From positions 3,622 to 67,621 of the forward strand of contig CAZLLI010000002.1 in the NCBI GenBank assembly GCA_964560355.1: DNA of 64,000 nucleotides, written 5' to 3'. The DNA is from an uncultured bacterium (GTDB lineage Bacteria; Krumholzibacteriota; Krumholzibacteriia; WVZY01; JAKEHA01). A program made the translations under genes and the position numbers. Numbering within the stretch: the stretch's first letter is position 1; each line of letters begins with the position of its first letter. Below, one piece after another: positions 1-64,000 of the stretch. The notes below the pieces were generated by a model. The model worked only from the letters and a program-made list of their open reading frames with translations. It was not told the DNA's origin and did no database searches.

Positions 1-622
1 TGACTTCGATCACCTTGCCCAAAATCGTGACGTCGTTCGGGTCGACGACGATGGGTTCGAAGCTCGGGTTCTCCGGTTGCAGCACGACGCGCCCGCGATC
101 CTTGCGCAGCGTCTTGACCGTCGCTTCGTCGCCGACCAAGGCGACCACGACGTCGCCGGCGTGGGCGGTCGGTTGCGCGCGCACGACCACGACGTCGCCG
201 GGGAGAATCCCGATGCCCGTCATGCTTTCGCCGCGCACGCGGAGCGCGAAGAGCTGCTCGCTGTCGGCGCGTCGCGTGCCGCGTTGTACCGGCACGACGC
301 CTTCGCGGTCTTCGATGGCGGCTTGCAGTCCGCCGGCTTGAATGTGACCCAAGAGGGGTGCGAAGACGGTCGGGCGTGCGAAGTCGACGCTCGACTCGGG
401 CAGGGAATAGCCGCGTGCGCGCCCTTTGTGCTCGCCGAGCTCTTTGTGCAAGCGTCCTTCGGCGACCAGCTGCTCGAGGTGCGCCTGGGCCGTTTGTACG
501 GCTTTGAATCCGAACCTCGCCTGCACTTCACGAACCGTCGGCGGTTTGCCATCGAGCAGCCGGTCGCGCATGAACTGGTAGATCGATTCCCGGGTTTCGC
601 CTGGAGGAGTCTTGGGAGACAT
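1..622 (-). CDS. lexA: LexA repressor (3' end truncated by window edge; start ATG at 622)
   Basis: Reverse-strand translation gives a winged-helix N-terminus and S24 peptidase core (GESM, VVVAL..G). The C-terminal residues ..DVTILGKVIEV run off position 1. The six-frame track misses it because the stop lies outside the window. Confidence 0.85.
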   Translation of the reverse strand, partial: MSPKTPPGETRESIYQFMRDRLLDGKPPTVREVQARFGFKAVQTAQAHLEQLVAEGRLHKELGEHKGRARGYSLPESSVDFARPTVFAPLLGHIQAGGLQAAIEDREGVVPVQRGTRRADSEQLFALRVRGESMTGIGILPGDVVVVRAQPTAHAGDVVVALVGDEATVKTLRKDRGRVVLQPENPSFEPIVVDPNDVTILGKVIEV

Positions 623-703
623 TTCGGTTCCTTTCCGCTCCGGGCGGGTTATCATCGGCGCGGTCCTATTGCCGCGCCGCCCGTCCGATCAACGAAAGAC
701 AGT

Positions 704-724
704 AAACAGACAATTGTCTTGTTT
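704..724. promoter_or_regulatory. Candidate LexA operator / SOS box (AAACAGACAATTGTCTTGTTT; perfect 12-bp core AGACAATTGTCT at 708-719)
   Basis: AT-rich dyad in an otherwise GC-rich spacer, about 85 bp upstream of the lexA start and about 70 bp upstream of the divergent gene at 794. Confidence 0.45.
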
Positions 725-793
725 GGCAAGAGCCTTTATTTTGGGGTCGTCGAGGCAGGCGAGCCCGAGGGGTTGGGGTAAAGCGGTGGTTCC

Positions 794-1102
794 GTGAAGG
801 CCGGATACGTCTACGTCTGGGAGTTCGTGGTTACGCGCGATCGGGCGCGTGACTTCGAACGGGCCTACGGCGTCGACGGCGATTGGGAGCGCTTGTTTCG
901 GCGCGCCGACGGTTATCTGCGCACCGAGCTGATTCGCGACCGCGGGCGGCCGGAGCGGTATCTCACCATCGACTACTGGGAGTCGAAGGCCGCCTTCGAC
1001 GCGTTTCGATCCCGCTTCGCGCCGGAGTTCGAAGCCCTCGACGCGGCGTGCGCCGCGCTCACGACCCGCGAAACCGAAATCGGCCAGTTCGAGCTCGCAT
1101 GA
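794..1102 (+). CDS. ABM/Dabb-type small stress-responsive or antibiotic-biosynthesis-monooxygenase-like protein (GTG start)
   Basis: 102-aa ORF divergent from lexA. The sequence (YVYVWEF..DYWESKAAFDAF) resembles ferredoxin-fold ABM proteins. Confidence 0.6.
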   Translation: MKAGYVYVWEFVVTRDRARDFERAYGVDGDWERLFRRADGYLRTELIRDRGRPERYLTIDYWESKAAFDAFRSRFAPEFEALDAACAALTTRETEIGQFELA

Positions 1103-1132
1103 TTACCGGCGACCCTGAAACGGAGGCATGAG

Positions 1133-1525
1133 GTGGCGAGCATTTATCAAATCACGCCCTTCCTGCACGTGCGCGACATCGAGCAGGGAATCGATTTCTT
1201 CACGCGCGTGCTGGGCTTCGAGCTGAAATTCCACTTCGACACCTACGCCTATTTCGAGAAGGGCGACGCCGCGCTGCGCATGCTCGAGGAGCCCACGCGA
1301 CCGCTGCCGGTTCCGGGCGACAAGGTGCGCATCACGGTCTACGTCGACGTCGACGACGTCGATTCGTTGTACGAATCGATCCTGCCGGGATTGCAAACGC
1401 TCCCCGCGGGCGACTTCTTGCCGCCCAAGGACACGCCGTACGACCAGCGCGAGGTCCACGTGCGCATGCCCGACGGGCAGTGGCTGTGCTTCGGCGCGCC
1501 CATCGTGAACAAGTGGCATGGCTAG
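1133..1525 (+). CDS. VOC (glyoxalase/bleomycin-resistance) family protein
   Basis: 130 aa with FHVRDIEQGIDFFTRVLGFE, a typical glyoxalase-fold N-terminus. Confidence 0.75.
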   Translation: MASIYQITPFLHVRDIEQGIDFFTRVLGFELKFHFDTYAYFEKGDAALRMLEEPTRPLPVPGDKVRITVYVDVDDVDSLYESILPGLQTLPAGDFLPPKDTPYDQREVHVRMPDGQWLCFGAPIVNKWHG

Positions 1526-2714
1526 CGCGCGCGCGATGACTGCAACCCGCGTCGCCTCGGTCGACCTCATTCGCGGCGCGGTCATGGTGCTGATGGCGAT
1601 CGACCACGTGCGCGTGTTCGCGGGCGTGCCCGCGGGAGGCCCCGACCCCGCGGTCTTCTTCACGCGCTGGATCACGCACTTCTGCGCGCCGGCCTTCATC
1701 TTCCTCGCCGGCACCAGCGCCTTCTTCTACGGACGCACGCACGCGGATCTGTCGCGCTTTCTGGTGACGCGCGGCGTGTGGCTGGTGGTCCTCGAGCTCA
1801 CGTTCATGCGTTTCGCGTGGACGTTCAATTTCGACTACGCGCACTACGAGATGGCGGGTGTAATCTGGGTCATCGGGTGGTGCATGATTCTCATGGCGGC
1901 GATCGCCAAGCTGCCGCTGCGTGCGATCGCGCTGTTCGGGGTCGTCGTAATCGCGGCGCACAATCTGCTCGACGCGCACGCGGGGGCGGTGTTCACGGCC
2001 GCGAACGGTTCGCTCGGGTGGCTGGTGAAGATTCTCTACGTGGGATTCTTCGCGGGTCCCATTTCGGCGGGGGAGAACGGGCCCAATCTCATCGTGCTGT
2101 ATTCGATCGTGCCGTGGGTCGGCGTGATGGCGGCGGGCTACGCGTTCGCTTCCGTGCTCGCGATGGAGCCCGCGCGCCGCGACCGCGTCTGCACCGCGAT
2201 CGGCGTCGGCGCGGTCGCGCTCTTTCTGGTGCTGCGCGGCTTCGACGTCTACGGCGATCCCCATCCGTGGCGCGCGCAGGTGCACGAGGGCGACCCGCCC
2301 ATGCCGGCGCCGCTCGCGTTCCTCAATACCACAAAGTATCCGGCGTCGCTGCTCTTTCTATTGATGACGCTGGGGCCGGCGATCGCGGCGATTCCGGTGC
2401 TCGAGCGCGCGCGCGGCGCGCTGGCGCGCGCGATCACCGTCTTCGGTCGCGTCCCGTTCTTTTTCTACGTGCTCCACATTCCGCTCATCCACGCGCTCGC
2501 GATCGGCGTCTCGCTCGCGCGCACCGGCGCCGTCGACCCGTGGCTGTTCGCGAATCACCCCATGGGCGCGCCGCCTGCGCCCGACGGTTATCGCTGGGGT
2601 CTCCCGCTGTTGTATGCGGTGTGGGCGGTCGCGGTCGTGCTATTGTTCGTCGCGTGCCGGTGGTTCGCGGGTGTGAAGGCGCGCCGTCGCGACCCTTGGC
2701 TTCGCTACCTCTAG
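1518..2714 (+). CDS. DUF1624 / heparan-alpha-glucosaminide N-acetyltransferase-like integral membrane protein
   Basis: 398 aa with multiple TM helices and a MAIDHVRVF motif. Overlaps the upstream gene by 8 nt. Confidence 0.7.
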   Translation: MASARAMTATRVASVDLIRGAVMVLMAIDHVRVFAGVPAGGPDPAVFFTRWITHFCAPAFIFLAGTSAFFYGRTHADLSRFLVTRGVWLVVLELTFMRFAWTFNFDYAHYEMAGVIWVIGWCMILMAAIAKLPLRAIALFGVVVIAAHNLLDAHAGAVFTAANGSLGWLVKILYVGFFAGPISAGENGPNLIVLYSIVPWVGVMAAGYAFASVLAMEPARRDRVCTAIGVGAVALFLVLRGFDVYGDPHPWRAQVHEGDPPMPAPLAFLNTTKYPASLLFLLMTLGPAIAAIPVLERARGALARAITVFGRVPFFFYVLHIPLIHALAIGVSLARTGAVDPWLFANHPMGAPPAPDGYRWGLPLLYAVWAVAVVLLFVACRWFAGVKARRRDPWLRYL

Positions 2715-2724
2715 CGGAGGAATC

Positions 2725-3129
2725 GTGGCCGGATATTCGGGAACCCCGCTCGCGCAGAAGCTCGGCATCAAGGAATCGCACAGCGTGCTGCTCGACGGCG
2801 CGCCCGCGCACGTTCGCGCGCTGCTCGAGCCGCTGCCGAAGTCCGTGCGCTTCGTCTCCAAGCCGTCGGCGTCGACCGACATCGTGCACGTGTTCGGCAC
2901 CAAGAAGTCGGCGCTCGCGCGCGCGCTCGCGAGCTATCGCAAGCGCCTCGGCCCCGACGCCACCGTGTGGGTGTCGTGGCCCAAGAAGGCGTCGAAAGTC
3001 CCGACCGACGTCACCGAGGACGTGATCCGCGCGGTGGCACTCCCGCTCGGATTCGTCGACGTCAAGGTGTGCGCGGTCGACGAAACGTGGTCGGGGTTGA
3101 AGCTCGTCGTGCGCAAGGCCCTCCGCTGA
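2725..3129 (+). CDS. DUF3052-like hypothetical protein
   Basis: 134-aa ORF with GC3-rich codon usage and a conserved-looking core (VWVSWPKK). Confidence 0.6.
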
Positions 3130-3141
3130 CGAAAGGAAGCC

Positions 3142-3546
3142 ATGGTTCTCTCGCTGCTCGCGGTCACGCTCCTCATCGCGGTGCTGGTGTCGTTCGGCGT
3201 CGCGCGCCTGTTTCGCGGTTCGCTGCGCACGATTCTCAACCGCATCCTGGCGCCGGAACTCGCAGGGGCATGGAACAAGTACATTACGTTCGCGATCTAC
3301 GTGGTGGGGATTTCGGGCGGCGTGCGCATTTGGGAGATCGAAAAGTACATCACGCCGCGCGGCCCCGACGAAGCCCCCATCGTGCTCAACTCCGACCGCT
3401 GGCTCCTGGAGTCGTACCGCACCGTGATCGCGACCTTGCAAAGCACGGCGTGGATGCTGCTGGTGGTGTTCGCGGTGACGCTGATCGCCGTTGTCATCGT
3501 GCGCGGGCAGGAGATGAAGCACGGGAAGCACGCGGGCGGGTCGTGA
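3142..3546 (+). CDS. Small membrane protein (2-3 TM), hypothetical
   Basis: 134 aa with hydrophobic N- and C-terminal helices. Stop overlaps the next start (ATGA). Confidence 0.55.
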
Positions 3547-4019
3547 TGCACGCGATCGTCCCCGCCGAGAGCGACGAACAATTCGCACGCGCGCGCGTGT
3601 TGTTCGAAGAGTACGCGGCCGCGCTCGGCGTCGACTTGTGCTTCCAAAATTTCGACCAAGAGCTCGCCGACCTGCGCGGCCAGTACGCGCGCCCCGACGG
3701 CTGCCTGCTCCTCGCGACCCACGACGGCGCGCTCGCGGGGTGCGTCGCGCTCCGGCGCTTCGAGGGCGACGTGTGCGAGATGAAGCGGCTCTACGTGCGT
3801 CCCGCCTTTCGCGGGCTGCGCCTCGGTCGCGTGCTGGCGGAGCGGATCATCGACGAGGCGCGACGCCTCGGTTACCGCCGCATGCGCCTCGACACGCTCC
3901 CGTCGATGCGCGAAGCGCAAGCTCTCTACCAATCGCTCGGCTTTCGCGTGACGGACGCGTATCGATTCAACCCCGTCGCGGGGACCGTCTACATGGAGAT
4001 GGAACTCGCGGCTCGCTAG
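3546..4019 (+). CDS. GNAT family N-acetyltransferase
   Basis: Acetyl-CoA binding motif [12 protein letters not shown] at 3546 overlaps the upstream TGA. Start is in frame with the longer ORF 2967-4019 in the track. Confidence 0.8.
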
Positions 4020-4477
4020 CCCGCCGCGCGCGCGTCGCGCGCGCCGCGCATCGACGCCACCGTGTACGCGATCGCGCACGCTCCGTGCCCGCCGATCACG
4101 AGCGCCATGAGGAAGATGTAACCCTCGACGTGCCCGCCCGCCCGGTCGTCTTGCACCATCGACCACGCGCTGTGGACGCTCGCGAAGAGCGCCGCCGCCG
4201 ACATCGCGAGCACGACGATGCGCAGCCATCCCACGCGCGGCTTGACGACGTAGAGCCACGACAGCGCGCTGTAGCTGAACAAGACGAGTGCCGCGACGCG
4301 CCAAAACACGATGCGGTCGGGGTCGTGCGCGGGCAGGATAGCGAAGGTCACGTAGACCAGCCACAGCCCGACGCACGCGGTCGCCATCGAGGCCAACGTG
4401 AGAAGGGCGCGGAACGGACCGGTGGAATGACGCTCCATGTAGCCATGCTGAGCCGCGCGCCGCAAGGCGTCAAGCAT
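4016..4477 (-). CDS. Hypothetical integral membrane protein
   Basis: 153 aa with 4 predicted TM segments. Convergent with the GNAT gene, with a 4-nt stop overlap. Confidence 0.5.
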
Positions 4478-4590
4478 GGATATGGTGCGTCGGATTGCTC
4501 CCCTGGTAGAATCCTAGCCGGCGATGGAACTTCGCAGTACCATCGCCCGTAGTTCCGCCAACCCCGCCTCGAGAACCTGAAGGAGATCCG

Positions 4591-6711
4591 ATGAAGACCG
4601 ACGTCATTCGTATGTTGTCGTGCCTCGGCCTCGCGCTCGTGGTCGTACCCACGATCGCCATGGCCCAGGACAATCCCTTCTACCAGACCTACGACACGCC
4701 CTTCGGCGTGCCCACCTTCGACAAGATCAAGCTCGAGCACTACATGCCCGCGTTCGATCGCGGGATCGCCGAGCAGAAGAAGGAAGTGGAGGCGATCCGC
4801 GACAACCCGGACGCGCCCACCTTCGCCAACACGGTCGAAGCGCTGGAGAACAGCGGGCCCCTGCTCACGCGCGTGAGCGACGTCTTCTTCAACTTGAACT
4901 CGGCCGAGACCAACGACGACATGCAGGCGATCGCGCGCGACGTCGCCCCCAAGCTCTCGGCGCTCAACGACGACATCTATCTCGATCCGAAATTGTACGC
5001 GCGCGTCAAGGCGGTCTACGATAAGCGCAGCAAGCTCAAGCTCACGCCCGAACAGATGCGGCTCTTGACCGAGCAGCACAAGGCGTTCGTGCGCGGCGGC
5101 GCCAACCTGAACGACGCCGACAAGAAGACGTTCCGCGAGATCAACGAGCGTCTCTCGGTGCTGGAGCTCAAATTCGGCGAGAACATCCTGGCCGAGGAGA
5201 ACAAGTACAAGCTCGTCCTCGACAACAAGTCGGACCTGGCGGGACTCCCGGACAACGTGGTCGAGGGCGCGGCCGAGGCCGCGACCAAGGCGGGGCTGGA
5301 AGGGAAGTGGGTCTTCACCCTCCATCGCCCCAGCATCGAACCGTTTCTCACCTATTCATCGCGCCGCGACCTGCGCGAAACCATCTACCGCGCGTACTGC
5401 GAGCGCGGCAATCACGGCGACGAGCTCGACAACAAGGAGACGCTGCGCGAGGAGGCGACGCTGCGCGCCAAGCGCGCCCAGCTCCTCGGCTACAAGAGCC
5501 ACGCCGCCTACGAGCTGGAAGACAACATGGCCAAGACGCCCGGCGCCGTGTTCGATCTGCTCGGGCAGTTGTGGACCCCGGCGCTCGCGCGCGCGTCGTC
5601 GGAGCGCGACGCCATGCAGAAGATGATCGACGCCGAGGGCGGCAACTTCAAGCTGGCGTCGTGGGATTGGTGGTACTACGCCGAGAAAGTAAAGAAGCAG
5701 CGCTACGAGTTCGACGATTCCGTGCTGCGCCCGTACTTCGTGCTCGACAACGTGCGCCAGGGCGCCTTCATGGTCGCCAATAAACTGTGGGGCATCACCT
5801 TCGAGGAGCGCTTCGACCTACCCAAGTACAACGACGAAGTGCGCACGTTCGAGGTGAAGGACAAGGACGGCACCCACCTCGCGGTCTATTACGCGGACTA
5901 CCACCCGCGCCCCGGCAAGCGCAACGGCGCGTGGATGAACGAATACCGCCGCCAGTCCAACGTGGGCGGCAAGATGGTGCGGCCCATCGTGGTGAACGTG
6001 TCGAACGTCTCGCGCGCGACCGCCGGCGAGCCCGCGCTCCTGTCGCTCGACGAAGTCGCGACCTTGTTCCACGAGTTCGGGCACGCGCTCCACGGCATGC
6101 TGTCGAACGTGACCTACGGCAGCCTTTCGGGCACCAACGTCGCGCGCGACTACGTCGAAATGCCGTCGCAGGTGTTCGAGAACTGGGCGACGCAGCCCGA
6201 AGTCTTGAAGATGTACGCGAAGCACTACCAGACCGGCGCCACCATCCCCGACGACTTGATCGCCAAGATGAACAACGCGAAGTTGTTCAACCAGGGCTTC
6301 GCCACCGTCGAGTACCTGGCGGCGTCGTACCTCGACATGGACTGGCACACGCAGGCGGGAGAAGCGCCCGCGGACGTGATCGGCTACGAGAAGGCGCGCA
6401 TGGATGCGCTCGGCTTGATTCCGGAGATCGTCCCGCGCTATCGCAGCACCTACTTCCGCCACATCTTCGCGGGCGGATACTCGGCCGGGTACTACAGCTA
6501 CATCTGGGCGGAAGTGGTCGACGCCGACGCCTTCCAGGCCTTCAAGGAGAAGGGGCTGTTCGACCAGGCGACCGCGGAGAAGTTCCGCAAGTACATCCTC
6601 GCGGCCGGGGGCACCGACGACCCCATGGTGCTCTACAAGAAGTTCCGCGGGCGCGCGCCGGAAATCCAGCCGTTGCTCGAGCGCCGCGGGCTGACGTCTA
6701 GCAAGTCGTAG
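4591..6711 (+). CDS. dcp: Peptidyl-dipeptidase Dcp (M3 family zinc metallopeptidase), secreted
   Basis: 706 aa with an HEFGH zinc motif and an N-terminal signal peptide. Length and layout match the M3 family. Confidence 0.9.
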   Translation: MKTDVIRMLSCLGLALVVVPTIAMAQDNPFYQTYDTPFGVPTFDKIKLEHYMPAFDRGIAEQKKEVEAIRDNPDAPTFANTVEALENSGPLLTRVSDVFFNLNSAETNDDMQAIARDVAPKLSALNDDIYLDPKLYARVKAVYDKRSKLKLTPEQMRLLTEQHKAFVRGGANLNDADKKTFREINERLSVLELKFGENILAEENKYKLVLDNKSDLAGLPDNVVEGAAEAATKAGLEGKWVFTLHRPSIEPFLTYSSRRDLRETIYRAYCERGNHGDELDNKETLREEATLRAKRAQLLGYKSHAAYELEDNMAKTPGAVFDLLGQLWTPALARASSERDAMQKMIDAEGGNFKLASWDWWYYAEKVKKQRYEFDDSVLRPYFVLDNVRQGAFMVANKLWGITFEERFDLPKYNDEVRTFEVKDKDGTHLAVYYADYHPRPGKRNGAWMNEYRRQSNVGGKMVRPIVVNVSNVSRATAGEPALLSLDEVATLFHEFGHALHGMLSNVTYGSLSGTNVARDYVEMPSQVFENWATQPEVLKMYAKHYQTGATIPDDLIAKMNNAKLFNQGFATVEYLAASYLDMDWHTQAGEAPADVIGYEKARMDALGLIPEIVPRYRSTYFRHIFAGGYSAGYYSYIWAEVVDADAFQAFKEKGLFDQATAEKFRKYILAAGGTDDPMVLYKKFRGRAPEIQPLLERRGLTSSKS

Positions 6712-6751
6712 TCTGCGCTCCCGGCGGTTCCGACGTCGTCGTTGTGGTATC

Positions 6752-7327
6752 GTGGGCGCGATGACCGACCACTCGTACTCCGGCGACGACGTCGCGAACT
6801 GCCGCGTCATCGAAGTCCACATCGAGGAGTTGAGCCAGCTCTTCGACTCGATGGACCCCTCGCCGTTCCACAAGAGAGACCTCGACCGCAACGCGGCGGC
6901 GTACGTCGTGAGCAGCGCGCAAGACCTGCCCGCGCGCATACGCGTCGCGCTGGTGCTGTACGTCGACACGCCCGCCGGCATCGCCGACGAAGGCCGCGCG
7001 GTCGGCGACGCCGTGCGCGAGTACTTCGCGCGCGAGGCGGCCTACGCGCGCCATCGCCTCAATCAGCTCCTGCGCCGCGGATGGGTCAGCCTCGCGATTG
7101 GGATCGCGTTCCTCGCGGTCGCGTTCACGGCGAGCGCGTTCGTCACCCGCATGGTGGCGGAGACGGTGGTGCCCTTGGTTCGCGAGAGTTTCCTCATCGG
7201 CGGTTGGGTCGCGATGTGGCGGCCGCTGGAGACGTTCCTCTACGACTGGTGGCCGATCGCGGGGGAGCGGCGTCTCTACGACCGCCTGCGCTCGATGCCG
7301 GTACGCATCGTCTACACGAAGCCGTGA
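6752..7327 (+). CDS. Hypothetical membrane protein
   Basis: 191 aa with two hydrophobic helices in the C-terminal half. No recognizable family. Confidence 0.5.
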   Translation: MGAMTDHSYSGDDVANCRVIEVHIEELSQLFDSMDPSPFHKRDLDRNAAAYVVSSAQDLPARIRVALVLYVDTPAGIADEGRAVGDAVREYFAREAAYARHRLNQLLRRGWVSLAIGIAFLAVAFTASAFVTRMVAETVVPLVRESFLIGGWVAMWRPLETFLYDWWPIAGERRLYDRLRSMPVRIVYTKP

Positions 7328-7458
7328 GCCGCCGGGGCTTTCCCGACGGCGCGACTTCGACTATGATCTGCGCCTTGGCCGACGGACGCAGGCGCCGCGC
7401 CGCGTTCCGATTCAACCTCAAATACATCGACGGGAATCCTTCCCGCTAAGGAGTCGAC

Positions 7459-10400
7459 ATGCGCCGTTCGATCGCCGTCCTTGCGTGCATCCTCTTCGTG
7501 GCGTCGCTTTCGGCGCACGCCGCGGAACCGGCCAAAAAGAAAGACGACAAGAAGTGGGACGTCGAAGCGCCGCTCGGCCCCACCAAGACGGTGGACTTCA
7601 CCACCGACGAGGGCACCTGGATGAACCTCGACGTGTCGCCCGACGGCAAGGAGATCGTGTTCGATCTTTTGGGCGACATTTACACCATCCCCATCACGGG
7701 CGGAAAGGCGACGCTGCTCCGCGGCGGCCCCGCCTTCGAGGTGCAGCCGCGCTTCTCGCCCGACGGCGCGCGCATCAGCTACACCTCCGACAAGGACGGC
7801 GCCGATAACATTTGGACCATGAAGCGCGACGGCAGCGACCCCAAGCAAGTCACCAAGGAAGATTTCCGCCTCGTCAACAACGCGGTGTGGACGCCCGACG
7901 GACAGTACCTGGTGGCGAAGAAACACTTCACGAGCACGCGCTCGCTCGGCGCGGGTGAGATGTGGCTCTACCACACCACCGGCGGCGAGGGCCTCCAGCT
8001 CACCAAGCGTCGCAACGACCAGCAGGACGTCGGTGAACCGTGCGTGTCGCGCGACGGCCGCTACGTCTACTTCAGCGAAGACATGAGCCCGGGGCCGTCG
8101 TTCCAGTACAACAAGGACCCCAACGGCGACATCTACGTGATCCGGCGCGTCGACCGCGAGACGGGCGAAGTGATCAACGCCATCACCGGCCCCGGCGGCG
8201 CCGTGCGCCCGCAGGTGTCGCCCGACGGCAAGAGCCTCGCGTACGTGCACCGCATTCGCGCCAAGACGGTCCTGTTCGTGCAGGACCTGGCGAGCGGCGA
8301 GCAGCGCCCGGTCTGGGACGGATTGAGCAAGGACCAAATGGAAACGTGGGCGACGTTCGGCGTGTATCCCAACTACCAGTGGATGCCGGACGGAAAGTCG
8401 ATCGTGGTGTGGGCGAAGGGGAAGATTTGGCGCGTCGACGTCGCGACGCGCGCGGCGACCAACATTCCTTTCGAAGTCCACGCGACGCACGTCGTCAACG
8501 ACGCACTCCGCTTCGCGCAGGATCCCGCGCCGGCGCATTTCGAAGCGAAGATGATTTGCCACGGCGTCACCTCGCCCGACGAAAAGTGGTTTGTGTTCAG
8601 CGCCGTGGGCCACATCTGGAAGAAACAACTCCCGAACGGCACGCCGGTCCGCGTCACCAAGGACGGTTGGTGGGAGTACTGGCCGTCCTTCAGCCCCGAC
8701 GGCAAGTGGCTCGTCTACACGACGTGGGACAACGACGCCGCCGGTTCCATTTATAAGGTGAAGCTCGACGGCGGCGGCAAGAAGAAGCTCACCACGCGCC
8801 CCGGCTTTTACCATTGCCCGTCGTTCTCGCCCGACGGCAAGCGCGTCGTGTTCCGGCGCGGGACCGGCAACGTGATCCTGGGCGTGTCGTACGGGACCGA
8901 GCCCGGGTTGTACTGGATGTCGGCCGACGGCGGCGACGCCACGTTGATTCGCGAAAGCGGCGACCTGCCGCGCTTCGCGAAGGACGGCGAGCGCGTCTAC
9001 TTCGTCGACGACGCCCCCGACAACAAGAGCGCGTTCAAGAGCGTGCGCGTCGACGGCGGCGACGAGCGCGTCATCTTCACCTCGAAGTACGCGACCCAAT
9101 TCGTGCCGAGCCCCGACGAAGAGTGGCTCGCGTTCACCGAGTTGTTCCAGGCCTACGTGGTCCCGTTCCCGAAGACGGGGCGCGAGATCGACTTGAGCGC
9201 CAAGGAGAAGATGTTTCCCATCAAGCAGGTCACGCGCGACGCGGGCAGCTTCCTGCACTGGTCGGCGGACAGCAAGAAGCTGCACTGGACCATCGGGCCC
9301 GAGTACTTCACGCGCGACCTCGCGCACAGCTTCAAGTTCGTGGCGGGCGCGGCCGACTCGATCGCGCCGCCCGATACCAGCGGGCTCGACATCGGCCTCC
9401 AGCTCGACTCCGACGTCCCCACCGGCGTCGTCGCGTTCACCAACGCGCGCATCCTGACCATGAAGGGCGACGAAGTCATCGAAAACGGCACCGTGGTAGT
9501 CGAAAAGAACCGCATCAAGGCGGTGGGCGAAGCGTCCGCGGTGGAGATTCCGCGCGGCGCGCACATCGTCGAGTGCGGCGGCAAGACCATCATGCCGGGG
9601 CTAATCGACGTGCACGCGCACATCGGTCTGCCGTCGATCACGCCCGCGCAAGCGTGGCCGTACTTGGTGAACCTCGCCTTCGGCGTCACCACCACGCACG
9701 ATCCGTCGAATCCGACCGAGATCGTGTTCACGAATTCGGAGATGGTGAAGGCGGGCGAATTGGTGGGTCCGCGCGTGTTCTCGACCGGCACCATCCTGTA
9801 CGGCGCCGACGGCGACTTCAAGGCGGTGATCAATTCGCTGGACGACGCGCGCTCGCACCTGCGCCGCATGAAGGCGGTGGGCGCGTTTTCGGTCAAGAGC
9901 TACAACCAGCCGCGCCGCAACCAGCGCCAGCAAGTGATCAAGGCCGCGCGCGAGCTGCAGATGATGGTGGTGCCGGAGGGCGGTTCGTTCTTCTTCCACA
10001 ACATGTCGATGATCCTGGACGGCCACACCGGCATCGAGCACACGATTCCCATCGCGCCCATCTATAAGGACGTGACCACGCTGTGGGGCGGCAGCAGGAC
10101 CGGTTCGACGCCGACTTTGATCGTGGGTTACGGCGGCCTGTGGGGCGAGGAGTACTGGTACCAGAAGACCAACGTGTGGGAGAACCAGCGCCTGCTCACC
10201 TTCACGCCGCGCGCGGTGATCGACGAGCGCTCGCGGCGCCGCACCATGTCGCCCGAGGACGAATTCAACCACATCGCGCTGGCGAAGAATTGCAAGCAGC
10301 TCCACGACGCCGGCGTCAGCGTCCAGCTCGGCGCCCACGGGCAGCTACAGGGACTCGGCGCGCACTGGGAGCTGTGGATGTTCACGCAAGGCGGCATGTC

Positions 10401-10728
10401 GAACATGGAAGCGCTCCACGCCGCGACGTCGAACGGCGCGTGGTACATCGGCATGGACAAGGACCTGGGGTCGCTGGAGCCGGGCAAGCTCGCGGACTTG
10501 ATCGTGCTCGACAAGAATCCGCTCGACGACATCCGCAACAGCGAGAGCATCGTGTACACGATGGCGAACGGCCACCTGTACGACGCGCACACCATGGACG
10601 AAGTCGGCAACCACCCGAAGAAGCGGCTGCCGTTCTACTGGGAGAAGCCGGGTGCCAGCGAAGCGTTCGTGTGGCAGAGCGAAGCCACCGGTTACATGCC
10701 GGGTGGCTGCGGCTGCTTCGCGCACTAG
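7459..10728 (+). CDS. TolB-like (PD40) beta-propeller fused to a metal-dependent amidohydrolase domain, secreted
   Basis: 1089 aa. Signal peptide and repeated FSPDGK PD40-like blades occupy the N-terminal 650 aa. The C-terminal amidohydrolase fold has IDVHAHIG and LDGHTGIEH motifs. Confidence 0.85.
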   Translation: MRRSIAVLACILFVASLSAHAAEPAKKKDDKKWDVEAPLGPTKTVDFTTDEGTWMNLDVSPDGKEIVFDLLGDIYTIPITGGKATLLRGGPAFEVQPRFSPDGARISYTSDKDGADNIWTMKRDGSDPKQVTKEDFRLVNNAVWTPDGQYLVAKKHFTSTRSLGAGEMWLYHTTGGEGLQLTKRRNDQQDVGEPCVSRDGRYVYFSEDMSPGPSFQYNKDPNGDIYVIRRVDRETGEVINAITGPGGAVRPQVSPDGKSLAYVHRIRAKTVLFVQDLASGEQRPVWDGLSKDQMETWATFGVYPNYQWMPDGKSIVVWAKGKIWRVDVATRAATNIPFEVHATHVVNDALRFAQDPAPAHFEAKMICHGVTSPDEKWFVFSAVGHIWKKQLPNGTPVRVTKDGWWEYWPSFSPDGKWLVYTTWDNDAAGSIYKVKLDGGGKKKLTTRPGFYHCPSFSPDGKRVVFRRGTGNVILGVSYGTEPGLYWMSADGGDATLIRESGDLPRFAKDGERVYFVDDAPDNKSAFKSVRVDGGDERVIFTSKYATQFVPSPDEEWLAFTELFQAYVVPFPKTGREIDLSAKEKMFPIKQVTRDAGSFLHWSADSKKLHWTIGPEYFTRDLAHSFKFVAGAADSIAPPDTSGLDIGLQLDSDVPTGVVAFTNARILTMKGDEVIENGTVVVEKNRIKAVGEASAVEIPRGAHIVECGGKTIMPGLIDVHAHIGLPSITPAQAWPYLVNLAFGVTTTHDPSNPTEIVFTNSEMVKAGELVGPRVFSTGTILYGADGDFKAVINSLDDARSHLRRMKAVGAFSVKSYNQPRRNQRQQVIKAARELQMMVVPEGGSFFFHNMSMILDGHTGIEHTIPIAPIYKDVTTLWGGSRTGSTPTLIVGYGGLWGEEYWYQKTNVWENQRLLTFTPRAVIDERSRRRTMSPEDEFNHIALAKNCKQLHDAGVSVQLGAHGQLQGLGAHWELWMFTQGGMSNMEALHAATSNGAWYIGMDKDLGSLEPGKLADLIVLDKNPLDDIRNSESIVYTMANGHLYDAHTMDEVGNHPKKRLPFYWEKPGASEAFVWQSEATGYMPGGCGCFAH

Positions 10729-10790
10729 TTCGTCGTTCAATCGTCGGTGGTGCGCGCCCCGCGGCGCGCGCTTGAATCGAGGAGGTCGCG

Positions 10791-11318
10791 ATGAGAAACG
10801 TTCCCAAGTGGCTCGTGGTGGCGGCGTGCGCGGCGCTGGTCGCGCCGGCGTGCACGAAGAAGACGGCGCAGGAAGTCGTCGTGCTCAAGCAATACCCGAT
10901 GACGGGCTCGCTCGACGTGCTGTCGCTGGATGTGGCGCAACTCGACGACGCGGTCTCGTCCGACGGCAACGGGGCGGTGCGCGTCCACGTCGACGAGCCG
11001 ACCACGATTCGCCTCTACGAGACCGGGGACCTCGACGTCGAGGACGCGCGCCTGGTGTACGAAGCCAAGCTTCGCACGGAAGGCGTGGAAGGCAAGGTCT
11101 ACCTGGAGATGTGGTGTTCGTTCGCCGGCAAGGGCGAGTTCTTCTCGCGCGCGCTGCAGTCGCCCGTCACGGGAACCACCGACTGGACGACGCAGCAGAC
11201 GCCGTTCTTCTTGAAGAAGGGCGAGAACCCGGACAACGTGAAGCTCAACATCGTGGTCGACGGGAAGGGGACGGTGTGGGTCGACGACGTCACGCTGACG
11301 CGCGGCCCGCTCGAGTGA
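10791..11318 (+). CDS. Secreted/lipoprotein hypothetical
   Basis: 175 aa with a signal peptide ending near Cys (APAC). No family assigned. Confidence 0.6.
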   Translation: MRNVPKWLVVAACAALVAPACTKKTAQEVVVLKQYPMTGSLDVLSLDVAQLDDAVSSDGNGAVRVHVDEPTTIRLYETGDLDVEDARLVYEAKLRTEGVEGKVYLEMWCSFAGKGEFFSRALQSPVTGTTDWTTQQTPFFLKKGENPDNVKLNIVVDGKGTVWVDDVTLTRGPLE

Positions 11319-11322
11319 ACGA

Positions 11323-11769
11323 CTAGCGGTCAGAGGGCGGTCGCGGCGTCCACTCGTCTTTGCCGAGCGACGCGTTGAGCTTGAAGTGCGTCGTGCTGTA
11401 GAGCGCGCCCGCGGCGGCGGCGGCGCCGGTCATGATCCAGGTGGTGTCTTCGTCGAACGCGCCCAGCGTGTTGCCGATGGCACCCACGAACATGGCCAGC
11501 GTACCCGCGGTGCCGGCGCCGAACAGCGCCGCTTCGAAGAACGAGGTGGGCGCGTAGTTGGGCGGCGTGAACGGATTGAGCGAGAGCGTGAGGTAGGCGG
11601 GCGCGCCGGCGTCGACGGTGCGCTTCGCGAAATAGTTGGATAAGAGTAGCCCCTGCGACAGGGGGGCAACGCCGTACGACGGACGCGCGACGCGCGTGCT
11701 GTCGGGGTCCGACGCGGCCGCCGCGGGCGCGGCGACCAGCAATGCCAAGAGGATGACGAGCGATCTCAT
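11323..11769 (-). CDS. Secreted hypothetical protein
   Basis: Signal peptide MRSLVILLALLVAAPAAAAS. The ATG at 11769 sits in frame within the longer ORF 11323-11931. Confidence 0.55.
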   Translation of the reverse strand: MRSLVILLALLVAAPAAAASDPDSTRVARPSYGVAPLSQGLLLSNYFAKRTVDAGAPAYLTLSLNPFTPPNYAPTSFFEAALFGAGTAGTLAMFVGAIGNTLGAFDEDTTWIMTGAAAAAGALYSTTHFKLNASLGKDEWTPRPPSDR

Positions 11770-11807
11770 GGGACTCCTCGGCGCGTGCCGAGAAGTATAA
11801 CACCGCG

Positions 11808-12626
11808 ATGACAGCGAACGAAAACGAATACGTGCTCGGCACCGACGACGCCGAGCTCCTGCGCCTCGGCCTGCAGCACCGCTTGTGGAGCGTACAAGCG
11901 TTTGCGTGCTGGGAGCGCGCGGGTGTGGCACCCGGGCGCACCGTGCTCGACGTGGGCGCGGGGCCGGGCTTCGCGACCCTCGACCTCGCGCAGTTGGTGA
12001 CGCGGTCGGGGCGCGTGATCGCGGTCGACGAATCCGAGCGCTTCCTGCGCCACCTGCAAGACCGCGCGCGCGTGCTCGGCATCGCGCACGTGGAGACGCG
12101 CACCGAGGACGTGCAAGCGCTCGCGCTGCCCGCGGGCAGCGTCGACGTCGCCTACGCGCGCTGGGTGCTGTGCTTCACGCCGCGCCCCGACGACGTGATC
12201 GCGGGGGTCGCGGCCGCGCTCAAGCCGGGCGGCGCGTTCGCGGTGCAGGATTACATCAACTGGGGCGCGCTTTCGCTCTCGCCCACGAGCGACGCGTTTC
12301 TGCGCGTGATGCCGTCGGTGGGGAAGAGCTGGCGTGACCACGGCGGCGACTGGCAGGTGGGCGCGCGCCTTCCCGCCATGATGGCGAAGCACGGTCTTCG
12401 CGTCGAAGCCATGCGGCCGCTCCAGCGCATCGCGCGCTCGAGCGATCCCTTGTGGCAGTGGCCCACCACCTTCTTCGCGAATTTCATCCCGCGCCTGGTC
12501 GAACAGGGCCTGGTGAGCGCCGCCGACTGGAACGAGATGGAACGCGACTGGCGTGAGCGCTCGCGCGACCCCAACGCGTTCTTCTGGACGCCCTCCATGG
12601 TCGAAATCGTCGCGCGCCGCGTCTAG
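11808..12626 (+). CDS. Class I SAM-dependent methyltransferase
   Basis: VLDVGAGPG motif I of the Rossmann methyltransferase fold. Confidence 0.8.
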   Translation: MTANENEYVLGTDDAELLRLGLQHRLWSVQAFACWERAGVAPGRTVLDVGAGPGFATLDLAQLVTRSGRVIAVDESERFLRHLQDRARVLGIAHVETRTEDVQALALPAGSVDVAYARWVLCFTPRPDDVIAGVAAALKPGGAFAVQDYINWGALSLSPTSDAFLRVMPSVGKSWRDHGGDWQVGARLPAMMAKHGLRVEAMRPLQRIARSSDPLWQWPTTFFANFIPRLVEQGLVSAADWNEMERDWRERSRDPNAFFWTPSMVEIVARRV

Positions 12627-12664
12627 AAGCCCCCCTCGAAAGCCCTTCGCCCCGCGCTCGGGGC

Positions 12665-13423
12665 ATGTCGTATAATGCGCCGATGGATCACCTCGCGACG
12701 TTCATCGTCGTCGGGTTCGTCGCCCAGATGATCGACGGGACTCTCGGCATGGCGTACGGCTTGAGCGCGACCACGTTCCTGTTGGCGGCGGGCATTCCGC
12801 CCGCGGTCGCGAGTGCGAGCGTGCACGCGGCGGAAGTGATCACCACCGGCGTGTCGGGGCTCTCGCACTGGAACTCGGGCAACGTGAACGGATACCTGGT
12901 GCGGCGGCTCGTGATTCCCGGCATGCTCGGTGCTGCCGTCGGCGCGTACATCCTGGCCTCGGTGCCGGGCGAGCGCATCAAGCCGTTTTCGGCCGCGTAC
13001 CTCGGCGTCATGGGACTGTTCATCGTGTGGAAGGGGCTGCGTCGCGTGATGGAGCACCGCGAAGTGCGCTCGCACCTGATTCCGCTCGGCGCCGCGGGCG
13101 GGTTTCTCGACGCCATCGGCGGCGGCGGCTGGGGCCCCATCGTTGTCTCGACGCTGGTCGCGCGCGGCAACCACCCGCGCTACTCGATCGGGTCGGTCAA
13201 CTTCGCCGAGTTCTTCGTGGCGGCGTCGGCGTCGGTGACGTTCATTCTCACCATCGGATTGTCGTTCTGGACCGCCATCGCGGGACTCGCGATCGGCGGC
13301 GCCGTCGCGGCACCGATCGCGGCCCAGCTCACCAAGCGCGTGCCGACGCGCGGACTCATGATCACGGTCGGCGTTCTCATTATTGCCTTGAGCGTACGAA
13401 CCCTCTACACGGTGTTGCGATGA
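12665..13423 (+). CDS. TauE/SafE (DUF81) family sulfite/anion exporter
   Basis: 252 aa with about 8 TM helices and a duplicated 4-TM architecture with Gly-rich loops. Confidence 0.75.
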   Translation: MSYNAPMDHLATFIVVGFVAQMIDGTLGMAYGLSATTFLLAAGIPPAVASASVHAAEVITTGVSGLSHWNSGNVNGYLVRRLVIPGMLGAAVGAYILASVPGERIKPFSAAYLGVMGLFIVWKGLRRVMEHREVRSHLIPLGAAGGFLDAIGGGGWGPIVVSTLVARGNHPRYSIGSVNFAEFFVAASASVTFILTIGLSFWTAIAGLAIGGAVAAPIAAQLTKRVPTRGLMITVGVLIIALSVRTLYTVLR

Positions 13424-13995
13424 AACCAAAGCGTCGAACCCCCGCCAGCCCCGCCTCCGAAGAAACCGTACTCCGCCTCACGCCCGCGAGCGAGCGCGAC
13501 GTCGACGCGTGGCGCGCGATGCGCGAGGACCTCTACGACGGCGTCGACGAGGCCTTCAACGAGTTCGAGATGGGACTCATCCTTGCGTCGAGCGACCGCG
13601 CGTGCCTGTTGGTGCGCGCGCCCAACGACGAAGCGGTGGGCTTCATCGAGGTGTCGCTGCGCAACGTCGTCGACGGCTGCCTGGGCGGCCCGGTCGGCTA
13701 CGTCGAAGGGATCTACCTGGTGCCGAGCTGGCGCGGGTTGGGTCTCGGCCCCGGCATGATCGAAGCCGTCGGCGAGTGGTTCCGCTCGCAGGGCTGCCGC
13801 GACATGGCCACCGACGCCGAGCTCGAGAACACCGACGCGCAGGAGTTCTGGAGCGACCTCGGCTTCGAGGAGACGTGGCGCATCGTGCAGTATCGAAAGT
13901 CGCTCGGCGAGCCGGAAGCGGACCAGAAGCGCAAGGCGAAGCGCAAGCCGTCGAAGGGGGCGCGCGCGGCGAAGAAGAAGTCGCGCCGGCGCTAG
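13420..13995 (+). CDS. AAC(6')-I-like GNAT aminoglycoside N-acetyltransferase homolog with Lys/Arg-rich C-terminal tail
   Basis: The core (VEGIYLVPSWRGLGLG..GC.DMATD..N..AQEFW..LGFEETWRIVQYRK) closely matches chromosomal AAC(6')-Iy/Iz enzymes. ATG overlaps the upstream TGA (ATGA). The 40-aa basic tail KRKAKRKPSKGARAAKKKSRRR is an addition. Confidence 0.75.
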   Translation: MKPKRRTPASPASEETVLRLTPASERDVDAWRAMREDLYDGVDEAFNEFEMGLILASSDRACLLVRAPNDEAVGFIEVSLRNVVDGCLGGPVGYVEGIYLVPSWRGLGLGPGMIEAVGEWFRSQGCRDMATDAELENTDAQEFWSDLGFEETWRIVQYRKSLGEPEADQKRKAKRKPSKGARAAKKKSRRR

Positions 13996-13999
13996 GGCC

Positions 14000-14584
14000 G
14001 TGGTCGAGACCGTCACCAGCATCTTTGCGGGCGTAGGGCTGGCCGCCGCGTGCGGCTTCCGCGTCTTCGTGCCGCTGCTCGTGTTGAGCATCGCGTCGAC
14101 CTTGGGAGCGATTCCGCTCGCGCACGACTTCGCGTGGATCGCGACCACGCCGGCGTTGATCGCGCTCGCCACCGCGACCGTGATGGAGATCGCCGCCTAC
14201 TACGTGCCGTGGCTCGACCACGCGCTCGACGTCATCGCGACGCCGGCCGCGATCCTGGCCGGCGTGATCGCGACCGCGGCGGTGCTGCCCGACGTGGGCC
14301 CGACGCTGCGCTGGGCGCTCGCGATCGTGGGCGGCGGCGGCGCGGCGGGCGCGGTGCAAGGCGCGACCGTTCTCCTGCGCCTCAAGTCGGGCGTCACGAC
14401 GGGCGGCGTCGCCAACCCGCTCGTGTCGACGGGGGAGACGGCGTCGTCGACGGTGACGTCGGTGCTCGCGGTCGTGGTCCCCATCCTCGCCTTCCTGCTC
14501 GTGCTCGCGACCGTGATTCTCTTGGTGGCACTCGCGCGCCGCGCGCTCGCGCCGCCGCGGCGCGAACCACCCCCGGCCGCGTAG
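14000..14584 (+). CDS. DUF4126-like membrane protein
   Basis: 194 aa with hydrophobic, Ala/Gly-rich TM helices. Confidence 0.55.
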   Translation: MVETVTSIFAGVGLAAACGFRVFVPLLVLSIASTLGAIPLAHDFAWIATTPALIALATATVMEIAAYYVPWLDHALDVIATPAAILAGVIATAAVLPDVGPTLRWALAIVGGGGAAGAVQGATVLLRLKSGVTTGGVANPLVSTGETASSTVTSVLAVVVPILAFLLVLATVILLVALARRALAPPRREPPPAA

Positions 14585-14635
14585 CGCGGGAAGCGCTGGA
14601 CGCCGCGCTCGGGTATTCGCTACCCTTCGGGACCG

Positions 14636-14944
14636 ATGAAACGGCTCCAGGTCTATTCCACCCCCGACATCACGGTGACCTTCGACCCGAACGTCTGCCG
14701 ACACTCCGGCGTGTGCCTGAGGACGCTCCCGAAGGTGTTCGACGTGCGCCGCGCCAAGTGGATCCACGCCGACGCCGCGGAGGCCGATCGCGTCGCCCAC
14801 GCGATCGAGAAATGCCCCTCGGGCGCGTTGCAGTATTACCGTAACGTCGACCGCGATCCTCAAGCAAGAGCACGACTTGACAGAGCGATGGCAGCCAACC
14901 AGGCGGCCCTCGCCGCTAGCGCCGACGAGACCGAGGAGTCGTGA
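14636..14944 (+). CDS. Divergent 4Fe-4S mono-cluster ferredoxin-like protein (DUF1271-like)
   Basis: 102 aa containing CRHSGVC and KCPSGAL cysteine motifs. Confidence 0.6.
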   Translation: MKRLQVYSTPDITVTFDPNVCRHSGVCLRTLPKVFDVRRAKWIHADAAEADRVAHAIEKCPSGALQYYRNVDRDPQARARLDRAMAANQAALAASADETEES

Positions 14945-14957
14945 CGCGACGCGCACC

Positions 14958-15827
14958 ATGAGTACCTTCCGACTCCCCGACGCCACCCACATCGGCTACG
15001 TGCACCTGCGCGTGCGCGACCTCGAGCGCACGCTCTCGTTCTACCTCGACGTGCTGGGCTTGAAGCTGGTGAGCGGCGGCATGAGCACGGCGACGCTCTC
15101 GGCCAACGGACGCGGGCCCGGGCTGCTCGTGCTGACCGAGAAGAAAGACGCGCCCGCGCGGCCCCCGCGCTCGCCGGGGCTGTACCACACCGCGTTCCGT
15201 GTTCCCAGCCGGCGTGCGCTCGCGCTCGCGATCGCGCACCTGCGCGACTCGGGCTGGCCGCTCGACGGATTCGCCGACCACGACGTGAGCGAAGCCGTGT
15301 ACCTCTCCGACCCCGAAGGCAACGGCATCGAAGTGTACGCGGACCGTCCGCGCGCGACCTGGCCGCTCCGCGACGGCCACGTCGAAATGGTGACGGTGCC
15401 GCTCGACCTGGACGACCTCATGCGCGAGCTCGCCGACTTCCCGGGCGCGTGGGAGGGCATCGACCCCGCGACCGACGTCGGCCACGTGCACCTGCGCGTG
15501 GGGGACCTCGAGCGCACGGAGGCGTTCTACGCGCACCTGCTCGGCTTCGACGTGACCCAGCGCACGCTCCCGCGCGCGCTCTTCATGTCCGCGGGCGGGT
15601 ATCACCACCACATCGGCGGCAACACCTGGCACAGCGAAGGGGGCCCGCGCCCACCCGCGGACGCGCACGGACTCATCTCCTACAGCGTGGTAGTGCCCGA
15701 CGCGACTGCGATCGCGTCGCTGGAAACGCGGCTGCGCGACGCGTCGGTGCCCGTGCGCACCGACAACGAGGGCGGCCTGCGCGCCGCCGACCCCGACGGC
15801 AACTTCATCGAAGTGGTGGCGGCGTAA
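14958..15827 (+). CDS. Two-domain VOC family protein (catechol 2,3-dioxygenase / glyoxalase-like)
   Basis: Duplicated HIGYVHLRV.DLERT and VGHVHLRVGDLERT modules. TAA overlaps the next ATG. Confidence 0.8.
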   Translation: MSTFRLPDATHIGYVHLRVRDLERTLSFYLDVLGLKLVSGGMSTATLSANGRGPGLLVLTEKKDAPARPPRSPGLYHTAFRVPSRRALALAIAHLRDSGWPLDGFADHDVSEAVYLSDPEGNGIEVYADRPRATWPLRDGHVEMVTVPLDLDDLMRELADFPGAWEGIDPATDVGHVHLRVGDLERTEAFYAHLLGFDVTQRTLPRALFMSAGGYHHHIGGNTWHSEGGPRPPADAHGLISYSVVVPDATAIASLETRLRDASVPVRTDNEGGLRAADPDGNFIEVVAA

Positions 15828-16744
15828 TGGCGGGGCGCACGCGCGACCTCGCGCTCCGGCACCGCGTCAAGCACGGCGCGAGCTTTCGCCTGGCCGACCA
15901 CGACCCGCGCGACACCGGCCGCGTGCCGTCGAAGGAGCGCGCGCAGAAACTGCTCGCGCGCGGCATCGAACGCCTGCGGCAGTCGCAAGAGCGGTTGTAC
16001 GCGCAAGACACGTGGTCGGTGCTGCTCATCTTCCAAGCCATGGACGCGGCCGGCAAGGACGGCGCCATTGAGCACGTGATGACGGGCGTCAACCCGCAAG
16101 GGTGCGAAGTCTACTCGTTCAAGGTGCCGTCCGACGAAGAGCTCGACCACGACTTCATGTGGCGCACGAGCAAGCGCCTGCCCGAACGCGGGCGCATCGG
16201 TATCTTCAACCGCTCGTACTACGAAGAAGTGCTGGTCGCGCGCGTCCACCCCGAGGTGCTCGCGCGCCAGCGCGTGCCGGCGCGCCTCATGACGAAGAAC
16301 GTCTGGAAGCAGCGCTTCGAAGACATCGCCGCCTTCGAGCGCTACCTCGCGCGCAACGGCGTCGTCGTGCTCAAGTTCTTCCTGCATGTTTCGCGCGAGG
16401 AGCAGCAGCGGCGTTTTCTCGCCCGCATCGACGACCCGTCGAAGCAGTGGAAGTTTTCCTCGGCCGACGTGCGCGAGCGCGGGCACTGGAACGACTACAT
16501 GCGCGCGTACGAAGACATGATTCGCCACACCGCGGCGGCGCACGCGCCGTGGTACGTGGTGCCGGCCGACAACAAGTGGTACACGCGCCTGGTGGTGGCG
16601 AGTGCGGTGGTCGAGGCGATGGACGAGCTCGACCTCGCGTTCCCACGCGTGGGCGCGGAAAAGAAGAAAGAACTCGCGGAAGCGAAGCGCCTCCTGGAGA
16701 AGGAGTCGCTGCGCCGACGCTCGAAGAAGGACGGACGACCGTGA
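15827..16744 (+). CDS. ppk2: Polyphosphate kinase 2 family (polyphosphate:nucleotide phosphotransferase)
   Basis: Walker-A-like FQAMDAAGKDG plus PPK2 signature regions. Single-domain size of about 305 aa. Confidence 0.85.
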   Translation: MAGRTRDLALRHRVKHGASFRLADHDPRDTGRVPSKERAQKLLARGIERLRQSQERLYAQDTWSVLLIFQAMDAAGKDGAIEHVMTGVNPQGCEVYSFKVPSDEELDHDFMWRTSKRLPERGRIGIFNRSYYEEVLVARVHPEVLARQRVPARLMTKNVWKQRFEDIAAFERYLARNGVVVLKFFLHVSREEQQRRFLARIDDPSKQWKFSSADVRERGHWNDYMRAYEDMIRHTAAAHAPWYVVPADNKWYTRLVVASAVVEAMDELDLAFPRVGAEKKKELAEAKRLLEKESLRRRSKKDGRP

Positions 16745-18864
16745 ACGCACCGAGACGACTTCCCCTCTCTCGCATCGCACTGACCGCGGCCGCCGTCGCG
16801 TGCGCGCTCGCGTCGCGCGCGCCCGCCACGACGCCGGCGCCGCCCGTCGCCGCCAAGCACGCGACCTTCACCGTCACCAACGGCGACACGCTCCGCGACA
16901 ACTACCGCTGGCTGCGCGAGAAGACGAGCCCCGACGTGCTGCACTACCTGGAAGCGGAGAATGCGTACTGCGACGCCATGATGGCTCCGACGCTCGCGTT
17001 CCAGGAAGCGCTTTACAAGGAGATGCTCGCGCGCATCCAGGAGACCGACACCGAGGTGCCGTACCGCCGCGGTGACTACTACTACTATTCGCGCACCGAG
17101 CAGGGGAAGCAGTACCCGTACCGCTGTCGCAAGCACGGGAGCCTCGACGCGCCCGAAGAGATCACACTCGACCTGAACGCGATGGCGGCCGGCCACGATT
17201 TCTTGAGCGTCGACGAATACGTCGTGAGCGACGACGGCAATTTGCTCGCGTTCAGCACCGACAGCACCGGCTATCGCCAGTACAACCTGCAGATCAAGGA
17301 CCTGCGCACCGGCAAGTTGCTCCCCGACCACGCCGAGCGCGTCACCGCCATCGCGTGGGCGGCCGACAACCAGACGCTGTTCTACGCGCAAGAGGATCCC
17401 GAGACCAAGCGCTGGTACCGCATCTATCGCCACGTGCTCGGCACCAATCGCCACGACCTCCTGTTCGAAGAGAAGGACGAGCAATTCGACACCTGGGTGT
17501 TTCGCACGCGCAGCGGCGCGTTCGTCGGAATCGGGAGTTCGAGCTCGACGACCAGCGAGATGTGGGTGATCCCCGCCGACAAGCCGACGCAGGCGCCCGC
17601 GTCGGTCGCGGGGCGGCGCGAGGGACACGAGTACTACCTCGATCACGCGGGGGACCACTTCTTGATCCGCACCAACGACAAGGGGCGCAACTTCCGCCTG
17701 GTGTCGGCGCCGGTGGCTGCGCCGGGCGAGAAGAACTGGAAAGAGGTCGTCGCGCACCGCGACGGTGTCATGCTGGAAGACGTCGACGCCTTCGCGAGCT
17801 ACACCGTACTGGCCGAGCGCGAGAAGGGCGTGCCGCAGATCGACGTCATCGACGCCGCCGGCAAGACGCACCGCGTTGAGTTTCCCGAGCCCGTGTACGT
17901 GGTGGAGCCCAGCGCCAACTACGTCTTCGACACGCCAACCTTGCGCTTCGTCTACGAGTCGCTGGTGACGCCCGAGTCCGTGTTCGACTACGACATGAAG
18001 ACGCACGAGCGCAAGCTCCTCAAGCAGACCCCGGTGCTGGGCGGCTTCGACGCCACCCAGTACCGCTCCGAGCGCGTCTACGCGACCGCGTCCGACGGCA
18101 CCCAGGTGCCCATTTCGCTCGTCTACAAAGGCAGCGAGCGCCCGCGCAACCGCCCTCTCCTGTTGCTCGGCTACGGCGCTTACGGCGTCTCCAGCGAGCC
18201 GTATTTCAATTCCAATCGTGTGAGCCTGCTCGACCGCGGCGTCGTGTACGGCATCGCGCACATACGGGGTGGCGGCGAGCTCGGCAAGCAGTGGCACGAC
18301 GGCGGCAAGCTCATGAACAAGAAGAACACCTTCACCGACTTCATCGCGTGCTGCGAATACTTGATCGCGCAGGGCTACACGTCGAAAGACCAGCTCGCCG
18401 TCACCGGGCGCAGCGCGGGCGGGTTGTTGATGGGTGCCGTCGTCACCATGCGCCCCGACCTGTTCAAGCTCGTATTCACCGCGGTGCCGTTCGTCGACGT
18501 CATGAACACCATGCTCGACCCCACGCTGCCGCTCACCACGCAGGAATACCTCGAGTGGGGCGACCCCAATGAGAAGGCCGCCTACGACTACATGAAGAGC
18601 TACTCGCCCTACGACCAGACCAAGCCCGCGTCGTACCCCATCATGCTCGTGCGCACGTCGCTCAACGACAGCCAGGTGATGTACTTCGAACCCGCCAAGT
18701 GGGTGGCGAAGCTGCGTGCGACCAAGACCGACAACCACCTCCTGGTGTTGAAGACGCGCATGGATCCCGGCGGCCACGGCGGCGCGTCGGGCCGCTACGA
18801 CCGCCTGCGCGACGTCGCCTTCGAGTACGCGTTCATGCTGTGGAACTTGGGGATCAAGCAATAA
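16741..18864 (+). CDS. ptrB: Oligopeptidase B / prolyl oligopeptidase family S9 serine peptidase, exported
   Basis: GRSAGG catalytic serine, N-terminal beta-propeller and signal peptide. GTG start overlaps the ppk2 stop (GTGA). Confidence 0.85.
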   Translation: MNAPRRLPLSRIALTAAAVACALASRAPATTPAPPVAAKHATFTVTNGDTLRDNYRWLREKTSPDVLHYLEAENAYCDAMMAPTLAFQEALYKEMLARIQETDTEVPYRRGDYYYYSRTEQGKQYPYRCRKHGSLDAPEEITLDLNAMAAGHDFLSVDEYVVSDDGNLLAFSTDSTGYRQYNLQIKDLRTGKLLPDHAERVTAIAWAADNQTLFYAQEDPETKRWYRIYRHVLGTNRHDLLFEEKDEQFDTWVFRTRSGAFVGIGSSSSTTSEMWVIPADKPTQAPASVAGRREGHEYYLDHAGDHFLIRTNDKGRNFRLVSAPVAAPGEKNWKEVVAHRDGVMLEDVDAFASYTVLAEREKGVPQIDVIDAAGKTHRVEFPEPVYVVEPSANYVFDTPTLRFVYESLVTPESVFDYDMKTHERKLLKQTPVLGGFDATQYRSERVYATASDGTQVPISLVYKGSERPRNRPLLLLGYGAYGVSSEPYFNSNRVSLLDRGVVYGIAHIRGGGELGKQWHDGGKLMNKKNTFTDFIACCEYLIAQGYTSKDQLAVTGRSAGGLLMGAVVTMRPDLFKLVFTAVPFVDVMNTMLDPTLPLTTQEYLEWGDPNEKAAYDYMKSYSPYDQTKPASYPIMLVRTSLNDSQVMYFEPAKWVAKLRATKTDNHLLVLKTRMDPGGHGGASGRYDRLRDVAFEYAFMLWNLGIKQ

Positions 18865-19658
18865 TGAGCACGACCCCCGCTCGCGTGCGCGACGTGCAGG
18901 CGTGGCTCGCGCTGTTGCACGACCTCGCGGATCGCGCCGACGAAATCGCGCTCGCGCACTTTCGCTCGACGCGCTTGCGCGTCGACGACAAGAGCGACGG
19001 CTCGCCGGTGAGCGAAGCCGACCGCGCCATCGAGTCGATGGCGCGTGACGTGGTTGCGTCGCGCGCACCCGAGCTGGGCGTGTTCGGGGAAGAGGAAGGC
19101 GAATCGGCGTCGCGGAGCGGAGCGCGCCTCATCATCGACCCCATCGACGGGACGCGCAACTTCGTGCGCGGGATTCCCGTCTTCGGTTCGCTGCTCGCGA
19201 TCGAAGAGGCGGGCGTGGTGGTGGCGGGGGTGGTGTCGGCGCCGGCGCTGGGGAGCCGCTGGCACGCCGCGCGCGGCGCGGGGGCGTTCGCGGGGACGCG
19301 TCGCCTGCAGGTGTCGGACATCGCGGAGCTGTCGCGCGCGCACGTGTTCCACGGCGACTTGAGCGGCCGCAGCGAAGGACGGGTGCCGTCGGGCCTGCCG
19401 AATTTGCTGCGCGCGGTCGAGCGCACGCGCGGCTTCGGAGATTTCTACCAGCACATGCTGGTCGCGGAGGGAGCGGGGGAGGTCGCGCTCGACTTCAAGA
19501 TGCAACCGTGGGACATCGCCGCGGTGAAGATCGTGGTCGACGAAGCGGGCGGGCGCGCGACCTCGCTCGCGGGCGAGGACACCATCTACGGCGGCAGCCT
19601 CGTCTCCAGCAACGGCCGGGTCCACGCGGCGGTGGCGACCTTCTTGTACGCCCCGTGA
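18864..19658 (+). CDS. Inositol monophosphatase family protein (HisN-like histidinol-phosphatase candidate)
   Basis: IDPIDGTRNF metal-binding motif and WDIAA motif. TAATG overlap with ptrB. Confidence 0.8.
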   Translation: MSTTPARVRDVQAWLALLHDLADRADEIALAHFRSTRLRVDDKSDGSPVSEADRAIESMARDVVASRAPELGVFGEEEGESASRSGARLIIDPIDGTRNFVRGIPVFGSLLAIEEAGVVVAGVVSAPALGSRWHAARGAGAFAGTRRLQVSDIAELSRAHVFHGDLSGRSEGRVPSGLPNLLRAVERTRGFGDFYQHMLVAEGAGEVALDFKMQPWDIAAVKIVVDEAGGRATSLAGEDTIYGGSLVSSNGRVHAAVATFLYAP

Positions 19659-19698
19659 TTGATCACCACCACCGCGCTTTCCCGATTTCTCAAACGCG

Positions 19699-20346
19699 CT
19701 AGCTGAACTTGGCAGGGAACTGCTTCGCGATGGCACCCGCCAGCGTGTCGGCGATGGTGTACATGTGCGCCTTCATCGCGTCCCACGTCTTGGCTTCAGC
19801 GTCGTACTGCTTGGCGCGCAACTGCTGAATCTGCGTCACGTGATGGCCGCCGTGCGCGGCGAGCAGCCCGAGGACCGCGTCGCGCGGGAGGTTGGGGTTG
19901 GCGCCGCTCAAGAAAGTGGCGATCTCGCCCGCGTTGTCGGTCAGCGCCTTGAGCGCTGCCTCTTGCTTGGCCGTATCGGTCCCGGCGTCGAGGTACTGTT
20001 TGACGGCGCCGTAATGTCCTGCGAGCAGCGTGAACAGCTGGTCGGAAGCCGCTTGCCCGTAGTAGGGCGCGATCGAACCCGCGATCTGCTTCGCGTTGGC
20101 GACCACTTCCTTCTCGGCCGCGGCGCGCGCGGCGGCGTTTCCCGCGAGCGTTGCGACCACCACGTTACGGACCCAGAAGACGTGGCCGAGCCACAGGTCG
20201 CGCAGCGCGGCGCCGGTCTGCGCCACTTTGAGCGAGTTGGGTTCGACGGGGGCGGCGTGCGCCGCGTGCTGGGCGCGGGCCGGGGGGGCGAAGGCCAGGA
20301 TGGCCGCGGCTAGCGCCACGGACGCGATGGCTCGTTTCGACTTCAT
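19699..20346 (-). CDS. Secreted all-helical hypothetical protein
   Basis: 215 aa with a signal peptide followed by Ala/Lys-rich helical repeats. Divergent from the regulator at 20429. Confidence 0.6.
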   Translation of the reverse strand: MKSKRAIASVALAAAILAFAPPARAQHAAHAAPVEPNSLKVAQTGAALRDLWLGHVFWVRNVVVATLAGNAAARAAAEKEVVANAKQIAGSIAPYYGQAASDQLFTLLAGHYGAVKQYLDAGTDTAKQEAALKALTDNAGEIATFLSGANPNLPRDAVLGLLAAHGGHHVTQIQQLRAKQYDAEAKTWDAMKAHMYTIADTLAGAIAKQFPAKFS

Positions 20347-20372
20347 GACGATCTCCTCTCAGTTGGGGAATA

Positions 20373-20401
20373 GGTTGTCCCAAGGGTATCCTTGGATAAC
20401 C
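20373..20401. promoter_or_regulatory. Imperfect inverted repeat GGTTGTCCCAAGG-GTAT-CCTTGGATAACC in divergent promoter region (candidate operator)
   Basis: 12/13-matching arms around a CCAAGG/CCTTGG core, followed by an AT-rich TTGTCA..TTTTAA stretch. It lies between divergent genes 19699-20346 and 20429-21088. Confidence 0.4.
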
Positions 20402-20428
20402 TACTTTGTCAAGTAAGTTATGTTTTAA

Positions 20429-21088
20429 GTGTGCAAGCGGCGCAGCCCGTGCTATCCTGTATCTGTGCTAACCATCCTCGGCAACCGGCGCCAGGACATC
20501 CTGAAGGCGCTCCTCAACGACAAGAACGGGGCCACCGTCGACGAGCTGTCGCGGCGCCTCGCGGTCACGCGCAACGCGGTGCGCCAGCACCTGGCCGCCC
20601 TCGCGAACGACGGCTTGGTGCGCGCGGGGGTAACGCGTCCGACCGGCGGGCGCCCCGAGCAGCTCTACGTCCTCACCGAAGCAGGCCGCGAGTTGTTTCC
20701 GCGCCAGTACTCGTGGTTCGCGCAGTTGGTGGTGGAGTCGATCAAAGGGGAGTCGGGGGCGGAAGGGTTGCGCCGGCGCCTGGCGTCGCTGGGGAGCGCG
20801 GTCGCCAAGCAACTGCGCGCGCGCGCGAGTGCGCTCAAGAGCCGGCGCGAGAAGGTCGCGCGCCTGGCCGGTCTAATGAGCGAATTGGGTTACCACGCGA
20901 GGGCCTCGTCGCCGTCGGTCATCGAGGCGGACAACTGCGTGTTCCATGACTTGGCGAAGAAGCACCCCGAGGTGTGTCAGTTCGACCTGGCGCTGCTCGC
21001 GACCTTCACGGATTCCAAGGTAGAGCACGCCGAGTGCATGGCGAAGGGCGGCAACGTGTGCCGCTTCAAGTTCAGCTCCAGGCGCTAG
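20429..21088 (+). CDS. Winged-helix (ArsR/MarR-like) transcriptional regulator with Cys-rich C-terminal domain
   Basis: N-terminal HTH (VDELSRRLAVTRNAVRQHLAALANDGLV). The C-terminal 70 aa carry C.FH..C and C..C motifs, a putative metal site. Start is GTG 20429 or a downstream GTG. Confidence 0.65.
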   Translation: MCKRRSPCYPVSVLTILGNRRQDILKALLNDKNGATVDELSRRLAVTRNAVRQHLAALANDGLVRAGVTRPTGGRPEQLYVLTEAGRELFPRQYSWFAQLVVESIKGESGAEGLRRRLASLGSAVAKQLRARASALKSRREKVARLAGLMSELGYHARASSPSVIEADNCVFHDLAKKHPEVCQFDLALLATFTDSKVEHAECMAKGGNVCRFKFSSRR

Positions 21089-21091
21089 CGC

Positions 21092-23836
21092 CTACCGCAC
21101 CACCGTCACGCGCCGCGTGAGCACCGACGACGCAGCGCGCATCCGCACGAAATAGACCCCCGAGCTCACGCGCTCGCCGCGGTCGCCGCGCAGGTCCCAC
21201 GCGGCGGTGTGCATGCCTTTGGCGCGGCGCTCGTCGAGCACGGTGCGCACGCGCGCGCCGCGCACGTCGAATACCTCGATGCGCACGGGGCCGTCGTTCT
21301 CGACGCGGAAGCCGAGGGTGGCCGCGCGCCCGGTCGGATTTTCTCCCGCGATCCACAACAACGCCGGCGCGCCGCGCTTCGCGGGAAGGACCGCGGTCGC
21401 GGTGGTGTCGGGTACCGACGTCGGGTCGCCGGGGTCGGAGCCGGCGTCGAGTTCGTCGCCGTCGCGATAGCCGTCGAGATCGCGGTCGACGCCGAGCCGG
21501 TCTTCGCAGCCCTCCAGCACACCCGTGAACGTGATCTCGGTGCCGGCGCCCGCCATGGAGAGGAGCTGGAGCTGCGAGAGGTCGGCTTCGCTCTCCTTGT
21601 CGGGGCGATACGATCCGCCGCCGATGTACACCCACCCGCGCGGCTGTCCGCCCGCGCGTCCCTTCGCCACCAGCCCGATGGTGTTGGCGTCGGCGAGCGA
21701 CTCGAGCGTGTTCACGCGCGCGATGCCCGCGGGCTCGTTGCTCCCGTCCATGGTCCACTGCGCGCCCACGCCGGGGTGGGTCGGGGTGGCGAAGGCGAGC
21801 ATGAACGCTTCCACGTCGTGCTGGTCCTGGTCGTTCGCGAACGTGAACAACGGAAATTCGAAGAAGTCGAACAGCGTGCCGAATTCGCCGTCGTGGGTGA
21901 AACCGAAACCGCGCACGCTGGTCGGGCCCGCCGCGTTGAATCCGGTCTTCTTGTAGAGATTGCGCAGCTGCGGAACCTTGCGCGCTTCGTCTTGCAAGAG
22001 CGCGCCGGCGGGAATGATGAAACCGTTCTCGCCGGTGGGGAGCGTGTGACAGAACACGCACTGCCCGCCGCCGAACAACCCGCCGCTCGAAAACAACGAC
22101 TGGCCGTGCGACGGGTCGGCGCCGTCGAGCGTCGCGGGCAGCGAGCCGTCGAGCTCGCGGAACGGATTCGACGGGTAGCGCATGCTGAACACGAACTGCG
22201 TGAACGTCGTCATGTCGCCGGGCGAAAGCGACGACGGCGCGCCCAAGAGTCCCATGAAGGCGACGTTGAAATCGGCCAGCGTCGCGCGGTCGCCGCGCCA
22301 GTGCAGCGGCTCGGTGCCCGAGAGGCTCTTCAGAGCTTGCGTCACCATCGGGCCCTTCATGGGGTGGAACGGAGGCAAGCCCGGCGTTTGTCCGGGGGGC
22401 ACCGGGATGGTGGATGCCGCGGACGGGTCGCCCAGATCCCACGCCAAGCCGTCCATGTCGCCGAACACGTGACAACTCCCGCACGCCAAGTCTCCGTGCG
22501 CCGACGAGATCTCGCCGTCGTACAGGAAATGTCGGCCGTCGCGCACGTAGGAAGGACTCGGGTCGAACCCGAGCGAAACTTCCTGCGACGAATCGTTCGA
22601 CAAGTCGACCACCGAGATCGAGCTCGAGAAGCGGTCGAGGACGTAGAGGCGGTTGCGCGTCTCGTCGAGCGCGAGGCCGCCGGGCCCGTCGCCCACCGCG
22701 ATGCGCCGCGTCACCGCGCCGCTCGCGTCGAGCACCGCGACCTTGCGCGACCCGAACGCCGCCACGTACACCGACTGGCCGTCGCCCGCGATGGCGACGT
22801 CGAGCGGGATGCACACCGACTGCGCGCGCTCGCCCGCGTTGCCGGCCGGCGTCCCGTAGTCGATGTGTGCGTTCAAGTGCGACGGCGTCGCGATGCCGCT
22901 ATTCGGGTCGACGATCGTGATCCGGTTCTGCAGGAACTTGCCGCGCACATTGGGCTCGAAGCGGATCTGGTTCGACGCGTCCTGGTTGGTCACGTACAGA
23001 TTGCCCGACGGATGCACGGCGATATTGAACAGGGTAGTGCCGACGCCGTGATAGTTCGCGACCACCGAAAGCGACGCCGCGCTCACGGCGACGACGTCGT
23101 TGTCGAGCAGCGTGAAGGGAAGAAACGCGTCCCAGTTGCGCCCGATTTCGTCGAGCCAGTTGGCGCCGTCGTGCTGGACGATGAGCGCCACGTTCGGCGC
23201 CGCCGGCAGCGCGGGATTCATGGGCGGCGTGGGCGCCGGCAGCCCGCCGTTCGCCTGCACGACGTCGGCGCCCACCAGCGTGGTCCGGTTCCCGCTGTCG
23301 AGCGCGCACACGTACACGGTCGTTTGGTCCGGCGACAGCGCGAGCGCGCGCGGCGAACCCATCGCGAGCGGAATGTCGACGGGGGGCGCTTCGAGGTCGA
23401 GCAAGTCGTAGACGCGCAGCTTGGCTTCGCGCGACACGCACACGAACGCGCGCCCGCCCGCGAACACGACGTCGGTGGGTTCGTCGCCGACCAACAGCGT
23501 GCGCACCACGTGGCCGCTCGACAGGTCGACGATGCTAATGTCGTCGGAGACATGATTGACGACCCACACTTCGCTCGCCGTGCGCGCGCGCACGGTAACG
23601 GGCTCGAGCCCGACCATGACCTCCGCCATCTTGTGCGGCGGGTCGACGGTCAGGTCGAACGCGACCAAGCGATGGTCGGCGGTGTGCGCGGCGTAGAGGA
23701 TGTTGCCGCCCGGCGCCAAATCGAGCGGGTGCACGGGGGCGCTTTCGAAGTGCGTGAGGTCGTCGGAAAAGGAGAGCGACGGCGATAGGACCGACAGCAA
23801 TACCACAAGCGACGAACGGAGCGCGGTACCGAGCAT
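21092..23836 (-). CDS. Secreted beta-propeller (YVTN-like) fused to diheme cytochrome c peroxidase/MauG-like domain, with C-terminal FlgD-Ig/T9SS-type sorting domain
   Basis: 914 aa with a signal peptide. Two CxxCH heme motifs (CGSCH, CVFCH) lie in the central region. The C-terminus (VFDVRGARVRTV..GVYFVRMRA) resembles a Por-secretion tail. Confidence 0.8.
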   Translation of the reverse strand: MLGTALRSSLVVLLSVLSPSLSFSDDLTHFESAPVHPLDLAPGGNILYAAHTADHRLVAFDLTVDPPHKMAEVMVGLEPVTVRARTASEVWVVNHVSDDISIVDLSSGHVVRTLLVGDEPTDVVFAGGRAFVCVSREAKLRVYDLLDLEAPPVDIPLAMGSPRALALSPDQTTVYVCALDSGNRTTLVGADVVQANGGLPAPTPPMNPALPAAPNVALIVQHDGANWLDEIGRNWDAFLPFTLLDNDVVAVSAASLSVVANYHGVGTTLFNIAVHPSGNLYVTNQDASNQIRFEPNVRGKFLQNRITIVDPNSGIATPSHLNAHIDYGTPAGNAGERAQSVCIPLDVAIAGDGQSVYVAAFGSRKVAVLDASGAVTRRIAVGDGPGGLALDETRNRLYVLDRFSSSISVVDLSNDSSQEVSLGFDPSPSYVRDGRHFLYDGEISSAHGDLACGSCHVFGDMDGLAWDLGDPSAASTIPVPPGQTPGLPPFHPMKGPMVTQALKSLSGTEPLHWRGDRATLADFNVAFMGLLGAPSSLSPGDMTTFTQFVFSMRYPSNPFRELDGSLPATLDGADPSHGQSLFSSGGLFGGGQCVFCHTLPTGENGFIIPAGALLQDEARKVPQLRNLYKKTGFNAAGPTSVRGFGFTHDGEFGTLFDFFEFPLFTFANDQDQHDVEAFMLAFATPTHPGVGAQWTMDGSNEPAGIARVNTLESLADANTIGLVAKGRAGGQPRGWVYIGGGSYRPDKESEADLSQLQLLSMAGAGTEITFTGVLEGCEDRLGVDRDLDGYRDGDELDAGSDPGDPTSVPDTTATAVLPAKRGAPALLWIAGENPTGRAATLGFRVENDGPVRIEVFDVRGARVRTVLDERRAKGMHTAAWDLRGDRGERVSSGVYFVRMRAASSVLTRRVTVVR

Positions 23837-23975
23837 CGGGTGTGTCTCCTAGACGAATCGGAGTGACGGAATCGCCAAGCGTGAGGGTTGATTTTAGCAT
23901 ACCGTCGCGCCTCACCACAACCGCGGAGTAACGACGCTTGCACGAAATATCGCGTCCGCGTTAGCCTCTCCAACC

Positions 23976-24293
23976 ATGCACTGGGTTTATTTGTTCTGCG
24001 CGGGCGTGATGGAGTGGGGTTGGCCCATCGGGCTCAAGTTCGCGTCGCAACCGCAGCACCGTCAGTGGGCCATTCCCATGGCGATCGTTTCTATTGTATT
24101 GAGCGGGTGGCTCTTGCTGCTTGCGCAGCGCGCGATTCCCATCGGCACCGCTTACGCGGTGTGGACCGGCATCGGCGCGGTGGGGACGTTCGTGCTGGGC
24201 ATCCTCTTGCTCGGCGAGCCCGCGCAGCTCGCGCGCTTCTTCTTCGTCGGACTGATTATCGTGGGGATCTTGGGACTGAAGTGGGTCAGCTAG
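23976..24293 (+). CDS. sugE: SMR family guanidinium/quaternary ammonium exporter (SugE/Gdx)
   Basis: 105 aa with 4 TM helices. GTAYAVWTGIGAVG matches E. coli SugE closely, and the conserved Glu sits in TM1 (MEWGWP). Confidence 0.9.
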   Translation: MHWVYLFCAGVMEWGWPIGLKFASQPQHRQWAIPMAIVSIVLSGWLLLLAQRAIPIGTAYAVWTGIGAVGTFVLGILLLGEPAQLARFFFVGLIIVGILGLKWVS

Positions 24294-26125
24294 GCCGCCG
24301 CCGGTCGCTTCGACGCAACCTTGCGCTCTTGGTCGTTCAGGATCTTCTTGCGCAGTCGAATCGATTTGGGTGTGACTTCCACCAATTCGTCGTCTTCGAT
24401 GAACTCGAGCGCGAACTCGAGCGTCATCTCGCGCGGGGGAGTGAGCTGGATGGCGTCGTCGGCGCCCGACGAGCGCATGTTGGTGAGCTTCTTCTCCTTG
24501 ATGGCGTTGACGACCAAGTCCGAGCCCTTGTTGTTGACGCCGATGATCATGCCTTCGTACACGGTGTCGCCGGGGTGGATCAGGATCTCGCCGCGTTCCT
24601 CCAGGCTCCATAGCGCGTACGCCACCGCGGTTCCGGGGTGGAGCGCGATCTGGACGCCGTTGTTGCGCTGCGGCATGTCGCCCTTGAACTCCTGGTACTC
24701 GTAGAAATTCTGATACATGACGCCGGTGCCGCGCGTCATGGTGAGAAACTCGCTGCGGAAGCCGATCAAGCCGCGCGTCGCGATCAAGAACTCCATGCGT
24801 ATGGTTCCAACGGCACTCGTCGACATGGACTTCATCTCGCCCTTGCGCTTACCCATGGCCTCGATGACGACACCCTCGAAGCCGGGGTCGACTTCGACCA
24901 CGACTTCCTCCACCGGCTCCATGACCTGCCCGTCGACTTCCTTCAAGATGACGCGCGGGCGCGAGACTTCCATCTCGTAGCCCTCGCGGCGCATGGTCTC
25001 GATCAAGATCGACAGGTGGAGCTCGCCGCGGCCCGACACCTTCAAACGCTCGCCACCGTCGGCGTCTTCCACGCGGATGCCGACGTTGATCATCGCTTCG
25101 TGCTCCAAGCGCTCCCTTATATGTCGCGAGGTCAAGAACCGCCCGCCGTCTTTGCCGGATAGCGGACTCGTGTTGTGCGAGAAGAACATCGAGATGGTCG
25201 GTTCGTCGACCTTGATCAGCGGCAGCGCCTCGGGCCGTTCGGGCGACGCGAGCGTGTCGCCGACGTGGACGTCTTCGATGCCCGCGATGGAGACGATGTC
25301 GCCGGCCAGCGCCGACTGGACTTCGGAGCGCTTGAGACCGGTGTAGCGCAAGATACGCGTGACTTTCGCCCGTTCGGTCGCGTGGTCGCGCTTGATGAGG
25401 ACGACGGGATCCCCGAGCTTGACCGACCCGTGGTAGATGCGCCCGCTCCCGATGCGTCCCATGTACGAGTCGTAGTCGAGCATGGTGACGAGCATCTGGA
25501 ACGGGTGGTCGACTTCGGCAACGGGCGGCAGCACGCGGTGCACGATGGTCTCGAGCAGGGCCTTCATGTCGGTGGCCGGCTCGTCGAGGTCCATGGTGGC
25601 CCAGCCGTTCTTGCCCGACGCGTACACGATGGGGAAGTCGAGCTGCTCGTCGGTCGCGTTGAGCTCGCAGAACAGATCAAAAGTCAAGTCGGCGACTTCG
25701 TGCGGACGCGCGTGCGGGCGGTCGATCTTATTGATGACGACGATGGGCTTCAAGTGCAGCTCGAGCGACTTCTTCAGCACGAACTTGGTCTGCGGCATGG
25801 GGCCGTCGAAGGCGTCCACGAGCAAGAGCACGCCGTCGACCATGCGCAGGATGCGCTCGACTTCGCTCCCGAAGTCCGCGTGCCCGGGCGTGTCGACGAT
25901 ATTGATGGTCAGATCCTTGTAGCGGATCGACGCGTTCTTGGAGAAGATGGTGATGCCGCGCTCCTTCTCCAACGGGTTGGAGTCGAGGATCGTCACCTCG
26001 CCCTCTTTGAAGGCGTGCGCGCCCGTCTGCTTCAACAGCGCGTCGACCAGGGTGGTTTTGCCGTGGTCGACGTGGGCGATGATCGCGATATTGCGGACGT
26101 CTTTGCGTCGTTTCTGGTTGGGCAT
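24290..26125 (-). CDS. typA: Translational GTPase TypA/BipA
   Basis: AHVDHGKTT and DTPGH G-motifs, about 611 aa. The track ORF extends to 28084, but the true start is ATG at 26125 ([16 protein letters not shown]). Confidence 0.92.
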
Positions 26126-26245
26126 ACGATGATTGCGCTTTTTCGCGCGGGCGACGTAATATAGGCCAAACCCGAACCGGCTGCAACGACCGAAATCGCG
26201 GCCGCGAGGCCGCGCAATCGCGGCCGAAAGGAAGTCCGGCCCTCC

Positions 26246-27862
26246 ATGCAAGCCCGACACGTCGTCTCGAAATGGATCGTGCGCGCCCTTTGGGTGTGGT
26301 GCGCGCTGGCCGCGTCCGCGTCGGCCGCCGCCGAGGTCGCCGAACCCGCGGTGGTTCGCTTCCAGAACCGCGAGATCGTGCTCTTGCGCGCGACGCTGGG
26401 ACCGCTCACGCCGCAAGAGCGCGCCGACGCCGCCATGGCGCGGCTCGCCCAGGTCCACGGCAGCGAGTACCGCAGCGACGTCAGCGTCGTCCCGTACGGC
26501 GACTCGCGCGCGCTCATCCTGGGCACTCGCATCGTTGTCGGCATCGCGCCGGGCGACGTCGACGCGAGCGCGGGCGAGACCGTCGACACCATCGCGGAGC
26601 AGGCCGCGGCGAACCTGCGCGAAGCGCTGGCGTCGTGGGGCGAGCAGCGCCGGCCCGAGGTGGTCGTGCGCGGCGTCACCCATGTGCTCATCGCGAGCGT
26701 GCTCGCGCTCGTGCTCCTCGTGGTCGTGAATTGGCTGCGGCGCCGCGTCATGAGCTTGCTGCCGTCGCGCGCCGAGCGCGCGCTCGAGCGGCGCCACGTC
26801 ACCCTGTTCGGGCAAGACGTGCGGGGCATCACCGTCAAAGGGGTTCACTTCCTGATCGGCCTCACCGCGGGCATCGCCGCGCTCGCCGTGGGTTACATGT
26901 GGCTCACGTACAGCCTGCGGCAGTTCCCGCTCACGGAACCGTGGGGCGACGGGCTGGCGGGATTCCTCATCGGCATCGCCACGACCATCGCGCTCGGGAT
27001 CCTGCGCGGCATTCCCGACATGGTGATGGTGGTGCTGGTGCTGGTGGTGACGAAACTGTTCGCGCGCGGCGTCGCGACGCTGTTCGACGCGGTCGAGCAG
27101 GGGCACGTCAAGGTGCGCGGCGTCCACCCCGACACCGCCGACGCGACCCGCCGCATCGTCACCGCATTGGTGTGGGTATTCGGCGTCGCCGTCGCGTATC
27201 CGTTCATCCCCGGTTCCAGCAGCGAGGCGTTCAAGGGCATCAGCGTGCTGGTCGGCCTCATGATCTCGCTGGGGTCGTCGGGCGTCATTAACCAGGCCAT
27301 GAGCGGCATGGTGGTGGTGTTTTCGCGCGCGCTCAAGGCGGGCGAGTACGTGTGCATCGCCGAGTTCGAGGGCACCGTGACCGAAGTGGGCGCGCTGTCG
27401 ACCAAGCTGCGCACGCCGCGCAACGAGGAGATCAACATTCCCAACGCGACGCTGGTGTCGAGCACGACCAAGAACTACTCGCGCCTCGCGCAAGAGCACG
27501 GGCTGGTGGTGTGGGCGACGGCCGGCATCGGTTACGACGCGCCGTGGCGCACCGTGCACAAGCTCTTGATCGGCGCCGCGCTCAAGACGCCGGGTCTGCG
27601 CCACGACCCGCCGCCGTTCGTGCGCCAGGGCGCGCTGTCCGCGTTTTGCGTCGACTACTATGTCAACGCCTTCATCGAGAACCCCGCGGATCGATTCAAG
27701 GTGTTGTCGGACTTGCACGCCAACGTGCAGGACGCGTTCAACGAAGCCGGCCTCCAGATCATGACGCCGGCCTTCGAGAGTCAGCCGTCGGAACCGGTTT
27801 TGGTGCCGAAGTCGAAGTGGAACCTGGGCGATGCGCCCACACCGCAGAGCAAGGCACCATAG
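26246..27862 (+). CDS. Mechanosensitive ion channel (MscS) family protein
   Basis: Signal peptide or first TM, then several TM helices followed by an MscS-like beta domain (GEYVCIAEFEGTVTEVGALSTKLRT). Confidence 0.75.
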   Translation: MQARHVVSKWIVRALWVWCALAASASAAAEVAEPAVVRFQNREIVLLRATLGPLTPQERADAAMARLAQVHGSEYRSDVSVVPYGDSRALILGTRIVVGIAPGDVDASAGETVDTIAEQAAANLREALASWGEQRRPEVVVRGVTHVLIASVLALVLLVVVNWLRRRVMSLLPSRAERALERRHVTLFGQDVRGITVKGVHFLIGLTAGIAALAVGYMWLTYSLRQFPLTEPWGDGLAGFLIGIATTIALGILRGIPDMVMVVLVLVVTKLFARGVATLFDAVEQGHVKVRGVHPDTADATRRIVTALVWVFGVAVAYPFIPGSSSEAFKGISVLVGLMISLGSSGVINQAMSGMVVVFSRALKAGEYVCIAEFEGTVTEVGALSTKLRTPRNEEINIPNATLVSSTTKNYSRLAQEHGLVVWATAGIGYDAPWRTVHKLLIGAALKTPGLRHDPPPFVRQGALSAFCVDYYVNAFIENPADRFKVLSDLHANVQDAFNEAGLQIMTPAFESQPSEPVLVPKSKWNLGDAPTPQSKAP

Positions 27863-27875
27863 AATGGAGGAGCGA

Positions 27876-28493
27876 ATGAAGAGGGCAAGCAAAGTCGTGG
27901 TCGGTATCGTCGCCGCGGCGGCGGTGGGGGCGTGCGGGAACACGCAGGTGCTCAATTCGTGGACCGATTCACAGATGACGCCCGCGCCGGCCAAGCGCAT
28001 CGTGGTGGTGGGGCTCTCCGGCGTCGAAACCACGCGCCGCTTGTTCGAAGACACCTTCAGCCAAGAGCTCAAGAACCGCGGCAACGACGCGGTGCCGGGT
28101 TACACGGTGCTCCCGAAAGGTCTCGAAGCGAATCCGGACTCGGCGCTCGCCGCCATTCGCAAGGCCGGCTTCGACGCGGCGCTGACCGCGCGCTCGATGG
28201 GCGTTCGCACCGAGGAAACGGAGACGGTGGGAACCGCGTACTACATTCCCGACTCCGGCTACTCGACCTGGGGCGGCTACTACGGCGCCGTCTACGGCGA
28301 TATCACCGCCAACACCTACACGCAGCGCTCGGAGAAAGCCATGGTCGAGACCAACCTCTACCAAACGGCGAACGCCAAGCTGGTGTGGAGCGCGCGCTCG
28401 GAAACGACGAGTACCGGCAAGCTCACCGAGGGCATGCGCGACTACGCGCGCACGGTGGTGGGCGAGCTCGGAAAGAGCGGCTTCATCAAGTGA
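27876..28493 (+). CDS. DUF4136-like lipoprotein
   Basis: GGAGG RBS 6 nt upstream of the ATG. Signal peptide with lipobox (AVGAC). Confidence 0.7.
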
Positions 28494-28509
28494 GGCGGGC
28501 GCGGCGCAC

Positions 28510-30120
28510 ATGATCGGTTACCTGGCGCGGAAGGTCCGACGCCACCGCGCACGGCGAACGTTTCGCGAGTACGGCTTCGACGTAAAGCGCTTCGCGCTCG
28601 CGCGCGACGGCGACGTCGAGTACGCGCAGTGGCAGCACCCCTTCGAGAAACCGAAGACGATCGTGCAGGACGACGTCGACGGGCTGCGGCGCTTCATCCG
28701 CGCGGGCGACACCGCCATCGACGTGGGCGCGCACACCGGCGACACCACGGTGCCGATGGCGCTCGCGTGCGGCCCCGACGGCGTCGTGGTGGCGTTCGAG
28801 CCCAACCCGCACGTGTTCAAGGTGCTCGAGGAAAACGCGCGCCTCAACCCCGACAAGACTCACATCGTCGCGCTCAATTTCGCGGCCACCGAAGACGACG
28901 GCGACTTCCAGTTCCACTACTGGGACGCGTCGTTCGGAAACGGCGGCTACCTCTCGCGCCTTCGCAACCAGCGCCACGGCCACCGCTATCCGCTGCGCGT
29001 GAAGGGGCGCAACCTCGAGCGCTACCTGCGCACGAACTTCGCCGACCGCCTCGCGCGCCTCACGTTCCTCAAGACCGACTGCGAGGGCTACGACAAGGAT
29101 GTGCTGCGCTCGTTGCGCGGGGTGTTGCGGGAGTTCCGCCCCGTCGTCGTGTGCGAAGTGCACAAGAAGCTCGACCACGCCGAGCGTCATGAGCTCTTCG
29201 ACGTGCTGAAGGACGCCGGCTACGTCCTCCACACGTACCAAGGCGGCGCGCACCCGGTGGGCGACGCCCTCGCGCGCGACGACCTCGCGAAGTTTCCGCG
29301 CCTCGACGTGATCGCGTTCCCCGAGGAGAGGGGAGCCGGCGAGACCCGCGGGGACGCGGGACGCCAACCGCTCCCGTCGACCGCGTCCACGCCGTTCGTC
29401 GAGCGGCGCGCGACGCCGATCGGCCGCGCGCAGCGCGTGCTCAAGGTCGCGGGGTGGATCTTCGTGGCGTGGATCGTGCTCACGGTCGGGCCCGTGATCG
29501 CGCTGCGGTGGGTCGACCCGCCGACCTCGGCCTTCATGGTGCAGCGCCGCATCGAGGGGCTCGTGCACCCGTCGCACCGCGTCGCCATCCAGTACCACTG
29601 GGTCGACATGGACCGCGTGTCGAAGAACACGCGCCTCGCCATGATCGCGGCCGAAGACCAGCGCTTCACCGAACACGACGGCTTCGACTTCGACGCGATC
29701 GAGAAGGCGCGCGAGCACAACCGCCGGCGCGGGCGCTTGCGCGGCGCGAGCACCATCTCGCAGCAGGTGGCGAAGAACTTGTTCCTGTGGCCCGGTCGCA
29801 GCTGGTTTCGCAAGGGCGTCGAGGCGGGTTATACCATCCTCATCGAAGCGTTGTGGCCCAAGAAGCGCGTGCTCGAGGTGTACCTCAACATCGCGGAGTT
29901 CGGCGACGGCGTCTACGGCGTCGACGCGGCGTCGCGGCGCTTCTTCCACAAGTCGCCCGCGCGCCTGGGCCGGCATGAGAGCGCGCTGCTCGCGGCCGTG
30001 CTGCCCAACCCGCGCCGCTTCAAGGTCGACAAGCCGTCGAAGTACGTCGAGCGGCGCGCGTGGTGGATCGAGCGCCAGATGATTCGACTGGGCCCGGCCG
30101 CGCTGGAGCCGCTGTCGTGA
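28510..30120 (+). CDS. Fusion protein: FkbM-family methyltransferase (N-terminal about 270 aa) + monofunctional peptidoglycan glycosyltransferase MtgA (GT51, C-terminal about 250 aa)
   Basis: FkbM motifs [18 protein letters not shown] helix follows, then the MtgA hallmarks [30 protein letters not shown] and NIAEFG. One uninterrupted ORF. Confidence 0.8.
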
Positions 30121-30548
30121 CCACGACGCGCGCACTCGCCTACGGTTGGGCGTCTCCCACCACGGCGGTCGGCTTGGTGCTGGTGGCGGCGGCGCTGGCG
30201 ACGGGCGCGCGCGCGTCCGTGGTCGACGGCGTGGTGGAGGCGCACGGCGGATTGCTCGACGCGATGCTGCGTCGCTTCGTGCCGTTGCGCGGCGGGGCCA
30301 GCGCGATGACGCTCGGGCACGTCGTGGTGGGGCGCGATCCGGGATCGCTCGATCGCACGCGCGCGCACGAGCGCGCGCACGTGCGCCAGGCGGAACGGTG
30401 GGGTCCGTTCTTCCTCCCCGCGTACGTGGCGTCGTCGCTCGCGGTCGCGCTGCGCGGCGGGCACTACTATCGCGACAATCGTTTCGAGCGCGAGGCGGTC
30501 GCGGTGGCGTCGCAGGGTGCTCGGGCACCGGAAGGAGTCCGCTCGTGA
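30117..30548 (+). CDS. Hypothetical protein with HExxH (HERAH) motif, putative mini metallo-hydrolase
   Basis: GTG start overlapping the upstream TGA. 143 aa with a hydrophobic N-terminus. In frame with track ORF 30060-30548. Confidence 0.5.
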
Positions 30549-30889
30549 AGGTCACGCTGGTCACCGTTCTCCTGCTCACCGCGTCGAACGTCTTCATGAC
30601 CTTCGCGTGGTACGGACACTTGAAGCACATGCACGCGAAGCCGTGGTTCGTAGCGGCGCTGGTGAGCTGGGGAATCGCGTTCTTCGAGTACATGATCCAG
30701 GTTCCGGCCAACCGCATCGGGTTCCGGGTGATGGATCTCGCGCAGCTCAAGATTCTGCAGGAAGTGGTGACGCTCTCCGTGTTCATCCCGTTCGCGGTGT
30801 TCTACATGCGGGAGCGCCCGCGCCTCGACTATTTGTGGGCGGCGATGTGCCTCTTGGGAGCCGTCTACTTCATGTTCCGGCGCCCCTAG
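30545..30889 (+). CDS. DMT-superfamily small membrane protein (DUF486-like)
   Basis: GTG start overlapping the upstream stop. 114 aa with 4 TM helices and a YGHLKH motif. Confidence 0.6.
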   Translation: MKVTLVTVLLLTASNVFMTFAWYGHLKHMHAKPWFVAALVSWGIAFFEYMIQVPANRIGFRVMDLAQLKILQEVVTLSVFIPFAVFYMRERPRLDYLWAAMCLLGAVYFMFRRP

Positions 30890-31035
30890 GGCCTCTCGAT
30901 TTTGCTTTGACCGCGGCGTCGAACTGGCCTACGATACGTGGGTTACAGGACCGATGGGGGACGGTCCGTGGGCCATCACGCACCCTTCTCGCGCGCCCGG
31001 CGCCTGGCCGGTCCGCCTCGCCGCAAGCGGCCACC

Positions 31036-33651
31036 ATGGTTCGGTTTCTCCCCAGCCTTCGTGTTGTGGCGTTGATCGCCTTCGTCGCGGCGACCGCGCC
31101 GGTCGCGCGCGCCGGCGTCGACCCCGACTCGCTGTACCTCGCGCGCCATCCCACCCTCTTCTTCGGCCCCGGCGACGTGCCCGCGCTGCGCGCGCGCGTC
31201 GAAGCCCCCGGCGCCCCCGCCGACGCCTTCGCCTTCATCCGCGACGCCGTCCACGACACCTATCCGGCGGTGCCGATCGATTCGCTGATCGACAACGACT
31301 TCGCGCAGGAGCCGATCATGAATCTCGGGCTGGTCGGTTTCTTGAGCGACCCCGTCGACGACGACGCGCTCGCGCTCGGGCGCGCGCTCACCCTCCACAT
31401 CGTGCGCACCTGGGACGTCGACACCGACGCCTTCGGGTCGTCGCTGCGCCTGCGCCAGATGGCGATCGGGTACGACCTCTACTTCGCGGGTGCGACACCG
31501 CTCGAGCGCGCCGAGGTGCGCGCCGAAGTCGCGAGCTACATTTCGTACATCGTTTCCAGCATGGCGTACGACATCTGGCTGCACCGCCCGTACGCGAGCA
31601 ACAAGAGCGCGATGATCGCCGCCGCGCTGGGCCTGGCCGCAATCTCGTTCCGCGACGAGATCGCCCCCACGCTGACCGCGGCCGCGTTCGCGCGCTGCAC
31701 GGCGCTCTACGACGTGTGGCGCTCAACCTACATCGCGGACGACGGGTGCTATCGCGAAGGCGCGCTGTACGGCGCGTGGAGCTTCCGCAACCTGATTTAC
31801 TACTTCCAGGCGCGCACGCGCTTCGACGGGACCTCGTTCTCCAACGACTGGGCGGTGCGCGAGTTCGAGCGTTGGTACGCGTACGAGCTCGACCCGCGCG
31901 GCGGCGCGCGCTTGAACAACATCCAGGACCTGACCGACTACTACCTGCCGCTCGCGCGCCACACCACGTACTTGGAGTGGGCGATGTCGGAGTGGGGAAG
32001 CGGACTCGCGCGCTATATCTGGGACCGCGCGTCGGGGCCGCTCGGCGTCGACCTAGGCGACGAGAACGACAAGGCGGCGACGGTGCTGTGGCATGAGGAC
32101 GTGCCGTCGATCAACCCGGGGACAATCCTCCCCGAGAGCGCGCTGTGGAAGGGACGCGGGCTGTATTACTACCGCTCGGGCTGGGCGGACGGAGCCTCGT
32201 CGGACGACATCTCGCTCAGCTTCTACTCGGGCGAATTTCGCGGCGGCCACGCCCAGGAGGACCAGAATCAATTCACGCTGACCGCCTTCGGCGAGAAGCT
32301 CGTGATCGACCACGGCGCCGGCGGCACGGCGCGCCAGAGCGAAGCGCACAACATCGTGCGCATCGACCTCGCGGGACAGTTCAACGCGGGCGCGTCGATC
32401 GGCACCGACGGCCGCATCGCGCAGTCGATGCTGACCGGCTTCGCGGACTATCTGTGCGGCGACGCCACCGCCGCGTACACCACGCACAGCCCCTACAACA
32501 ACCCCGGCGTGCCCTACCCGGCGACGGATTGGTCGTGGGGTTACGGCGGCGCGAATCCGGTCGAGCGCGCGCTGCGGCGCATGGTGGTCGTGCACGGCGC
32601 GGGCTTTCCGACCTATTTCATCGTGCAGGACGACATTCTCAAGGACGGTGCCGTGCACCGCTACGACTGGTGCGCGCACTTCCCGGATTCGTCGACCATC
32701 GATGCGTCGGCGCCCAAGGGCCCCATCGCGGTCGCCGTGGGCGGGGCGCGCCTCGATTTGCACACGCTGTTTCCGCCCAAGCCAGCGCTTGCGGGCGTGA
32801 TCCGGACCACGTTCGATAACCAGGCCGAGGATCCCGACTCGAGGCTTTTGATGCTGACGACCTTCGCGATCAATCCGAAGTTCGCGCTGCTGCTAATCCC
32901 GCGGCGCGCGGGCGACGCCGCTACGGTGGTGCAATCGTCGACCTTCCCGGCCGGCACCATGAGCGTGGTGCGCTCGCCGTCGGGCGCGCTCGACGTGGTG
33001 TGGGTGCGCGGCAATCACGTCGGGCCGGTGGCGCCGCCGCCCGCCGGCGACGACGGCGAGGGGTGCGGCCCGGTCTCGATCGACGCCGAGCTCGCGGTGG
33101 TGCGAATGGGGGCGGCGGGCGTCGAGCGCTATCTCGCGGTCGACGCGCGCTCCATCGCGTGCGCGTCCGGCGACGTCGTCACGATTCTCGACGGCACCGC
33201 GACCTTCGCCTTCGACGGTACGCGCGTCACCATCGACCGGCCCGACGCCGAGTTTCGCATCCTCGCCGACGGTGTGAGCGAAGTCGTGTGCGACGGCGCG
33301 GTGGTCCCGACCGGCCTCGACGGCCGCTACTTGGTGCGCGTCTCCGCCACCGCGGTGACGACACCCGCGCGCGGCGACGGGCTGGGGCTGCGCGCGTATC
33401 CGAATCCGTTCAACCCGTCGGTGCGCATCCGCTTCGCCACCGCGGCGCGCGCGCACGTCGATGCGCGCGTCTACGACGCCGCCGGTCGCTTCGTGGCGAC
33501 GCTCGCGTCGGGCGCGATGGCGGGCGGTGAACACTCGATGGAGTGGAACGGACGCGACCACCGCGGCCGTGAAGCGGCGAGCGGCGTGTATTTCCTGCGC
33601 GTGCGCGCGGGGTCGGCGAGCGAATCGTTGAAACTGGTGCTGGTGCGTTAA
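31036..33651 (+). CDS. Heparinase II/III-like (alginate lyase / polysaccharide lyase) protein with C-terminal T9SS-type sorting domain
   Basis: Signal peptide, alpha/alpha toroid N-terminal region and a heparinase II/III-like middle region. The C-terminus AYPNPFNPSVRIRF..VYDAAGRFV..GVYFLRVRAG is a canonical FlgD-Ig/Por-secretion tail. Confidence 0.8.
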   Translation: MVRFLPSLRVVALIAFVAATAPVARAGVDPDSLYLARHPTLFFGPGDVPALRARVEAPGAPADAFAFIRDAVHDTYPAVPIDSLIDNDFAQEPIMNLGLVGFLSDPVDDDALALGRALTLHIVRTWDVDTDAFGSSLRLRQMAIGYDLYFAGATPLERAEVRAEVASYISYIVSSMAYDIWLHRPYASNKSAMIAAALGLAAISFRDEIAPTLTAAAFARCTALYDVWRSTYIADDGCYREGALYGAWSFRNLIYYFQARTRFDGTSFSNDWAVREFERWYAYELDPRGGARLNNIQDLTDYYLPLARHTTYLEWAMSEWGSGLARYIWDRASGPLGVDLGDENDKAATVLWHEDVPSINPGTILPESALWKGRGLYYYRSGWADGASSDDISLSFYSGEFRGGHAQEDQNQFTLTAFGEKLVIDHGAGGTARQSEAHNIVRIDLAGQFNAGASIGTDGRIAQSMLTGFADYLCGDATAAYTTHSPYNNPGVPYPATDWSWGYGGANPVERALRRMVVVHGAGFPTYFIVQDDILKDGAVHRYDWCAHFPDSSTIDASAPKGPIAVAVGGARLDLHTLFPPKPALAGVIRTTFDNQAEDPDSRLLMLTTFAINPKFALLLIPRRAGDAATVVQSSTFPAGTMSVVRSPSGALDVVWVRGNHVGPVAPPPAGDDGEGCGPVSIDAELAVVRMGAAGVERYLAVDARSIACASGDVVTILDGTATFAFDGTRVTIDRPDAEFRILADGVSEVVCDGAVVPTGLDGRYLVRVSATAVTTPARGDGLGLRAYPNPFNPSVRIRFATAARAHVDARVYDAAGRFVATLASGAMAGGEHSMEWNGRDHRGREAASGVYFLRVRAGSASESLKLVLVR

Positions 33652-34898
33652 GCGGCGGCTGTGTTCGACGCGCCCGTGACGACGGGGGTCAAGCGCGCGA
33701 ACGCGGTGCGCAGCGAACGCTCGACCGCGTCCGCCGACTCTCCGCGCGCGAAGATGAATCCGGTGTAGAGAAATCCTTCCGGCAGCGGCTCCATCGACTG
33801 GCCCGGCCGCGCCGCCACGATCACTTCTTCGATCCCGGGCACGTCGCACGCCGCCGGCACGCCGCGCATCTCTTCGAAGCGCCCGCGGCGCGGAGACTGC
33901 ATCATCCACACGCCCGCCGCGCGCGCGTCGAGCGGCGGAACTTCTCCCAACATTCCCAATGCGTCGGCCAGGATGACGTCTTCCAGTGCGCGCCCGTCGG
34001 CGAAGCGAACCACGCGCGAGCACAAGCCGCCGATGGAGCGCGCGTGGACCTCGATCGGCATCACACGCTCGTCGTCGCCGCGTATCTCGACGTGGAAGGG
34101 GCCGTGGGTGAGTCCCACCGCGCGCACCGCGTCTTCGGTCAGGCGCACGATGCGGTCCACCGCGCGCGCGCCGAGGCGCGACGGCGTCACGTACATGGTC
34201 TCGGGGAAGTAGGGGCCTTCGAGCGGGTCGGGTTTGTCGAACACCGCGAATACGTGCGCACGTCCCTTCGCCATGATGCCTTCCACCGCGACTTCCCACC
34301 CCGGCACATACGATTCGACCAGGAGGTGGTCGGCGTTTTCATTCTCCGCCGGCGCGCTCGACGCCACCAGCGCCGCCACGCGCGCGAACGCATCGACGAA
34401 CTGGCGCGCGTCGTCGACGCGGATGACGCCGCGGCTCGCCGCCATCGCGAGCGGCTTCACCACCGCCGGGTACGCGATCGCGTGCGCCGCGTCGCGAAAC
34501 TCGTCGACCGCCACCAGCCGGTAGTCGGGCTGTGCGATGCCGGCCGCGCGCATGCATTCGCGCGCGCGAAACTTGTCGCGCGCCGCGCGCACCGCGCCCG
34601 CGGGATTGTGCGGGAGTCCTAGCGCTTCCGCGATCACCGCCGCCGCCAGCGTCGCCTGGTCGTCGACGGCCACCACGGCGTGGATCGGGTGCGCACGCGC
34701 GAGCGCGTACGCGCGCGCGGCGGCGTCGGCCGGGCGTGAGAAGTCGAAGGTGGGCAAGTCGACCGGGTGCAAGTGCGAGAGCGAGTTGGGAGCTTCCGAC
34801 GCGATGCTCAAGTCGACCGGCAAACGCTGCGCGGCGCGGATGAACGCCTCGGCGCGGTAGGTCGACGTGGGGACGAGCAGGAGCAGGCGGGGCTTCAT
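33648..34898 (-). CDS. ATP-grasp domain protein (carboxylate-amine/thiol ligase family)
   Basis: 416 aa with ATP-grasp core motifs (AYPAVVKP, LVESYVPGWEVAVEG). Last gene of a three-gene minus-strand operon. Confidence 0.75.
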   Translation of the reverse strand: MKPRLLLLVPTSTYRAEAFIRAAQRLPVDLSIASEAPNSLSHLHPVDLPTFDFSRPADAAARAYALARAHPIHAVVAVDDQATLAAAVIAEALGLPHNPAGAVRAARDKFRARECMRAAGIAQPDYRLVAVDEFRDAAHAIAYPAVVKPLAMAASRGVIRVDDARQFVDAFARVAALVASSAPAENENADHLLVESYVPGWEVAVEGIMAKGRAHVFAVFDKPDPLEGPYFPETMYVTPSRLGARAVDRIVRLTEDAVRAVGLTHGPFHVEIRGDDERVMPIEVHARSIGGLCSRVVRFADGRALEDVILADALGMLGEVPPLDARAAGVWMMQSPRRGRFEEMRGVPAACDVPGIEEVIVAARPGQSMEPLPEGFLYTGFIFARGESADAVERSLRTAFARLTPVVTGASNTAAA

Positions 34899-34908
34899 CG
34901 CGCGGCGT

Positions 34909-35541
34909 CTACTTCGACGACGGCGCGTAGTACGGGTTGCGGCCGGCGGCGTGGTCGGTGGTGTCCATGATCGCGCCGACCTCGGGGACTTCCTCGCGAA
35001 TGGTGCGCTCGACGCCGTACTTCAGCGTCACGCTGACCATCCCGCAACCCTGGCAGCCGCCGCCGAATTCGAGGAACACCGTGTTGTTGGTGACGTCGAG
35101 CAGGTGCACGACGCCGCCGTGGCTCGCGACCGCGGGATTGATGATGGTGTCGAGCACTTGCTGCACGCGGCGCTTCACTTCGGCCGGCGCGAGCAGGGTC
35201 TCGGTGACGGCGTCGGAGATCGCGGTTCCGGAAGCGATCGCGTCGCGAATCGCCGCCGCGACGCGCGGCACCTTCGCCTCCCAGTCGGCGTCGCCCAGGA
35301 GCGTCACGCGCACGGCGTCGTGCATCACCAACACGTCCGCCACGCCCTCGATCGCGAAGAGGCGGTCGACCAAGGGCGACCCCTGCGACTGCGACGCGTC
35401 GGCGAAATAGGCCGAGTGGTTCGCGTACACGGGCTCGCTCGCCGTGAAGGTGCACTGCTCGGGGTGCACCATCGACGGCGTCGCGGTGATGCGAACCGTG
35501 CGCCCTTGCGGGAGTTCGAAATTGAGGGTCAGTTCATCCAT
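34909..35541 (-). CDS. Nfu-type Fe-S cluster carrier (Nfu_N scaffold domain + NifU-like CxxC domain)
   Basis: 210 aa. The C-terminal domain carries GGGCQGCG, the canonical NifU/Nfu cluster-binding motif. Confidence 0.8.
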   Translation of the reverse strand: MDELTLNFELPQGRTVRITATPSMVHPEQCTFTASEPVYANHSAYFADASQSQGSPLVDRLFAIEGVADVLVMHDAVRVTLLGDADWEAKVPRVAAAIRDAIASGTAISDAVTETLLAPAEVKRRVQQVLDTIINPAVASHGGVVHLLDVTNNTVFLEFGGGCQGCGMVSVTLKYGVERTIREEVPEVGAIMDTTDHAAGRNPYYAPSSK

Positions 35542-35655
35542 AGTACCGCGATCATAGGCAACGCGCGCGCGTCACGCAAGCGCGCCGTCGCCGCCTTCGT
35601 CGTGGTGCCGGCTCCACGCGTGGAGAGAGCCCAACTGGCTCTCGGTGGGCTCCGC

Positions 35656-37068
35656 TCAGCAAAACCAATCCTCCGTGAGGCGCGGCGCCGCGCCGCGCCG
35701 GCGCGGGTGCGCGGTTCCGGTGCGCGCAGGATCGGCGGCGGCGCGCACGCGCGCGAAGGCGTCGAAGGCGTCGAGCCCGTCGGCGGAGGCGGCCGCGGCC
35801 GCGCGCGCCACCGAGCGCTGGAGCTCGTCCATCGACGGGTCGGGGTGCGTCCAGCGGTGCGAGAGCGTCTCCGCGTCGAAGGCACCCAGGTGCGGGCGCA
35901 TCTCGGCGGCGGAAAGGAGCAGGGATCCGTCCGGCACCAGCAATCGAATCGAGTACTGCACGGCGTCGACGTGGTCGGTCAACCCTTCGCCGTCCACGAT
36001 GTCGAAGAGCTCCGCGTAGCTCGCGCGCGTCTCCCACGGCGTGAACGGCACGAAGGTCGGGCGCAGCGCGAGCCCGCGCGCGCGGAAGCGCGCGGCCACG
36101 GCGAGCGCATCGGCGCGCGTGTGCCCCTTGCGCAATGCCGCGAGCACGTCGTCGTTGAACGACTCCGCCGCCGACACCACGAAGAGGTTGCCGAGCGCCT
36201 GCAGCTCGCCCACCACGTCGTCGTAGCGAAGCAGGTGCTCGATCTTGGCGGTGTAGTCGAAGGTGAGCCCCGCGAAGCGGCGCGACAGCTCGCGCGCGAC
36301 GCGCAGCGCGTGGGTGGGTCCGTTCAGAAAGTCCGCGTCGGCGAAGGTGACGTGGCGCGCGCCGCGCGCGAACAGGGTCGCGACGTCGTCCATCACGCGC
36401 TCGAGCGGGAGCGCGTAGAACGCACCGTGGTACGCGGGTGGGAGCGGGCAGTGGCGGCACGCGTGCTTGCACCCGCGCGTCGCCGCCACGTGGGCGACGT
36501 CGACGCGGGTTTCGCCGTGCACGAGCTTGGCGTAGCGCTCGCGGTGGAAAAGGGCGTCGCGCGCGGGCGTGAGGTCGAGCGCGCGCCCGGATGAGCGAAG
36601 CGCGTCGGACGCGCGCGACTCGGGAGCGACGTCGCGCGGGCGCGCCGACCCCGATGCGCGCGCGTCGGCCACGCGACGCACGAGCGCGAGCAAGGGTGCT
36701 TCGAACTCCGCGCCCAGCACGGAATCGGCGAGGCCGCCGCGCAGGCGCGCTTCGTTCAACCCGGCGTACAACCCGAAGAAGCACACGTGCGCGTCGGGGT
36801 TGACGCGGCGCACGATGGTCGCGACCTGCACACCCAGTCGCAGCGCGGTGTGCATGGGCGCCGAGATGGCGACGAGGTCGGCGCGCGCGAGGGCGTCGAC
36901 GTCGATAGGCGACACCGCGAGGTCGAGCAGGCGCGCGGAGAAGCCGGCGCGCGCGAGCACGCCCGCGGGGACGACGAGGCCGAGCGGCTCCTGCCCCATC
37001 TCGTAGCACGAGACCAGGAGGACGCGATCGCTTGGCGAAGGAGCGGGGTCGGTGGCGCGCGCCTGCAT
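35656..37068 (-). CDS. B12-binding domain radical SAM protein
   Basis: N-terminal cobalamin-binding Rossmann-like segment (VLLVSCYEMGQEP). CxxxCxxC radical SAM motif (GCKHACRHC). 470 aa. Confidence 0.8.
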   Translation of the reverse strand: MQARATDPAPSPSDRVLLVSCYEMGQEPLGLVVPAGVLARAGFSARLLDLAVSPIDVDALARADLVAISAPMHTALRLGVQVATIVRRVNPDAHVCFFGLYAGLNEARLRGGLADSVLGAEFEAPLLALVRRVADARASGSARPRDVAPESRASDALRSSGRALDLTPARDALFHRERYAKLVHGETRVDVAHVAATRGCKHACRHCPLPPAYHGAFYALPLERVMDDVATLFARGARHVTFADADFLNGPTHALRVARELSRRFAGLTFDYTAKIEHLLRYDDVVGELQALGNLFVVSAAESFNDDVLAALRKGHTRADALAVAARFRARGLALRPTFVPFTPWETRASYAELFDIVDGEGLTDHVDAVQYSIRLLVPDGSLLLSAAEMRPHLGAFDAETLSHRWTHPDPSMDELQRSVARAAAAASADGLDAFDAFARVRAAADPARTGTAHPRRRGAAPRLTEDWFC

Positions 37069-37160
37069 GCCGCGAGTATAAGGAAGGGGCGGTCACGACG
37101 CCACGGCGACGGCGCGGGCAATCGTGTATACTGCGCCCGGGCCGACACGCGGAGGTAACG

Positions 37161-39209
37161 ATGGCCAATCAGGATTCGCACCGCATGCGGCCGGCGAGAT
37201 GGAAGCCCGGGTTCTCGCTGGACCGGATCGAGTCACCCCACGACGCCACCCCGGGCGCTTCCGACGCCGACCGCGTCGTGCGCGGAAGGGCGCTCATCTT
37301 CTGGGACCCCAAGCGCCCCGGTCAAAAGCTCGACGCCATCGACACCGACCAGATCACGCCCGCCAAGGACTGCGTGTCGGAGAGCCTCGACGCCCTCGAC
37401 AAGAATTGGAAGGAAGGCGCGTTTCGCTTTCTGATGCCGGACTTTCGCGCGCGCGTCCACCGCGGCGAAACCTTCCTGGTGGCGGGCGACCGCTTCGCGA
37501 TCGGGTCGTCGCGCGAGATGAGTCCCGCGGGGCTGCGCGCCATCGCCGAGGAAGCGGGCCTCGAGATGGTGATCGTGTGCGGCCACAACGTCGGCGATAT
37601 CTTTCGCCGCAACTCGCTCAACCTCGGGTTGGAAGTGGTCCAAAACGCGGAGGCGGTCGCGGACGCGCAGGACGGCGACGAGTTCTCGTACCTTCCCGCC
37701 ACGCGCACGCTGACCAACGAGACGCGCAAGAAGACCTACCAACCCGTGCCACTCTCCGCCAAAGAAGACGAGATTCGGCGTTCGGGTGGAATCTTCGACA
37801 TCGGGCGGCGCGAGTTCCGCGAGTCGCTCGCGCGCACGCCGGAGGCCGCGTGGCCCGACGAAGCGACCGCGCGCGGGCTCACCACCACCGAGCAGATCGC
37901 GTGGGCGCACCGCGTCGACAAGGACGCGCGCGTCGAGCCCGGGCGCACGCTGCGCGTGTTCGCGGACCTCTTGCCCGCGTCCGACGGCACCGCGCCCTTT
38001 GCCATTCATACCTTCAATCAGATCGCGCGCGGCGCCATCTACCCGCGCCAGGCCGCCATCGCGAACGACCACTTCGTGTTCACGGGCGCCGACGCCGACG
38101 ACAAGCAGACGCGCATCGGGCGCGCGTTCGCGGAGCAGAACGAGCTCGGCAAGCCGTATTACGCCACTCCTGGCGACGGCATCTTCCATTTCTATTTTCC
38201 GGAGCAAGGTCTCATCTATCCGGGGCAGGTCGTGCCCGGCGCGGACTCGCACTCGCGCGCGTACGGCGCGTACGGTGCCGTCGGCATCGGGGTGGGCTCG
38301 ACTACGCTCGGCTTCGGGTGGGCGCTCGGCTACGTGTACTTCACGCCCGCGAAGGCGCGCCGCGTCGTGTTCACCGGAAAACTGCAGCCGTGGGTGACGG
38401 GCAAGGACGTCGTCTTGAAGCTCCTCGAGCGCTGGGGCGCGAAGCAATCGCAGGGCATGTCGGTCGAATTGGTCGACGCCAATCTCCAGCTGCCGATCGC
38501 GTACCGCAACACCATCGCGAACATGATGGCGGAAGCGGAGGCGCAAAACGGCATCTTCGCGGCCGACGACGTCACCGAAGCGTGGTACCGGTCGAAGGGG
38601 TTCGGCGCGCTGCCGTACCCGCGCCTCGCGCCGGGCGCCGACGCGCGCTACGAGATCGACGAGACCCTCGACCTATCGAGCGTGGTGCCGATGGTCGCGA
38701 AGCCGTTCAGCCCCGGTAACGCGTTCCCCGCCGACGAAGTGGCGCGCGAGCGCATCTCGTTCGACAAGGCGTTCATCGGTTCGTGTACCAACGGCAGCTA
38801 CGACGACCTTCTGCAGGCGGCGCTGGTGGTCAAGCGCGCGCGCGAAGCCGGCTTCACGCGGGCCACCAAGCCGTTCATCGTGTTTCCGGGGTCGGGCGGA
38901 GTGAAGACGCTCATCGAGCGTCCCGACGCGCGCCTGGGCGGCGAGTCGGTCGCCGACGTGCTGCGCTCCGTGGGCGCGCAGATTCGCCAGTCGTGGTGCG
39001 GGCCGTGCTTCGGGCAAGGACCCGACGCGCTCAAGAAGGGCGAGCGCGCGATCACGTCGTTCAATCGCAATTGGCAGAACCGCATGGGTGTGGGGGGCGA
39101 AGGCTATCTCGCGAGCCCGTCGGTGGTGGCGGCGTCGGTGCTGGCGGGATACATGGCGCCCCCGAGCGAGCTCGGCATCGTGTGGAACGCGGAAGCCTTC
39201 GCGCTCTAG
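37161..39209 (+). CDS. Aconitase-family Fe-S hydro-lyase with permuted domain order (swivel/LeuD-like domain N-terminal, catalytic LeuC-like domains C-terminal)
   Basis: GGAGG RBS. N-terminal FWDP..IDTDQI swivel signature. The C-terminal region carries ADSHS, IGSCTNGS and CGPCFG cluster-ligand motifs. Confidence 0.75.
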   Translation: MANQDSHRMRPARWKPGFSLDRIESPHDATPGASDADRVVRGRALIFWDPKRPGQKLDAIDTDQITPAKDCVSESLDALDKNWKEGAFRFLMPDFRARVHRGETFLVAGDRFAIGSSREMSPAGLRAIAEEAGLEMVIVCGHNVGDIFRRNSLNLGLEVVQNAEAVADAQDGDEFSYLPATRTLTNETRKKTYQPVPLSAKEDEIRRSGGIFDIGRREFRESLARTPEAAWPDEATARGLTTTEQIAWAHRVDKDARVEPGRTLRVFADLLPASDGTAPFAIHTFNQIARGAIYPRQAAIANDHFVFTGADADDKQTRIGRAFAEQNELGKPYYATPGDGIFHFYFPEQGLIYPGQVVPGADSHSRAYGAYGAVGIGVGSTTLGFGWALGYVYFTPAKARRVVFTGKLQPWVTGKDVVLKLLERWGAKQSQGMSVELVDANLQLPIAYRNTIANMMAEAEAQNGIFAADDVTEAWYRSKGFGALPYPRLAPGADARYEIDETLDLSSVVPMVAKPFSPGNAFPADEVARERISFDKAFIGSCTNGSYDDLLQAALVVKRAREAGFTRATKPFIVFPGSGGVKTLIERPDARLGGESVADVLRSVGAQIRQSWCGPCFGQGPDALKKGERAITSFNRNWQNRMGVGGEGYLASPSVVAASVLAGYMAPPSELGIVWNAEAFAL

Positions 39210-39835
39210 CGCGATAGTTGCGACGCGAGGTCGACGAGTGCTTTCGCGACCGCGTACACGGCGTCGCGCTCTTTCTCGTCGATCAAGTTGCCGGCGGCGT
39301 CGAACGCGGTGGCGGCTTTCGACAACGCCTTCTGCTGCGGGATGACGAGCATGCCGCAAATCGTCAAGGTCCAGCGCGCCTGAAATAGCCCCCGCATTCC
39401 GCCCAGCGCGCCGTTCGACGCCGACGTGAGCGCGACCGGCTTGTTGCGCGCCCACGCGAGCCCGTCTTTGGCGGACGGCGTGGGACGCGACGCCCAGTCG
39501 ATGGTGTTCTTGAACAGCGGCGTCATGCTCCCGTTGTACTCGGGGAGTGAAAACAAGATGCCGTCGTGCGCCGCGAACACGTCCTTGAGCGCGAGCGCGT
39601 TGGCGGGGAGTCCGTCCCACTTCTCGAGATCGGCGTCGTAGAGGGGTAGCGGATAGTCGCGCAGGTCGAGGCGCGTGACGCGCGCGCCCGCGGCTTCGAG
39701 CCCGTCGCCGGCGACGCGCACCAAGCGGCGGTTGAAGGATCCTTCGCGCAGGCTGCACGCGAAGGCGACGATGCGCGGTGATGGATTCACGAACGCAGTA
39801 TCCAGCACTCGCGCGGGTTCGTCAAATGGTCGCAC
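39206..39835 (-). CDS. NAD(P)H-dependent FMN reductase family protein
   Basis: Flavodoxin-like fold ([23 protein letters not shown]). Start may be an internal GTG near 39793. Confidence 0.75.
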
Positions 39836-39852
39836 CCAATGGAGGAGTCTTC

Positions 39853-40821
39853 GTGGAGTATCGGCGGTTAGGCAGATCGGGGCTCAAGATTTCCGCGCTC
39901 TCGCTCGGTGCATGGGTGACGTACGGGTCGCAGGTGGGCGAAGACGTCGCGTACGAATGTATGACCGAGGCCTACGAGGGCGGCGTCAACTTCTTCGACA
40001 ACGCGGAAGCGTACGCATCCGGCAAAGCGGAAGAGGTGATGGGCAACGTCATCCGGCGCGCGGGGTGGAAGCGCTCGGACCTCGTGATCTCGACCAAGCT
40101 GTTCTGGGGCGGGAAGGGTCCCAACGACAAGGGGCTCTCGCGCAAGCGCATCGTCGAAGGCACCGAGCGCTCGCTCGCGCGCCTCAAGCTCGACTACGTC
40201 GACCTCTTGTTCTGCCACCGCCCCGACCCCGAGACCCCGATCGAAGAAACCGTGCGCGCGATGAACCACGTCATCGCGCAGGGGAAGGCGCTCTATTGGG
40301 GCACGAGCGAGTGGAGCGCCGACGAGATCGCGGAGGCGGCCGCGATCGCGAAGCGCGAACACATCATTGGACCTGCGATGGAGCAGCCGCAGTACCACAT
40401 GTTCCACCGCGACCGCGTCGAGAAGGAGTACGCGCGCCTCTACGACGAGATCGGCCTCGGCACCACGATTTGGAGCCCGCTCGCGAGCGGGCTCTTGACG
40501 GGGAAGTACGACCACGGACCGATTCGGGGGACGCGCGCGGAGCTGCCCGGGATGGAGTGGCTGCGCGAAGAACTGGTGGGGGCGTCGGCGCGTCCCAAGA
40601 TCGAAAAGGTGAAGAAGCTCAAGCCCGTCGCCGACCGCCTCGGGTGCACGCGTGCGCAGCTCGCGCTCGCGTGGTGCCTCAAGAACCCGCGCGTGAGCTC
40701 CGTCATTACGGGGGCGACACGGCGCGAGCAGGTGAAGGAGAATCTGGGGGCGCTCTCGGTAGTGCCGAAGCTCACGTCCGACGTGATGCGCGACATCGAT
40801 CGCGTCTTGGCCGGCGGCTGA
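39853..40821 (+). CDS. Aldo/keto reductase (Kv-beta-like subfamily)
   Basis: GGAGGA RBS 7 nt upstream of a GTG start ([14 protein letters not shown]). AKR motifs [13 protein letters not shown] and ALYWGTSEW. Confidence 0.85.
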
Positions 40822-40840
40822 TTCCCGAAAAAACGGACAC

Positions 40841-40878
40841 AAAAAAAGATCCCGGGCGAAACCCGGGATCTTCTTAAG
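40841..40878. terminator. Rho-independent terminator (AAAAAAA-GATCCCGGG-cgaaa-CCCGGGATC-TTCTTAAG), potentially bidirectional
   Basis: Perfect 9-bp GC-rich stem flanked by an A-run upstream and a T-rich tract downstream, 20 nt after the AKR stop. Confidence 0.7.
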
Positions 40879-41044
40879 CGCTCAGGAACTGAACGCCATA
40901 GTGCAGGGACCGCTACGATATCACTTGCCCTCCGGGGGTTCAAGCCCCTTTTTGTCTTGCCCCGTTATCCCGTTGTGGTAAAATAGTTTCGCCGTTCAGT
41001 CGGCGGTCCTCGCGGGACTTTCGGACCCGCTCCGAAAGCGTTGT

Positions 41045-41073
41045 TTGACACTCCAAAAAGGGCCGTGTTAATT
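41045..41073 (+). promoter_or_regulatory. Putative sigma-70-like promoter (TTGACA-N17-TTAATT) for sucA
   Basis: A perfect -35 hexamer and an AT-rich -10-like element in a GC-rich region, about 100 nt upstream of the sucA start. Confidence 0.4.
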
Positions 41074-41176
41074 AACAGCGGCGCGCGAGTGCGCGCGCAC
41101 CTGGGGCCGCAACGCGGCGTCGTGCGACACGAGACAGTCGCGGACGCTCGCCGGCAAGAACTGTGAGTATCACTGC

Positions 41177-43672
<2,496 letters not shown>

Positions 43673-43797
43673 TTTCGCGGACGTCCCCGTTCCTCCCGGC
43701 AAAGTTTTCCTCCTCGCCCCGCGTGCGGCGGGGGGGCATTTGTGTACTCTTCTTGCTCACTTGATTGCACTTACTCCGCTCGGAGACGCGGGGAAAC

Positions 43798-45489
43798 ATG
43801 CGATTCAAGCTGCACAAGAAGATTCAACAGAGCTTTTCGGCCAAGATCACGCTCTTGGTGGCGGCCAGCGTCATCGCGACGTCGTTCGTGGTGGGCTTGG
43901 CGACCACGCACAGCACGGGGAAGTTCCTCACCGAACGACTCAAAGAGCAATTTCCGTCGACGCTCACCACGACCACCACGCGCTTGCGCCTGTGGCACGA
44001 CCGCCAGCTGGCGGAGCTGTCGCGACTCGCGCAGGCGGGCGCGATGCGCGACAACGTCGAACGCTACGCGCACGCGGGCGGCTCGGCGTCGGCTGCCGCC
44101 GACGCGCGCGAAGAGATCGCGCACTACCTGCGCATCGTCCGGCAGAACTACCAGGGCTACGACGAGCTCCTGGTGCTCGACTCCAACGGGCGCACGGTGG
44201 CTGCGGCGGGGGGTGCCGCGACGACGGCGGGCGCCGCGGCCGCGGAGGCGTGGCTCGAGCTCGGCGAAACCGGCTTCGAGCAGGGCGCGTCGCGCGCGAT
44301 CGCCGGCGATCGCAGCGCGCACCAGTGGCTGTTCGTCGCCACGCGCGACAGCACCATCGCGCCGTCGAAACAAACCTGGCTGGCCGCGCGCGTCGACTTG
44401 TCGCAGTGCGGGCACCTGCTCGACGAAGTCAAGCTGGGCCCGGGCGCCGACCTCTACCTGCTGGACGTGCAGGGGCGCTTCCTCACCCAGCCGCGCCTCG
44501 CGGTGGGGCCGCGCGTGGGCGGCGAAGCGATGAAGGTGCCGACGCGCCAAAACGGTCCTTTGGTCGTGGAACGACTGCGCACCTACGACGGGCGCGTCGT
44601 GTTCCACGCCAAGGTGCACCTCGACCCGCTCGGGTGGTGGCTCGTGTACGAGGAAGACTACGAAGCCGCCATGTCGCCCGTGATCGAGGCCCAGCGGCGC
44701 ATTTGGGTGGCGGTCGTCGCCGTGGGTGCGATCGCGATTCTCGCCGCGCTCAAAATTACGCAGTCGCTCTTGAAGCCGATCAAGGAGATCCAAGTCGGCG
44801 CCAAGCGCATCAACGAGGGCATGGTCGGCGTCAAGATTCCCAAGCGCTTCGACGACGAAGTCGGCACCATGATCGACACCTTCAACGAGATGGCGTCGCG
44901 CATCACGCTGTGGCAGGCCGAGCTCCACTACAAGAACAAGATGCTCAACTCGCAGAACGACCGCCTGCAAGACATGAACGAGCGCTTGGAGAAGTTGTCG
45001 GTGACCGACGGCTTGACCGGCCTATTCAACCACCGTCATTTCTGGAACCTGATGAACACCGAGCTGACCCACGTGAACTTGCACCGCGGCAACCTGGCGC
45101 TCACCATCCTCGACCTCGACGACTTCAAGCGCGTCAACGACAAGTTCGGTCACGCGGTGGGCGACCTGCTCCTGCAAACCGTGGCGACCGTGCTCAAGGA
45201 CACCGTGCGCGACACCGACATCGTCGCGCGCTACGGCGGCGAGGAGTTCGCAATTCTGTTGCCCGACACCGACGAGAGCGGCGTACAACAAGTCGCGGAG
45301 AAGATTCGCGCCGCGGTCGAAGCGATTCGCTTCAACGTCCCCGAGACCGACATCACCCTCAAGGTCACCGTCAGTGTGGGCGTGTCGGTGTTCCGCGGCA
45401 ACCGCCGCGAGTTCTTCAACGCGGCCGACCGCGCGCTCTATAAGTCGAAGGCGGCCGGCAAGAACTGCGTGCACTACGCGCTCGCGTAG
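43798..45489 (+). CDS. Membrane-anchored sensor diguanylate cyclase (periplasmic Cache-like domain, HAMP, GGDEF)
   Basis: TM1, about 270-aa periplasmic region, TM2, HAMP and a RYGGEEF GGDEF active site. In frame with track ORF 43765-45489. Confidence 0.85.
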   Translation: MRFKLHKKIQQSFSAKITLLVAASVIATSFVVGLATTHSTGKFLTERLKEQFPSTLTTTTTRLRLWHDRQLAELSRLAQAGAMRDNVERYAHAGGSASAAADAREEIAHYLRIVRQNYQGYDELLVLDSNGRTVAAAGGAATTAGAAAAEAWLELGETGFEQGASRAIAGDRSAHQWLFVATRDSTIAPSKQTWLAARVDLSQCGHLLDEVKLGPGADLYLLDVQGRFLTQPRLAVGPRVGGEAMKVPTRQNGPLVVERLRTYDGRVVFHAKVHLDPLGWWLVYEEDYEAAMSPVIEAQRRIWVAVVAVGAIAILAALKITQSLLKPIKEIQVGAKRINEGMVGVKIPKRFDDEVGTMIDTFNEMASRITLWQAELHYKNKMLNSQNDRLQDMNERLEKLSVTDGLTGLFNHRHFWNLMNTELTHVNLHRGNLALTILDLDDFKRVNDKFGHAVGDLLLQTVATVLKDTVRDTDIVARYGGEEFAILLPDTDESGVQQVAEKIRAAVEAIRFNVPETDITLKVTVSVGVSVFRGNRREFFNAADRALYKSKAAGKNCVHYALA

Positions 45490-45544
45490 CGACCCTCATT
45501 CAATTCATTCCATCGGGAAAAGAACAGCGATCGGAAGCGAAGGG

Positions 45545-46261
45545 CTAGCGCACCAGGGAGGCGTGGATCCATCCCTCGACGCCGTTCGGCGTGCGCACGT
45601 GGTACCAGTCGTCCGCCGTTCCCCAGCACAGCAGCACCGCGCCGACCGAGAGGCGGTCGACGACCGAGTAGCCCTGGCCGGGGCCTTCGCGCACGTTGGC
45701 GACGTCGACGGAAACGGTGCGCGTGATGAGCGCGCTCTCCATGCTCGCGCGGCGCTCCGAGCTGTTCATGGTATGGTTCGCGCGCTCCGCGAAGAACTGC
45801 GCGGCGGCGAAGTTCTGTTTGCGGATCAACCGTTCCGACGACTCGATGAGGTCCTGCACGTAGTGCGAGGTCGAATCGGAAAGGACGTTGGGGTGCTCGC
45901 GTTCGAGCTTGTCGTAGCGAATGCGCGCCTCGGCCGCCGCCGCCACCGCCGCCGCCTTGCCCTGGTCGGAGGCGAGACGCTCCTCGTAGATCGCAAATTG
46001 CTGCTCGACGCGCTTCAAGTCGGCGTGTGCGTCCGCGAGCTCCTGTTCGAGGAGCTGGTTGGCCTGCACGAGGCGGTCGCGTTCGACGCGCAAACGCGCG
46101 ATCTCGGCCGACGGGGTCACCTTGCCGTTCTTACCGCGGCTTTGCGCCCCCTCGACGTCACCCGAACCCCCGTGCGAGGCCGCGCTGCTGCAGCCCGAGG
46201 CCGCGAGGAGCGCGCCGAGGCACAGCGCGGAATAGCGAGTCTTGTGAAAAACGGACGACAT
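45545..46261 (-). CDS. Lipoprotein with coiled-coil region and C-terminal SH3b domain
   Basis: Lipobox LAASGC and a heptad-rich central region. C-terminal SH3-like segment GYSVVDRLSVGAVLLCWGTADDWYHVRTPNGVEGWIHASLV. Confidence 0.7.
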   Translation of the reverse strand: MSSVFHKTRYSALCLGALLAASGCSSAASHGGSGDVEGAQSRGKNGKVTPSAEIARLRVERDRLVQANQLLEQELADAHADLKRVEQQFAIYEERLASDQGKAAAVAAAAEARIRYDKLEREHPNVLSDSTSHYVQDLIESSERLIRKQNFAAAQFFAERANHTMNSSERRASMESALITRTVSVDVANVREGPGQGYSVVDRLSVGAVLLCWGTADDWYHVRTPNGVEGWIHASLVR

Positions 46262-46306
46262 GCACCCGGACGTGGCAATTGGCGTGCCACCCCGGCCGTT
46301 CCTAGG

Positions 46307-46906
46307 TTAGCGGGAGCGGTAGTGTCGGACGAGGGCGGTGGAGGAACGATAGATCGACAGGGCGGCCACGATCTTGAACGCGGCGCCCGGGAGGAAAGGA
46401 AGCAGGCCGACCGTGATCGCGTTGCCGAGGTCGTGCGTGTAGAAGAGAGCCAAGTGCGCGACGCCGAGCGCGAGAATCACCATATTACCAACCATGAACG
46501 CCAGCGCTTGCCACAATAGCCGCTCGGAGCGTCGCAGGAGCGAACCGATGATCCACGGCGCGATCAAGAACGCGATCAGGTAGCCGCCGGTCGGACCGCC
46601 GAGGATGGCCCAACCGCTCGCGCCGCCCGCGAACAGGGGAACGCCGGCTGCGCCCGCACCCACGTAGATCCACTGGCTCAACGAACCCCACCCGCGACCG
46701 ATCGACGCCCCCGCCAGCATCACGAACAGCGTCTGCATCGTGATCGGCACGGGTTCAATGGGAATGACGATATTCGCACCCACCGCGGTGAGACCCGCGA
46801 ACACGAGCGCGCCCGCCACACCCAGCGCGACGCGCGTCGCGCGCGACGGCGCCACCGCGAGGGCGGGTGCGTCGGCCGTGAGCGTCATGTCGGTTCTCGG
46901 TGTCAT
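46307..46906 (-). CDS. bioY: Biotin transporter BioY
   Basis: About 5-6 TM helices. Gly-rich BioY signature region (GGPTGGYLIAF). Confidence 0.8.
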   Translation of the reverse strand: MTPRTDMTLTADAPALAVAPSRATRVALGVAGALVFAGLTAVGANIVIPIEPVPITMQTLFVMLAGASIGRGWGSLSQWIYVGAGAAGVPLFAGGASGWAILGGPTGGYLIAFLIAPWIIGSLLRRSERLLWQALAFMVGNMVILALGVAHLALFYTHDLGNAITVGLLPFLPGAAFKIVAALSIYRSSTALVRHYRSR

Positions 46907-46973
46907 GGGTTTCGTCGAACGCGGACGGTCGCCGCGCTCGAGGCGTCATGTTCGGGCGCGCGAGGCGTTTCTG

Positions 46974-48098
46974 TCAAGCGCTTTCACCGCCGTCGAGGCG
47001 CGCGTCGGGTTCCAGCGCGAGCAGGCGGTCGACGCGGTCGCACACGGCGTCCGCGGTTTCCGCGACCACGCGCGCGAACCAACTGGGGTGTTCGCCGGCG
47101 ACGAAGGGCGAACCCCAGCGCGCGCCCGCGTCGGCGTCGCTCGCCAACTCCGCCACCACGTGGACCGTCTTCCATCCGTGCGCGCGCGCGGCGCGAATGT
47201 CGCTGTGCGCGTTGTCGCCGACGTAGAGCACGCGCTCGCCGCGCACGCCGATGCGCGCTTCGATTTCATCCACGTGCGCCCCTTCGAGGACCGCGGCGTC
47301 GTGGGCGAGCGCACGGCGATGGTCAGTCGCGCGGTCGAAGAAGCGCGGCTTCGCCGACGACATCGACACCACCGTGAAGAGCGATCGCCACGCGGGTCCC
47401 ACCACGAGGTCGAGCACGTGGGTCGCGTAGTCGAACTCCGAATTGGTGACGACGAAGAGCGTCTTGCCGGCGCGCCGCCAGTGCGCGAGGCGCGCGGCGA
47501 CGCCGTCGACGGGGGCGACGAAGCGCGCGAGGTCGCGCACCAGGCGCCCTTTCAGCTCGCCCTGCGTGTGCGAGCGGTCGAGCATCTGGCGCGCGTCGAG
47601 ACAGGCGCGCGCGGGGTCGAACGCGCGCGCGCCTCTGCCCGTCGCGTGCGCGCGCGTGAGCGCTTCGAACAACCACATGGTCGGCACGTCGAAGGGCGAC
47701 GACAGCGGGTGCACCTGCGCCCTCGCGTCGGGGAGCGGCTCGCCCGGCGCGATCCCATCGACCCACGCGCCCGCGCGACGCGCGACGCGCACGCGCCGCT
47801 CAGCGTCCAGCTTGACCACGTGCGCGCTCGCAAGGTCGAGCGCGAGCGCGCGCGCAGCCTCGAAATCGCCGCGCTGCGGATCGACGACGACGTCGCCGGG
47901 CTGGTACCCGCGCTCCGTAACCAAGAACTCCTGCGCTTCCGCCATGGCGAGGGCGTTGACGGCCGGGTCGTCGTAGATGGCGAGCGTGTGGTCGAGGTCG
48001 AAACCGACCGCGTCGACAGCCCCGAGATCGAGCGAGCGATTCGCCGTGAGACGGGCGCGAGGTCGTGGCATGGCGATGGGGTCGAAGGGTGGCTTCAT
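46974..48098 (-). CDS. HAD-superfamily 5'-nucleotidase-like protein
   Basis: HAD motif I (GFDLDHTLAIYD) and motif IV (YVGDNAHSDI). ATG at 48098 is in frame within track ORF 46974-48194. Confidence 0.75.
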   Translation of the reverse strand: MKPPFDPIAMPRPRARLTANRSLDLGAVDAVGFDLDHTLAIYDDPAVNALAMAEAQEFLVTERGYQPGDVVVDPQRGDFEAARALALDLASAHVVKLDAERRVRVARRAGAWVDGIAPGEPLPDARAQVHPLSSPFDVPTMWLFEALTRAHATGRGARAFDPARACLDARQMLDRSHTQGELKGRLVRDLARFVAPVDGVAARLAHWRRAGKTLFVVTNSEFDYATHVLDLVVGPAWRSLFTVVSMSSAKPRFFDRATDHRRALAHDAAVLEGAHVDEIEARIGVRGERVLYVGDNAHSDIRAARAHGWKTVHVVAELASDADAGARWGSPFVAGEHPSWFARVVAETADAVCDRVDRLLALEPDARLDGGESA

Positions 48099-48346
48099 GG
48101 TGAACCGGGGGAGGCTAACAGCCCGGCTGGCGTCGGTCAACGCATCGACTGAGGGCCGTCGGTACGCCAAATCGTCGTGTGAAACAATGCACATGAGTCC
48201 TTGGGAAAACGGCCTTGCGTTTTCGTGGATATCGGGATACGTATGGGAATAGCGAGGAAAAAGAGGGTGTGTGGGGAAACGCTAAGGGCTAAATCGGCAC
48301 TGGTTGGCGCCGCGGAAGCGGTGCGTCTGTAGTTCAAGGAGTTCGC

Positions 48347-48772
48347 ATGAACCCGAAGTTCTTCACCGTCGAGGAAGCGAACGCCCTCATTGGCTTCCTG
48401 GAAAATTCACTCGAGAGGATCCGACGCAACCGCCAGCGCTATTTGTGGCTGCTGGAGGAGATCGCGATCCTCAAGTTGATCGTGGAATGCGGCGCCGACG
48501 AGGCCAACCGCGACACGGTCGACCTGGAAGAGAAGACCCACGAGCTCAAGGCCGTGGAAGCGGAGATCGACAAGGCGCGCGCTTCGGTTCGCGACGCCGG
48601 TTGCATCTTGAAGGACGAAGAGAAGGGCCTGGTCGACTTCTTCTCGATCCAGAGCAACACGGTGGTCTACCTGTCGTGGAAGCGCGGCGAAGATTCGGTC
48701 AAGTTCTGGCGTTCGATTCGGGACGCCGATAGCAACGTGCGCCGGCCCTTGGAAGGGTCGCCGTCAACGTAG
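48347..48772 (+). CDS. DUF2203-like hypothetical protein
   Basis: AAGGAG RBS 6 nt upstream. 141 aa, helical and acidic. Confidence 0.6.
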   Translation: MNPKFFTVEEANALIGFLENSLERIRRNRQRYLWLLEEIAILKLIVECGADEANRDTVDLEEKTHELKAVEAEIDKARASVRDAGCILKDEEKGLVDFFSIQSNTVVYLSWKRGEDSVKFWRSIRDADSNVRRPLEGSPST

Positions 48773-48836
48773 TTACGCCCAGCAGAGTAGTCACGGTCGA
48801 CGACGCCGCCGGAGAGACTCCGGCGGCGTTTTCGTT

Positions 48837-50525
48837 TTATAGCGCGGTGTAGTTGGGGCCTTGCCCGCCTTCGGGCGGCGTCCATCGAATGTTGTCGAGC
48901 GGGCACTTGATGTCGCAGGTCTGGCAGTGCACGCAGTTGGCGAAGTTGACCTGGAGCCGCAGCGCGCCGCCGTCGCTCGTCACCATCTCGTACACGTTGG
49001 CCGGGCAGAAGCGGTTGCACGGGTAGCGATACGTCGCGACGCACGTCTGGTAACACTTCTGGGTGTCGAGGACGAGCAAGTGCGAGGGCTGGTCTTCGCC
49101 GTGCATGGTACCGGAGAGATACACGTCCTGCAGCTTGTCGAGGAATTCGCGGCCGTCGTACTTGCGCGGCGGCGGAAGATCGATGTCGACGCCGTAGTAC
49201 TCGGCGACGCTCTTGAAGGTGTAGCGGTCTTCTTTCTCGTGCGCGGGTCCGAGCACGTCGGCGCCGCCCGTCGCTTGCTGCAAGCCCACGTGCACGAGCG
49301 CGCGCGGGAGCCCGAGCGACATCGCGCGGTGGAAGTTGCGCGTCTTGTAGAGCTGCTTGCCGACGTAGCTGTCGTACACGGCCCGCTCGTAGGGGGCGAG
49401 CGTCGGGGACGAATAGTCGTCGGCGATGAGGGACTGGAAGGCGGTCTCCGCCGCCAGCATGCCCGACTTCATCGCGAGGTGGATGCCCTTCAAGCGCGCC
49501 ATGTCGACGAGCGAAGCCGCTTCTCCGATCAGCAGCGCGCCGTCGGTGTAGAGCTTCGGGATCGAGTGGTAGCCGCCCGCGGCTATCACCTTTGCGCCGT
49601 AGTACACACTCTTGCCGCCCGCGAGGAGCTTGCGAATGGTCGGGTGTTCCTTGAATTGCTGCAGCTGCTCGTGCGGATTGATGAACGGGTCGCGGTAGTC
49701 GAGCGGCGTCACCAACCCGACCGCGAGCATGTTGTCGGCCATGGTGTAGATGAAGGTCCCCCCGACGGAATCGGCGCGGAACGGATACCCCATGGTGTGG
49801 ACGACGCGTCCAACGTCGGTGCGTCCGGCCGGGACTTCGAACACTTCCTTGACCCCGGTCTCGAACACTTGCAGCGATTTCCCTGCGAGGAGCCGGTGGC
49901 GCGCGATGAGCTGCTTCGACAAGTAGCCGCGCGGGCCGTCGCCGAAGATAGTGAGCTTGGCGCGCAGGTCGATGCCGAGCTCGAAGTTCGGCTTGCGCTG
50001 CCCGTGCTTGTCGATCCCCTTGTCGCCGGTGCGAATCCCGACCACGGCGCCGTTTTCTTCCAATATCTCGACGCCGGCGAAACCCGCGAACACGTTGACG
50101 CCGGCGGCTTCGACCAAACCGCCGAGCCAGCGGTTGAAGCGCGCGAGCGACACGATGGGCAGCCCGTGGTTGCGAAGCGGCGGCGGTGTAACGGGGAAGC
50201 GCAGCGCGCGCTGCTTGGTGAGGAAATACACGTCCTCGGCCTCGACGCGCTTCTCGATCGGGCAGCCCTTGGCTTCGTAGTCGGGGATGAGTTCGCGGAG
50301 CGCGATCGGGTCCAGCACCGCGCCCGAAAGCGAGTGCGCGCCCACTTCGCTGCCTTTTTCGACCACGGCGATCATGGGGGAGAGCGCCGCGCCCTGACCG
50401 GTCTCGGCGACGCGCGCGTTGTGGGCCTCGACGAGCTGCTGGAGGCGCAGCGCGCCCGCCAGCGACGCCGCGCCGGCTCCGACGAAGAGGACGTCGACTT
50501 CCAGGACTTCGCGATTCTCGCTCAT
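48837..50525 (-). CDS. Electron-transfer flavoprotein:ubiquinone oxidoreductase (ETF-QO / FixC-like)
   Basis: FAD dinucleotide-binding motif (VLFVGAGAASLAGA). C-terminal 4Fe-4S ferredoxin motif CVHCQTCDIKCP. 562 aa. Confidence 0.88.
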   Translation of the reverse strand: MSENREVLEVDVLFVGAGAASLAGALRLQQLVEAHNARVAETGQGAALSPMIAVVEKGSEVGAHSLSGAVLDPIALRELIPDYEAKGCPIEKRVEAEDVYFLTKQRALRFPVTPPPLRNHGLPIVSLARFNRWLGGLVEAAGVNVFAGFAGVEILEENGAVVGIRTGDKGIDKHGQRKPNFELGIDLRAKLTIFGDGPRGYLSKQLIARHRLLAGKSLQVFETGVKEVFEVPAGRTDVGRVVHTMGYPFRADSVGGTFIYTMADNMLAVGLVTPLDYRDPFINPHEQLQQFKEHPTIRKLLAGGKSVYYGAKVIAAGGYHSIPKLYTDGALLIGEAASLVDMARLKGIHLAMKSGMLAAETAFQSLIADDYSSPTLAPYERAVYDSYVGKQLYKTRNFHRAMSLGLPRALVHVGLQQATGGADVLGPAHEKEDRYTFKSVAEYYGVDIDLPPPRKYDGREFLDKLQDVYLSGTMHGEDQPSHLLVLDTQKCYQTCVATYRYPCNRFCPANVYEMVTSDGGALRLQVNFANCVHCQTCDIKCPLDNIRWTPPEGGQGPNYTAL

Positions 50526-50684
50526 GGGACTCCCGTCGTTTGAAAGACCACGGCATGATAACCAGTCGGCGCGGAGTCGTCAAAAGCGACCGCGTCGACG
50601 CCCGTCGAAGCCCTTGACATTCCGCGCCGTTCGGGTAGATTAGGCCGACCGCGCGGCGCGCCCGCGCCCACTCGAAACGCAACC

Positions 50685-51218
50685 ATGGCCACACGCGTCG
50701 TCACTCCGGCCCTCGATCAGCCCCGCTCCTGGTGGGAGAGAACCTACCTGGGCGAGGTCGTGCGCGGTTTGGGGATCACGATGGCGCACATGATCAAGAA
50801 CCTCGCCGACCTGCGCCGCAACCGCGTCGGCATGACGTATCAGTGGCCCGAAGAACCCAAGCCGCTCCCGCCGACCTTCCGCGGCGAGCACCGCCTGATG
50901 CACCGCCCCGACGGGACGCCGCGCTGCGTCGCGTGCAACTGCTGCGCGACCGCGTGCCCGGCCAACTGCATCGAGATCACCGGCGCCGACACCGGCCACG
51001 ACGGCGTCGAGAAGTATCCGATCCGCTTCGACATCGACATCCTCCAGTGTGTGTACTGCGGGATGTGCGTGGAGGCCTGCCCGTGCGACGCGATTCGCAT
51101 GGACACGGGGAAGATCACGGAAGCCTACTTCGAGGGGCCGGTCAAGATTCTCGACATCGACTACTTGATGAAGAATCACCCCAACGACAAGAGCCCCATC
51201 AGCGAAGCCATCTACTAG
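50685..51218 (+). CDS. NuoI-like 2x[4Fe-4S] ferredoxin (NADH-quinone oxidoreductase subunit I family), stand-alone
   Basis: CVACNCCATACP and CVYCGMCVEACP motifs with a NuoI-type N-terminal extension. No other nuo genes are adjacent. Confidence 0.75.
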   Translation: MATRVVTPALDQPRSWWERTYLGEVVRGLGITMAHMIKNLADLRRNRVGMTYQWPEEPKPLPPTFRGEHRLMHRPDGTPRCVACNCCATACPANCIEITGADTGHDGVEKYPIRFDIDILQCVYCGMCVEACPCDAIRMDTGKITEAYFEGPVKILDIDYLMKNHPNDKSPISEAIY

Positions 51219-52630
51219 TCGGTCGACGGCAGCAGCTTTCCCGGATTCAAGATTCCCATCGGGTCGAACGCGCGCTTGATCGCGCGCATGAGTTCGATTT
51301 CTTCGGCCGAGTATGCGATCGGCATGTAGTCCTTCTGCACGTAACCGATGCCGTGCTCGCCGGAGATGAGTCCGCCCAGCTTCACGGTGAGCTCGAAGAT
51401 CTCGCGGATGGCGGGGTCGAGCGCGTGCGCCCACCGTTCCTCCGGCATGTCCATCTTGAGAATGTTGACGTGGAGGTTGCCGTCGCCGGCGTGTCCGTAG
51501 CACACGGTGCGCAGGCCGTGGCGCGCCGCGATCTCCTTCACACCCGCCACCAGCGCGACCAGCTGGTTGCGCGGCACCACCGTGTCTTCTTCCTTGTAGA
51601 CCGACTCCGACTTGACTGCGGCGCCGAACGCGCGCCTCATCGACCATAGCTCGCCCATCTTGGCCTCGGTATCGGCGACCAACACATCGGTGGCGCCGTG
51701 CGCGAGCAGGATCTCCGCGGCGCGCTCGGCGTCGCGCAGAATGACGGACTCGTCGTTGCCGTCGAGCTCGATCAAGAGGTGCGCCGCCGCCCGCGCGTTG
51801 GGGAACGATCTTCCCAAGTGGCGCTCGGTGATCTCGACGGCGTCGCGCTCCATGAACTCGAGCACCGACGGCACCACGCCCGCGTGCATGATGGCGGGTA
51901 CGGCGCGCGCGGGTGCTTCGAGCGAATCGAACGGTGCCAAGAGCATGGTGCGGTGGCGCGGGAGCGGCAGCAGTCGAAAATAGATCTTGGTGATGATCGC
52001 GAGCGTCCCTTCGGACCCCACGATGAGCTGGGTCAGATTGTAGCCGGTGACGTTCTTCAAGAGTTTGCCGCCGTGATGCACGACGGTGCCGTCGGGCAGG
52101 ACGGCTTCGACGCCGGTGACGAAGTCCTTGGTGACGCCGTACTTCACGGCGCGCGGACCGCCCGAGCACTCGGCGAGGTTGCCGCCCAAGAAGCAACTCC
52201 CGCGGCTCGCGGGGTCGACGGGGTAGAACAAGCCCACGGCTTCGACCGCTTCCTGAAACACCTGCGTGATGACGCCGGGCTCGACCACGGCCATCAGGTT
52301 CTCGCGGTCGATCTCGAGAATGCGATTGAGATTCTTGGTGGAGAGGACGATGCCGCCGTGCACCGGGAGCGCGCCGCCCGAGAGTCCGGTGCCGGCGCCG
52401 CGCGGCGTGACCGGCACGCGGTGCTCGGTGGCGAGACGCATCACGCGCGACACACCGTCGGTCGTACGCGGGACCGCCACCACCTCGGGGCGGAACACGA
52501 GGTCTTCGGTTTCGTCGGAGGCGTGCACCACCAGCGCGTCGTCGTCGACGTGCACGCAGTCCGCGCCGACGGCGTCGCGCAGTCGCGCGATCAACTCCGG
52601 AGTGACGCGATTGAACGCCGCGCTCGCCAT
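51215..52630 (-). CDS. FAD-binding oxidoreductase, GlcD / D-lactate dehydrogenase family
   Basis: FAD_binding_4 motifs (PRGAGTGLSGGALP). 471 aa, with a C-terminal FAD-oxidase domain. Confidence 0.85.
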   Translation of the reverse strand: MASAAFNRVTPELIARLRDAVGADCVHVDDDALVVHASDETEDLVFRPEVVAVPRTTDGVSRVMRLATEHRVPVTPRGAGTGLSGGALPVHGGIVLSTKNLNRILEIDRENLMAVVEPGVITQVFQEAVEAVGLFYPVDPASRGSCFLGGNLAECSGGPRAVKYGVTKDFVTGVEAVLPDGTVVHHGGKLLKNVTGYNLTQLIVGSEGTLAIITKIYFRLLPLPRHRTMLLAPFDSLEAPARAVPAIMHAGVVPSVLEFMERDAVEITERHLGRSFPNARAAAHLLIELDGNDESVILRDAERAAEILLAHGATDVLVADTEAKMGELWSMRRAFGAAVKSESVYKEEDTVVPRNQLVALVAGVKEIAARHGLRTVCYGHAGDGNLHVNILKMDMPEERWAHALDPAIREIFELTVKLGGLISGEHGIGYVQKDYMPIAYSAEEIELMRAIKRAFDPMGILNPGKLLPSTD

Positions 52631-52707
52631 GCGGGAATACTAAGGGCGCGCCCGCCGGACCGGCAAGCGCGCCCTTTCGGAACGACGACGCGTCGGAACG
52701 CCGACGC

Positions 52708-53955
52708 CTATCGATACAAGATGCGGATGACTTCGTTGTGGGTGTCGGAAATCCACAGATTGCCGCCGGAGTCGAGCGCGACCCCGCGCGGCGCGGCCAG
52801 GTGCACGTCGCGCGCCGCGGCGCCTTGCTCGCCCTCGAGCGCGCACGCCGTGATGGCGGTGGCGTCGAACGGGCGCGCTTTTCCGACGACGGTGCTGATG
52901 GTGCCGTCGAGCGCGACCTTGCGAATCACGTGGTTGCCGCTGTCGGCGATGAACAAATTGCCGTCGACGTCGGTGGCGACGTCGCGCGGCTGGTTCAGCT
53001 GGGCCTCTCCGCCGGGGCCGTCGTCGCCGGAGAATCCCGCGCCGAGGACGGGATTGCCCGCCACCGTGGTAATGATGCCGCCCGGGTACGATACCTTGCG
53101 CACCGCGTTGTTGAGCGTGTCGGCGATGTAGAGATTGCCGTCTGCGTCGAAGCAAATCTTGCCGCTCGGGTCCGCCGTCTGCGTGCGCTCGAGGTTGATC
53201 ATGGCGGCGGTGGCCGGTCCGTTGTCGCCGGAGAAGCCCGCCTGATAATTCCAACCGCCCGTCCCGTTCGACACCGGTGCGGTGCCCGCGACGATGACGA
53301 CGTTGCCCGAGCCGTCGACTTTGCGCACCAGCATGTTGGCCTGGTCGGCGATGTAGAGCTCGCCGGTGACGGGATGAAACACGGTGGCGACGGGGAGATC
53401 GAGCACGGTCGAGAGCCGCGGCAGTCCGTCGCCGTTGAAGTTGCGCGCACCGGTGCCGGCGTAACGCGCCACCCACCCGGTCGCCAGGTCCATTTCCATC
53501 ACGATCGAGTTGTGCCACGCGCTCAAGTAGAGCTTGGTGCCGTCGGGGCTGAAGCACACGTGCGTAGGATGATTGAGATCGGCTTCGAGCGCGGGGCCGT
53601 CGGACGGGTTGCCGAAGTAGCGCCCGATCATCTTCACGAATTTGCCGGTGCCGTCGAGCTGCAACACGCGATGGTTGTTCCAATCGAGCACGATGGGATT
53701 GCCGTCGGGGTCGAAGCACACGTCGGTGGGCCAGTACAACTTGGTGTCGCCGGGCAGCTGTCCCATCTGGCCCGCGCCGGGCTTGCCGGTGCCGCCCCAC
53801 GCGTAGACGCGACCGCGCTCGGGGCTGTCGATCGAGAATCCGCCCGGATTCGATTCGTCGCACACCGCGGGAGCGGTGGCGTCGTCGGAGCAGCCCACGA
53901 ATACGCCGCCCAGCACGAGCAGAGCAAGGAAGGTGAGTCGAATGGCTCGGTACAT
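52708..53955 (-). CDS. NHL-repeat beta-propeller lipoprotein (paralog 1)
   Basis: Lipobox VFVGC. Repeated NHL-like blades (LNHPTHVCFSPDG, GNLYIAD, GNLFIADSGNHVIRKV). Confidence 0.8.
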   Translation of the reverse strand: MYRAIRLTFLALLVLGGVFVGCSDDATAPAVCDESNPGGFSIDSPERGRVYAWGGTGKPGAGQMGQLPGDTKLYWPTDVCFDPDGNPIVLDWNNHRVLQLDGTGKFVKMIGRYFGNPSDGPALEADLNHPTHVCFSPDGTKLYLSAWHNSIVMEMDLATGWVARYAGTGARNFNGDGLPRLSTVLDLPVATVFHPVTGELYIADQANMLVRKVDGSGNVVIVAGTAPVSNGTGGWNYQAGFSGDNGPATAAMINLERTQTADPSGKICFDADGNLYIADTLNNAVRKVSYPGGIITTVAGNPVLGAGFSGDDGPGGEAQLNQPRDVATDVDGNLFIADSGNHVIRKVALDGTISTVVGKARPFDATAITACALEGEQGAAARDVHLAAPRGVALDSGGNLWISDTHNEVIRILYR

Positions 53956-53966
53956 GGGTGCGTCTC

Positions 53967-55211
53967 CTACTGCATCTTCACGCGACGAATGCGGTGATTG
54001 AAGGTGTCGGCGATGTACAAGTCACCCGCGGCGTCGAAGCCGATGCCGCGCGGGGTCGCGAGCTGGGCCGACGTGGCCGGACCGCCGTCGCCGCCGAAGC
54101 CCATGGTTCCGTCGCCCGCCACCGTGACGATCGTGTTGGCGCCGAAGTCGACCGCGCGCACGACGTTGTTGCCGGAGTCGGCGATGTACAGGCGACCGTC
54201 GGGTCCTAGCTCGAGATCGGCGGGCAAATTTAGAGACGCGTCGAGCGGATCGCCGTCGTCGCCCGCGTACGCGGCGGCGCCATTGCCGGCCACCGTCGTA
54301 ATCACATTGGCGACGAAGTCGACCTTTCTAACCCGGTGATTCCCCATGTCGGAGAAATAGAGAATACCTTGCGAGTCCACAACGATGCCGCCACCCGGGT
54401 CGGGACCGGCGCCGGTCGGCTGCTTCATCTTGGCCAGCTTGGGGTCGCCGTTGTCGCCTTCGAAGCCGCCGGGATCGAGCGGAGTCGGCGTCGGACACAC
54501 GATGGTGCCGACCACTGTCGAGATATTGCCGGTCGGATCGATCTTACGCACGACCTGGTTGCGCTGATCGACGATGTAAAGCGACCCATCCGGGCCCTCG
54601 GCGAAACGAACCGGCTGGTTCAGCTTCGCGGACAGCGCACTGCCGCCGTCGCCGGTGCAATTCGGATCGCGGCCGGTCGTGATGAATATGTCTCGCGTCG
54701 CCGGATCCCACTCGCGGATCTTGTGGCTGTGCCAGCACATGACCGCCAGCTTTCCGTTGCTCTTCTCGATCACGTCGGTGGGATGATTCAGGAAACACTG
54801 CGTGCCCGGCCCCCCGGGAGAAGTTTGATCGGATTTGTCGAGAAGGCCGTCACCGATTCCGTCGGCGCCGACCACTGTCTCCAAGCGGCCCTTGTCGGTG
54901 ATGCGACGAATGCGGTGGTTGTTGAAGTCGACGATGTAGGTGCCGATGTTGGCGGTGAACTCGATGTCGATGGGCCAGTAGAACGACGATTGCAGGAGCG
55001 CGTTGCAGTCGCCGTCGTAGGCGGCGTCGCCGTTGCCGGCCCAGGTACGAATCGTCCCCACCGGTCCGGTTTCGACCGGGAGCGGGACCGCGTCGCGTTC
55101 CGAACACGCGACGTTGGGATTCGGCGCGACGGATTCGTCGTTCGAACACGCGATGGAGAGGGAGAAGGCTGCGACGAGGAAAAAGAGGACCGCGCCACGA
55201 ATCGTGTACAT
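53967..55211 (-). CDS. NHL-repeat beta-propeller lipoprotein (paralog 2)
   Basis: Start ATG 55211 (MYTIRGAV..) with lipobox SIAC. Same blade motifs as paralog 1 (NHRIRRI, GNHRVRKV, NNVVRAV, FNHRIRRV). Confidence 0.8.
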   Translation of the reverse strand: MYTIRGAVLFFLVAAFSLSIACSNDESVAPNPNVACSERDAVPLPVETGPVGTIRTWAGNGDAAYDGDCNALLQSSFYWPIDIEFTANIGTYIVDFNNHRIRRITDKGRLETVVGADGIGDGLLDKSDQTSPGGPGTQCFLNHPTDVIEKSNGKLAVMCWHSHKIREWDPATRDIFITTGRDPNCTGDGGSALSAKLNQPVRFAEGPDGSLYIVDQRNQVVRKIDPTGNISTVVGTIVCPTPTPLDPGGFEGDNGDPKLAKMKQPTGAGPDPGGGIVVDSQGILYFSDMGNHRVRKVDFVANVITTVAGNGAAAYAGDDGDPLDASLNLPADLELGPDGRLYIADSGNNVVRAVDFGANTIVTVAGDGTMGFGGDGGPATSAQLATPRGIGFDAAGDLYIADTFNHRIRRVKMQ

Positions 55212-55330
55212 CGATGGCTCCTGGGAAGAAGGCTCCGCTACGCCCACGGCGGCGAACGGGACGACGAGAACCTTGCCCTAGATTTTATCAGAGGCCGCGA
55301 ACGAGCGTCAATTGCGGCCTAGGCGCCTGA

Positions 55331-55732
55331 CTACGGATTCACGGTGATGGTGCCCTTCATTCCCATCGAAAAATGCGGCCGGCAAAAATACGGATACGAG
55401 CCGGGCGTGTTGAACGTGAACGTGAACGAGCCGGACGACTTCGGACCCTCGTCGAACAACCGTGTTTCCGGTAAGTTCGGATCCGTCCCGTGCGTTACCG
55501 AATGTGTCCCGCCGTTCCACACCCACGTCACGCTTTCACCCACATTGATGGTCGCGTTGGCGGGAGAAAAACTCGTGCCAGAGATGCTGATGGTTCCGTT
55601 GAAGGGTCCGCCGCCGCCGTCGCCGGGGCCGGAGCTGTCGTCGCCGCACGACGCGACGGCGAAGGCCAGCGAAGCGATGAGCAATGCGGGTGTGAGGAAA
55701 CGAGGGGTGCGGGACCGAAGCGGGTGGATCAT
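55331..55732 (-). CDS. Cupredoxin (plastocyanin/pseudoazurin-like blue copper protein), lipoprotein
   Basis: Type-1 Cu ligands arranged as H..C.PH....M (SVTHG..YPYFCRPHFSMGM). Lipobox AVASC. 133 aa from the in-frame ATG at 55732. Confidence 0.8.
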   Translation of the reverse strand: MIHPLRSRTPRFLTPALLIASLAFAVASCGDDSSGPGDGGGGPFNGTISISGTSFSPANATINVGESVTWVWNGGTHSVTHGTDPNLPETRLFDEGPKSSGSFTFTFNTPGSYPYFCRPHFSMGMKGTITVNP

Positions 55733-55957
55733 GGTGGTACCTCGATCGTGTGAGCTGTGATTAGCGGGGCGGTTGCTTGGAAATATATCCCGGACGGTCG
55801 ATTGCTGCAACGGCCGTCCTCGAAAGGACTGGCCCCGGCCTCGCAAGAGCCTGTATACTGCGCGCTCGTGCACGCCCGCGCTCCGCGGGCGCCGTTCTTG
55901 ATCCCCAGCCGGCCGCCTTGGGATCGGTCCCACTTGGACATGCAAGGGAGGCAGTGA

Positions 55958-56893
<936 letters not shown>

Positions 56894-56930
56894 TCGCGGG
56901 CGCCGAACCACCCCTGGTAAGGAGCCGCAG

Positions 56931-57698
56931 ATGAAACGCTCGATGCTGGTCGCCCTGGTCTCGTCGTTGCTCGTGGCGTGCGGTGCCAGCCGCGCCGTCA
57001 CCACCGGGTACGACTGGCAGGAGTTCTCGCGAACGATGGGGAGGTTCTACCTCACGGCCGAGCTCGGCACGCCCGGTTCGGCCAACTATCAGTTCTTCTA
57101 TGCGGACAGGTCGGGGCACGTGCACGTGTACGGGATGCAAGACGGCGTGCTCGAGCGCAAGTGGGAGGTCACCACGCTGGGGTCGCGCGCGACGTGCATG
57201 GAGGTCGCCGATTTGTACGGCGACGGCAAGCAGAAGCTCGTCATCGGCAGCGTCCAGGGGCGCCTTCTGATCTACGACGTCGCTACGTTTCAGCTCGAGT
57301 GGGAGAATTTGCAGGTTCGCTTCAACCGCGTCGAGCACGGCACCGTCGCCAACCTCGACAACGACCCTCAGCTCGAAGTGATCCTTCTCGCCGACGACAA
57401 CATGTTCGTATTCGACAGCTACAACCGCACCATCCAGTGGAACAGCACCACCAAGGTGCTGGGGAAGTACGTGGCGGTGGGCAACGTCGACGACGACCCC
57501 CAGCCCGAGATCGTGATCAACAACGGGCAGATCTTCGACGGACGCTTTTTCAATATTCAGTTCCAGACCGACCAGCCGTTCGGGGACAAGATCGCGCTCG
57601 TCGACATGACGGGCGACGGCTACGCCGACGTGATCGGCGAGTTTCCGGATCGCACCATTCGTCTCTACGATGTCTGGAACGGGCGCGAGATCTGGTAG
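56931..57698 (+). CDS. Lipoprotein with FG-GAP/VCBS-like repeats, hypothetical
   Basis: Lipobox LVAC. Repeated DxDGDG-like segments (DLYGDGKQ, DMTGDGYADV). Confidence 0.6.
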   Translation: MKRSMLVALVSSLLVACGASRAVTTGYDWQEFSRTMGRFYLTAELGTPGSANYQFFYADRSGHVHVYGMQDGVLERKWEVTTLGSRATCMEVADLYGDGKQKLVIGSVQGRLLIYDVATFQLEWENLQVRFNRVEHGTVANLDNDPQLEVILLADDNMFVFDSYNRTIQWNSTTKVLGKYVAVGNVDDDPQPEIVINNGQIFDGRFFNIQFQTDQPFGDKIALVDMTGDGYADVIGEFPDRTIRLYDVWNGREIW

Positions 57699-57700
57699 GG

Positions 57701-58465
57701 CTACTTACCCTTCTCGAAGTCGATCGTCACCAGCGTCCACAGCGTCGCCGGTTTGCCCGCGACCGTGCCGGGTGTGAACTTGATGCGGCGCGCGGTGTCG
57801 AGCGCCGCGCGCACGCAGTCGGCGGGGAGGCCCGTCGACGCGGGCTCGACTTGTTCGACGCGCCCGCGCTCGTCGACGCGGATGCGGACGTCGATGCGCA
57901 GCCCGACGCAGTGCGAGAGCTTGCGCGTGTCGGGCCACGTGATCTCGATCGGGCGTGGCGGAACGGTGCCGCCGCCCGGACCGCCGCCGCCGTCGCCGGT
58001 GCGCACCCCGACCCCGCCCGGTTCGCCCCCCGCGCCGCTCCCGTATCCCTCGCCGCTCCCTTCGCCACCGACCCCGCTTCCGCTCCCGGTGCCAGGCTCC
58101 GTCCCGACTCCGCCGCCGCCTTGGGCCGATTCAGCGCGCGACGTGTCGACGCTCGTGGGTTGGGAGGCCGGCGGCGTCGGTGTGGTCGCGACCGGGGTGG
58201 CGTGCGTCTCGACGGCGATCTCTTCGGCGGGAATGGTGGCGCCCGCGGGGACGGGGGCGTCGACGTCGATCTGCACTTCGAGCACCGAGCCCGGACCGAA
58301 GCCGGGCGAGCCCGCGTGACCGCCTTCGAGTCCGCCCGCGCTGCCGTCGCCCGTGGCCAGGTTGGCGCCCCACCACCACGCGAGCAGCGAGAGGTGGAGC
58401 GCGACCGACGCCGTCGCCGCCAGCGCCCAACGCCTGCGCGACGCGGTGCGTTCGCTGAGCGTCAT
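57701..58465 (-). CDS. TonB family energy transducer (TM anchor, Gly/Pro-rich linker, TonB C-terminal domain)
   Basis: N-terminal TM helix followed by a roughly 90-aa Gly/Pro-rich low-complexity linker. The C-terminal domain has a TonB_C-like fold (ITWPDTRK..RIDVRIRVDERGRV). Confidence 0.7.
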   Translation of the reverse strand: MTLSERTASRRRWALAATASVALHLSLLAWWWGANLATGDGSAGGLEGGHAGSPGFGPGSVLEVQIDVDAPVPAGATIPAEEIAVETHATPVATTPTPPASQPTSVDTSRAESAQGGGGVGTEPGTGSGSGVGGEGSGEGYGSGAGGEPGGVGVRTGDGGGGPGGGTVPPRPIEITWPDTRKLSHCVGLRIDVRIRVDERGRVEQVEPASTGLPADCVRAALDTARRIKFTPGTVAGKPATLWTLVTIDFEKGK

Positions 58466-58542
58466 GGCGCGACGCTCCGTCGCGGGCGCGTGGCGGGTGC
58501 CGCGGGCGTATGATATGGTGGACGCGAACCAGGAGTAGACGC

Positions 58543-59145
58543 ATGCACCGCCGTTTGACGCTTCCCAACGTGGTGACCGCGACGCGCATCGTGATGGCGC
58601 TGGTCGCGGCGTGGCTGGCGGCGCGCGCGCACGGCGCGCCCCTCGCGGTGGGCATCCTCATCGCGGCGGCACTGCTCGACGCGTTCGACGGATGGTACGC
58701 GCGCGCGTTCGGGCAAGTGTCGCGCGTCGGCGAGCACATGGATCCGCTCGCCGACAAGATCCTCATGGGCGTGGTGTTCGCGTGGATCGGCGACGACACG
58801 GCGTCGGCGATGGTGTGGTGGCTGGTGGCGGCGGTGGGTGCGCGCGAGGTCGCGATGACGGTGTTTCGGTCGTACAGCTTGCGTCGGCACGGCCGCTACA
58901 TCCCGGCCAGCCCGCTCGGTCGCACGAAGATGTTGGTGCAAAGCGTGCTGGGGCTGGGGATCCTCGGGGTGACGCACTGGGCCGGCGTCGCGGTTCCCGT
59001 GGCGGTCGTCGAAGTCGCGCTCTCGGTCATCATGATCCTCTCGTACGCGTCGGCCGCGGCCTACGTGATCGATTGGAGGCGCGCCGCGCCGTACCGGCGG
59101 GAATCCAACGAGGCCGAGGCTCCCCGTGTCGCGGCCAATTCCTGA
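58543..59145 (+). CDS. CDP-alcohol phosphatidyltransferase family protein (PgsA-like)
   Basis: Catalytic motif DAFDGWYAR..G...DPLADK, which is the D-G-x2-A-R...G-x3-D-x3-D signature. Start chosen as the ATG giving MHRRLTLPNVVT. Confidence 0.75.
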   Translation: MHRRLTLPNVVTATRIVMALVAAWLAARAHGAPLAVGILIAAALLDAFDGWYARAFGQVSRVGEHMDPLADKILMGVVFAWIGDDTASAMVWWLVAAVGAREVAMTVFRSYSLRRHGRYIPASPLGRTKMLVQSVLGLGILGVTHWAGVAVPVAVVEVALSVIMILSYASAAAYVIDWRRAAPYRRESNEAEAPRVAANS

Positions 59146-59263
59146 CCGGTGCGTCGGCCCCAAAGCAAAGGGGCCTGCCGCCGACCAGGAGCAGACCCAC
59201 TTTGCGCTACACAACACCATGGTTAGGCTGGTAGCACGTTCAAAGTAGGCGAGGTCGCCGCCA

Positions 59264-59722
59264 TTGTCAAGGCGACGCCCGGACGCTATCTTCTCCGCGG
59301 TGCGTTTACTCTCCTTGATCCAAAGCAATTGTGGACACGCGATCGTGTTCGTCGTGTGCACCGCGGTGGTGGCGGCACCGTGGCCGCGCGCGTCGCGCGC
59401 ACACGCGCCGGTCGCGTCGGCGGTGTCGGCCGCGCCGTCGGCACCCTCCGATTCGTCGCGCGCGCGTGACCAGCTTGCACCCTCGTCGAACCCGCACTTC
59501 TTGCGCGACGCCGTCGCCGGCGCGGGCTTCGCGGCGGCGCCCGAAGACACCACCGACGACGAGTTCTTGCCCGAAGAGCACGACACCAAGAAGCTCATCT
59601 GGGACATCACCGCGTGGGTGATCGGTGCCGCGCTGGTCGCGTTCTTCATCATCAAGGTGTTCATCGAGAAGGACCCCGACGAGTCGGACGGCGGCGGCAG
59701 CACCAAACCCGACCCCTTCTGA
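59264..59722 (+). CDS. Hypothetical protein with single TM and acidic C-terminal tail
   Basis: Strong GC3 bias across 150 codons fills an otherwise empty gap. No family assigned and the start is uncertain. Confidence 0.4.
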   Translation: MSRRRPDAIFSAVRLLSLIQSNCGHAIVFVVCTAVVAAPWPRASRAHAPVASAVSAAPSAPSDSSRARDQLAPSSNPHFLRDAVAGAGFAAAPEDTTDDEFLPEEHDTKKLIWDITAWVIGAALVAFFIIKVFIEKDPDESDGGGSTKPDPF

Positions 59723-59731
59723 TCGTCTCCC

Positions 59732-61786
59732 TCATCGCTTGCGGCCGGCCACCGCGCCCGACTCCTTCCAAAACGGCGCGTGCACCAGCGCGTGCTGGCC
59801 CGAGCGCCGGTCGCTGACCTCCACCACCAATTCGTAACGCCCTTCGTCGAGCGCGTCGACGTCGATCGCGATCGACTCGCGGTCGTCGTGCGATCTCCCT
59901 TCGCGGCGGAAGGTCTGCGAGATGGCGGCGTCTTCGTCGTCGCCGAAGCCGGCCCACTCGATCGCTCTTCGTCCCCAGTCGACCCACGCCGGGTCGTCCA
60001 CCGCGGGCGCGCGGAAGATCGCGTAGCGCAGGTCGTACGACGACGCGCGCGCGCCGCCCTGCGTCGTGAGTCTGAGGTTGTAGATCTCCACGTACGCGCG
60101 CAGGCGCTCGCCCTGCACGCACGCGCGCTCGACGTTGGGGCGCATGCGCCCACCGCCGCGCTCGATGGCGGGTTCGCCCGCGCGCGGCGCTTCCGCGCGG
60201 TACAAGAGCACGTCGCTGAGCGCGAGCTCGTCGCCCACGAAGCGGCGCGCGTCGGCGTCGCGGCGGCCGACCGCGCGCGCGAGGCGGTAGGGATCTTCGA
60301 ACGCAACCGCGAAGTGATACCGGTCGCACGGCACTTGCACGCGCCGCACCACTTCGAACGCGCGCCCTCGCGCCGAACGCGTCTCCACCAGATCACCCGC
60401 GCGCACGCTGTCGGCGAAATCGCCTTCGCGCAGCCACCGCTCGTCGAAATAGCTCGCGCGCAAGTGGAAGCGGCCGACCTTGGAGAGGTTGACCACCGAG
60501 CGCAGCGCGTCGGCGTCGATCGCCATCGCGAGGTAGACCGAGCTCGCCATCGATTCGTCCTTGAACGCGTACGCGTCGACCACGCCCGGTATGGGCGCGG
60601 CATCGGGCACGAGCGTCGTCGACGCGGGCGAGTGGCGCATGAAGTGGAGCGTGATGTCGGCGTCGTAGGGGATGCGCGGGTTGCCGTTCAGGAATTCGTC
60701 GACGAACACGAGCTGGTGGAAGAGTCCGTCGGTATTGAACGACCACGTCTCCACCTTGCCGCTGTTGAACACGTCGCCCATGGTGTAGTCGATGTCCATG
60801 GGCCGTCCGAAGCGCACGAAGGCTTCGCCGCGGTCGGTCTCCCACCCGCGCTTGCCGGTGGGTTCGTTGGAATAGAGGCAGTCGGCGAGGAACAACCGGT
60901 ACGCGTGCTCGAGCGCGCGCGGGTTGACCTGGGTGGTGGGGTCGGGGTCGGCGACGAGCCACAACCCGCGCTGAAAATCCTCCTGCACGTCGGCGGTGGC
61001 GTCGCGGTAGCGCGCGTCGTCGTTGGCGCCCAGCACGAAGGTCAGATTGTGGTACACGAGGGCGGTGGCGTCGTCCATGAGCGCGACGCCGGCCGCGTAG
61101 TCGCGCGCGCACGCGTCGTAGCGCCGGGCGTCGAAGGCGAGGGTGCCGCGCATCATGCGGAACTCGGGGCGCGCGGGGAAGCGCGCGACGTAGGCGTCGC
61201 ACTCGGCGCGAATGCTGTCGTTGAGCGCGTAGCCCGCGATGAGCGCGCGCAACGCGACCTCGGCGTTGGTGCTGTCGCACGCGAGCGCGGAGCGCAATTC
61301 GCGCCGCGCGTCGGCCAGGTCGTCGCGGTACTCGTTCATGCGCTTCCAATTCTGGTAGTGATAGAGGCCCAAGAGCGTGCGCGCGTCGCAGCGCGCGGGG
61401 TCGACCGCGAGCACGTCGCGCAAGAGGCGCAGCGCGTCGGGGTAGAAGGTCTGCGCGAAATAGGTCGACGCCAGCTCCATGGTGACGTCGACGTCGTTGG
61501 GGTGCTGCGCGCGGGCGTTCTCGAGCACGTCCTGCGAGAGGAGGCGGCTCTGGATGGTGTTGCGCTCGCGGTAGAGGCGCCCCAGCCGGCACGCGGCCGC
61601 GGCGTCGACGCCGTCGTGCGCGCCCTCGGATTCGAGCTGGGCGATGGCGACGTCCTGGTTGCGGGTGGAGGGGGCGGCGGTGGGCGCGGCGGGGACGGCG
61701 TCGTCGCGTCCGGTGCTCGCGCAGGCGAGCGCGCAGGCGAGCCCGAAGAGTGCGACCAAGCGCGAGGCGTGTCGGTTCGGTGCCAT
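59732..61786 (-). CDS. GWxTD domain-containing protein with N-terminal TPR-like region, secreted/lipoprotein
   Basis: Diagnostic GWETDRGEAFVRFGRP motif. Signal peptide with LACALACAS. ATG at 61786 is in frame within track ORF 59732-61879. Confidence 0.75.
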   Translation of the reverse strand: MAPNRHASRLVALFGLACALACASTGRDDAVPAAPTAAPSTRNQDVAIAQLESEGAHDGVDAAAACRLGRLYRERNTIQSRLLSQDVLENARAQHPNDVDVTMELASTYFAQTFYPDALRLLRDVLAVDPARCDARTLLGLYHYQNWKRMNEYRDDLADARRELRSALACDSTNAEVALRALIAGYALNDSIRAECDAYVARFPARPEFRMMRGTLAFDARRYDACARDYAAGVALMDDATALVYHNLTFVLGANDDARYRDATADVQEDFQRGLWLVADPDPTTQVNPRALEHAYRLFLADCLYSNEPTGKRGWETDRGEAFVRFGRPMDIDYTMGDVFNSGKVETWSFNTDGLFHQLVFVDEFLNGNPRIPYDADITLHFMRHSPASTTLVPDAAPIPGVVDAYAFKDESMASSVYLAMAIDADALRSVVNLSKVGRFHLRASYFDERWLREGDFADSVRAGDLVETRSARGRAFEVVRRVQVPCDRYHFAVAFEDPYRLARAVGRRDADARRFVGDELALSDVLLYRAEAPRAGEPAIERGGGRMRPNVERACVQGERLRAYVEIYNLRLTTQGGARASSYDLRYAIFRAPAVDDPAWVDWGRRAIEWAGFGDDEDAAISQTFRREGRSHDDRESIAIDVDALDEGRYELVVEVSDRRSGQHALVHAPFWKESGAVAGRKR

Positions 61787-61877
61787 GGGACTCTGTCGAC
61801 GAAAGCCGCGCGGCGGGGCGAACGGCCGTCGGTAATATAGCCCGCCCCGCGCGGCGCGGGAAGGAATGTGTGCGTGC

Positions 61878-61920
61878 AAAAAAAGCGGCGCGGTGACGAA
61901 TTGCTTCGCCGCCGCGCCGC
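61878..61920 (-). terminator. Rho-independent terminator for the minus-strand gene 61947-62321
   Basis: GCGGCGCGG...CCGCGCCGC 9-bp GC stem followed on the minus strand by a T7 run. Confidence 0.6.
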
Positions 61921-61946
61921 TGCGCGGGACCCCGGCCCCTAGATGA

Positions 61947-62321
61947 CTAGAGATTCACGGGCGAGCCGACGGCGTCATCCTTGCCGCGGAAGGAGACCGT
62001 CAGTCCGGCCCCCGGTTCCGAGGTTTGGATCTTGAACGCGAGCGAGTTTCCCGACTTCACCGGATTCTCGCCGGTGCGGAACATCACGCTCGAGCCGGAC
62101 GCGATGCCGACCCATCCCTTCGGCGCGCGGATGTCTTCCAAGCGCGCGCCCTTGATGGTGACGCCGTAGACCTCGTCGTCCTTCGACGCGACGGTAATCG
62201 CGACGGTGGTGACGCCGTCTTCCTCGCCCATCACGGCCTTGGCGGCGGTGGGACCTTCGGCCCACGCCGGCGCGGCGGCGAGTGCGAGCACGACCAAAAC
62301 GAACCAATGAGACCGTTTCAT
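61947..62321 (-). CDS. Small secreted hypothetical protein
   Basis: Signal peptide MKRSHWFVLVVLALAAAPAWA. 124 aa, beta-rich. Confidence 0.6.
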   Translation of the reverse strand: MKRSHWFVLVVLALAAAPAWAEGPTAAKAVMGEEDGVTTVAITVASKDDEVYGVTIKGARLEDIRAPKGWVGIASGSSVMFRTGENPVKSGNSLAFKIQTSEPGAGLTVSFRGKDDAVGSPVNL

Positions 62322-62621
62322 GATGGATCGACCTCCTATGGATGCGATTCCTTGAGCTGCGAACACGGTCGTTGATCGATCGCTAAACGGAATGCCCCTT
62401 GTCGCCCCGGGCGGTGCACCGTTTCCCGGGGAAGCCACGGACATCCCGTGATGGAATTGATGCCTCAATGCTACCACGAAACGGTTCCGCGTGTCGAGGT
62501 TTGTGGCGTCGTTACGCGAAGTTCTCGGGGCGGGCGGGGGACGGGGCATTCGCCTTGTACCCGCGCGGGGGCTCCCGCTATCATCGCGCCAGCCCTCGTT
62601 CCCTCAACCCGGAGGTCCTCG

Positions 62622-63368
62622 GTGTCTACAAAACAGTTTTCGGCGCCCGGCCGGCGGGCCCGGGCGGCGCTCGCGGCCGCCGTCGCGCTCGCGTGCCTCT
62701 TGCCCGCGGTAGCGCCGGGCGAAGTCGTGCGCCTCAAGGACGGCTCGACGCTCAAGGGCCGCCTTGTGAAGGTGGAGGGCGACACCCTGGTGGTGCGCTT
62801 GAGCGTCGGCGCCGCGGTCAAGGTGCACCGCAGCCAGGTGGAGTCGATCGTGTTTTCGGATTCGGCGGTCGCGATGGGCGCGCCCCTGGTGGCGACGGCG
62901 GTGCCCGCGACGGCGACCCCGGCGGGGACCGGCACCATCGAGGTCCGCTTCGAGGACCGCAAGGTGTCGAGCAAGATCACGATCGACAAGAAGAAGAACT
63001 GGGACGAGAAGATCCGGTCCAACGAGATCGTGATGGAGTTCGTGGTCGACGGAATGGTGGCGTACTCGAAGGTCGACACCACCATGGACAAGACCATCTA
63101 CCTGGGGCAGGAGAAGCAAATCAAGAACGACACCCAGCTGGCCGACTTCGACGTGAAGGTGAAGAGCGGCAAACACCGCTGCAAGCTGGTGGTGCGCAAC
63201 CGCGACCCGGACACCTTCCGCGACAGCTTCGACCCCGAGCCGCTCTCGCTGATCCTCGACTTCGACGAGTTCACGCTGGACCCGAACGGCACCATGCGCC
63301 TCGACGTGCGCATGGACAAGGGGCTCCTACGCCTGTCGAGCCCGAAGCTCTATCAGCCCAAGAAATGA
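62622..63368 (+). CDS. Secreted hypothetical protein
   Basis: GGAGG RBS 6 nt upstream of a GTG start. Signal peptide (AALAAAVALACLLPAVAPGE). Lys/Asp-rich beta-strand-like C-terminal half. Confidence 0.6.
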   Translation: MSTKQFSAPGRRARAALAAAVALACLLPAVAPGEVVRLKDGSTLKGRLVKVEGDTLVVRLSVGAAVKVHRSQVESIVFSDSAVAMGAPLVATAVPATATPAGTGTIEVRFEDRKVSSKITIDKKKNWDEKIRSNEIVMEFVVDGMVAYSKVDTTMDKTIYLGQEKQIKNDTQLADFDVKVKSGKHRCKLVVRNRDPDTFRDSFDPEPLSLILDFDEFTLDPNGTMRLDVRMDKGLLRLSSPKLYQPKK

Positions 63369-63374
63369 CGCGCG

Positions 63375-64000
63375 CTAGCGCGTCTCGTCGAGGCCGGTGC
63401 GGATGTTGGTTTTGAGCGCCGCGTCGTCGCCGACGTTGTCCATCGCCATCTCGAAGTAGGCGCGCGCACGCGACTTCTCGTTGCGCTCGAGGTAGACCAT
63501 TCCGAGTCGGTAGAGGACGGCGGCGTCCTTGGGTGCGTGCAAGAGTGCGGCCTGGAGCGCCTCTTCGGCTCCATCGAGGTCGCCGGTCGCTTCCAGCACC
63601 GTTCCCAACCCCAAATAAGCGGCGGCGTTGTTTTCGTCGAGCTGGATCGCGCGGCGGTAGAACGCGACCGACTCCGCGCGGCGCTCGCGCGCGAAGTACG
63701 CGTCGCCGAGCGAGGTGAGCACGCGCGGGTCGTCGGGCGCGCGCGCGTTCGCTTTCTCCAAGACGCGCTCGGCGGTCGAAAAATTGCCCGAACGCATCTG
63801 GCACCCGCCGATGCCGAGCATGGCTTCCACGTTGGTGGTGTCGGCTTGATACACCTTCTGGAACTCGGTGAGCGCCTCCGCGTCCATCTCGCGCACTTCG
63901 TACGCGCGCGCGAGCCCGAGACGGCCGTAGGCCGAGTGCGGCGAGATCTGCAGCCCGCGCAGGAAGTAGTGCGTCGCTTCGGTGGGCCGATTGGTGTCGA
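63375..64000 (-). CDS. TPR-repeat protein (5' end beyond window)
   Basis: Successive TPR-like helices (AYFEMA, AAYLGLG, AVLYRLG). The reading frame stays open to the window edge. Confidence 0.7.
   Translation of the reverse strand, partial: DTNRPTEATHYFLRGLQISPHSAYGRLGLARAYEVREMDAEALTEFQKVYQADTTNVEAMLGIGGCQMRSGNFSTAERVLEKANARAPDDPRVLTSLGDAYFARERRAESVAFYRRAIQLDENNAAAYLGLGTVLEATGDLDGAEEALQAALLHAPKDAAVLYRLGMVYLERNEKSRARAYFEMAMDNVGDDAALKTNIRTGLDETR

Follow-up and report, generated by a model that had tools for sequence, protein, structure and literature searches.

The 914-residue protein encoded on the minus strand at positions 21092..23836 of the window (the whole stretch of 64,000 nucleotides that we analysed) is a member of a very abundant branch of stand-alone proteins that resemble the beta subunit and the gamma subunit of hydrazine synthase (HZS). 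Among solved structures its nearest relatives are HZS-beta and HZS-gamma; peroxidases and MauG stand further off. We think it probable that the protein is a Sec-exported c-type cytochrome joining a seven-bladed YVTN propeller to a diheme domain, and that the reaction it catalyses is most likely redox chemistry on a small molecule, of neither the peroxidase nor the hydrazine-synthase kind. Judged by its residues, it is not a canonical peroxidase, and it is not a hydrazine synthase either. It belongs to a family that can be recognised, as a member yet to be characterised, and is not a new system. The original prediction had described three parts, an exported YVTN propeller, a diheme region of CCP/MauG fold and a T9SS-like sorting tail, and this architecture held up. 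The full layout runs from a signal peptide through the propeller, two CxxCH motifs, an extra conserved domain and an Asp-rich linker to a FlgD-Ig/T9SS-like tail:

21092..23836, minus strand: whole gene, 914 codons and a stop, monocistronic (from the ORF call, the identical protein P0001 and full-length relatives)
23768..23836, minus strand: predicted Sec-type signal peptide, residues 1 to ~23 (MLGTALRSSLVVLLSVLSPSLSF)
22562..23755, minus strand: YVTN-type beta-propeller of about seven blades, residues ~28-425
21767..22561, minus strand: diheme cytochrome c region, bCCP/MauG/HZS-gamma fold, residues ~426-690
22469..22483, minus strand: haem-1 motif CGSCH, residues 452-456 (C452, C455, H456)
22346..22366, minus strand: HPMKGPM loop, residues 491-497
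22286..22303, minus strand: HWRGDR, residues 512-517, with W513 equivalent to the inter-haem Trp
22046..22060, minus strand: haem-2 motif CVFCH, residues 593-597 (C593, C596, H597)
21959..21979, minus strand: KVPQLRN, residues 620-626
21887..21910, minus strand: GFGFTHDG, residues 643-650
21491..21766, minus strand: conserved alpha/beta module, residues ~691-782; every phylum has it within the family core
21407..21490, minus strand: VDRDLDGYRDGDELDAGSDPGDP..., an Asp-rich linker that resembles TSP3 (calcium-binding type), residues 783-810, where the conserved core ends
21095..21373, minus strand: C-terminal seven-strand beta-sandwich, FlgD-Ig / T9SS type-A-like, residues ~822-914

The ORF is genuine and its product is exported. 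It starts with ATG, with an AGGAG Shine-Dalgarno sequence ~10 nt upstream, and a protein search returned an NCBI record (P0001) of the identical 914 residues. Other frames and the opposite strand also have long ORFs that overlap it; they are a product of the 67-68% GC, and homology backs the minus-strand frame and none of the overlapping ones. Split versions in relatives, which the original prediction had regarded as telling against it, are not the pattern: full-length counterparts number in the thousands, and about 110 of the 120 best relatives have an unsplit ORF of ~890-960 residues. Nor is the architecture unusual, as had been supposed, since the whole-protein search gave at least 7,969 relatives, and a propeller-diheme fusion was described in 2025 (PMC12758564). 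Searching with the diheme region gave, at 50% identity, 2,449 representatives. No YVTN-diheme fusion that has been characterised came up in searches of the literature. The branch occurs in Krumholzibacteriota, Eisenbacteria, Acidobacteriota, Planctomycetota, Binatia and Myxococcota, from soil and sediment, and in many phyla its core (residues ~28-810) is retained in one gene, with no partner gene conserved beside it. Conservation was assessed in 50 close relatives, in 34 relatives from several phyla and in 269 fetched family proteins. The haem-1 motif, WDLG, HWR and the haem-2 motif occur together in 252 of these 269, a co-conservation far beyond chance.

In the putative signal peptide a hydrophobic core, with a Kyte-Doolittle mean of up to 2.16, comes after Arg7, and residues 4-16 form a helix, at low confidence, in the full-length structure model (overall pLDDT 88.9). 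Relatives of all phyla have an equivalent leader, which stops just before an invariant FESxPVHP motif (F30-E31-S32-x-P-V35-H36-P37 in the 50 close relatives) that marks the start of the propeller. The N-terminal YVTN propeller was proposed from the start, and the domain search and the model both bear it out. The TIGR02276 YVTN repeat matches three stretches at 42.5 bits (cutoff 27.85), and 30 beta-strands with pLDDT >90 lie between residues 38 and 421 of the model, with insertions at ~189-247 and ~321-342. The best structural matches found by Foldseek are HZS-beta (5c2v_B, E 3.7e-19, TM(target) 0.75) and a YVTN S-layer propeller (1l0q, E 9.2e-18), and a profile search of the PDB recovered both (1.5e-32 for 1l0q and 4.1e-15 for 5c2v_B). 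Many polar residues of the propeller, among them E31, H36, D229, D245, D247 and R292, are invariant in the close relatives.

Because Foldseek matches of the full-length model were swamped by propellers, residues 422-810 were modelled alone to test the diheme fold. The seven best matches of this second model are all HZS-gamma or diheme CCPs (HZS-gamma with probability 1.00), at a modest similarity (TM 0.35-0.43, rmsd ~10 Å) for an isolated model that is haem-free and of low confidence near haem 1. The structure prediction suggested as a check has thus returned both the propeller and the diheme fold, with HZS subunits and diheme CCPs as their matches. Single-sequence searches of Pfam, NCBIfam and the PDB gave sub-threshold matches to CCPs and HZS-gamma, and profiles were required. 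The profile of the diheme region matches 5c2v_C (5e-12), 3o5c (5.2e-7), 1iqc (2.8e-6) and 6e1c (5.2e-6) in the PDB. The predicted CCP/MauG fold was accordingly recognised through profiles and relatives, but not by Pfam CCP_MauG (PF03150) in the protein itself, which scores 13.4 bits against a cutoff of 25.6. This model matches 22 of the 50 close relatives at E<=1e-3, and three relatives that were checked score 25.8-27.9 bits. At the sequence level, homology to the bCCP/MauG superfamily is supported despite the missed threshold, because relatives match CCP_MauG, the family profile matches CCPs, and hhalign aligns the region with Shewanella CcpA at a probability of 97.65% over 216 columns covering both haems.

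The two CxxCH motifs, placed about 140 residues apart in the original prediction, lie 141 residues apart and are invariant in the 50 close and the 34 cross-phylum relatives. CGSCH aligns with the first CxxCH of CcpA (hhalign) and of HZS-gamma, and haem 1 is the counterpart of the peroxidatic (P) haem in bCCPs and of haem gamma-I in HZS. CVFCH aligns with the second CxxCH of CcpA, and haem 2 is the counterpart of the electron-transfer (E) haem and of haem gamma-II. Haem 1 is followed by a (L/I)xWDLGD motif that the profile alignment finds in HZS-gamma as well. The HPMKGPM loop, within a stretch P-M-K-G-P-M-x-T-Q that is invariant across phyla, may supply haem 1 with its sixth ligand, for which H491, M493 and M497 are the candidates. 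It is placed by hhalign beside the GHHW distal-His loop of CcpA, in a register that is ambiguous because HPMKGPM adjoins an alignment gap. Further on, HWRGDR aligns to FWDGRA of CcpA; its H-W-R is invariant in the 34 cross-phylum relatives, and W513, invariant in both sets, matches the position of the inter-haem Trp (NgBCCP Trp98, MauG Trp93). A HMMER register pairing FWDGR of CcpA with FHPMKG was dropped in favor of this one, which is consistent with the two-lobe symmetry (THDG/FHDG). After haem 2, KVPQLRN is the counterpart of bCCP KVPTLRN (hhalign; R625 invariant in close relatives) and GFGFTHDG that of YPYFHDG (H648 invariant across phyla).

What does this diheme domain do? It shares with the bCCPs (Shewanella CcpA 3o5c, Nitrosomonas 1iqc, Neisseria 6qkn) a fold of two lobes, the haem spacing with its two CxxCH motifs, a Trp between the haems, the signatures KVPxLRN and xFHDG, and a loop at the position of the distal-His loop. 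Together with the recognition of 22 relatives by CCP_MauG, this could speak for a conventional diheme cytochrome c peroxidase whose task on the cell surface would be to remove H2O2 as a toxin, the propeller being no more than a scaffold. We regard such a function as unlikely. A distal triad of Gln, Pro and Glu is reported to be shared by bCCPs, MauG and BthA and to matter for the binding of peroxide (PMC6405878), and its role in bCCPs has been described (PMC10094543). The residues concerned are Gln108/Glu118 in NgBCCP and Gln103/Pro107/Glu113 in MauG. Here, as in most members of the family, the catalytic helix of ~21-28 residues that follows the Trp in bCCPs is missing after HWRGDR, where hhalign opens a gap of 28 residues. 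Positions W+10/+14/+20 are F/F/A, versus Q/P/E in CcpA, and the spacing from the Trp to haem 2 is 84 (family median 84.5) versus 105-106 in CcpA/bCCP. The E-haem Met of CcpA (AVNTM) aligns to P662, and the family alignment has no conserved Met downstream of haem 2. The Asn of the Ca2+ site (SPTVLN in CcpA) aligns to Ser504, with Gly in the consensus; the other ligands are Thr and Pro backbone carbonyls, for which sequence is uninformative. Unlike bCCPs, the protein also has ~18 more residues between haem 1 and the Trp and is fused to a propeller. Its own CCP_MauG score is below threshold, and HZS-gamma is nearer than every peroxidase in the profile search of the PDB. The peroxidase or MauG chemistry first proposed is hence doubtful, with the Gln/Pro/Glu helix deleted and the E-haem Met/Tyr ligand absent.

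A protein oxidase like MauG or MbnH, whose high-valent diheme state would modify a residue on another protein or on its own propeller, is the most improbable of the functions that we weighed. MauG, MbnH and BthA have the superfamily fold, W513 is kept as in MauG, and the profile matches a MauG-like "Di-heme enzyme" (6e1c, E 5.2e-6). The substrate of MauG is moreover a propeller-containing complex, methylamine dehydrogenase. However, residues 649-700 contain no Tyr, leaving the six-coordinate haem without a candidate for the His/Tyr ligation of MauG; the distal Gln/Pro/Glu that MauG requires are absent (PMC6405878); and none of the 80 related loci that we surveyed has a conserved substrate-protein gene nearby (of the mauA/mauB or mbnP type). 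An identity resembling RoxA or the fatty-acid dioxygenases, raised from general knowledge, was set aside, with no such structure in the top 50 Foldseek hits.

The affinity with HZS raises another function, nitrogen-oxide chemistry in which the protein would perform a half-reaction by itself, for example between NO and NH2OH in either direction. The HzsBC of "Ca. Scalindua" and the HZS-beta and -gamma of K. stuttgartiensis (5c2v B and C) have the same order, a seven-bladed YVTN propeller and then a diheme CCP-like domain. They are the best solved matches, in structure and sequence, for both parts of the 914-residue protein, and HZS-gamma has the same WDLGD after haem 1. Still, we find this chemistry very unlikely. 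The CCP Trp position is that of gamma-His144 of HZS (PMC12758564), and in the hhalign register the protein has Trp513 there, not His. The only four Cys within residues 425-700 all belong to the CxxCH motifs, leaving no equivalent of gamma-Cys165 for the thioether. The protein is very distant from HZS. Its NCBIfam matches to hydrazine_beta, hydrazine_BC and hydrazine_gamma are weak, and among the HZS models NF052341 scores 17.6 bits (cutoff 625), NF052342 53.1 (cutoff 1250) and NF052340 62.3 (cutoff 560). A homolog of the HZS alpha subunit is absent from the scanned ORFs of the 64-kb window and from the 80 related loci, unlike the situation in clades I-IV of Hagglund et al. (PMC12758564). Also unlike HZS beta-gamma, the protein lacks extra N-terminal haem motifs and adds the module at 691-782, the TSP3-like linker and the sorting tail. 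Hagglund et al. 2025 reported fused HZS beta-gamma homologs that are widespread outside anammox and have Trp in place of gamma-His144 (PMC12758564); this first report, of late 2025, assigned them no function. The 914-residue protein fits the architecture that they describe, with the same Trp.

Since no catalytic residue was identified, the protein could also be a pure electron carrier, with two six-coordinate haems, acting as a surface conduit or docking a redox partner via the propeller. We hold this to be rather unlikely. The peroxidase distal pocket is gone, the invariant HPMKGPM loop could give a His or Met sixth ligand, and tails of surface-targeting type occur in several lineages. The P-M motif of this loop lies 37-41 residues past H456, a distance typical of the Met loops of class I cytochromes c. 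Against this, haem 2 has no conserved downstream candidate for a sixth ligand (residues 673, 679, 687 and 696 all vary). The strictly kept inter-haem Trp and a core of ~800 residues with many invariant polar propeller residues seem to exceed the needs of a carrier, and no conserved redox-partner gene lies nearby in the 80 loci.

Small-molecule redox chemistry at haem 1 remains our preferred reading. Residues 452-501 have pLDDT of 86-92 in the full-length model versus 38-73 in the isolated domain, and the haem-2 lobe scores high in both. From these differences we infer an interface between propeller and haem 1, the haem-1 lobe probably depending on the propeller, and the catalytic site would lie at this interface. 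The haems would first be attached in the periplasm. Haem 2 would then exchange electrons with an external partner, and W513 would relay them, over about 20 Å, to haem 1, the lobe of which would pack against the propeller. The distal side of haem 1 would be formed by the invariant HPMKGPM loop, possibly with residues of the propeller, and not by a peroxidase helix. On this view neither classical peroxide reduction nor hydrazine synthesis is favored, and another small-molecule redox reaction is the most likely. In the Krumholzibacteriota host, the FlgD-Ig/T9SS-type tail may guide the holo-protein, once folded, through the outer membrane and onto the cell surface.

The original prediction made no mention of the conserved fourth module (residues ~691-782) or of the TSP3-like linker. 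The module has pLDDT >90 and a mixture of helices and strands in both models; K725, G734 and T769 are invariant, and W735 nearly so, in the 50 close relatives. It has no match in Pfam or NCBIfam, and cross-phylum matches reach residues ~795-810. TSP3_bac matches the linker weakly (15.2 bits) and is significant in 10 of the 50 relatives; D786, D788, D792, D794 and E795 are invariant in the whole set of 50. A disordered stretch follows (residues 811-821, pLDDT <50). The sorting tail had been called degenerate, and rightly so: FlgD_ig is above its cutoff (31.7 bits versus 27), TIGR04183 (T9SS type A) is borderline, just below its own (22.9 versus 23), and PF18962 is far below (14.5 versus 27). 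A seven-strand sandwich of ~90 residues after a disordered linker is nonetheless what is found in T9SS type A CTDs (TIGR04183/PF18962) and the FlgD Ig fold (PF13860), and the tail resembles the PorU C-terminal domain (6za2_A, profile match of 1.9e-4). FlgD_ig occurs in 46 of the 50 close relatives and Por_Secre_tail (PF18962) in 13. Other phyla have different modules in its place, and the tail thus seems to be one of several lineage-specific, interchangeable C-terminal sorting modules. No T9SS machinery (porU/V, sprA, porK-N) was found within the 64-kb window, and literature searches on T9SS in Eisenbacteria or Krumholzibacteria gave nothing specific. A second CTD-tagged ORF in the window (30517-33651) suggests that a signal of the T9SS type may be in use.

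The neighbours of the gene are an ArsR-type regulator, convergent with it, and an SMR transporter, divergent from it, and no haem-maturation genes were found within the 64-kb window. Across the 80 related loci there is no conserved operon partner (alpha-subunit homolog, cytochrome donor or FG-GAP protein). Generic sigma-54-type regulators recur at 13 of them, at variable distance and orientation, and an FG-GAP-like gene is found at six loci, of Planctomycetota.

To our knowledge, hydrazine synthase was long believed to have no relatives. In the branch described here the wire of two haems and its Trp relay are retained, the residues that handle peroxide are gone, and the proteins have repeatedly been fitted with tails resembling cell-surface or extracellular sorting modules. 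Peroxidases, protein oxidases and dioxygenases are all found in the bCCP/MauG superfamily, as is an NO-reducing subunit, and knowing the reaction of this branch would close a gap in it. The branch could also inform the evolution of hydrazine synthase. One tentative and rather improbable extension is that these proteins are a new class of exported or surface haem enzymes, in which the propeller face and the HPMKGPM loop, replacing the lost peroxidase-type distal helix, would build a composite pocket over haem 1 for an undescribed small-molecule redox reaction. If this were true, the branch would exemplify the sort of ancestral scaffold that was recruited to make hydrazine synthase. The propeller residues of such a pocket would be the invariant polar E31, H36, D229, D245, D247, R292 and E294, in an arrangement that echoes HZS beta-gamma, and its substrates could include, for example, hydroxylamine, nitrogen oxides, or reactive species of oxygen or sulfur.

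The 914-codon ORF that encodes the cytochrome (21092-23836, minus strand) starts with ATG and is preceded by AGGAG. The GC content of the window is 63-72%, so spurious long ORFs are abundant; despite this, the ORF is genuine. An identical protein (P0001 at NCBI) is on record, and about 110 of the 120 best matches are ~890-960 aa long, with 50-78% identity, showing that the ORF is not split in relatives. Of the 120, those with a named source belong to MAGs of Candidatus Krumholzibacteria, Candidatus Eisenbacteria, and Gemmatimonadota; the nearest of these (76% identity) is a Krumholzibacteria protein, which suggests that the window derives from that lineage. ORFs overlapping the gene on the plus strand or in other frames are without support.

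The original prediction considered the architecture of this protein unusual. It is instead common: the whole protein as query gives at least 7,969 matches, and propeller-diheme proteins, distant homologs of the subunit in which beta and gamma are fused in the anammox hydrazine synthase (HZS), were reported to be "highly prevalent in environmental bacteria" (Hagglund et al., Genome Biol Evol 2025, PMC12758564). A search with just the diheme region (residues 425-790) gives 2,449 matches at E<=1e-3 (representatives at 50% identity), including 604 at E<=1e-30; in complete proteins, the match nearly always begins at residue ~420-520, after a propeller-sized N terminus. In contigs sampled at one genome per species, at least 572 candidate stretches of the family were confirmed. 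Among the matches listed for these contigs, residues ~27-800 are covered in all phyla, and matches through the tail are almost exclusive to Eisenbacteria and Krumholzibacteria. Two Eisenbacteria MAGs and one Pyrinomonadaceae MAG have two paralogous copies on different contigs (locus pairs L002/L016, L004/L020, and L025/L071). A further locus, L011 (DATJGS010000019.1, a 211,791-bp contig), has an Eisenbacteria-type full-length copy with a T9SS-like tail in a MAG labelled Candidatus Saccharimonadaceae. A protein with two haems and a T9SS tag would be unexpected in this lineage, and the label of the bin may therefore be wrong.

The AlphaFold2 model of the protein, with 50 relatives as input, has a mean pLDDT of 88.9 and a pTM of 0.84. 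The parts of the protein are:

Residues 1 to ~23: Sec-type leader, with Arg7 followed by a hydrophobic core
Residues ~28-425: 30-stranded beta-propeller (about seven blades) carrying insertions at ~189-247 and ~321-342
Residues ~426-690: mainly helical diheme region, with CGSCH at 452-456 (haem 1) and CVFCH at 593-597 (haem 2)
Residues ~691-782: compact alpha/beta module
Residues 783-810: Asp-rich TSP3-like stretch, then a disordered linker (811-821)
Residues ~822-914: tail, a seven-stranded beta-sandwich

The three parts originally proposed are thus all recovered, including a propeller placed at ~30-450, two CxxCH motifs about 140 aa apart, and a sorting-like tail, but that description omitted the fourth conserved module (~691-782) and the TSP3-like linker. 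Conservation was analyzed among 50 close relatives and among 34 proteins from Acidobacteriota, Planctomycetota, Binatia, Myxococcota, Chloroflexota, and Gammaproteobacteria. In both sets, both CxxCH motifs, the WDLG following haem 1, HPMKGPMxTQ (491-500), HWR (512-514), R625, and a GxGxxHDG motif with H648 are invariant or nearly so. The invariants of the propeller include the stretch at the very start of the mature protein (F30-E31-S32-x-P-V35-H36-P37) and a polar set with D229, D245, D247, R292, and others. The ordered set of haem 1, WDLG, HWR, and haem 2 is present in 252 of the 269 family proteins fetched.

What are the closest known folds? The propeller scores above the cutoff of TIGR02276 (YVTN). 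The family profile matches the archaeal YVTN S-layer propeller 1l0q (1.5e-32) and HZS-beta (5c2v_B, 4.1e-15), and the structure search ranks HZS-beta first (E 3.7e-19, TM 0.75 on the target) with 1l0q a close second. For the diheme region, the Pfam profile CCP_MauG is sub-threshold on the single sequence (13.4 bits vs a cutoff of 25.6) and matches 22 of 50 relatives at E<=1e-3. Yet the CCP/MauG fold suggested originally is recognized by other means. The cross-phylum domain profile matches HZS-gamma (5c2v_C, 5e-12), the Shewanella peroxidase CcpA (3o5c, 5.2e-7), with both haems spanned, the Nitrosomonas CCP 1iqc (2.8e-6), and the "Di-heme enzyme" 6e1c (5.2e-6), while hhalign aligns the region with CcpA over 216 columns (97.65% probability). 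Residues 422-810 were also modelled separately, giving a haem-free model that is weak near haem 1 (pLDDT 79, pTM 0.81). With this model, the structure search places HZS-gamma at the top (probability 1.00) and six chains of diheme peroxidases next, over ~315-325 columns each; with TM-scores of only 0.35-0.43, the fold is recognized but the similarity is not close. The cytochrome belongs to an abundant, uncharacterised HZS beta-gamma-like branch of the superfamily of bacterial diheme cytochrome c peroxidases (bCCPs) and MauG.

Does this fold imply peroxidase function, as originally predicted? We took the features that characterize bCCPs and MauG from PMC10094543 and PMC6405878, and the register from the hhalign alignment with CcpA. 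Some features are present: W513 aligns with the inter-haem Trp of CcpA, and KVPQLRN and GFTHDG are the counterparts of its KVPTLRN and YFHDG. The Ca site may or may not be kept: its Asn aligns with Ser/Gly, and its other ligands are backbone carbonyls. Further features are absent. The E-haem Met ligand of CcpA aligns with Pro662, and no conserved Met or Tyr follows downstream. The post-Trp helix carrying Gln, Pro, and Glu at W+10/+14/+20 in CcpA is missing: there is a gap of 28 residues after the Trp, and these positions are F/F/A. Correspondingly, the spacing between the Trp and haem 2 is 84 residues (family median 84.5), vs 105 in CcpA and 106 in NgBCCP (Trp98 to His204; PMC10094543). The Gln/Pro/Glu triad is conserved across bCCPs, MauG, and BthA, and its alteration is detrimental to peroxide binding (PMC6405878). 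That it is missing here speaks against classical peroxidase chemistry and against that of MauG, and the loss of the peroxidase distal pocket is family-wide in this branch. Hence, a plain peroxidase, one of the two main rival explanations, is probably wrong.

The protein is exported and has two c-type haem sites, and it keeps the Trp relay and the signatures of the haem-2 lobe in the absence of the canonical distal pocket. As in bCCPs, haem 2 could be the site of electron entry or exit and W513 could pass charge to haem 1. The haem-1 lobe may be packed against the propeller, since its pLDDT drops (38-73, vs 86-92 in the full model) once the propeller is left out of the modelled sequence; the haem-2 lobe and the extra module remain above 80-90. 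The distal side of haem 1 would be made of the invariant HPMKGPM loop, possibly with invariant propeller residues. This could leave haem 1 six-coordinate at rest and opening upon reduction, in the manner of classical bCCPs, or else create a composite pocket. The other main rival is a pure electron carrier. We regard a small-molecule redox enzyme with non-classical chemistry as the most likely function.

The protein also differs from HZS itself. It has a Trp in place of gamma-His144, no alpha-subunit gene lies among the window ORFs scanned, and the only cysteines of its diheme region are the four of the CxxCH motifs, so that a third thioether of the gamma-Cys165 type is impossible. Its scores for the NCBIfam HZS equivalogs are 17-62 bits, vs cutoffs of 560-1250. 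The beta-gamma homologs described in PMC12758564 have two canonical haem motifs and a Trp replacing gamma-His144; that study focused on clades with an adjoining alpha-subunit homolog and assigned a function to none. Our protein fits this description, but it belongs to a stand-alone branch. A limited literature search yielded no paper on the missing distal helix, the additional module, or the exchangeable tails. The family represents a genuine knowledge gap and bears on how hydrazine synthase arose, although a new kind of system is not demonstrated.

The tail matches FlgD_ig (31.7, cutoff 27), falls just below TIGR04183 (22.9, cutoff 23), and has a profile match to the C terminus of PorU. The family core stops at the TSP3-like linker, after which come modules that differ between lineages:

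Lineage of the 914-aa protein: FlgD-Ig/T9SS-like tail
Pyrinomonadaceae/Acidobacteriota (loci L012, L015): ~230-250-aa repeats bearing a YxxFLxRxPDxxG-type motif
Phycisphaerae and other Planctomycetota (L043, L051, L054, L063): dockerin-like DxNxDGxV repeats and a WGxCP end
Binatia/Myxococcota/uncultured (L033, L078, L049, L067): other, unidentified beta domains
Blastocatellia: no module

This makes the tail an exchangeable device for sorting or anchoring, outside the catalytic unit, and the distribution suggests that localisation modules were swapped repeatedly. In this lineage, the tail would most likely route the folded holo-protein to the cell surface via a type IX-like pathway. No T9SS genes were found among the window ORFs scanned. 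Another ORF (30517-33651, plus strand, 1044 aa) ends with a clear T9SS type A/FlgD-Ig tail (TIGR04183 30.5 bits, cutoff 23; FlgD_ig 42.9 bits), and the ~950 residues ahead of it have no Pfam or NCBIfam match.

The cytochrome gene stands by itself, between a convergent regulator gene, whose end is 3 nt from the cytochrome stop codon, and a divergent transporter gene on the side of its start:

20429-21088, plus strand: regulator with an ArsR-type winged helix and a C-terminal match to MetOD1 (methanogen output domain 1), whose place next to the family gene is not conserved in relatives
23976-24293, divergent from the cytochrome gene: SMR transporter

The genes beyond these two have housekeeping roles (TypA/BipA, inositol monophosphatase, prolyl oligopeptidase). 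The window ORFs scanned include no HZS-alpha-like gene, extra cytochrome, or haem-maturation gene. Across 80 related loci, we found no conserved neighbour family; the commonest neighbour, a generic sigma-54-type response regulator, occurs in 13 of them at variable distance and orientation. In six Planctomycetota loci, a large FG-GAP-like repeat protein is encoded within ~0.7 kb of the family gene (e.g., L048:5466-7955); FG-GAP/CRTAC1 genes were noted next to HZS-like clusters (PMC12758564). Five long ORFs of the window (449-766 aa) have no Pfam/NCBIfam match at the thresholds used: 28486-30786, 48667-50694, 58462-60603, and 13643-14992 on the minus strand and 43740-45443 on the plus strand. 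Some of these may be spurious, the window having 67% GC. Other propeller proteins are also encoded in the window:

7459-10728, plus strand: 1089 aa, N-terminal TolB-like propeller repeats and an amidohydrolase/Xaa-Pro dipeptidase-like C-terminal region
52708-53955 and 53967-55247, minus strand: tandem NHL-repeat/teneurin-NHL-like propeller proteins of 415 and 426 aa

What the first reader, a model, noticed from the sequence alone, without database searches (positions are those of the whole stretch)
28510..30120. Single-ORF fusion of an FkbM-type methyltransferase with the peptidoglycan glycosyltransferase MtgA
MtgA is normally a stand-alone membrane enzyme of about 240 aa. Here its complete sequence, including its own TM anchor and PPTSAF entry motif, continues without a stop or obvious internal start from a 270-aa FkbM-family O-methyltransferase domain. 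A methyltransferase physically coupled to glycan-strand polymerisation would suggest methylated peptidoglycan or a related glycan. I know of no precedent.
Basis: seen in the sequence. Interest (0 to 1): 0.62.

Follow-up and report, generated by a model that had tools for sequence, protein, structure and literature searches.

The report
Methyltransferase fused to cell-wall polymerase MtgA
In one branch of the uncultured Krumholzibacteria, two overlapping neighbour genes, an FkbM-type methyltransferase and the cell-wall polymerase MtgA, have merged into one real membrane-spanning protein, which hints at an undescribed methylation step linked to cell-wall synthesis.

Summary
The 536-aa ORF at 28510-30120 (+) is real and is not an assembly artefact. 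It has an FkbM methyltransferase domain (residues 1-271), a disordered linker (about 272-301), one transmembrane helix (about 313-333) and a complete MtgA-type GT51 domain (336-536).

At least 16 independent database clusters, four species-level genomes and two metagenome contigs carry the same fusion, always in frame despite linker indels. Both halves are under equally strong purifying selection (dN/dS 0.13 and 0.11), and all catalytic motifs are intact.

The fusion is derived. More distant Krumholzibacteria (63-71 % identity) encode FkbM and MtgA as separate genes with overlapping stop and start codons at the same locus (10 of 10 loci examined). One relative has MtgA alone. FkbM relatives at 59 % identity or less are never next to MtgA (0 of 63). 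The fused proteins form a single nested clade (299 of 300 bootstraps).

Predicted topology puts the methyltransferase in the cytoplasm and GT51 in the periplasm, so it cannot methylate the growing glycan strand directly. A membrane-bound precursor such as lipid II is the most plausible substrate, but nothing here shows that. No literature describes this pairing.

The parts
28510..30120 (+). Fused fkbM-mtgA gene, 536 aa plus the TGA stop
   Evidence: ORF listing and sequence. Both domains score above the curated cutoffs. Full-length homologues at 75-82 % identity.
28510..29322 (+). Cytoplasmic FkbM-family SAM methyltransferase domain (residues 1-271). It includes a basic N-terminal helix (residues 2-14, 8 K/R in the first 20 residues), SAM motif [10 protein letters not shown] (69-77) and the post-I acidic residue in VVAFE (93-97).
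   Evidence: Pfam and NCBIfam hits. AF2 pLDDT mostly above 90, with an alternating strand-helix pattern typical of a Rossmann-type fold. Foldseek hits to class I methyltransferases, including the FkbM structure 2py6. Motif scan. dN/dS 0.13.
29323..29412 (+). Low-complexity interdomain linker (residues 272-301), variable in length and sequence
   Evidence: AF2 pLDDT below 50 for residues 279-301. Variable but always in frame in homologues. GC3 0.91 in frame. dN/dS about 0.5.
29413..29514 (+). Basic juxtamembrane segment and the single transmembrane helix (residues 302-335; hydrophobic core about 313-333)
   Evidence: This is the only Kyte-Doolittle peak in the protein. There are 5 K/R in the 15 residues before it and 2 in the 15 after. 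AF2 predicts a continuous helix at 303-331.
29515..30117 (+). Periplasmic GT51 peptidoglycan glycosyltransferase domain (residues 336-536), starting at DPPTSAF. Motifs: [10 protein letters not shown] (382), GASTISQQ (412), RKGVE (434), [10 protein letters not shown] (451).
   Evidence: TIGR02070 at 284 bits. Foldseek hits to 2oqo and 3nb6 (target TM-score 0.83) and to S. aureus MtgA 3vmq and 3hzs. Motif scan. E382 and E438 are invariant in alignment A1. dN/dS 0.11.
30117..30548 (+). Downstream gene whose start overlaps the fusion's stop (GTGA). It encodes a 143-aa membrane protein with an invariant H84-E85-x-x-H88 motif and belongs to an uncharacterised family.
   Evidence: Conserved start/stop overlap in six loci. 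About 2,263 homologues, none with a Pfam domain. Invariant residues. It follows MtgA in every Krumholzibacteria locus that extends far enough.
30545..30889 (+). DMT_6 (DUF486) small four-helix membrane protein of 114 aa. Its GTG start overlaps the preceding TGA stop.
   Evidence: PF04342 at E 2.3e-46. Overlap context. Present in L001, L018 and L021 but absent from L019 and L023.
27831..28493 (+). Upstream conserved hypothetical protein, probably a lipoprotein and weakly DUF4136-like. The likely true start is the ATG at 27876, which gives 205 aa as in relatives.
   Evidence: ORF listing. A 203-205-aa orthologue lies directly upstream of FkbM or the fusion in L001, L021 and L023. Sub-threshold DUF4136 hits in both the window and L023.

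Best explanation
SHOWN. The ORF is a genuine, lineage-specific gene fusion in one sub-clade of Candidatus Krumholzibacteria (labelled Latescibacterota in some records). The ancestral arrangement, still present in more distant members of the lineage, is an operon in which a 275-283-aa FkbM-family methyltransferase gene and a 245-249-aa mtgA gene overlap at their stop and start codons. In the window's sub-clade the stop was lost and the frames were joined, and the former C- and N-terminal tails became a disordered linker of about 30 aa. Both halves keep their catalytic motifs and are under equal purifying selection.

PREDICTED FROM SEQUENCE. The product is a bitopic membrane protein. A SAM-dependent methyltransferase domain sits on the cytoplasmic face, followed by one transmembrane helix and then the GT51 lipid II polymerase domain in the periplasm.

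INFERRED. A persistent overlapping gene pair followed by fusion is a Rosetta-stone signal that the two enzymes act together, probably as a complex in the split species (about 0.75). The methyltransferase is confined to the cytoplasm, where SAM is available, and is tethered to the inner leaflet next to MtgA's lipid-binding transmembrane helix. Its most plausible substrate is therefore a membrane-bound peptidoglycan precursor, lipid II or lipid I, before flipping, so that MtgA then polymerises methylated units. This substrate assignment carries only about 0.3. The target could be a sugar hydroxyl. For example, 4-O-methyl-GlcNAc could act only as a chain initiator and would cap the non-reducing end. 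It could equally be a stem-peptide carboxylate.
For: Fusion real and recurrent: 16 full-length clusters at 75-82 % identity and 100 % coverage from NCBI, JGI and Logan; four GTDB species genomes; two further JGI contigs; all in frame with six different spacer lengths; GC3 periodicity runs through the linker.

Ancestral split state: L019 has FkbM 283 aa and MtgA 249 aa with a GTGA overlap; L021/L022 and L023/L024 overlap by 4 and 8 nt; seven of seven metagenome loci at 63-70 % identity are split; at least 60 clusters of 273-283-aa stand-alone FkbM exist in this lineage.

Direction of change: the fused clade is monophyletic in 299 of 300 bootstraps and nested within the split forms in 300 of 300. 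L018 has MtgA alone at the same locus. None of 63 FkbM relatives at 59 % identity or less has a GT51 domain downstream.

Both halves functional: dN/dS 0.13 and 0.11; motifs intact; HMM scores above curated cutoffs; AF2 pLDDT 90 with Foldseek hits to GT51 structures and class I methyltransferases.

Topology: a single hydrophobic segment, a 5 versus 2 K/R asymmetry across it, and a basic non-hydrophobic N-terminus.

Chemistry precedent: methylated stem peptides are reported for M. smegmatis lipid II and, putatively, for P. aeruginosa peptidoglycan, with the biological function stated to be unknown.
Against: No experiment or direct computation links the methyltransferase domain to any peptidoglycan precursor. 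The two active sites lie on opposite sides of the membrane, so the fusion cannot channel a substrate from one to the other. MurJ-type flipping would have to intervene.

The nearest FkbM relatives outside the lineage (44-57 % identity) are mostly orphan genes in unrelated contexts. Glycos_transf_2 is the commonest neighbour, at only 5 of 80 flanking ORFs. Two of the four contexts examined individually were polyprenol-linked glycan clusters rather than peptidoglycan loci. One Krumholzibacteria genome (L018) has the MtgA-HExxH operon with no FkbM, so MtgA does not need the methyltransferase.

AF2 pTM of 0.58 gives no confident interdomain packing. Overlapping neighbour genes can fuse by a single frameshift, and such a fusion can persist if it is merely harmless.
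Confidence: 0.75

Rival explanations
1. The fusion is real but functionally incidental. Two overlapping operon genes were joined by a one-base frameshift, and the halves still work independently. The methyltransferase acts on something unrelated to peptidoglycan, such as another envelope glycan, a lipid or a small molecule. The pairing with mtgA reflects only co-expression or membrane targeting.
For: The active sites are on opposite membrane faces. Outgroup FkbM relatives have no consistent partner and never sit next to MtgA. Some are in O-antigen- or EPS-like clusters. L018 lacks FkbM yet keeps the MtgA-HExxH operon. The linker is disordered and evolves fast. MtgA is also found fused to other unrelated domains: FAD monooxygenase, alpha/beta-hydrolase, GT2 and CIA30.
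Against: The FkbM-MtgA adjacency with overlapping stop and start is kept in 10 of 10 split loci examined, across 63-71 % identity. It then became a fusion that has persisted through diversification to about 75 % identity, with every linker indel in frame. Both domains are under equal constraint. That is stronger than simple co-expression would predict.
Confidence: 0.3
2. The single ORF still yields two proteins, either by internal translation initiation just upstream of the transmembrane helix or by proteolytic cleavage in the disordered linker, so the fusion exists only at the gene level.
For: An in-frame GTG lies at codon 310 (29437), three residues before the hydrophobic core. Some homologues have a Met at the neighbouring position (VMK in P0009, P0010 and P0016). 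The linker has pLDDT below 50 and would be accessible to proteases. In the split species MtgA starts about 20 residues before the transmembrane helix.
Against: No start codon is conserved at any linker or juxtamembrane position across the 16 homologues; the residue is V, F, T or L. There is no Shine-Dalgarno-like sequence in the 20 nt upstream of codon 310. All linker indels preserve the frame and coding-type GC3 persists through the linker. Neither would be required if the upstream ORF simply terminated functionally.
Confidence: 0.12
3. Sequencing or assembly artefact: a missing or extra base in this assembly merged two adjacent genes.
For: The nearest split relatives differ from a fused ORF by only a frameshift near the junction. 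Some long contigs in this lineage carry obvious broken genes: BipA is in three pieces in L019 and DMT_6 in two pieces in L018.
Against: The same fusion occurs in at least 16 clusters and at least six independently assembled loci from different projects and assemblers, with different linker lengths. Fused and split states follow phylogeny cleanly.
Confidence: 0.02
4. One reading: the methyltransferase acts in the periplasm directly on the glycan strand while GT51 polymerises it.
For: Only the physical linkage of the two domains in one polypeptide.
Against: There is no signal peptide. The N-terminus is strongly basic, there is a single transmembrane helix, and the positive-inside asymmetry places residues 1-312 in the cytoplasm. 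From established knowledge, SAM is a cytoplasmic cofactor and all characterised GT51 enzymes are N-in, C-out.
Confidence: 0.03

Closest known systems
MtgA, monofunctional peptidoglycan glycosyltransferase (GT51; TIGR02070; E. coli MtgA; S. aureus MtgA structures 3vmq and 3hzs)
   Same: The C-terminal 225 residues are a complete MtgA: an N-in transmembrane anchor, all GT51 motifs including both catalytic glutamates, no transpeptidase domain, and a matching predicted fold.
   Different: It is not a stand-alone protein. It carries a 300-residue cytoplasmic enzymatic extension. In the wider lineage its gene overlaps an fkbM gene upstream and an HExxH membrane protein gene downstream.
FkbM-family SAM-dependent methyltransferases (PF05050, TIGR01444; FkbM of FK506 biosynthesis; structure 2py6; members in O-antigen, EPS and flagellin-glycosylation loci)
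   Same: HMM membership, the SAM-binding motif and a class I methyltransferase fold. Some close relatives lie in polyprenol-linked glycan clusters. The literature places FkbM-type genes in glycan-modification islands.
   Different: It is covalently tethered to the membrane and to a peptidoglycan polymerase. No characterised FkbM member is known to act on peptidoglycan precursors. The substrate here is unknown.
Class A penicillin-binding proteins (bifunctional GT51 plus transpeptidase, e.g. PBP1b)
   Same: A GT51 domain fused to a second enzyme in one membrane-anchored polypeptide (structural hits 3vma and 5hlb).
   Different: In class A PBPs the partner domain is C-terminal, periplasmic and acts on the same polymer. 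Here the partner is N-terminal, cytoplasmic and a methyltransferase, and there is no transpeptidase domain.
WbdD-WbdA type coupling of a terminating methyltransferase to a glycan polymerase in O-antigen synthesis (from my own knowledge, not tested here)
   Same: A SAM methyltransferase physically associated with a polysaccharide polymerase at the inner membrane. Methylation of a terminal sugar there controls chain fate.
   Different: In that system both activities are cytoplasmic and act on the same Und-PP-linked chain. Here the polymerase works in the periplasm, so any cap would have to be put on the monomer before flipping. Homology to WbdD was not tested.
Cytoplasmic lipid II tailoring (MurT/GatD amidation; methylated lipid II peptides of Mycobacterium smegmatis, enzyme unassigned in the papers read)
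   Same: Modification of the membrane-bound precursor on the cytoplasmic face before flipping and polymerisation. Methylated stem peptides have been reported.
   Different: There is no sequence relationship to MurT/GatD. The reported methylations are on peptide carboxylates in unrelated organisms. No link to an FkbM enzyme or to MtgA has been shown.

Membership tests
MtgA / GT51 monofunctional transglycosylase (TIGR02070, PF00912) | Scores above the curated family cutoff | tested here: met
   TIGR02070 at 284.1 bits against a cutoff of 182.65, residues 317-527 covering profile positions 10-221 of 224. PF00912 at 161 bits against 27.
MtgA / GT51 monofunctional transglycosylase (TIGR02070, PF00912) | Conserved GT51 motifs, including the two catalytic glutamates (EDxxFxxHxG and RKxxE) | tested here: met
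   [10 protein letters not shown] at 382, GASTISQQ at 412, RKGVE at 434 and [10 protein letters not shown] at 451. E382 and E438 are invariant in 18 sequences.
MtgA / GT51 monofunctional transglycosylase (TIGR02070, PF00912) | Lysozyme-like GT51 fold | tested here: met
   Foldseek hits to 2oqo and 3nb6 (E about 4e-10, target TM-score 0.83) and to S. aureus MtgA 3vmq and 3hzs. pLDDT above 90 across the domain.
MtgA / GT51 monofunctional transglycosylase (TIGR02070, PF00912) | Single transmembrane anchor preceding the GT51 domain, with no transpeptidase domain | tested here: met
   One hydrophobic segment at 313-333. The protein ends at residue 536 straight after the GT51 domain. PBP-family models fall far below their cutoffs.
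MtgA / GT51 monofunctional transglycosylase (TIGR02070, PF00912) | Stand-alone protein of about 240 aa with only a short cytoplasmic tail | tested here: not met
   About 312 cytoplasmic residues, including an enzymatic domain, precede the transmembrane helix. This feature is met in the split relatives, where MtgA is 245-253 aa.
MtgA / GT51 monofunctional transglycosylase (TIGR02070, PF00912) | Polymerises lipid II into glycan strands | not testable with these tools
   Needs an in vitro lipid II polymerisation assay or a moenomycin-binding assay.
FkbM-family methyltransferase (PF05050, TIGR01444) | Scores above the curated family cutoff | tested here: met
   TIGR01444 at 93.1 bits against 37.7, covering the full profile (1-143 of 143). 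PF05050 at 63.4 bits against 22.7.
FkbM-family methyltransferase (PF05050, TIGR01444) | SAM-binding motif I and an acidic residue at the end of strand 2 | tested here: met
   AIDVGAHTG at 69-77 and VVAFE at 93-97. Both are conserved in all fused and split homologues.
FkbM-family methyltransferase (PF05050, TIGR01444) | Class I Rossmann-type methyltransferase fold | tested here: met
   AF2 secondary structure alternates strands and helices with high pLDDT. Foldseek hits to class I methyltransferases (8fzb, 2as0, 3e05) and to the FkbM structure 2py6 at E 2.5e-4. Sequence-only matches to the PDB are weak, E about 0.02.
FkbM-family methyltransferase (PF05050, TIGR01444) | SAM-dependent methyl transfer to a defined acceptor | not testable with these tools
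   Needs a biochemical assay. Context-based substrate inference was attempted and was inconclusive.
Class A PBP (bifunctional GT51-transpeptidase) | C-terminal penicillin-binding transpeptidase domain | tested here: not met
   No transpeptidase domain in Pfam. PBP1a, 1b and 1c models match only the GT51 part and fall far below their cutoffs, for example TIGR02074 at 137 bits against 508.75.

The most novel reading that the evidence does not exclude
The FkbM partner is a dedicated methyltransferase for a peptidoglycan precursor. It would methylate lipid II or lipid I at the cytoplasmic face, either on a sugar hydroxyl (for example a GlcNAc 4-O-methyl that can only initiate chains and so caps the non-reducing end) or on a stem-peptide carboxylate. 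The conserved operon (DUF4136-like lipoprotein, FkbM, MtgA, HExxH membrane protein, and DMT_6 in some genomes) would then be a self-contained accessory module that builds a chemically distinct, methylated peptidoglycan in Krumholzibacteria. That would be the first enzyme assigned to peptidoglycan methylation.
Probability: 0.25. Interest if true: 0.8.

Novelty: new variant of a known kind. Interest (0 to 1): 0.5.

Why it matters
Peptidoglycan synthesis is among the best-studied bacterial pathways and a major antibiotic target. Known tailoring reactions include O-acetylation, N-deacetylation, N-glycolylation and amidation. Methylated stem peptides have been seen by mass spectrometry in mycobacterial lipid II and, putatively, in Pseudomonas peptidoglycan. 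The papers read here give no responsible enzyme and state that the biological function is unknown.

A methyltransferase gene that overlaps the lipid II polymerase gene mtgA across an entire lineage, and is covalently fused to it in one sub-clade, is a concrete candidate for such an enzyme. It can be cloned and tested. The case also shows all three stages of a gene fusion at one syntenic locus: no partner, an overlapping gene pair, and the fused gene.

If the methyltransferase proves unrelated to the cell wall, the finding reduces to an ordinary lineage-specific domain fusion in an uncultured phylum.

Tried and rejected
(1) Exhaustive search of 1.84 billion cluster representatives for more distant FkbM-MtgA fusions. 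Only single-domain hits were returned. The one two-stretch hit, P0125, is a tandem MtgA-MtgA. Fusions could be hidden under single-domain cluster representatives, so this negative result is weak.

(2) The first word-indexed homology search did not list the 63-71 % identical split FkbM proteins. They were found only by using the downstream HExxH gene as a syntenic marker and a second search.

(3) I suspected that the split in L019 was a long-read indel artefact, because its BipA is fragmented. I rejected that after finding at least 60 clusters of 273-283-aa FkbM proteins and the same split in short-read JGI and Logan contigs.

(4) Substrate inference from gene neighbourhood. Two of four hand-checked outgroup contexts were glycan clusters, but a census of 80 flanking ORFs from 43 loci was heterogeneous, with GT2 in only 5. 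I therefore do not claim a glycan substrate.

(5) Contexts of the nearest stand-alone MtgA relatives outside the lineage (P0076, P0057) showed no shared synteny.

(6) Sequence search of the methyltransferase half against the PDB gave only generic SAM-motif hits at E about 0.02.

(7) HExxH partner protein: a confident AF2 model but no Foldseek PDB neighbour, best E 0.79, and only a sub-threshold eCIS_core Pfam hit. The afdb50 library was unavailable.

(8) The first tree attempt, using Biopython, timed out and was redone with numpy neighbour-joining. P0399 broke monophyly until it was recognised as a partial fused protein ending at a contig edge.

(9) Public sources give these proteins no names or accessions.

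(10) Seven literature searches found no description of the pairing.
Full report
**1. Observation**

The window has 67 % GC. It contains an ATG-to-TGA ORF at 28510-30120 (+) of 536 aa.

- Pfam places an FkbM-type Methyltransf_21 domain at residues 71-239 and a Transgly (GT51) domain at 361-524.
- NCBIfam's equivalog model for monofunctional peptidoglycan transglycosylase (TIGR02070) scores 284 bits against a cutoff of 183 over residues 317-527. The fkbM_fam model scores 93 bits against 38.
- The catalytic and cofactor motifs are all present: AIDVGAHTG and VVAFE in the methyltransferase; [23 protein letters not shown] and [10 protein letters not shown] in GT51.
- The window has no second copy of either half.

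**2. The open frame is not a GC artefact or an assembly error**

Long open frames come cheaply at this GC content. The antisense strand carries a meaningless 766-aa ORF over the same region. So I tested the junction in four ways.

- *Codon signal.* GC3 in the 35-codon linker is 0.91 in the ORF frame and 0.71-0.74 in the other two frames. The two domains have GC3 of 0.93-0.95.
- *Recurrence.* A search of about 5.8 billion proteins returned 16 full-length clusters at 75-82 % identity and 100 % coverage, all carrying both Pfam domains, from NCBI, JGI and Logan assemblies. Their alignment shows two well-conserved domains joined by a linker that varies in both length and sequence.
- *DNA level.* Six independently assembled loci have spacers of 174, 186, 192, 222, 225 and 231 nt between fixed anchors. 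All are in frame and none has a stop.
- *Further examples.* Two more fused examples came from a separate metagenome scan (L025 on a 417-kb contig, and L026).

The artefact explanation can be dismissed.

**3. Organism and locus**

The full-length fusions lie in MAGs labelled Candidatus Krumholzibacteriia or Latescibacterota, including one on a 2.06-Mb contig.

Gene order is conserved between the window and L001: BipA(-), MscS, a ~205-aa hypothetical protein, the fusion, a 143-153-aa protein, DMT_6 (DUF486), and a large FlgD_ig protein. The small downstream protein's start overlaps the fusion's stop (GTGA or ATGA). The DMT_6 start overlaps that protein's stop in turn.

**4. The fusion is derived from an overlapping two-gene pair**

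The small downstream protein belongs to a large unannotated family of about 2,263 members. I used it as a syntenic marker.

- In L018, on a 3.2-Mb contig, the same locus holds a 253-aa MtgA alone, with no FkbM.
- In L019, FkbM (283 aa) and MtgA (249 aa) are separate ORFs in different frames, with MtgA's GTG overlapping FkbM's TGA. They are 71 % and 66 % identical to the two halves of the window protein.
- L019's BipA is fragmented, so I checked whether the split could be an indel error. It is not. At least 60 clusters of 273-283-aa stand-alone FkbM proteins at 61-85 % identity exist in this lineage. Two further pairs of contigs, each pair comprising a JGI and a Logan assembly, show FkbM and MtgA overlapping by 4 or 8 nt.

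A scripted classification of 80 metagenome loci gave a clean pattern:

| MT identity to the window | Result |
|---|---|
| 75 % or more | 2 of 2 fused |
| 63-70 % | 7 of 7 split, each with a stop codon |
| 59 % or less | 0 of 63 with a GT51 domain downstream |

Eight further loci at 59 % identity or less were too short downstream to judge.

A neighbour-joining tree of the methyltransferase domains puts the fused proteins in one clade in 299 of 300 bootstraps. That clade nests inside the split Krumholzibacteria forms in 300 of 300. P0399 had to be removed first: it is a partial fused protein truncated at a contig end.

The history is therefore: MtgA alone, or with the HExxH partner; then acquisition of an upstream overlapping fkbM; then a single fusion event in the window's sub-clade. 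It identifies the ancestral state and does not expose an error.

**5. Both halves are functional**

Pairwise Nei-Gojobori analysis of the six fused loci gives these dN/dS values:

| Region | dN/dS |
|---|---|
| Methyltransferase domain | 0.13 |
| Linker | about 0.5 |
| Juxtamembrane and transmembrane segment | 0.38 |
| GT51 domain | 0.11 |

The AF2 model has mean pLDDT 90. Both domains are confidently folded, residues 279-301 are disordered (pLDDT below 50), and residues 303-331 form one continuous helix. Foldseek matches the C-terminal half to peptidoglycan glycosyltransferase structures (2oqo and 3nb6 at target TM-score 0.83; S. aureus MtgA 3vmq and 3hzs). It matches the N-terminal half to class I methyltransferases, including the FkbM structure 2py6.

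**6. Topology and what it allows**

The protein has one hydrophobic segment (about 313-333). Five K/R residues lie in the 15 residues before it and two in the 15 after. The N-terminus is strongly basic and not hydrophobic, with 8 K/R in the first 20 residues. All characterised GT51 enzymes are N-in, C-out (established knowledge).

So the methyltransferase is cytoplasmic, where SAM is available, and GT51 is periplasmic. The methyltransferase cannot touch the strand being polymerised. Any chemical link to peptidoglycan has to go through the membrane-bound monomer before it is flipped.

**7. Most likely mechanism**

*Shown:* a real fusion of two intact enzymes that derives from a conserved pair of overlapping genes.

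*Inferred from that pattern (about 0.75):* the two enzymes function together, probably as a complex in the split species.

*Inferred further (about 0.3):* the methyltransferase modifies lipid II or lipid I at the inner leaflet, next to MtgA's transmembrane helix, and MtgA then polymerises methylated units.

Two chemistries are conceivable.

- *O-methylation of a sugar hydroxyl.* GT51 enzymes use the GlcNAc 4-OH of incoming lipid II as the acceptor. A 4-O-methylated monomer could therefore act only as a chain initiator and would leave a capped non-reducing end. This is analogous in logic to methyl caps on O-antigens. That comparison rests on my own knowledge and was not tested.
- *Methyl esterification of a stem-peptide carboxylate.* There is mass-spectrometric precedent in M. 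smegmatis lipid II and, putatively, in P. aeruginosa peptidoglycan. The papers read state that the biological function is unknown.

**8. Why the substrate claim stays weak**

The closest FkbM relatives outside the lineage are 44-57 % identical and widely distributed, for example in Fluviicola, Armatimonadota and Planctomycetota. Two of the four contexts I examined individually were polyprenol-linked glycan clusters. One had GT4, GT2, Wzx, FdtA and DegT. The other had Bac_transf, a PMT_2 GT-C enzyme and two further FkbM genes. The other two were orphans.

A census of 80 flanking ORFs from 43 outgroup loci was heterogeneous. Glycos_transf_2 was the most frequent family, in only 5 ORFs. L018 shows that MtgA and its HExxH partner can exist without FkbM.

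The main rival, at about 0.3, is that the fusion is real but incidental, with the methyltransferase acting on something unrelated to peptidoglycan. A lesser rival, at about 0.12, is that two proteins are still produced by internal initiation or by cleavage in the linker. Against this, no start codon or Shine-Dalgarno sequence is conserved, and frame and codon bias are maintained through the linker.

**9. Comparison with what is known**

The C-terminal part passes every computational membership test for MtgA except being a stand-alone protein. The N-terminal part passes those for the FkbM family. The catalytic activities themselves cannot be tested here.

It is not a class A PBP, because it has no transpeptidase domain. 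MtgA fused to other domains does occur in the databases: FAD monooxygenase, alpha/beta-hydrolase, GT2, CIA30 and a tandem MtgA. Seven full-text searches found no description of an FkbM-MtgA operon or fusion. Public sources either leave the protein unnamed or call it simply a monofunctional transglycosylase.

**10. Verdict**

The finding is a new variant built from known parts. Its interest lies less in the fusion itself than in the lineage-wide coupling of a SAM methyltransferase to a peptidoglycan polymerase, of which the fusion is the strongest symptom. I score interest at 0.5. It would rise to about 0.8 if lipid II methylation were demonstrated, which I put at about 0.25.

Noticed in passing
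window 30117-30548 (+); orthologues at L001 9605-10060, L018 6001-6459, L019 6001-6423 and L023 6561-6986: An uncharacterised family of about 2,263 small membrane proteins (135-157 aa among the members listed) with an invariant H-E-x-x-H motif plus conserved W95, G96, Y118 and N121. Its start overlaps the stop of MtgA throughout Krumholzibacteria, whether or not FkbM is present. It also occurs alone, for example in a Tepidisphaeraceae contig (L020). It has no Pfam family above threshold (eCIS_core at E 0.03), a confident AF2 model (pLDDT 90) and no PDB structural neighbour. It may be a minimal membrane zinc metallopeptidase associated with MtgA.
   Followed up: partly
window 30545-30889 (+): A DMT_6 (DUF486) four-helix membrane protein whose GTG start overlaps the stop of the HExxH gene. 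It is present in the operon in the window, L001, L018 and L021 but absent from L019 and L023. Small proteins of the DMT superfamily include lipid-linked sugar flippases (my own knowledge), so a role in moving a modified precursor is conceivable but untested.
   Followed up: partly
window 27831-28493 (+); L021 4383-4997; L023 4385-4996: A conserved ~204-aa hypothetical protein lies immediately upstream of FkbM or the fusion in both fused and split loci. Its N-terminus resembles a lipoprotein signal (…[12 protein letters not shown]…), and it gives sub-threshold DUF4136 hits in two orthologues. The likely true start in the window is the ATG at 27876 rather than 27831.
   Followed up: partly
window 26246-27862 (+); L001 5691-7370: An MscS-type mechanosensitive channel gene sits between BipA and the lipoprotein gene in the two fused-clade loci whose upstream region was examined (window and L001). 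It is absent from that position in the split loci L021 and L023 and in L018, so it looks like a second rearrangement specific to the fused sub-clade.
   Followed up: no
window 28486-30786 (-) and 24290-28084 (-): Spurious long ORFs typical of high-GC DNA. A 766-aa antisense ORF covers the whole fusion gene. The mechanical ORF for BipA is 1,264 aa from a TTG start, whereas BipA is 611 aa in relatives, so about 650 residues are a false N-terminal extension running antisense through the MscS gene.
   Followed up: no
P0125, P0064, P0098, P0091, P0173, P0107 (database proteins, not in the window): Other unusual MtgA architectures exist: a tandem MtgA-MtgA (591 aa), FAD monooxygenase-MtgA (780 aa), alpha/beta-hydrolase-MtgA, MtgA-GT2, MtgA-CIA30 and DUF2934-MtgA. 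None was checked for recurrence or for gene-calling artefacts.
   Followed up: no
L019 2328-3405 and L018 6472-6812: In these long ENA and NCBI contigs BipA is split into three fragments (L019) and DMT_6 into two (L018). This suggests indel errors or pseudogenes, so gene splits in these assemblies should not be taken at face value without independent contigs.
   Followed up: partly
searches: Methodological point. The word-indexed homology search with the fused protein did not return the 63-71 % identical split FkbM proteins, and the reciprocal search with the L019 FkbM did not return the fused proteins. The 50 %-clustered representative library also hid the fusion cluster. The key relatives were found only through synteny.
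   Followed up: no
window 30517-33651 (+); L001 10532-13153; L018 6946-9588: A large conserved protein downstream of the operon carries FlgD_ig, with weaker Por_Secre_tail or Hepar_II_III_C matches in relatives. This suggests a secreted polysaccharide-lyase-like cargo of the type IX secretion system. The window's mechanical ORF of 1,044 aa probably starts too early.
   Followed up: no

Follow-up and report, generated by a model that had tools for sequence, protein, structure and literature searches.

The three genes of interest lie on the minus strand of the window, by which we mean the whole stretch of 64,000 nt analyzed here from an uncultured bacterium of the Krumholzibacteriota, where open reading frames were called at 37068..35656 (470 aa), 35541..34909 (210 aa) and 34898..33648 (416 aa) with apparent spacers of 114 nt and 10 nt. 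All three have a GC3 of 0.88-0.92, which is the coding signature for a 67% GC genome, and the gene order of the operon is radical SAM enzyme (rSAM), nfu and ATP-grasp. The ORF calls and the Pfam searches agreed with the positions and domains given for the three ORFs in the initial annotation. The second gene (34909..35541, minus strand) encodes an Nfu-type Fe-S cluster carrier with an Nfu_N and a NifU C-terminal domain (Pfam, 45 and 76 bits), a CxxC at C163/C166, and plant NFU and human NFU1 as its closest solved relatives. The third (33648..34898, minus strand) encodes an ATP-grasp enzyme of the L-amino-acid-ligase (Lal) type, recognized from Pfam (ATP-grasp_4 107.9 bits, LAL_C2 51.1 bits, ATPgrasp_N 28.6 bits) and from its closest solved structures, the L-amino-acid ligase BL00235 (3VOT, E = 1e-30) and then BacD. 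BL00235 makes Met-Gly and Met-Met. Since the ATP-grasp is of this type, a small-molecule (amino-acid) substrate is favored, which supports the earlier preference for such a substrate.

On one side the trio meets a convergent gene (30517-33651, plus strand) and on the other a divergent aconitase-family gene (~37158-39209, plus strand; its start was placed near 37158 because the proteins of relatives have 682-683 aa), and therefore we regard it as a discrete unit. The divergent intergenic region upstream of the rSAM gene (37069..37157) presumably holds the operon promoter, and a scan of 33300-37400 gave neither a sigma-70 consensus match nor an internal terminator. Conservation of the flanking genes (aconitase-family, AKR, OGDH E1) does not extend beyond the close lineage.

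Selenocysteine codon and SECIS-type hairpin

The rSAM gene had been taken to end at the TGA at 35658-35656, and this proved incorrect: the frame runs on after it as AEPTESQLGSLHAWSRHHDEGGDGALA, and then reaches a second TGA at 35574-35572. The CUAEP-tail radical SAM selenoprotein is encoded in full by 35572..37068 (minus strand, 498 aa), with residues 1-470, then Sec471, 27 residues of tail and the stop at 35574-35572, and the spacer between rSAM and nfu is 30 nt. Of the two gaps in the initial annotation, that of 10 nt is real, while the 114-nt gap holds the coding extension of the rSAM gene and a SECIS hairpin. The in-frame UGA (35656..35658, minus strand), assigned to selenocysteine U471 by homologue and codon alignment, stands directly after the invariant Cys470, and the tail read past it begins AEPTESQLGSL… with a GC3 of 0.89 in the extension. 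The ending …WFC is found in 102 of the 120 closest database proteins and the continuation CCAEP in 17 of them, and the Cys-form homologues run WFCCAEPTExQ[FL]… across the U471 position. Among 77 genome loci the aligned codon was TGA in 58 and TGC/TGT (Cys) in 19, never TAA or TAG, with AEP in frame after the TGA or Cys codon.

The hairpin, GAGAGCC-AGUUG-GGCUCUC (35625..35643, minus strand), begins its 5' arm 12 nt past the UGA, has a conserved GU in the apical loop, and was identified by per-locus folds, covariation and a covariance model. It folded in the same position across loci, with a stem of at least 6 bp in 47/57 Sec loci and 35 distinct 5'-arm sequences, whereas the median best stem in the Cys loci was 4 bp (Mann-Whitney p = 4e-8). 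Altogether 79% of cells were paired, double changes numbered 50 against 17.5 in shuffles, none of 500 shuffles attained the observed 50 double-change cells, and the covariance model had one strong match in the window (56 bits). The Cys forms lack the hairpin, which shows covariation in the Sec forms. Since UGA and Cys pair at one column, the in-frame tail is conserved and the covarying hairpin is confined to the Sec forms, the comparison of homologues shows the rSAM to be a selenoprotein, with Sec predicted to be inserted at the UGA with the help of the SECIS hairpin inside the tail coding sequence. The Sec-decoding genes selA, selB, selC and selD were not found within the window.

The radical SAM family and its relation to ArsL

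The rSAM passed the NF040546 equivalog model "CUAEP/CCAEP-tail radical SAM (seleno)protein" (528.9 bits, cut-off 500), whose family was listed by Haft (2022) as an uncharacterised CU-motif selenoprotein. NF040546 is an already catalogued family of unknown function and the three-gene cassette is functionally uncharacterised; the term "orphan" in the initial annotation does not suit an rSAM within a curated cut-off, while the description as an uncharacterised conserved cassette stands. Pfam found Radical_SAM (50.4 bits) over residues 197-342, including the CxxxCxxC cluster motif C200/C204/C207 (36448..36471, minus strand), which is invariant in both alignments (A1 and A5). Cys21 (codon 37006..37008, minus strand; motif SCYE) is invariant in A1 and present in at least 90% of A5 rows. 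Exactly three non-core Cys/Sec residues are invariant in the alignment, namely Cys21, Cys470 and Sec471, and Cys21 is a candidate third ligand beside the other two. The rSAM combines a degenerate Rossmann-like domain at its N-terminus with a canonical CxxxCxxC [4Fe-4S]/SAM site, and its C-terminal tail bearing Cys470-Sec471 is flexible (pLDDT of the predicted structure 90.5 overall, only 54-74 in the tail).

The second-best NCBIfam model for the rSAM was that of ArsL, with 264.5 bits (below its cut-off of 450), and the next best reached 47 bits. Identity to the ArsL homolog of a B. cereus plasmid, annotated as an RCCLKC-tail radical SAM protein, was 32% in an alignment of residues 15-416 that takes in the N-terminal domain, and as judged from these matches ArsL is the nearest characterised relative. 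ArsL, the arsinothricin enzyme, converts SAM to methylthioadenosine (MTA) and a 3-amino-3-carboxypropyl (ACP) radical, and its C-terminal tail cysteines hold As(III). The CC of the RCCLKC tail aligns with C470-U471, and the CUAEP family has six invariant Cys/Sec positions, the same number as ArsL. However, the third tail Cys of ArsL is replaced by Pro in the CUAEP family, which has two tail chalcogen ligands instead of three, and Cys21 corresponds to Asn in B. cereus ArsL. The B. cereus ArsL locus likewise bears a Lal-like ATP-grasp. ArsL loci are without a dedicated Nfu, so that the ArsL analogy does not account for the strong link of CUAEP-rSAM loci to Nfu/IscU, a link that may instead reflect a sacrificial auxiliary cluster. 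None of ArsR, ACR3, ArsC, ArsD, ArsN-type GNAT and MIP occurred within 10 kb in any of 80 rSAM loci, and therefore arsenic is disfavored as the physiological substrate.

Conservation of the cassette

We compared the 80 rSAM loci, 47 of which were well flanked (at least 3 kb on both sides). Nfu/IscU was present in 28, ATP-grasp in 26 and both in 21 of the 47 well-flanked loci, which bears out the view of the trio as a real cassette and not a chance adjacency. Over all 80 loci, an Nfu gene adjoins the rSAM in 39-43 and ATP-grasp is present in 39; the order rSAM-Nfu-ATPgrasp is co-directional in 18/28 loci having both partners. Of the 26 well-flanked loci with the ATP-grasp, 25 also have Nfu, IscU or DUF169, and these three carrier types (Nfu, NifU_N/IscU, DUF169) fill one slot beside the rSAM. 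The loci span at least 10 phyla, and the co-occurrence in relatives on which the initial annotation had let its operon depend was found, the partners recurring in Krumholzibacteria, Methylomirabilota/Rokubacteria, Nitrospirota, Acidobacteriota, Planctomycetota, Ignavibacteriales and others. The cassette is real and conserved in many bacterial phyla. Among the 49 closest ATP-grasp homologs on contigs of at least 10 kb, at least 31 share the contig with an rSAM homolog, and three further homologs that were tested all lay within the trio; this ATP-grasp clade occurs essentially only beside CUAEP-tail rSAM. In 8 Blastocatellia loci the cassette has Atg22-like MFS genes at its flanks, and no ORF of at least 70 aa was recurrent in the 80 loci beyond Nfu, IscU, DUF169, ATP-grasp and MFS. 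The rSAM stood without any shared partner in 12/47 well-flanked loci, and one close relative has rSAM-Nfu with the ATP-grasp absent, so the ligase step is not obligatory.

Proposed function and alternatives

We tentatively propose, with slightly less than even confidence and by analogy with ArsL, that the cassette transfers ACP to a soft heteroatom on the Cys/Sec site and then ligates a dipeptide, with Nfu supplying Fe-S. The rSAM would reductively cleave SAM at the C-gamma-S bond to give MTA and an ACP radical or organometallic equivalent, and the Cys470/Sec471 dyad, with the invariant Cys21 as the probable third ligand, would hold a soft heteroatom to which the ACP group is joined. This would yield an amino acid of the type 2-amino-4-(X)-butanoate, in which X could be selenium, sulfur, antimony, tellurium or a mercury-type atom. 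The ATP-grasp, clear in its family, would join this methionine-like product to a second amino acid to form a dipeptide, and the Nfu, also clear in its family, would act as a [4Fe-4S] carrier that loads or repairs the rSAM cluster. ArsL-like chemistry is suggested because of the second-best score, the identity that includes the N-terminal domain and the aligned CC tail, and an amino-acid product because of LAL_C2, the kinship with BL00235, the MFS flanks and the Lal-like ATP-grasp at the B. cereus ArsL locus.

One alternative, which we consider unlikely, is canonical 5'-deoxyadenosyl radical chemistry on a small molecule, with Cys470-Sec471 as a redox or H-atom-donating arm and not a substrate holder. 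The CxxxCxxC motif is canonical, the top Foldseek match of the rSAM model is AprD4, a canonical 5'-dA radical dehydratase, and the rSAM falls short of ArsL model membership; however, the similarity to ArsL covers the whole protein and is far above that to any canonical family (264.5 vs <=47 bits). The vicinal Cys-Sec on a flexible tail resembles the C-terminal Gly-Cys-Sec-Gly redox arm of thioredoxin reductase, but the tails of the rSAM and ArsL are homologous in position, and such chemistry would leave the amino-acid ligase without a role.

Insertion of sulfur or selenium in which an auxiliary cluster is sacrificed, in the logic of LipA/BioB/MiaB, is about equally unlikely. Here a second [4Fe-4S] would be coordinated by Cys21, Cys470 and Sec471, and a SAM-derived radical would take sulfide from it (e.g. 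ACP radical to homocysteine or a homocysteine-like thiol). After every turnover the cluster would be restored by the neighbouring Nfu, IscU or DUF169 protein, as NfuA of E. coli does for the auxiliary cluster of lipoyl synthase. A dedicated Fe-S carrier adjoins the rSAM in 28/47 loci, three carrier types share this slot and three invariant non-core residues are at hand, but 12/47 loci have no nearby carrier, the homologous tail of ArsL binds substrate As(III) and not a cluster, and we know of no precedent for a vicinal Cys-Sec pair as cluster ligand. MiaB and RimO, which have an N-terminal auxiliary-cluster domain, were among the structural and sequence matches, yet their sequence alignment spans the rSAM core only with Cys21 outside, and of the three N-terminal cysteines typical of methylthiotransferases the rSAM could have at most one.

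A cobalamin-dependent (class B) radical SAM methyltransferase or kin acting on a small molecule, with Nfu and ATP-grasp as helpers, is improbable. The Pfam B12-binding domain exceeded its cut-off (35.5 vs 32.1 bits) and TsrM, MgmA, OxsB, TokK and CysS were among the other Foldseek matches, but every B12-rSAM NCBIfam model gave <=47 bits against cut-offs of 360-650; the profile-HMM placement suggested in the initial annotation led to NF040546, with no B12-rSAM subfamily near its cut-off. Moreover, AprD4 and the homologs of ArsL, the sister family of the rSAM, are reported to bind no cobalamin despite the Rossmann-like domain (2026 review, PMC12931638), and ArsL is reconstituted in vitro with Fe-S, SAM and reductant alone. 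Cobalamin biosynthesis or transport genes did not recur in the 80 loci. Because the B12-domain match is marginal, the B12-rSAM scores are low and the kinship is with ArsL and AprD4, the label "cobalamin-dependent" given earlier is probably wrong.

Modification of a peptide encoded elsewhere (RiPP) or of a protein C-terminus by the rSAM and the ATP-grasp is very improbable. RimK and the microviridin ligases are ATP-grasp enzymes acting on peptides, many rSAM enzymes mature RiPPs, and the rSAM gene is often alone. Against this, the ATP-grasp has a Lal-specific C-terminal domain and free-amino-acid ligases as nearest solved relatives, the RiPP rSAM model gave 17 bits (cut-off 282), SPASM and RRE domains were not detected in the Pfam search, and no extra ORF of at least 70 aa recurred in the 80 loci; the absence of a precursor-peptide ORF between the genes, noted earlier, holds for the real spacers, 30 nt and 10 nt being too short for one.

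Finally, chance adjacency of a housekeeping Nfu and an unrelated ligase beside the rSAM is the least probable reading and is effectively refuted by the co-occurrence counts, since these partners recur across many phyla, mostly with order and strand kept, and the ATP-grasp clade is essentially confined to rSAM contigs, even though the flanks are kept only in the close lineage and 12/47 loci are without all partners.

Selenocysteine and a SECIS hairpin in the radical SAM gene

Three ORFs were found on the minus strand: a radical SAM ORF up to its first TGA (37068..35656, 470 aa), an Nfu ORF (35541..34909, 210 aa) and an ATP-grasp ORF (34898..33648, 416 aa). They appear to be separated by 114 nt and 10 nt, as in the initial annotation. 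Long spurious ORFs are numerous in the window, which is about 67% GC, and these three carry a coding signature (GC3 0.88-0.92, GC2 0.45-0.52). Their domains were also as previously named, with Pfam matching B12-binding and Radical_SAM in the first protein, Nfu_N and NifU in the second, and ATP-grasp_4, LAL_C2 and ATPgrasp_N in the third. The operon is bordered by a convergent gene for a 1044-aa secreted protein (30517-33651, plus strand) and by a divergent aconitase-family gene, and no terminator-like or sigma-70-like site was found within it on its own strand.

The supposed 114-nt intergenic gap, however, belongs largely to the coding sequence, which continues through a selenocysteine (Sec) codon. 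The first ORF ends ...PRLTEDWFC-TGA, and reading on in frame gives AEPTESQLGSLHAWSRHHDEGGDGALA before the next TGA, at 35574-35572, with a GC3 of 0.89 in the extension. The true radical SAM coding sequence is 37068..35572 (minus strand), 498 aa long with Sec at position 471 (U471), and the actual spacer to nfu is 30 nt. The C-terminal motif is C-U-A-E-P, in which U is the in-frame UGA (...EDWFC-TGA-AEPTESQLGSL...). Against the NCBIfam model NF040546, "CUAEP/CCAEP-tail radical SAM (seleno)protein", the protein scored 528.9 bits (curated equivalog cut-off 500), residues 16-470 matching model positions 1-457 of 468, and the rest of the model corresponds to U471 and the tail past the TGA. The window protein is a member of this family, with which it has in common the CxxxCxxC core, the PRLTE-WFC-U-AEPT tail with Sec/Cys alternation and the full-length match, and from which no protein-level difference was found. 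C200, C204 and C207 make up the invariant CxxxCxxC radical SAM cluster motif, and the full Cys/Sec content is C21, C96, C200, C204, C207, C470 and U471.

Among the closest 120 database proteins, 102 stop exactly at ...WFC and 17 read ...WFCCAEPTExQ[F/L]..., with the Cys at the Sec position that is expected among orthologs of a selenoprotein; the Sec forms are cut off at the UGA in the databases. We fetched 80 genome loci with the family profile and scored the codon after WFC in 77 of them: it was TGA in 58, TGC or TGT in 19 (Cys orthologs again) and TAA or TAG in none, and A/S/T-E-P followed in frame in nearly all loci read that far. At the level of sequence, such TGA/Cys alternation is the classical Sec/Cys signature. 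The genes selA, selB, selC (tRNA-Sec) and selD were found neither in the 64-kb window nor adjoining the radical SAM gene in 60 loci. The natural Cys forms include members from Nitrospirota, and a cultured host of the Sec form is Thermomicrobium roseum DSM 5159. On the megaplasmid of this strain (NC_011961.1; L084:7935-9440, positions local to the locus, as for all L-numbered neighbourhoods of homologs), the CUAEP member is annotated to end at the UGA (WP_012643191.1) and the frame goes on AEPLEDPSGPVASQVRMVDQPLR; its neighbours are a PLP aminotransferase and an MFS transporter, and Nfu and ATP-grasp genes are absent.

A hairpin (GAGAGCC-AGUUG-GGCUCUC, 35643-35625, minus strand) starts 12 nt after the UGA, with a 7-bp stem and the loop AGUUG, which agrees with the stem-loop with a G/U apical loop expected shortly past the UGA of a selenoprotein gene. 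A hairpin with a stem of at least 6 bp was present at the same position in 47/57 Sec loci, with 35 distinct 5'-arm sequences and a loop that was mostly AGUU or AGUUN, whereas the median best stem in the Cys loci (n = 19) was 4 bp (Mann-Whitney p = 4e-8). In a 55-sequence alignment, 79% of cells were paired and compensatory double changes were counted in 50 cells versus 17.5 in shuffles (0/500 reached the observed value), and slid controls of the alignment all fell below the observed value. The covariance model from these sequences gave one strong match in the window, at 56 bits; Cys loci scored 11-31 bits and Sec loci 37-59 bits, a contrast that is only indicative since the Sec loci are the training set. 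Folding of the window gap sequence alone was uninformative in its GC-rich context (z = -0.44), and the hairpin is seen only by comparative analysis. Rfam returned nothing at gathering thresholds for the whole window and only noise for the gap (E >= 3.9), and the hairpin corresponds to no curated Rfam family. The first gene of the operon encodes a Sec-containing CUAEP-family enzyme with a SECIS hairpin.

A second covariance match (19009-19052, plus strand, 14 bits), which starts TGAGCGAAGCCGACC, was rejected as a chance match, its frame having stops and an arginine-rich junk translation. Two Cys-form (TGT) loci keep a partial SECIS-like hairpin of 28-31 bits (L026:11384-11431 and L042:3957-4004), and these may be recent Sec-to-Cys conversions.

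Conserved association with an Fe-S carrier and a Lal-type ligase

The second protein has a NifU C-terminal domain with a CxxC motif (PF01106, 76.1 bits; C163-x2-C166), and of the 45 Nfu genes neighbouring a radical SAM gene, 38 have GxCxxC. Its architecture is NFU1-like, with an Nfu_N N-terminal domain as in mitochondrial NFU1, and plant NFU and human NFU1 are its closest solved relatives; it falls short of the E. coli-type NfuA equivalog, which has a degenerate A-type N-terminal domain, at 99.2 bits against a cut-off of 269. Carriers of the NFU1/NfuA type serve radical SAM enzymes such as lipoyl synthase. The Nfu described here differs from them in being the dedicated neighbour of one radical SAM enzyme and in being replaced in some phyla by IscU-like or DUF169 proteins.

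The third protein combines the ATP-grasp fold with the C-terminal domain specific to L-amino-acid ligases (Lals), at 107.9 bits for ATP-grasp_4, 51.1 for LAL_C2 and 28.6 for ATPgrasp_N, and this is the same architecture as in the Lals BL00235 (3VOT), BacD/YwfE, DdaF, RizA and TabS. It falls under every named equivalog cut-off, and far under those of BacD (62 vs 850) and DdaF (43 vs 840). Several Lals couple a non-proteinogenic amino acid that is toxic with a carrier residue, as in bacilysin and dapdiamide, and we know of no characterised Lal for which a radical SAM selenoprotein has been reported as genomic partner. Among solved relatives BL00235 came closest (3VOT; residues 33-394, E = 1e-30), and BacD was next. 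The dipeptides Met-Gly and Met-Met are formed by BL00235 (PMC6920838), which agrees with, short of proving, a methionine-like 2-amino-4-X-butanoate substrate. A Lal-like ATP-grasp gene with 22% identity to that of the window was also observed on Bacillus cereus AH820 plasmid pAH820_272 (L085:1441-2664), where it lies 3.3 kb upstream of ArsL (RCCLKC tail) and beside an ArsR gene; MIP channel, GNAT, and ACR3/arsC/arsD/arsA genes lie downstream in the same locus.

Partner genes were counted in the 80 loci by tblastn and ORF clustering. An Nfu-like gene was present in 39-43 of them, the ATP-grasp gene in 39, DUF169 in 16 (Nitrospirota and Planctomycetota), an Atg22-like MFS transporter in 8 (all Blastocatellia) and a NifU_N/IscU-like protein in 5. 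Of these loci, 47 had 3 kb or more of flanking sequence to either side, and among them Nfu or IscU was found in 28, ATP-grasp in 26, both in 21, DUF169 in 10, and none of Nfu/IscU, ATP-grasp and DUF169 in 12, so that co-occurrence of the trio in relatives, the check named in the initial annotation, was borne out. Nfu, IscU or DUF169 accompanies ATP-grasp in 25/26 loci, and the commonest arrangement is the co-directional order radical SAM, Nfu, ATP-grasp (18/28 loci with both partners). The loci belong to Krumholzibacteria, Methylomirabilota/Rokubacteria, Nitrospirota, Acidobacteriota, Planctomycetota, Gemmatimonadota, Poribacteria, Chloroflexota/Thermomicrobia, Ignavibacteriales and others, with the homologs nearest to the window proteins coming from Krumholzibacteria. 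For the family as a whole, tblastn confirmed at least 596 loci, spread over several hundred species representatives.

The reverse test took the 49 ATP-grasp homologs that were closest (identity of 53% or more) on contigs of at least 10 kb; 31 of them shared a contig with one of the top 120 radical SAM homologs, and among the remainder all three that were looked up sit in a radical SAM-Nfu-ATP-grasp arrangement. The operon is conserved with its Fe-S carrier and Lal-type ligase. One close relative keeps the radical SAM and Nfu genes and has no ligase gene beside them, and the 12 partner-less loci have no common neighbour (citrate synthase, OEP, nitroreductase, ferredoxin, MFS and a peptidase were seen).

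DUF169 (COG2043) lies between or beside the radical SAM and ATP-grasp genes in L005, L009, L026, L029, L042, L062, L067, L069, L070, L073, L075 and L076 (e.g. L069:11480-12220), in the slot held elsewhere by Nfu, which hints at a function analogous to that of a carrier of Fe-S clusters or metal. In a single case (L088:11008-11706), merB, encoding an organomercurial lyase, was observed 3.7 kb downstream of a radical SAM-Nfu-ATP-grasp trio, and RND efflux genes lie ahead of that trio.

Relation to ArsL and AprD4 and the proposed chemistry

ArsL, to our knowledge so far among very few canonical-motif radical SAM enzymes known to give a 3-amino-3-carboxypropyl (ACP) radical and not 5'-deoxyadenosyl, is the second-best NCBIfam match of the radical SAM protein (NF040542), at 264.5 bits, below the cut-off of 450. 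A plasmid-borne B. cereus ArsL homolog shares 32% identity over residues 15-416 (about 400 residues), a stretch that takes in the Rossmann-like domain at the N-terminus as well as the CxxxCxxC core. Both ArsL and the CUAEP family have six conserved Cys/Sec positions, and the CC of the ArsL tail (RCCLKC) aligns with C470-U471, with Sec in place of the second Cys. The tail of the window protein, unlike that of ArsL with its three As(III)-binding cysteines, reads F-C-U-A-E-P, the third Cys being Pro, and it is preceded in the alignment by an insertion of about 45 residues. A further difference is Cys21 (SCYE), which is invariant or nearly so in the CUAEP family, whereas ArsL has Asn there. ArsL splits SAM at the C-gamma-S bond to give methylthioadenosine and the ACP radical, forms a C-As bond, and binds As(III) by its three tail cysteines (bioRxiv 10.1101/2024.02.01.577332; bioRxiv 10.64898/2026.04.29.721666; PMC13598754).

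ArsL is set in an ars/arsinothricin cluster (ArsM, ArsQ/efflux, ArsN, ArsR), whereas in the operon the place of ArsM and ArsQ is taken by Nfu and an amino-acid ligase. Among the 80 loci, searched with ArsR, ACR3, ArsC, ArsD, ArsN-type GNAT and MIP queries, no homolog was found within 10 kb, and arsenic was therefore rejected as the default substrate. As the captured element, arsenic is not supported by the gene context.

We infer that the radical SAM enzyme would transfer the ACP group of SAM to a soft atom bound by Cys470/Sec471, in the manner of ArsL and with Cys21 as a third ligand, that the ATP-grasp enzyme would ligate the resulting amino acid into a dipeptide, and that Nfu would supply or repair the radical SAM cluster. 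As a whole, this proposal is plausible and somewhat short of probable.

Canonical 5'-deoxyadenosyl chemistry, in which the Cys-Sec dyad would serve as a redox arm, is an unlikely alternative. In its favour, the AlphaFold model (pLDDT 90.5) of P0018, the nearest Cys-form homolog at 65% identity, had as its best Foldseek match AprD4 (6fd2; E = 1e-16, TM 0.63-0.66), a 5'-deoxyadenosyl radical diol dehydratase acting on an aminoglycoside, followed by TsrM, MgmA, OxsB and MiaB. AprD4 shares the two-domain architecture with a cobalamin-free Rossmann-like domain, but it is only 20% identical and a Cys/Sec tail is missing from it.

An auxiliary cluster sacrificed as in LipA or MiaB, with C21, C470 and U471 as ligands and rebuilt by Nfu, IscU or DUF169, ranks next and is unlikely as well. 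It gives the best account of the association with carriers; in a PDB profile search comparing Cys21 with the auxiliary-cluster cysteines of methylthiotransferases, the alignments span the radical SAM core only.

That the enzyme depends on cobalamin, as first annotated, now appears improbable. The Pfam B12-binding domain was matched at 35.5 bits (cut-off 32.1) and is weak or absent in many homologs, and the models of characterised B12 radical SAM enzymes (HpnR, PhpK, TsrM-type, QCMT, ladderane and others; cut-offs 360-650) were not reached, HpnR being the best at 47 bits against 650 and the rest at 45 or less. Since AprD4 and ArsL homologs, according to a 2026 review, fall in the B12 radical SAM similarity network yet bind no cobalamin (PMC12931638), the "B12-dependent" label is most likely an artefact of the domain fold. 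A cassette for RiPPs or for the modification of proteins is very improbable, and chance adjacency, set against the recurrence of the trio, is hardly credible.

Place in the literature, wider meaning and other genes of the window

The family is already catalogued as NF040546, and it has been named once, as an uncharacterised CU-motif selenoprotein (Haft 2022, bioRxiv 10.1101/2022.07.06.499078). In the available literature we found no characterisation of the CUAEP radical SAM family and no description of the SECIS hairpin, the Nfu/IscU/DUF169 and L-amino-acid-ligase partners or the Cys21 signature. New relative to this literature are the SECIS, the Cys21 signature, the reciprocal, conserved association with an Fe-S carrier and with an L-amino-acid ligase, and the lack of arsenic context.

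It is possible, and rather doubtful, that the CUAEP-tail selenoenzyme is, besides ArsL, a second and widespread kind of enzyme with ArsL-like ACP-radical chemistry, which joins carbon not to arsenic but to another element, such as Se, Te, Sb, Hg or S derived from a cluster, and, together with the Fe-S carrier and the ligase, leads to a new class of organo-element amino acids or dipeptides. If so, bacteria of soil and groundwater, of sponges and of hot habitats would make these products, as antimetabolites or in detoxification. That a sister family occurs in several hundred species representatives, equipped with a putative Cys-Sec arm for the substrate, an Fe-S carrier of its own and a presumed dipeptide ligase, suggests that ACP chemistry is no arsenic curiosity. 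If the captured atom were named, organo-element natural products would gain a new branch and the rare Cys-Sec motif a defined catalytic role. The operon, whose chemistry we infer, is widespread, well defined and tractable by experiment, with the Sec form of T. roseum DSM 5159 and the natural Cys forms at hand.

In the window, the operon is flanked by the aconitase-family gene, an FMN reductase, an aldo-keto reductase and the secreted protein. These were rejected as system components because their conservation is confined to the close lineage (2/80, 1/80, 3/80 and 3/80 loci, respectively). The block at 37032-45489 encodes the aconitase-family protein (Aconitase_C segment N-terminal), the FMN reductase, the aldo-keto reductase, 2-oxoglutarate dehydrogenase E1 and a HAMP-GGDEF protein; its synteny is kept in close relatives and absent in other phyla, and it is lineage synteny outside the system.

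An ArsR/HTH_5-type regulator fused to a MetOD1 output domain (20429-21088, plus strand) lies 13 kb from the operon, with no link to it established. The 1264-aa ORF at 24290-28084 (minus strand) is over-extended, only its C-terminal 600 or so residues being a BipA/TypA GTPase, and a mechanosensitive-channel (MscS) gene at 26246-27862 (plus strand) fills the remainder of the span on the opposite strand. Finally, the 536-aa ORF at 28510-30120 (plus strand) joins FkbM-type methyltransferase and transglycosylase domains, which are two separate neighbouring genes in the relatives L083, L086 and L087, and it is either a fusion or the result of a missed stop/start.
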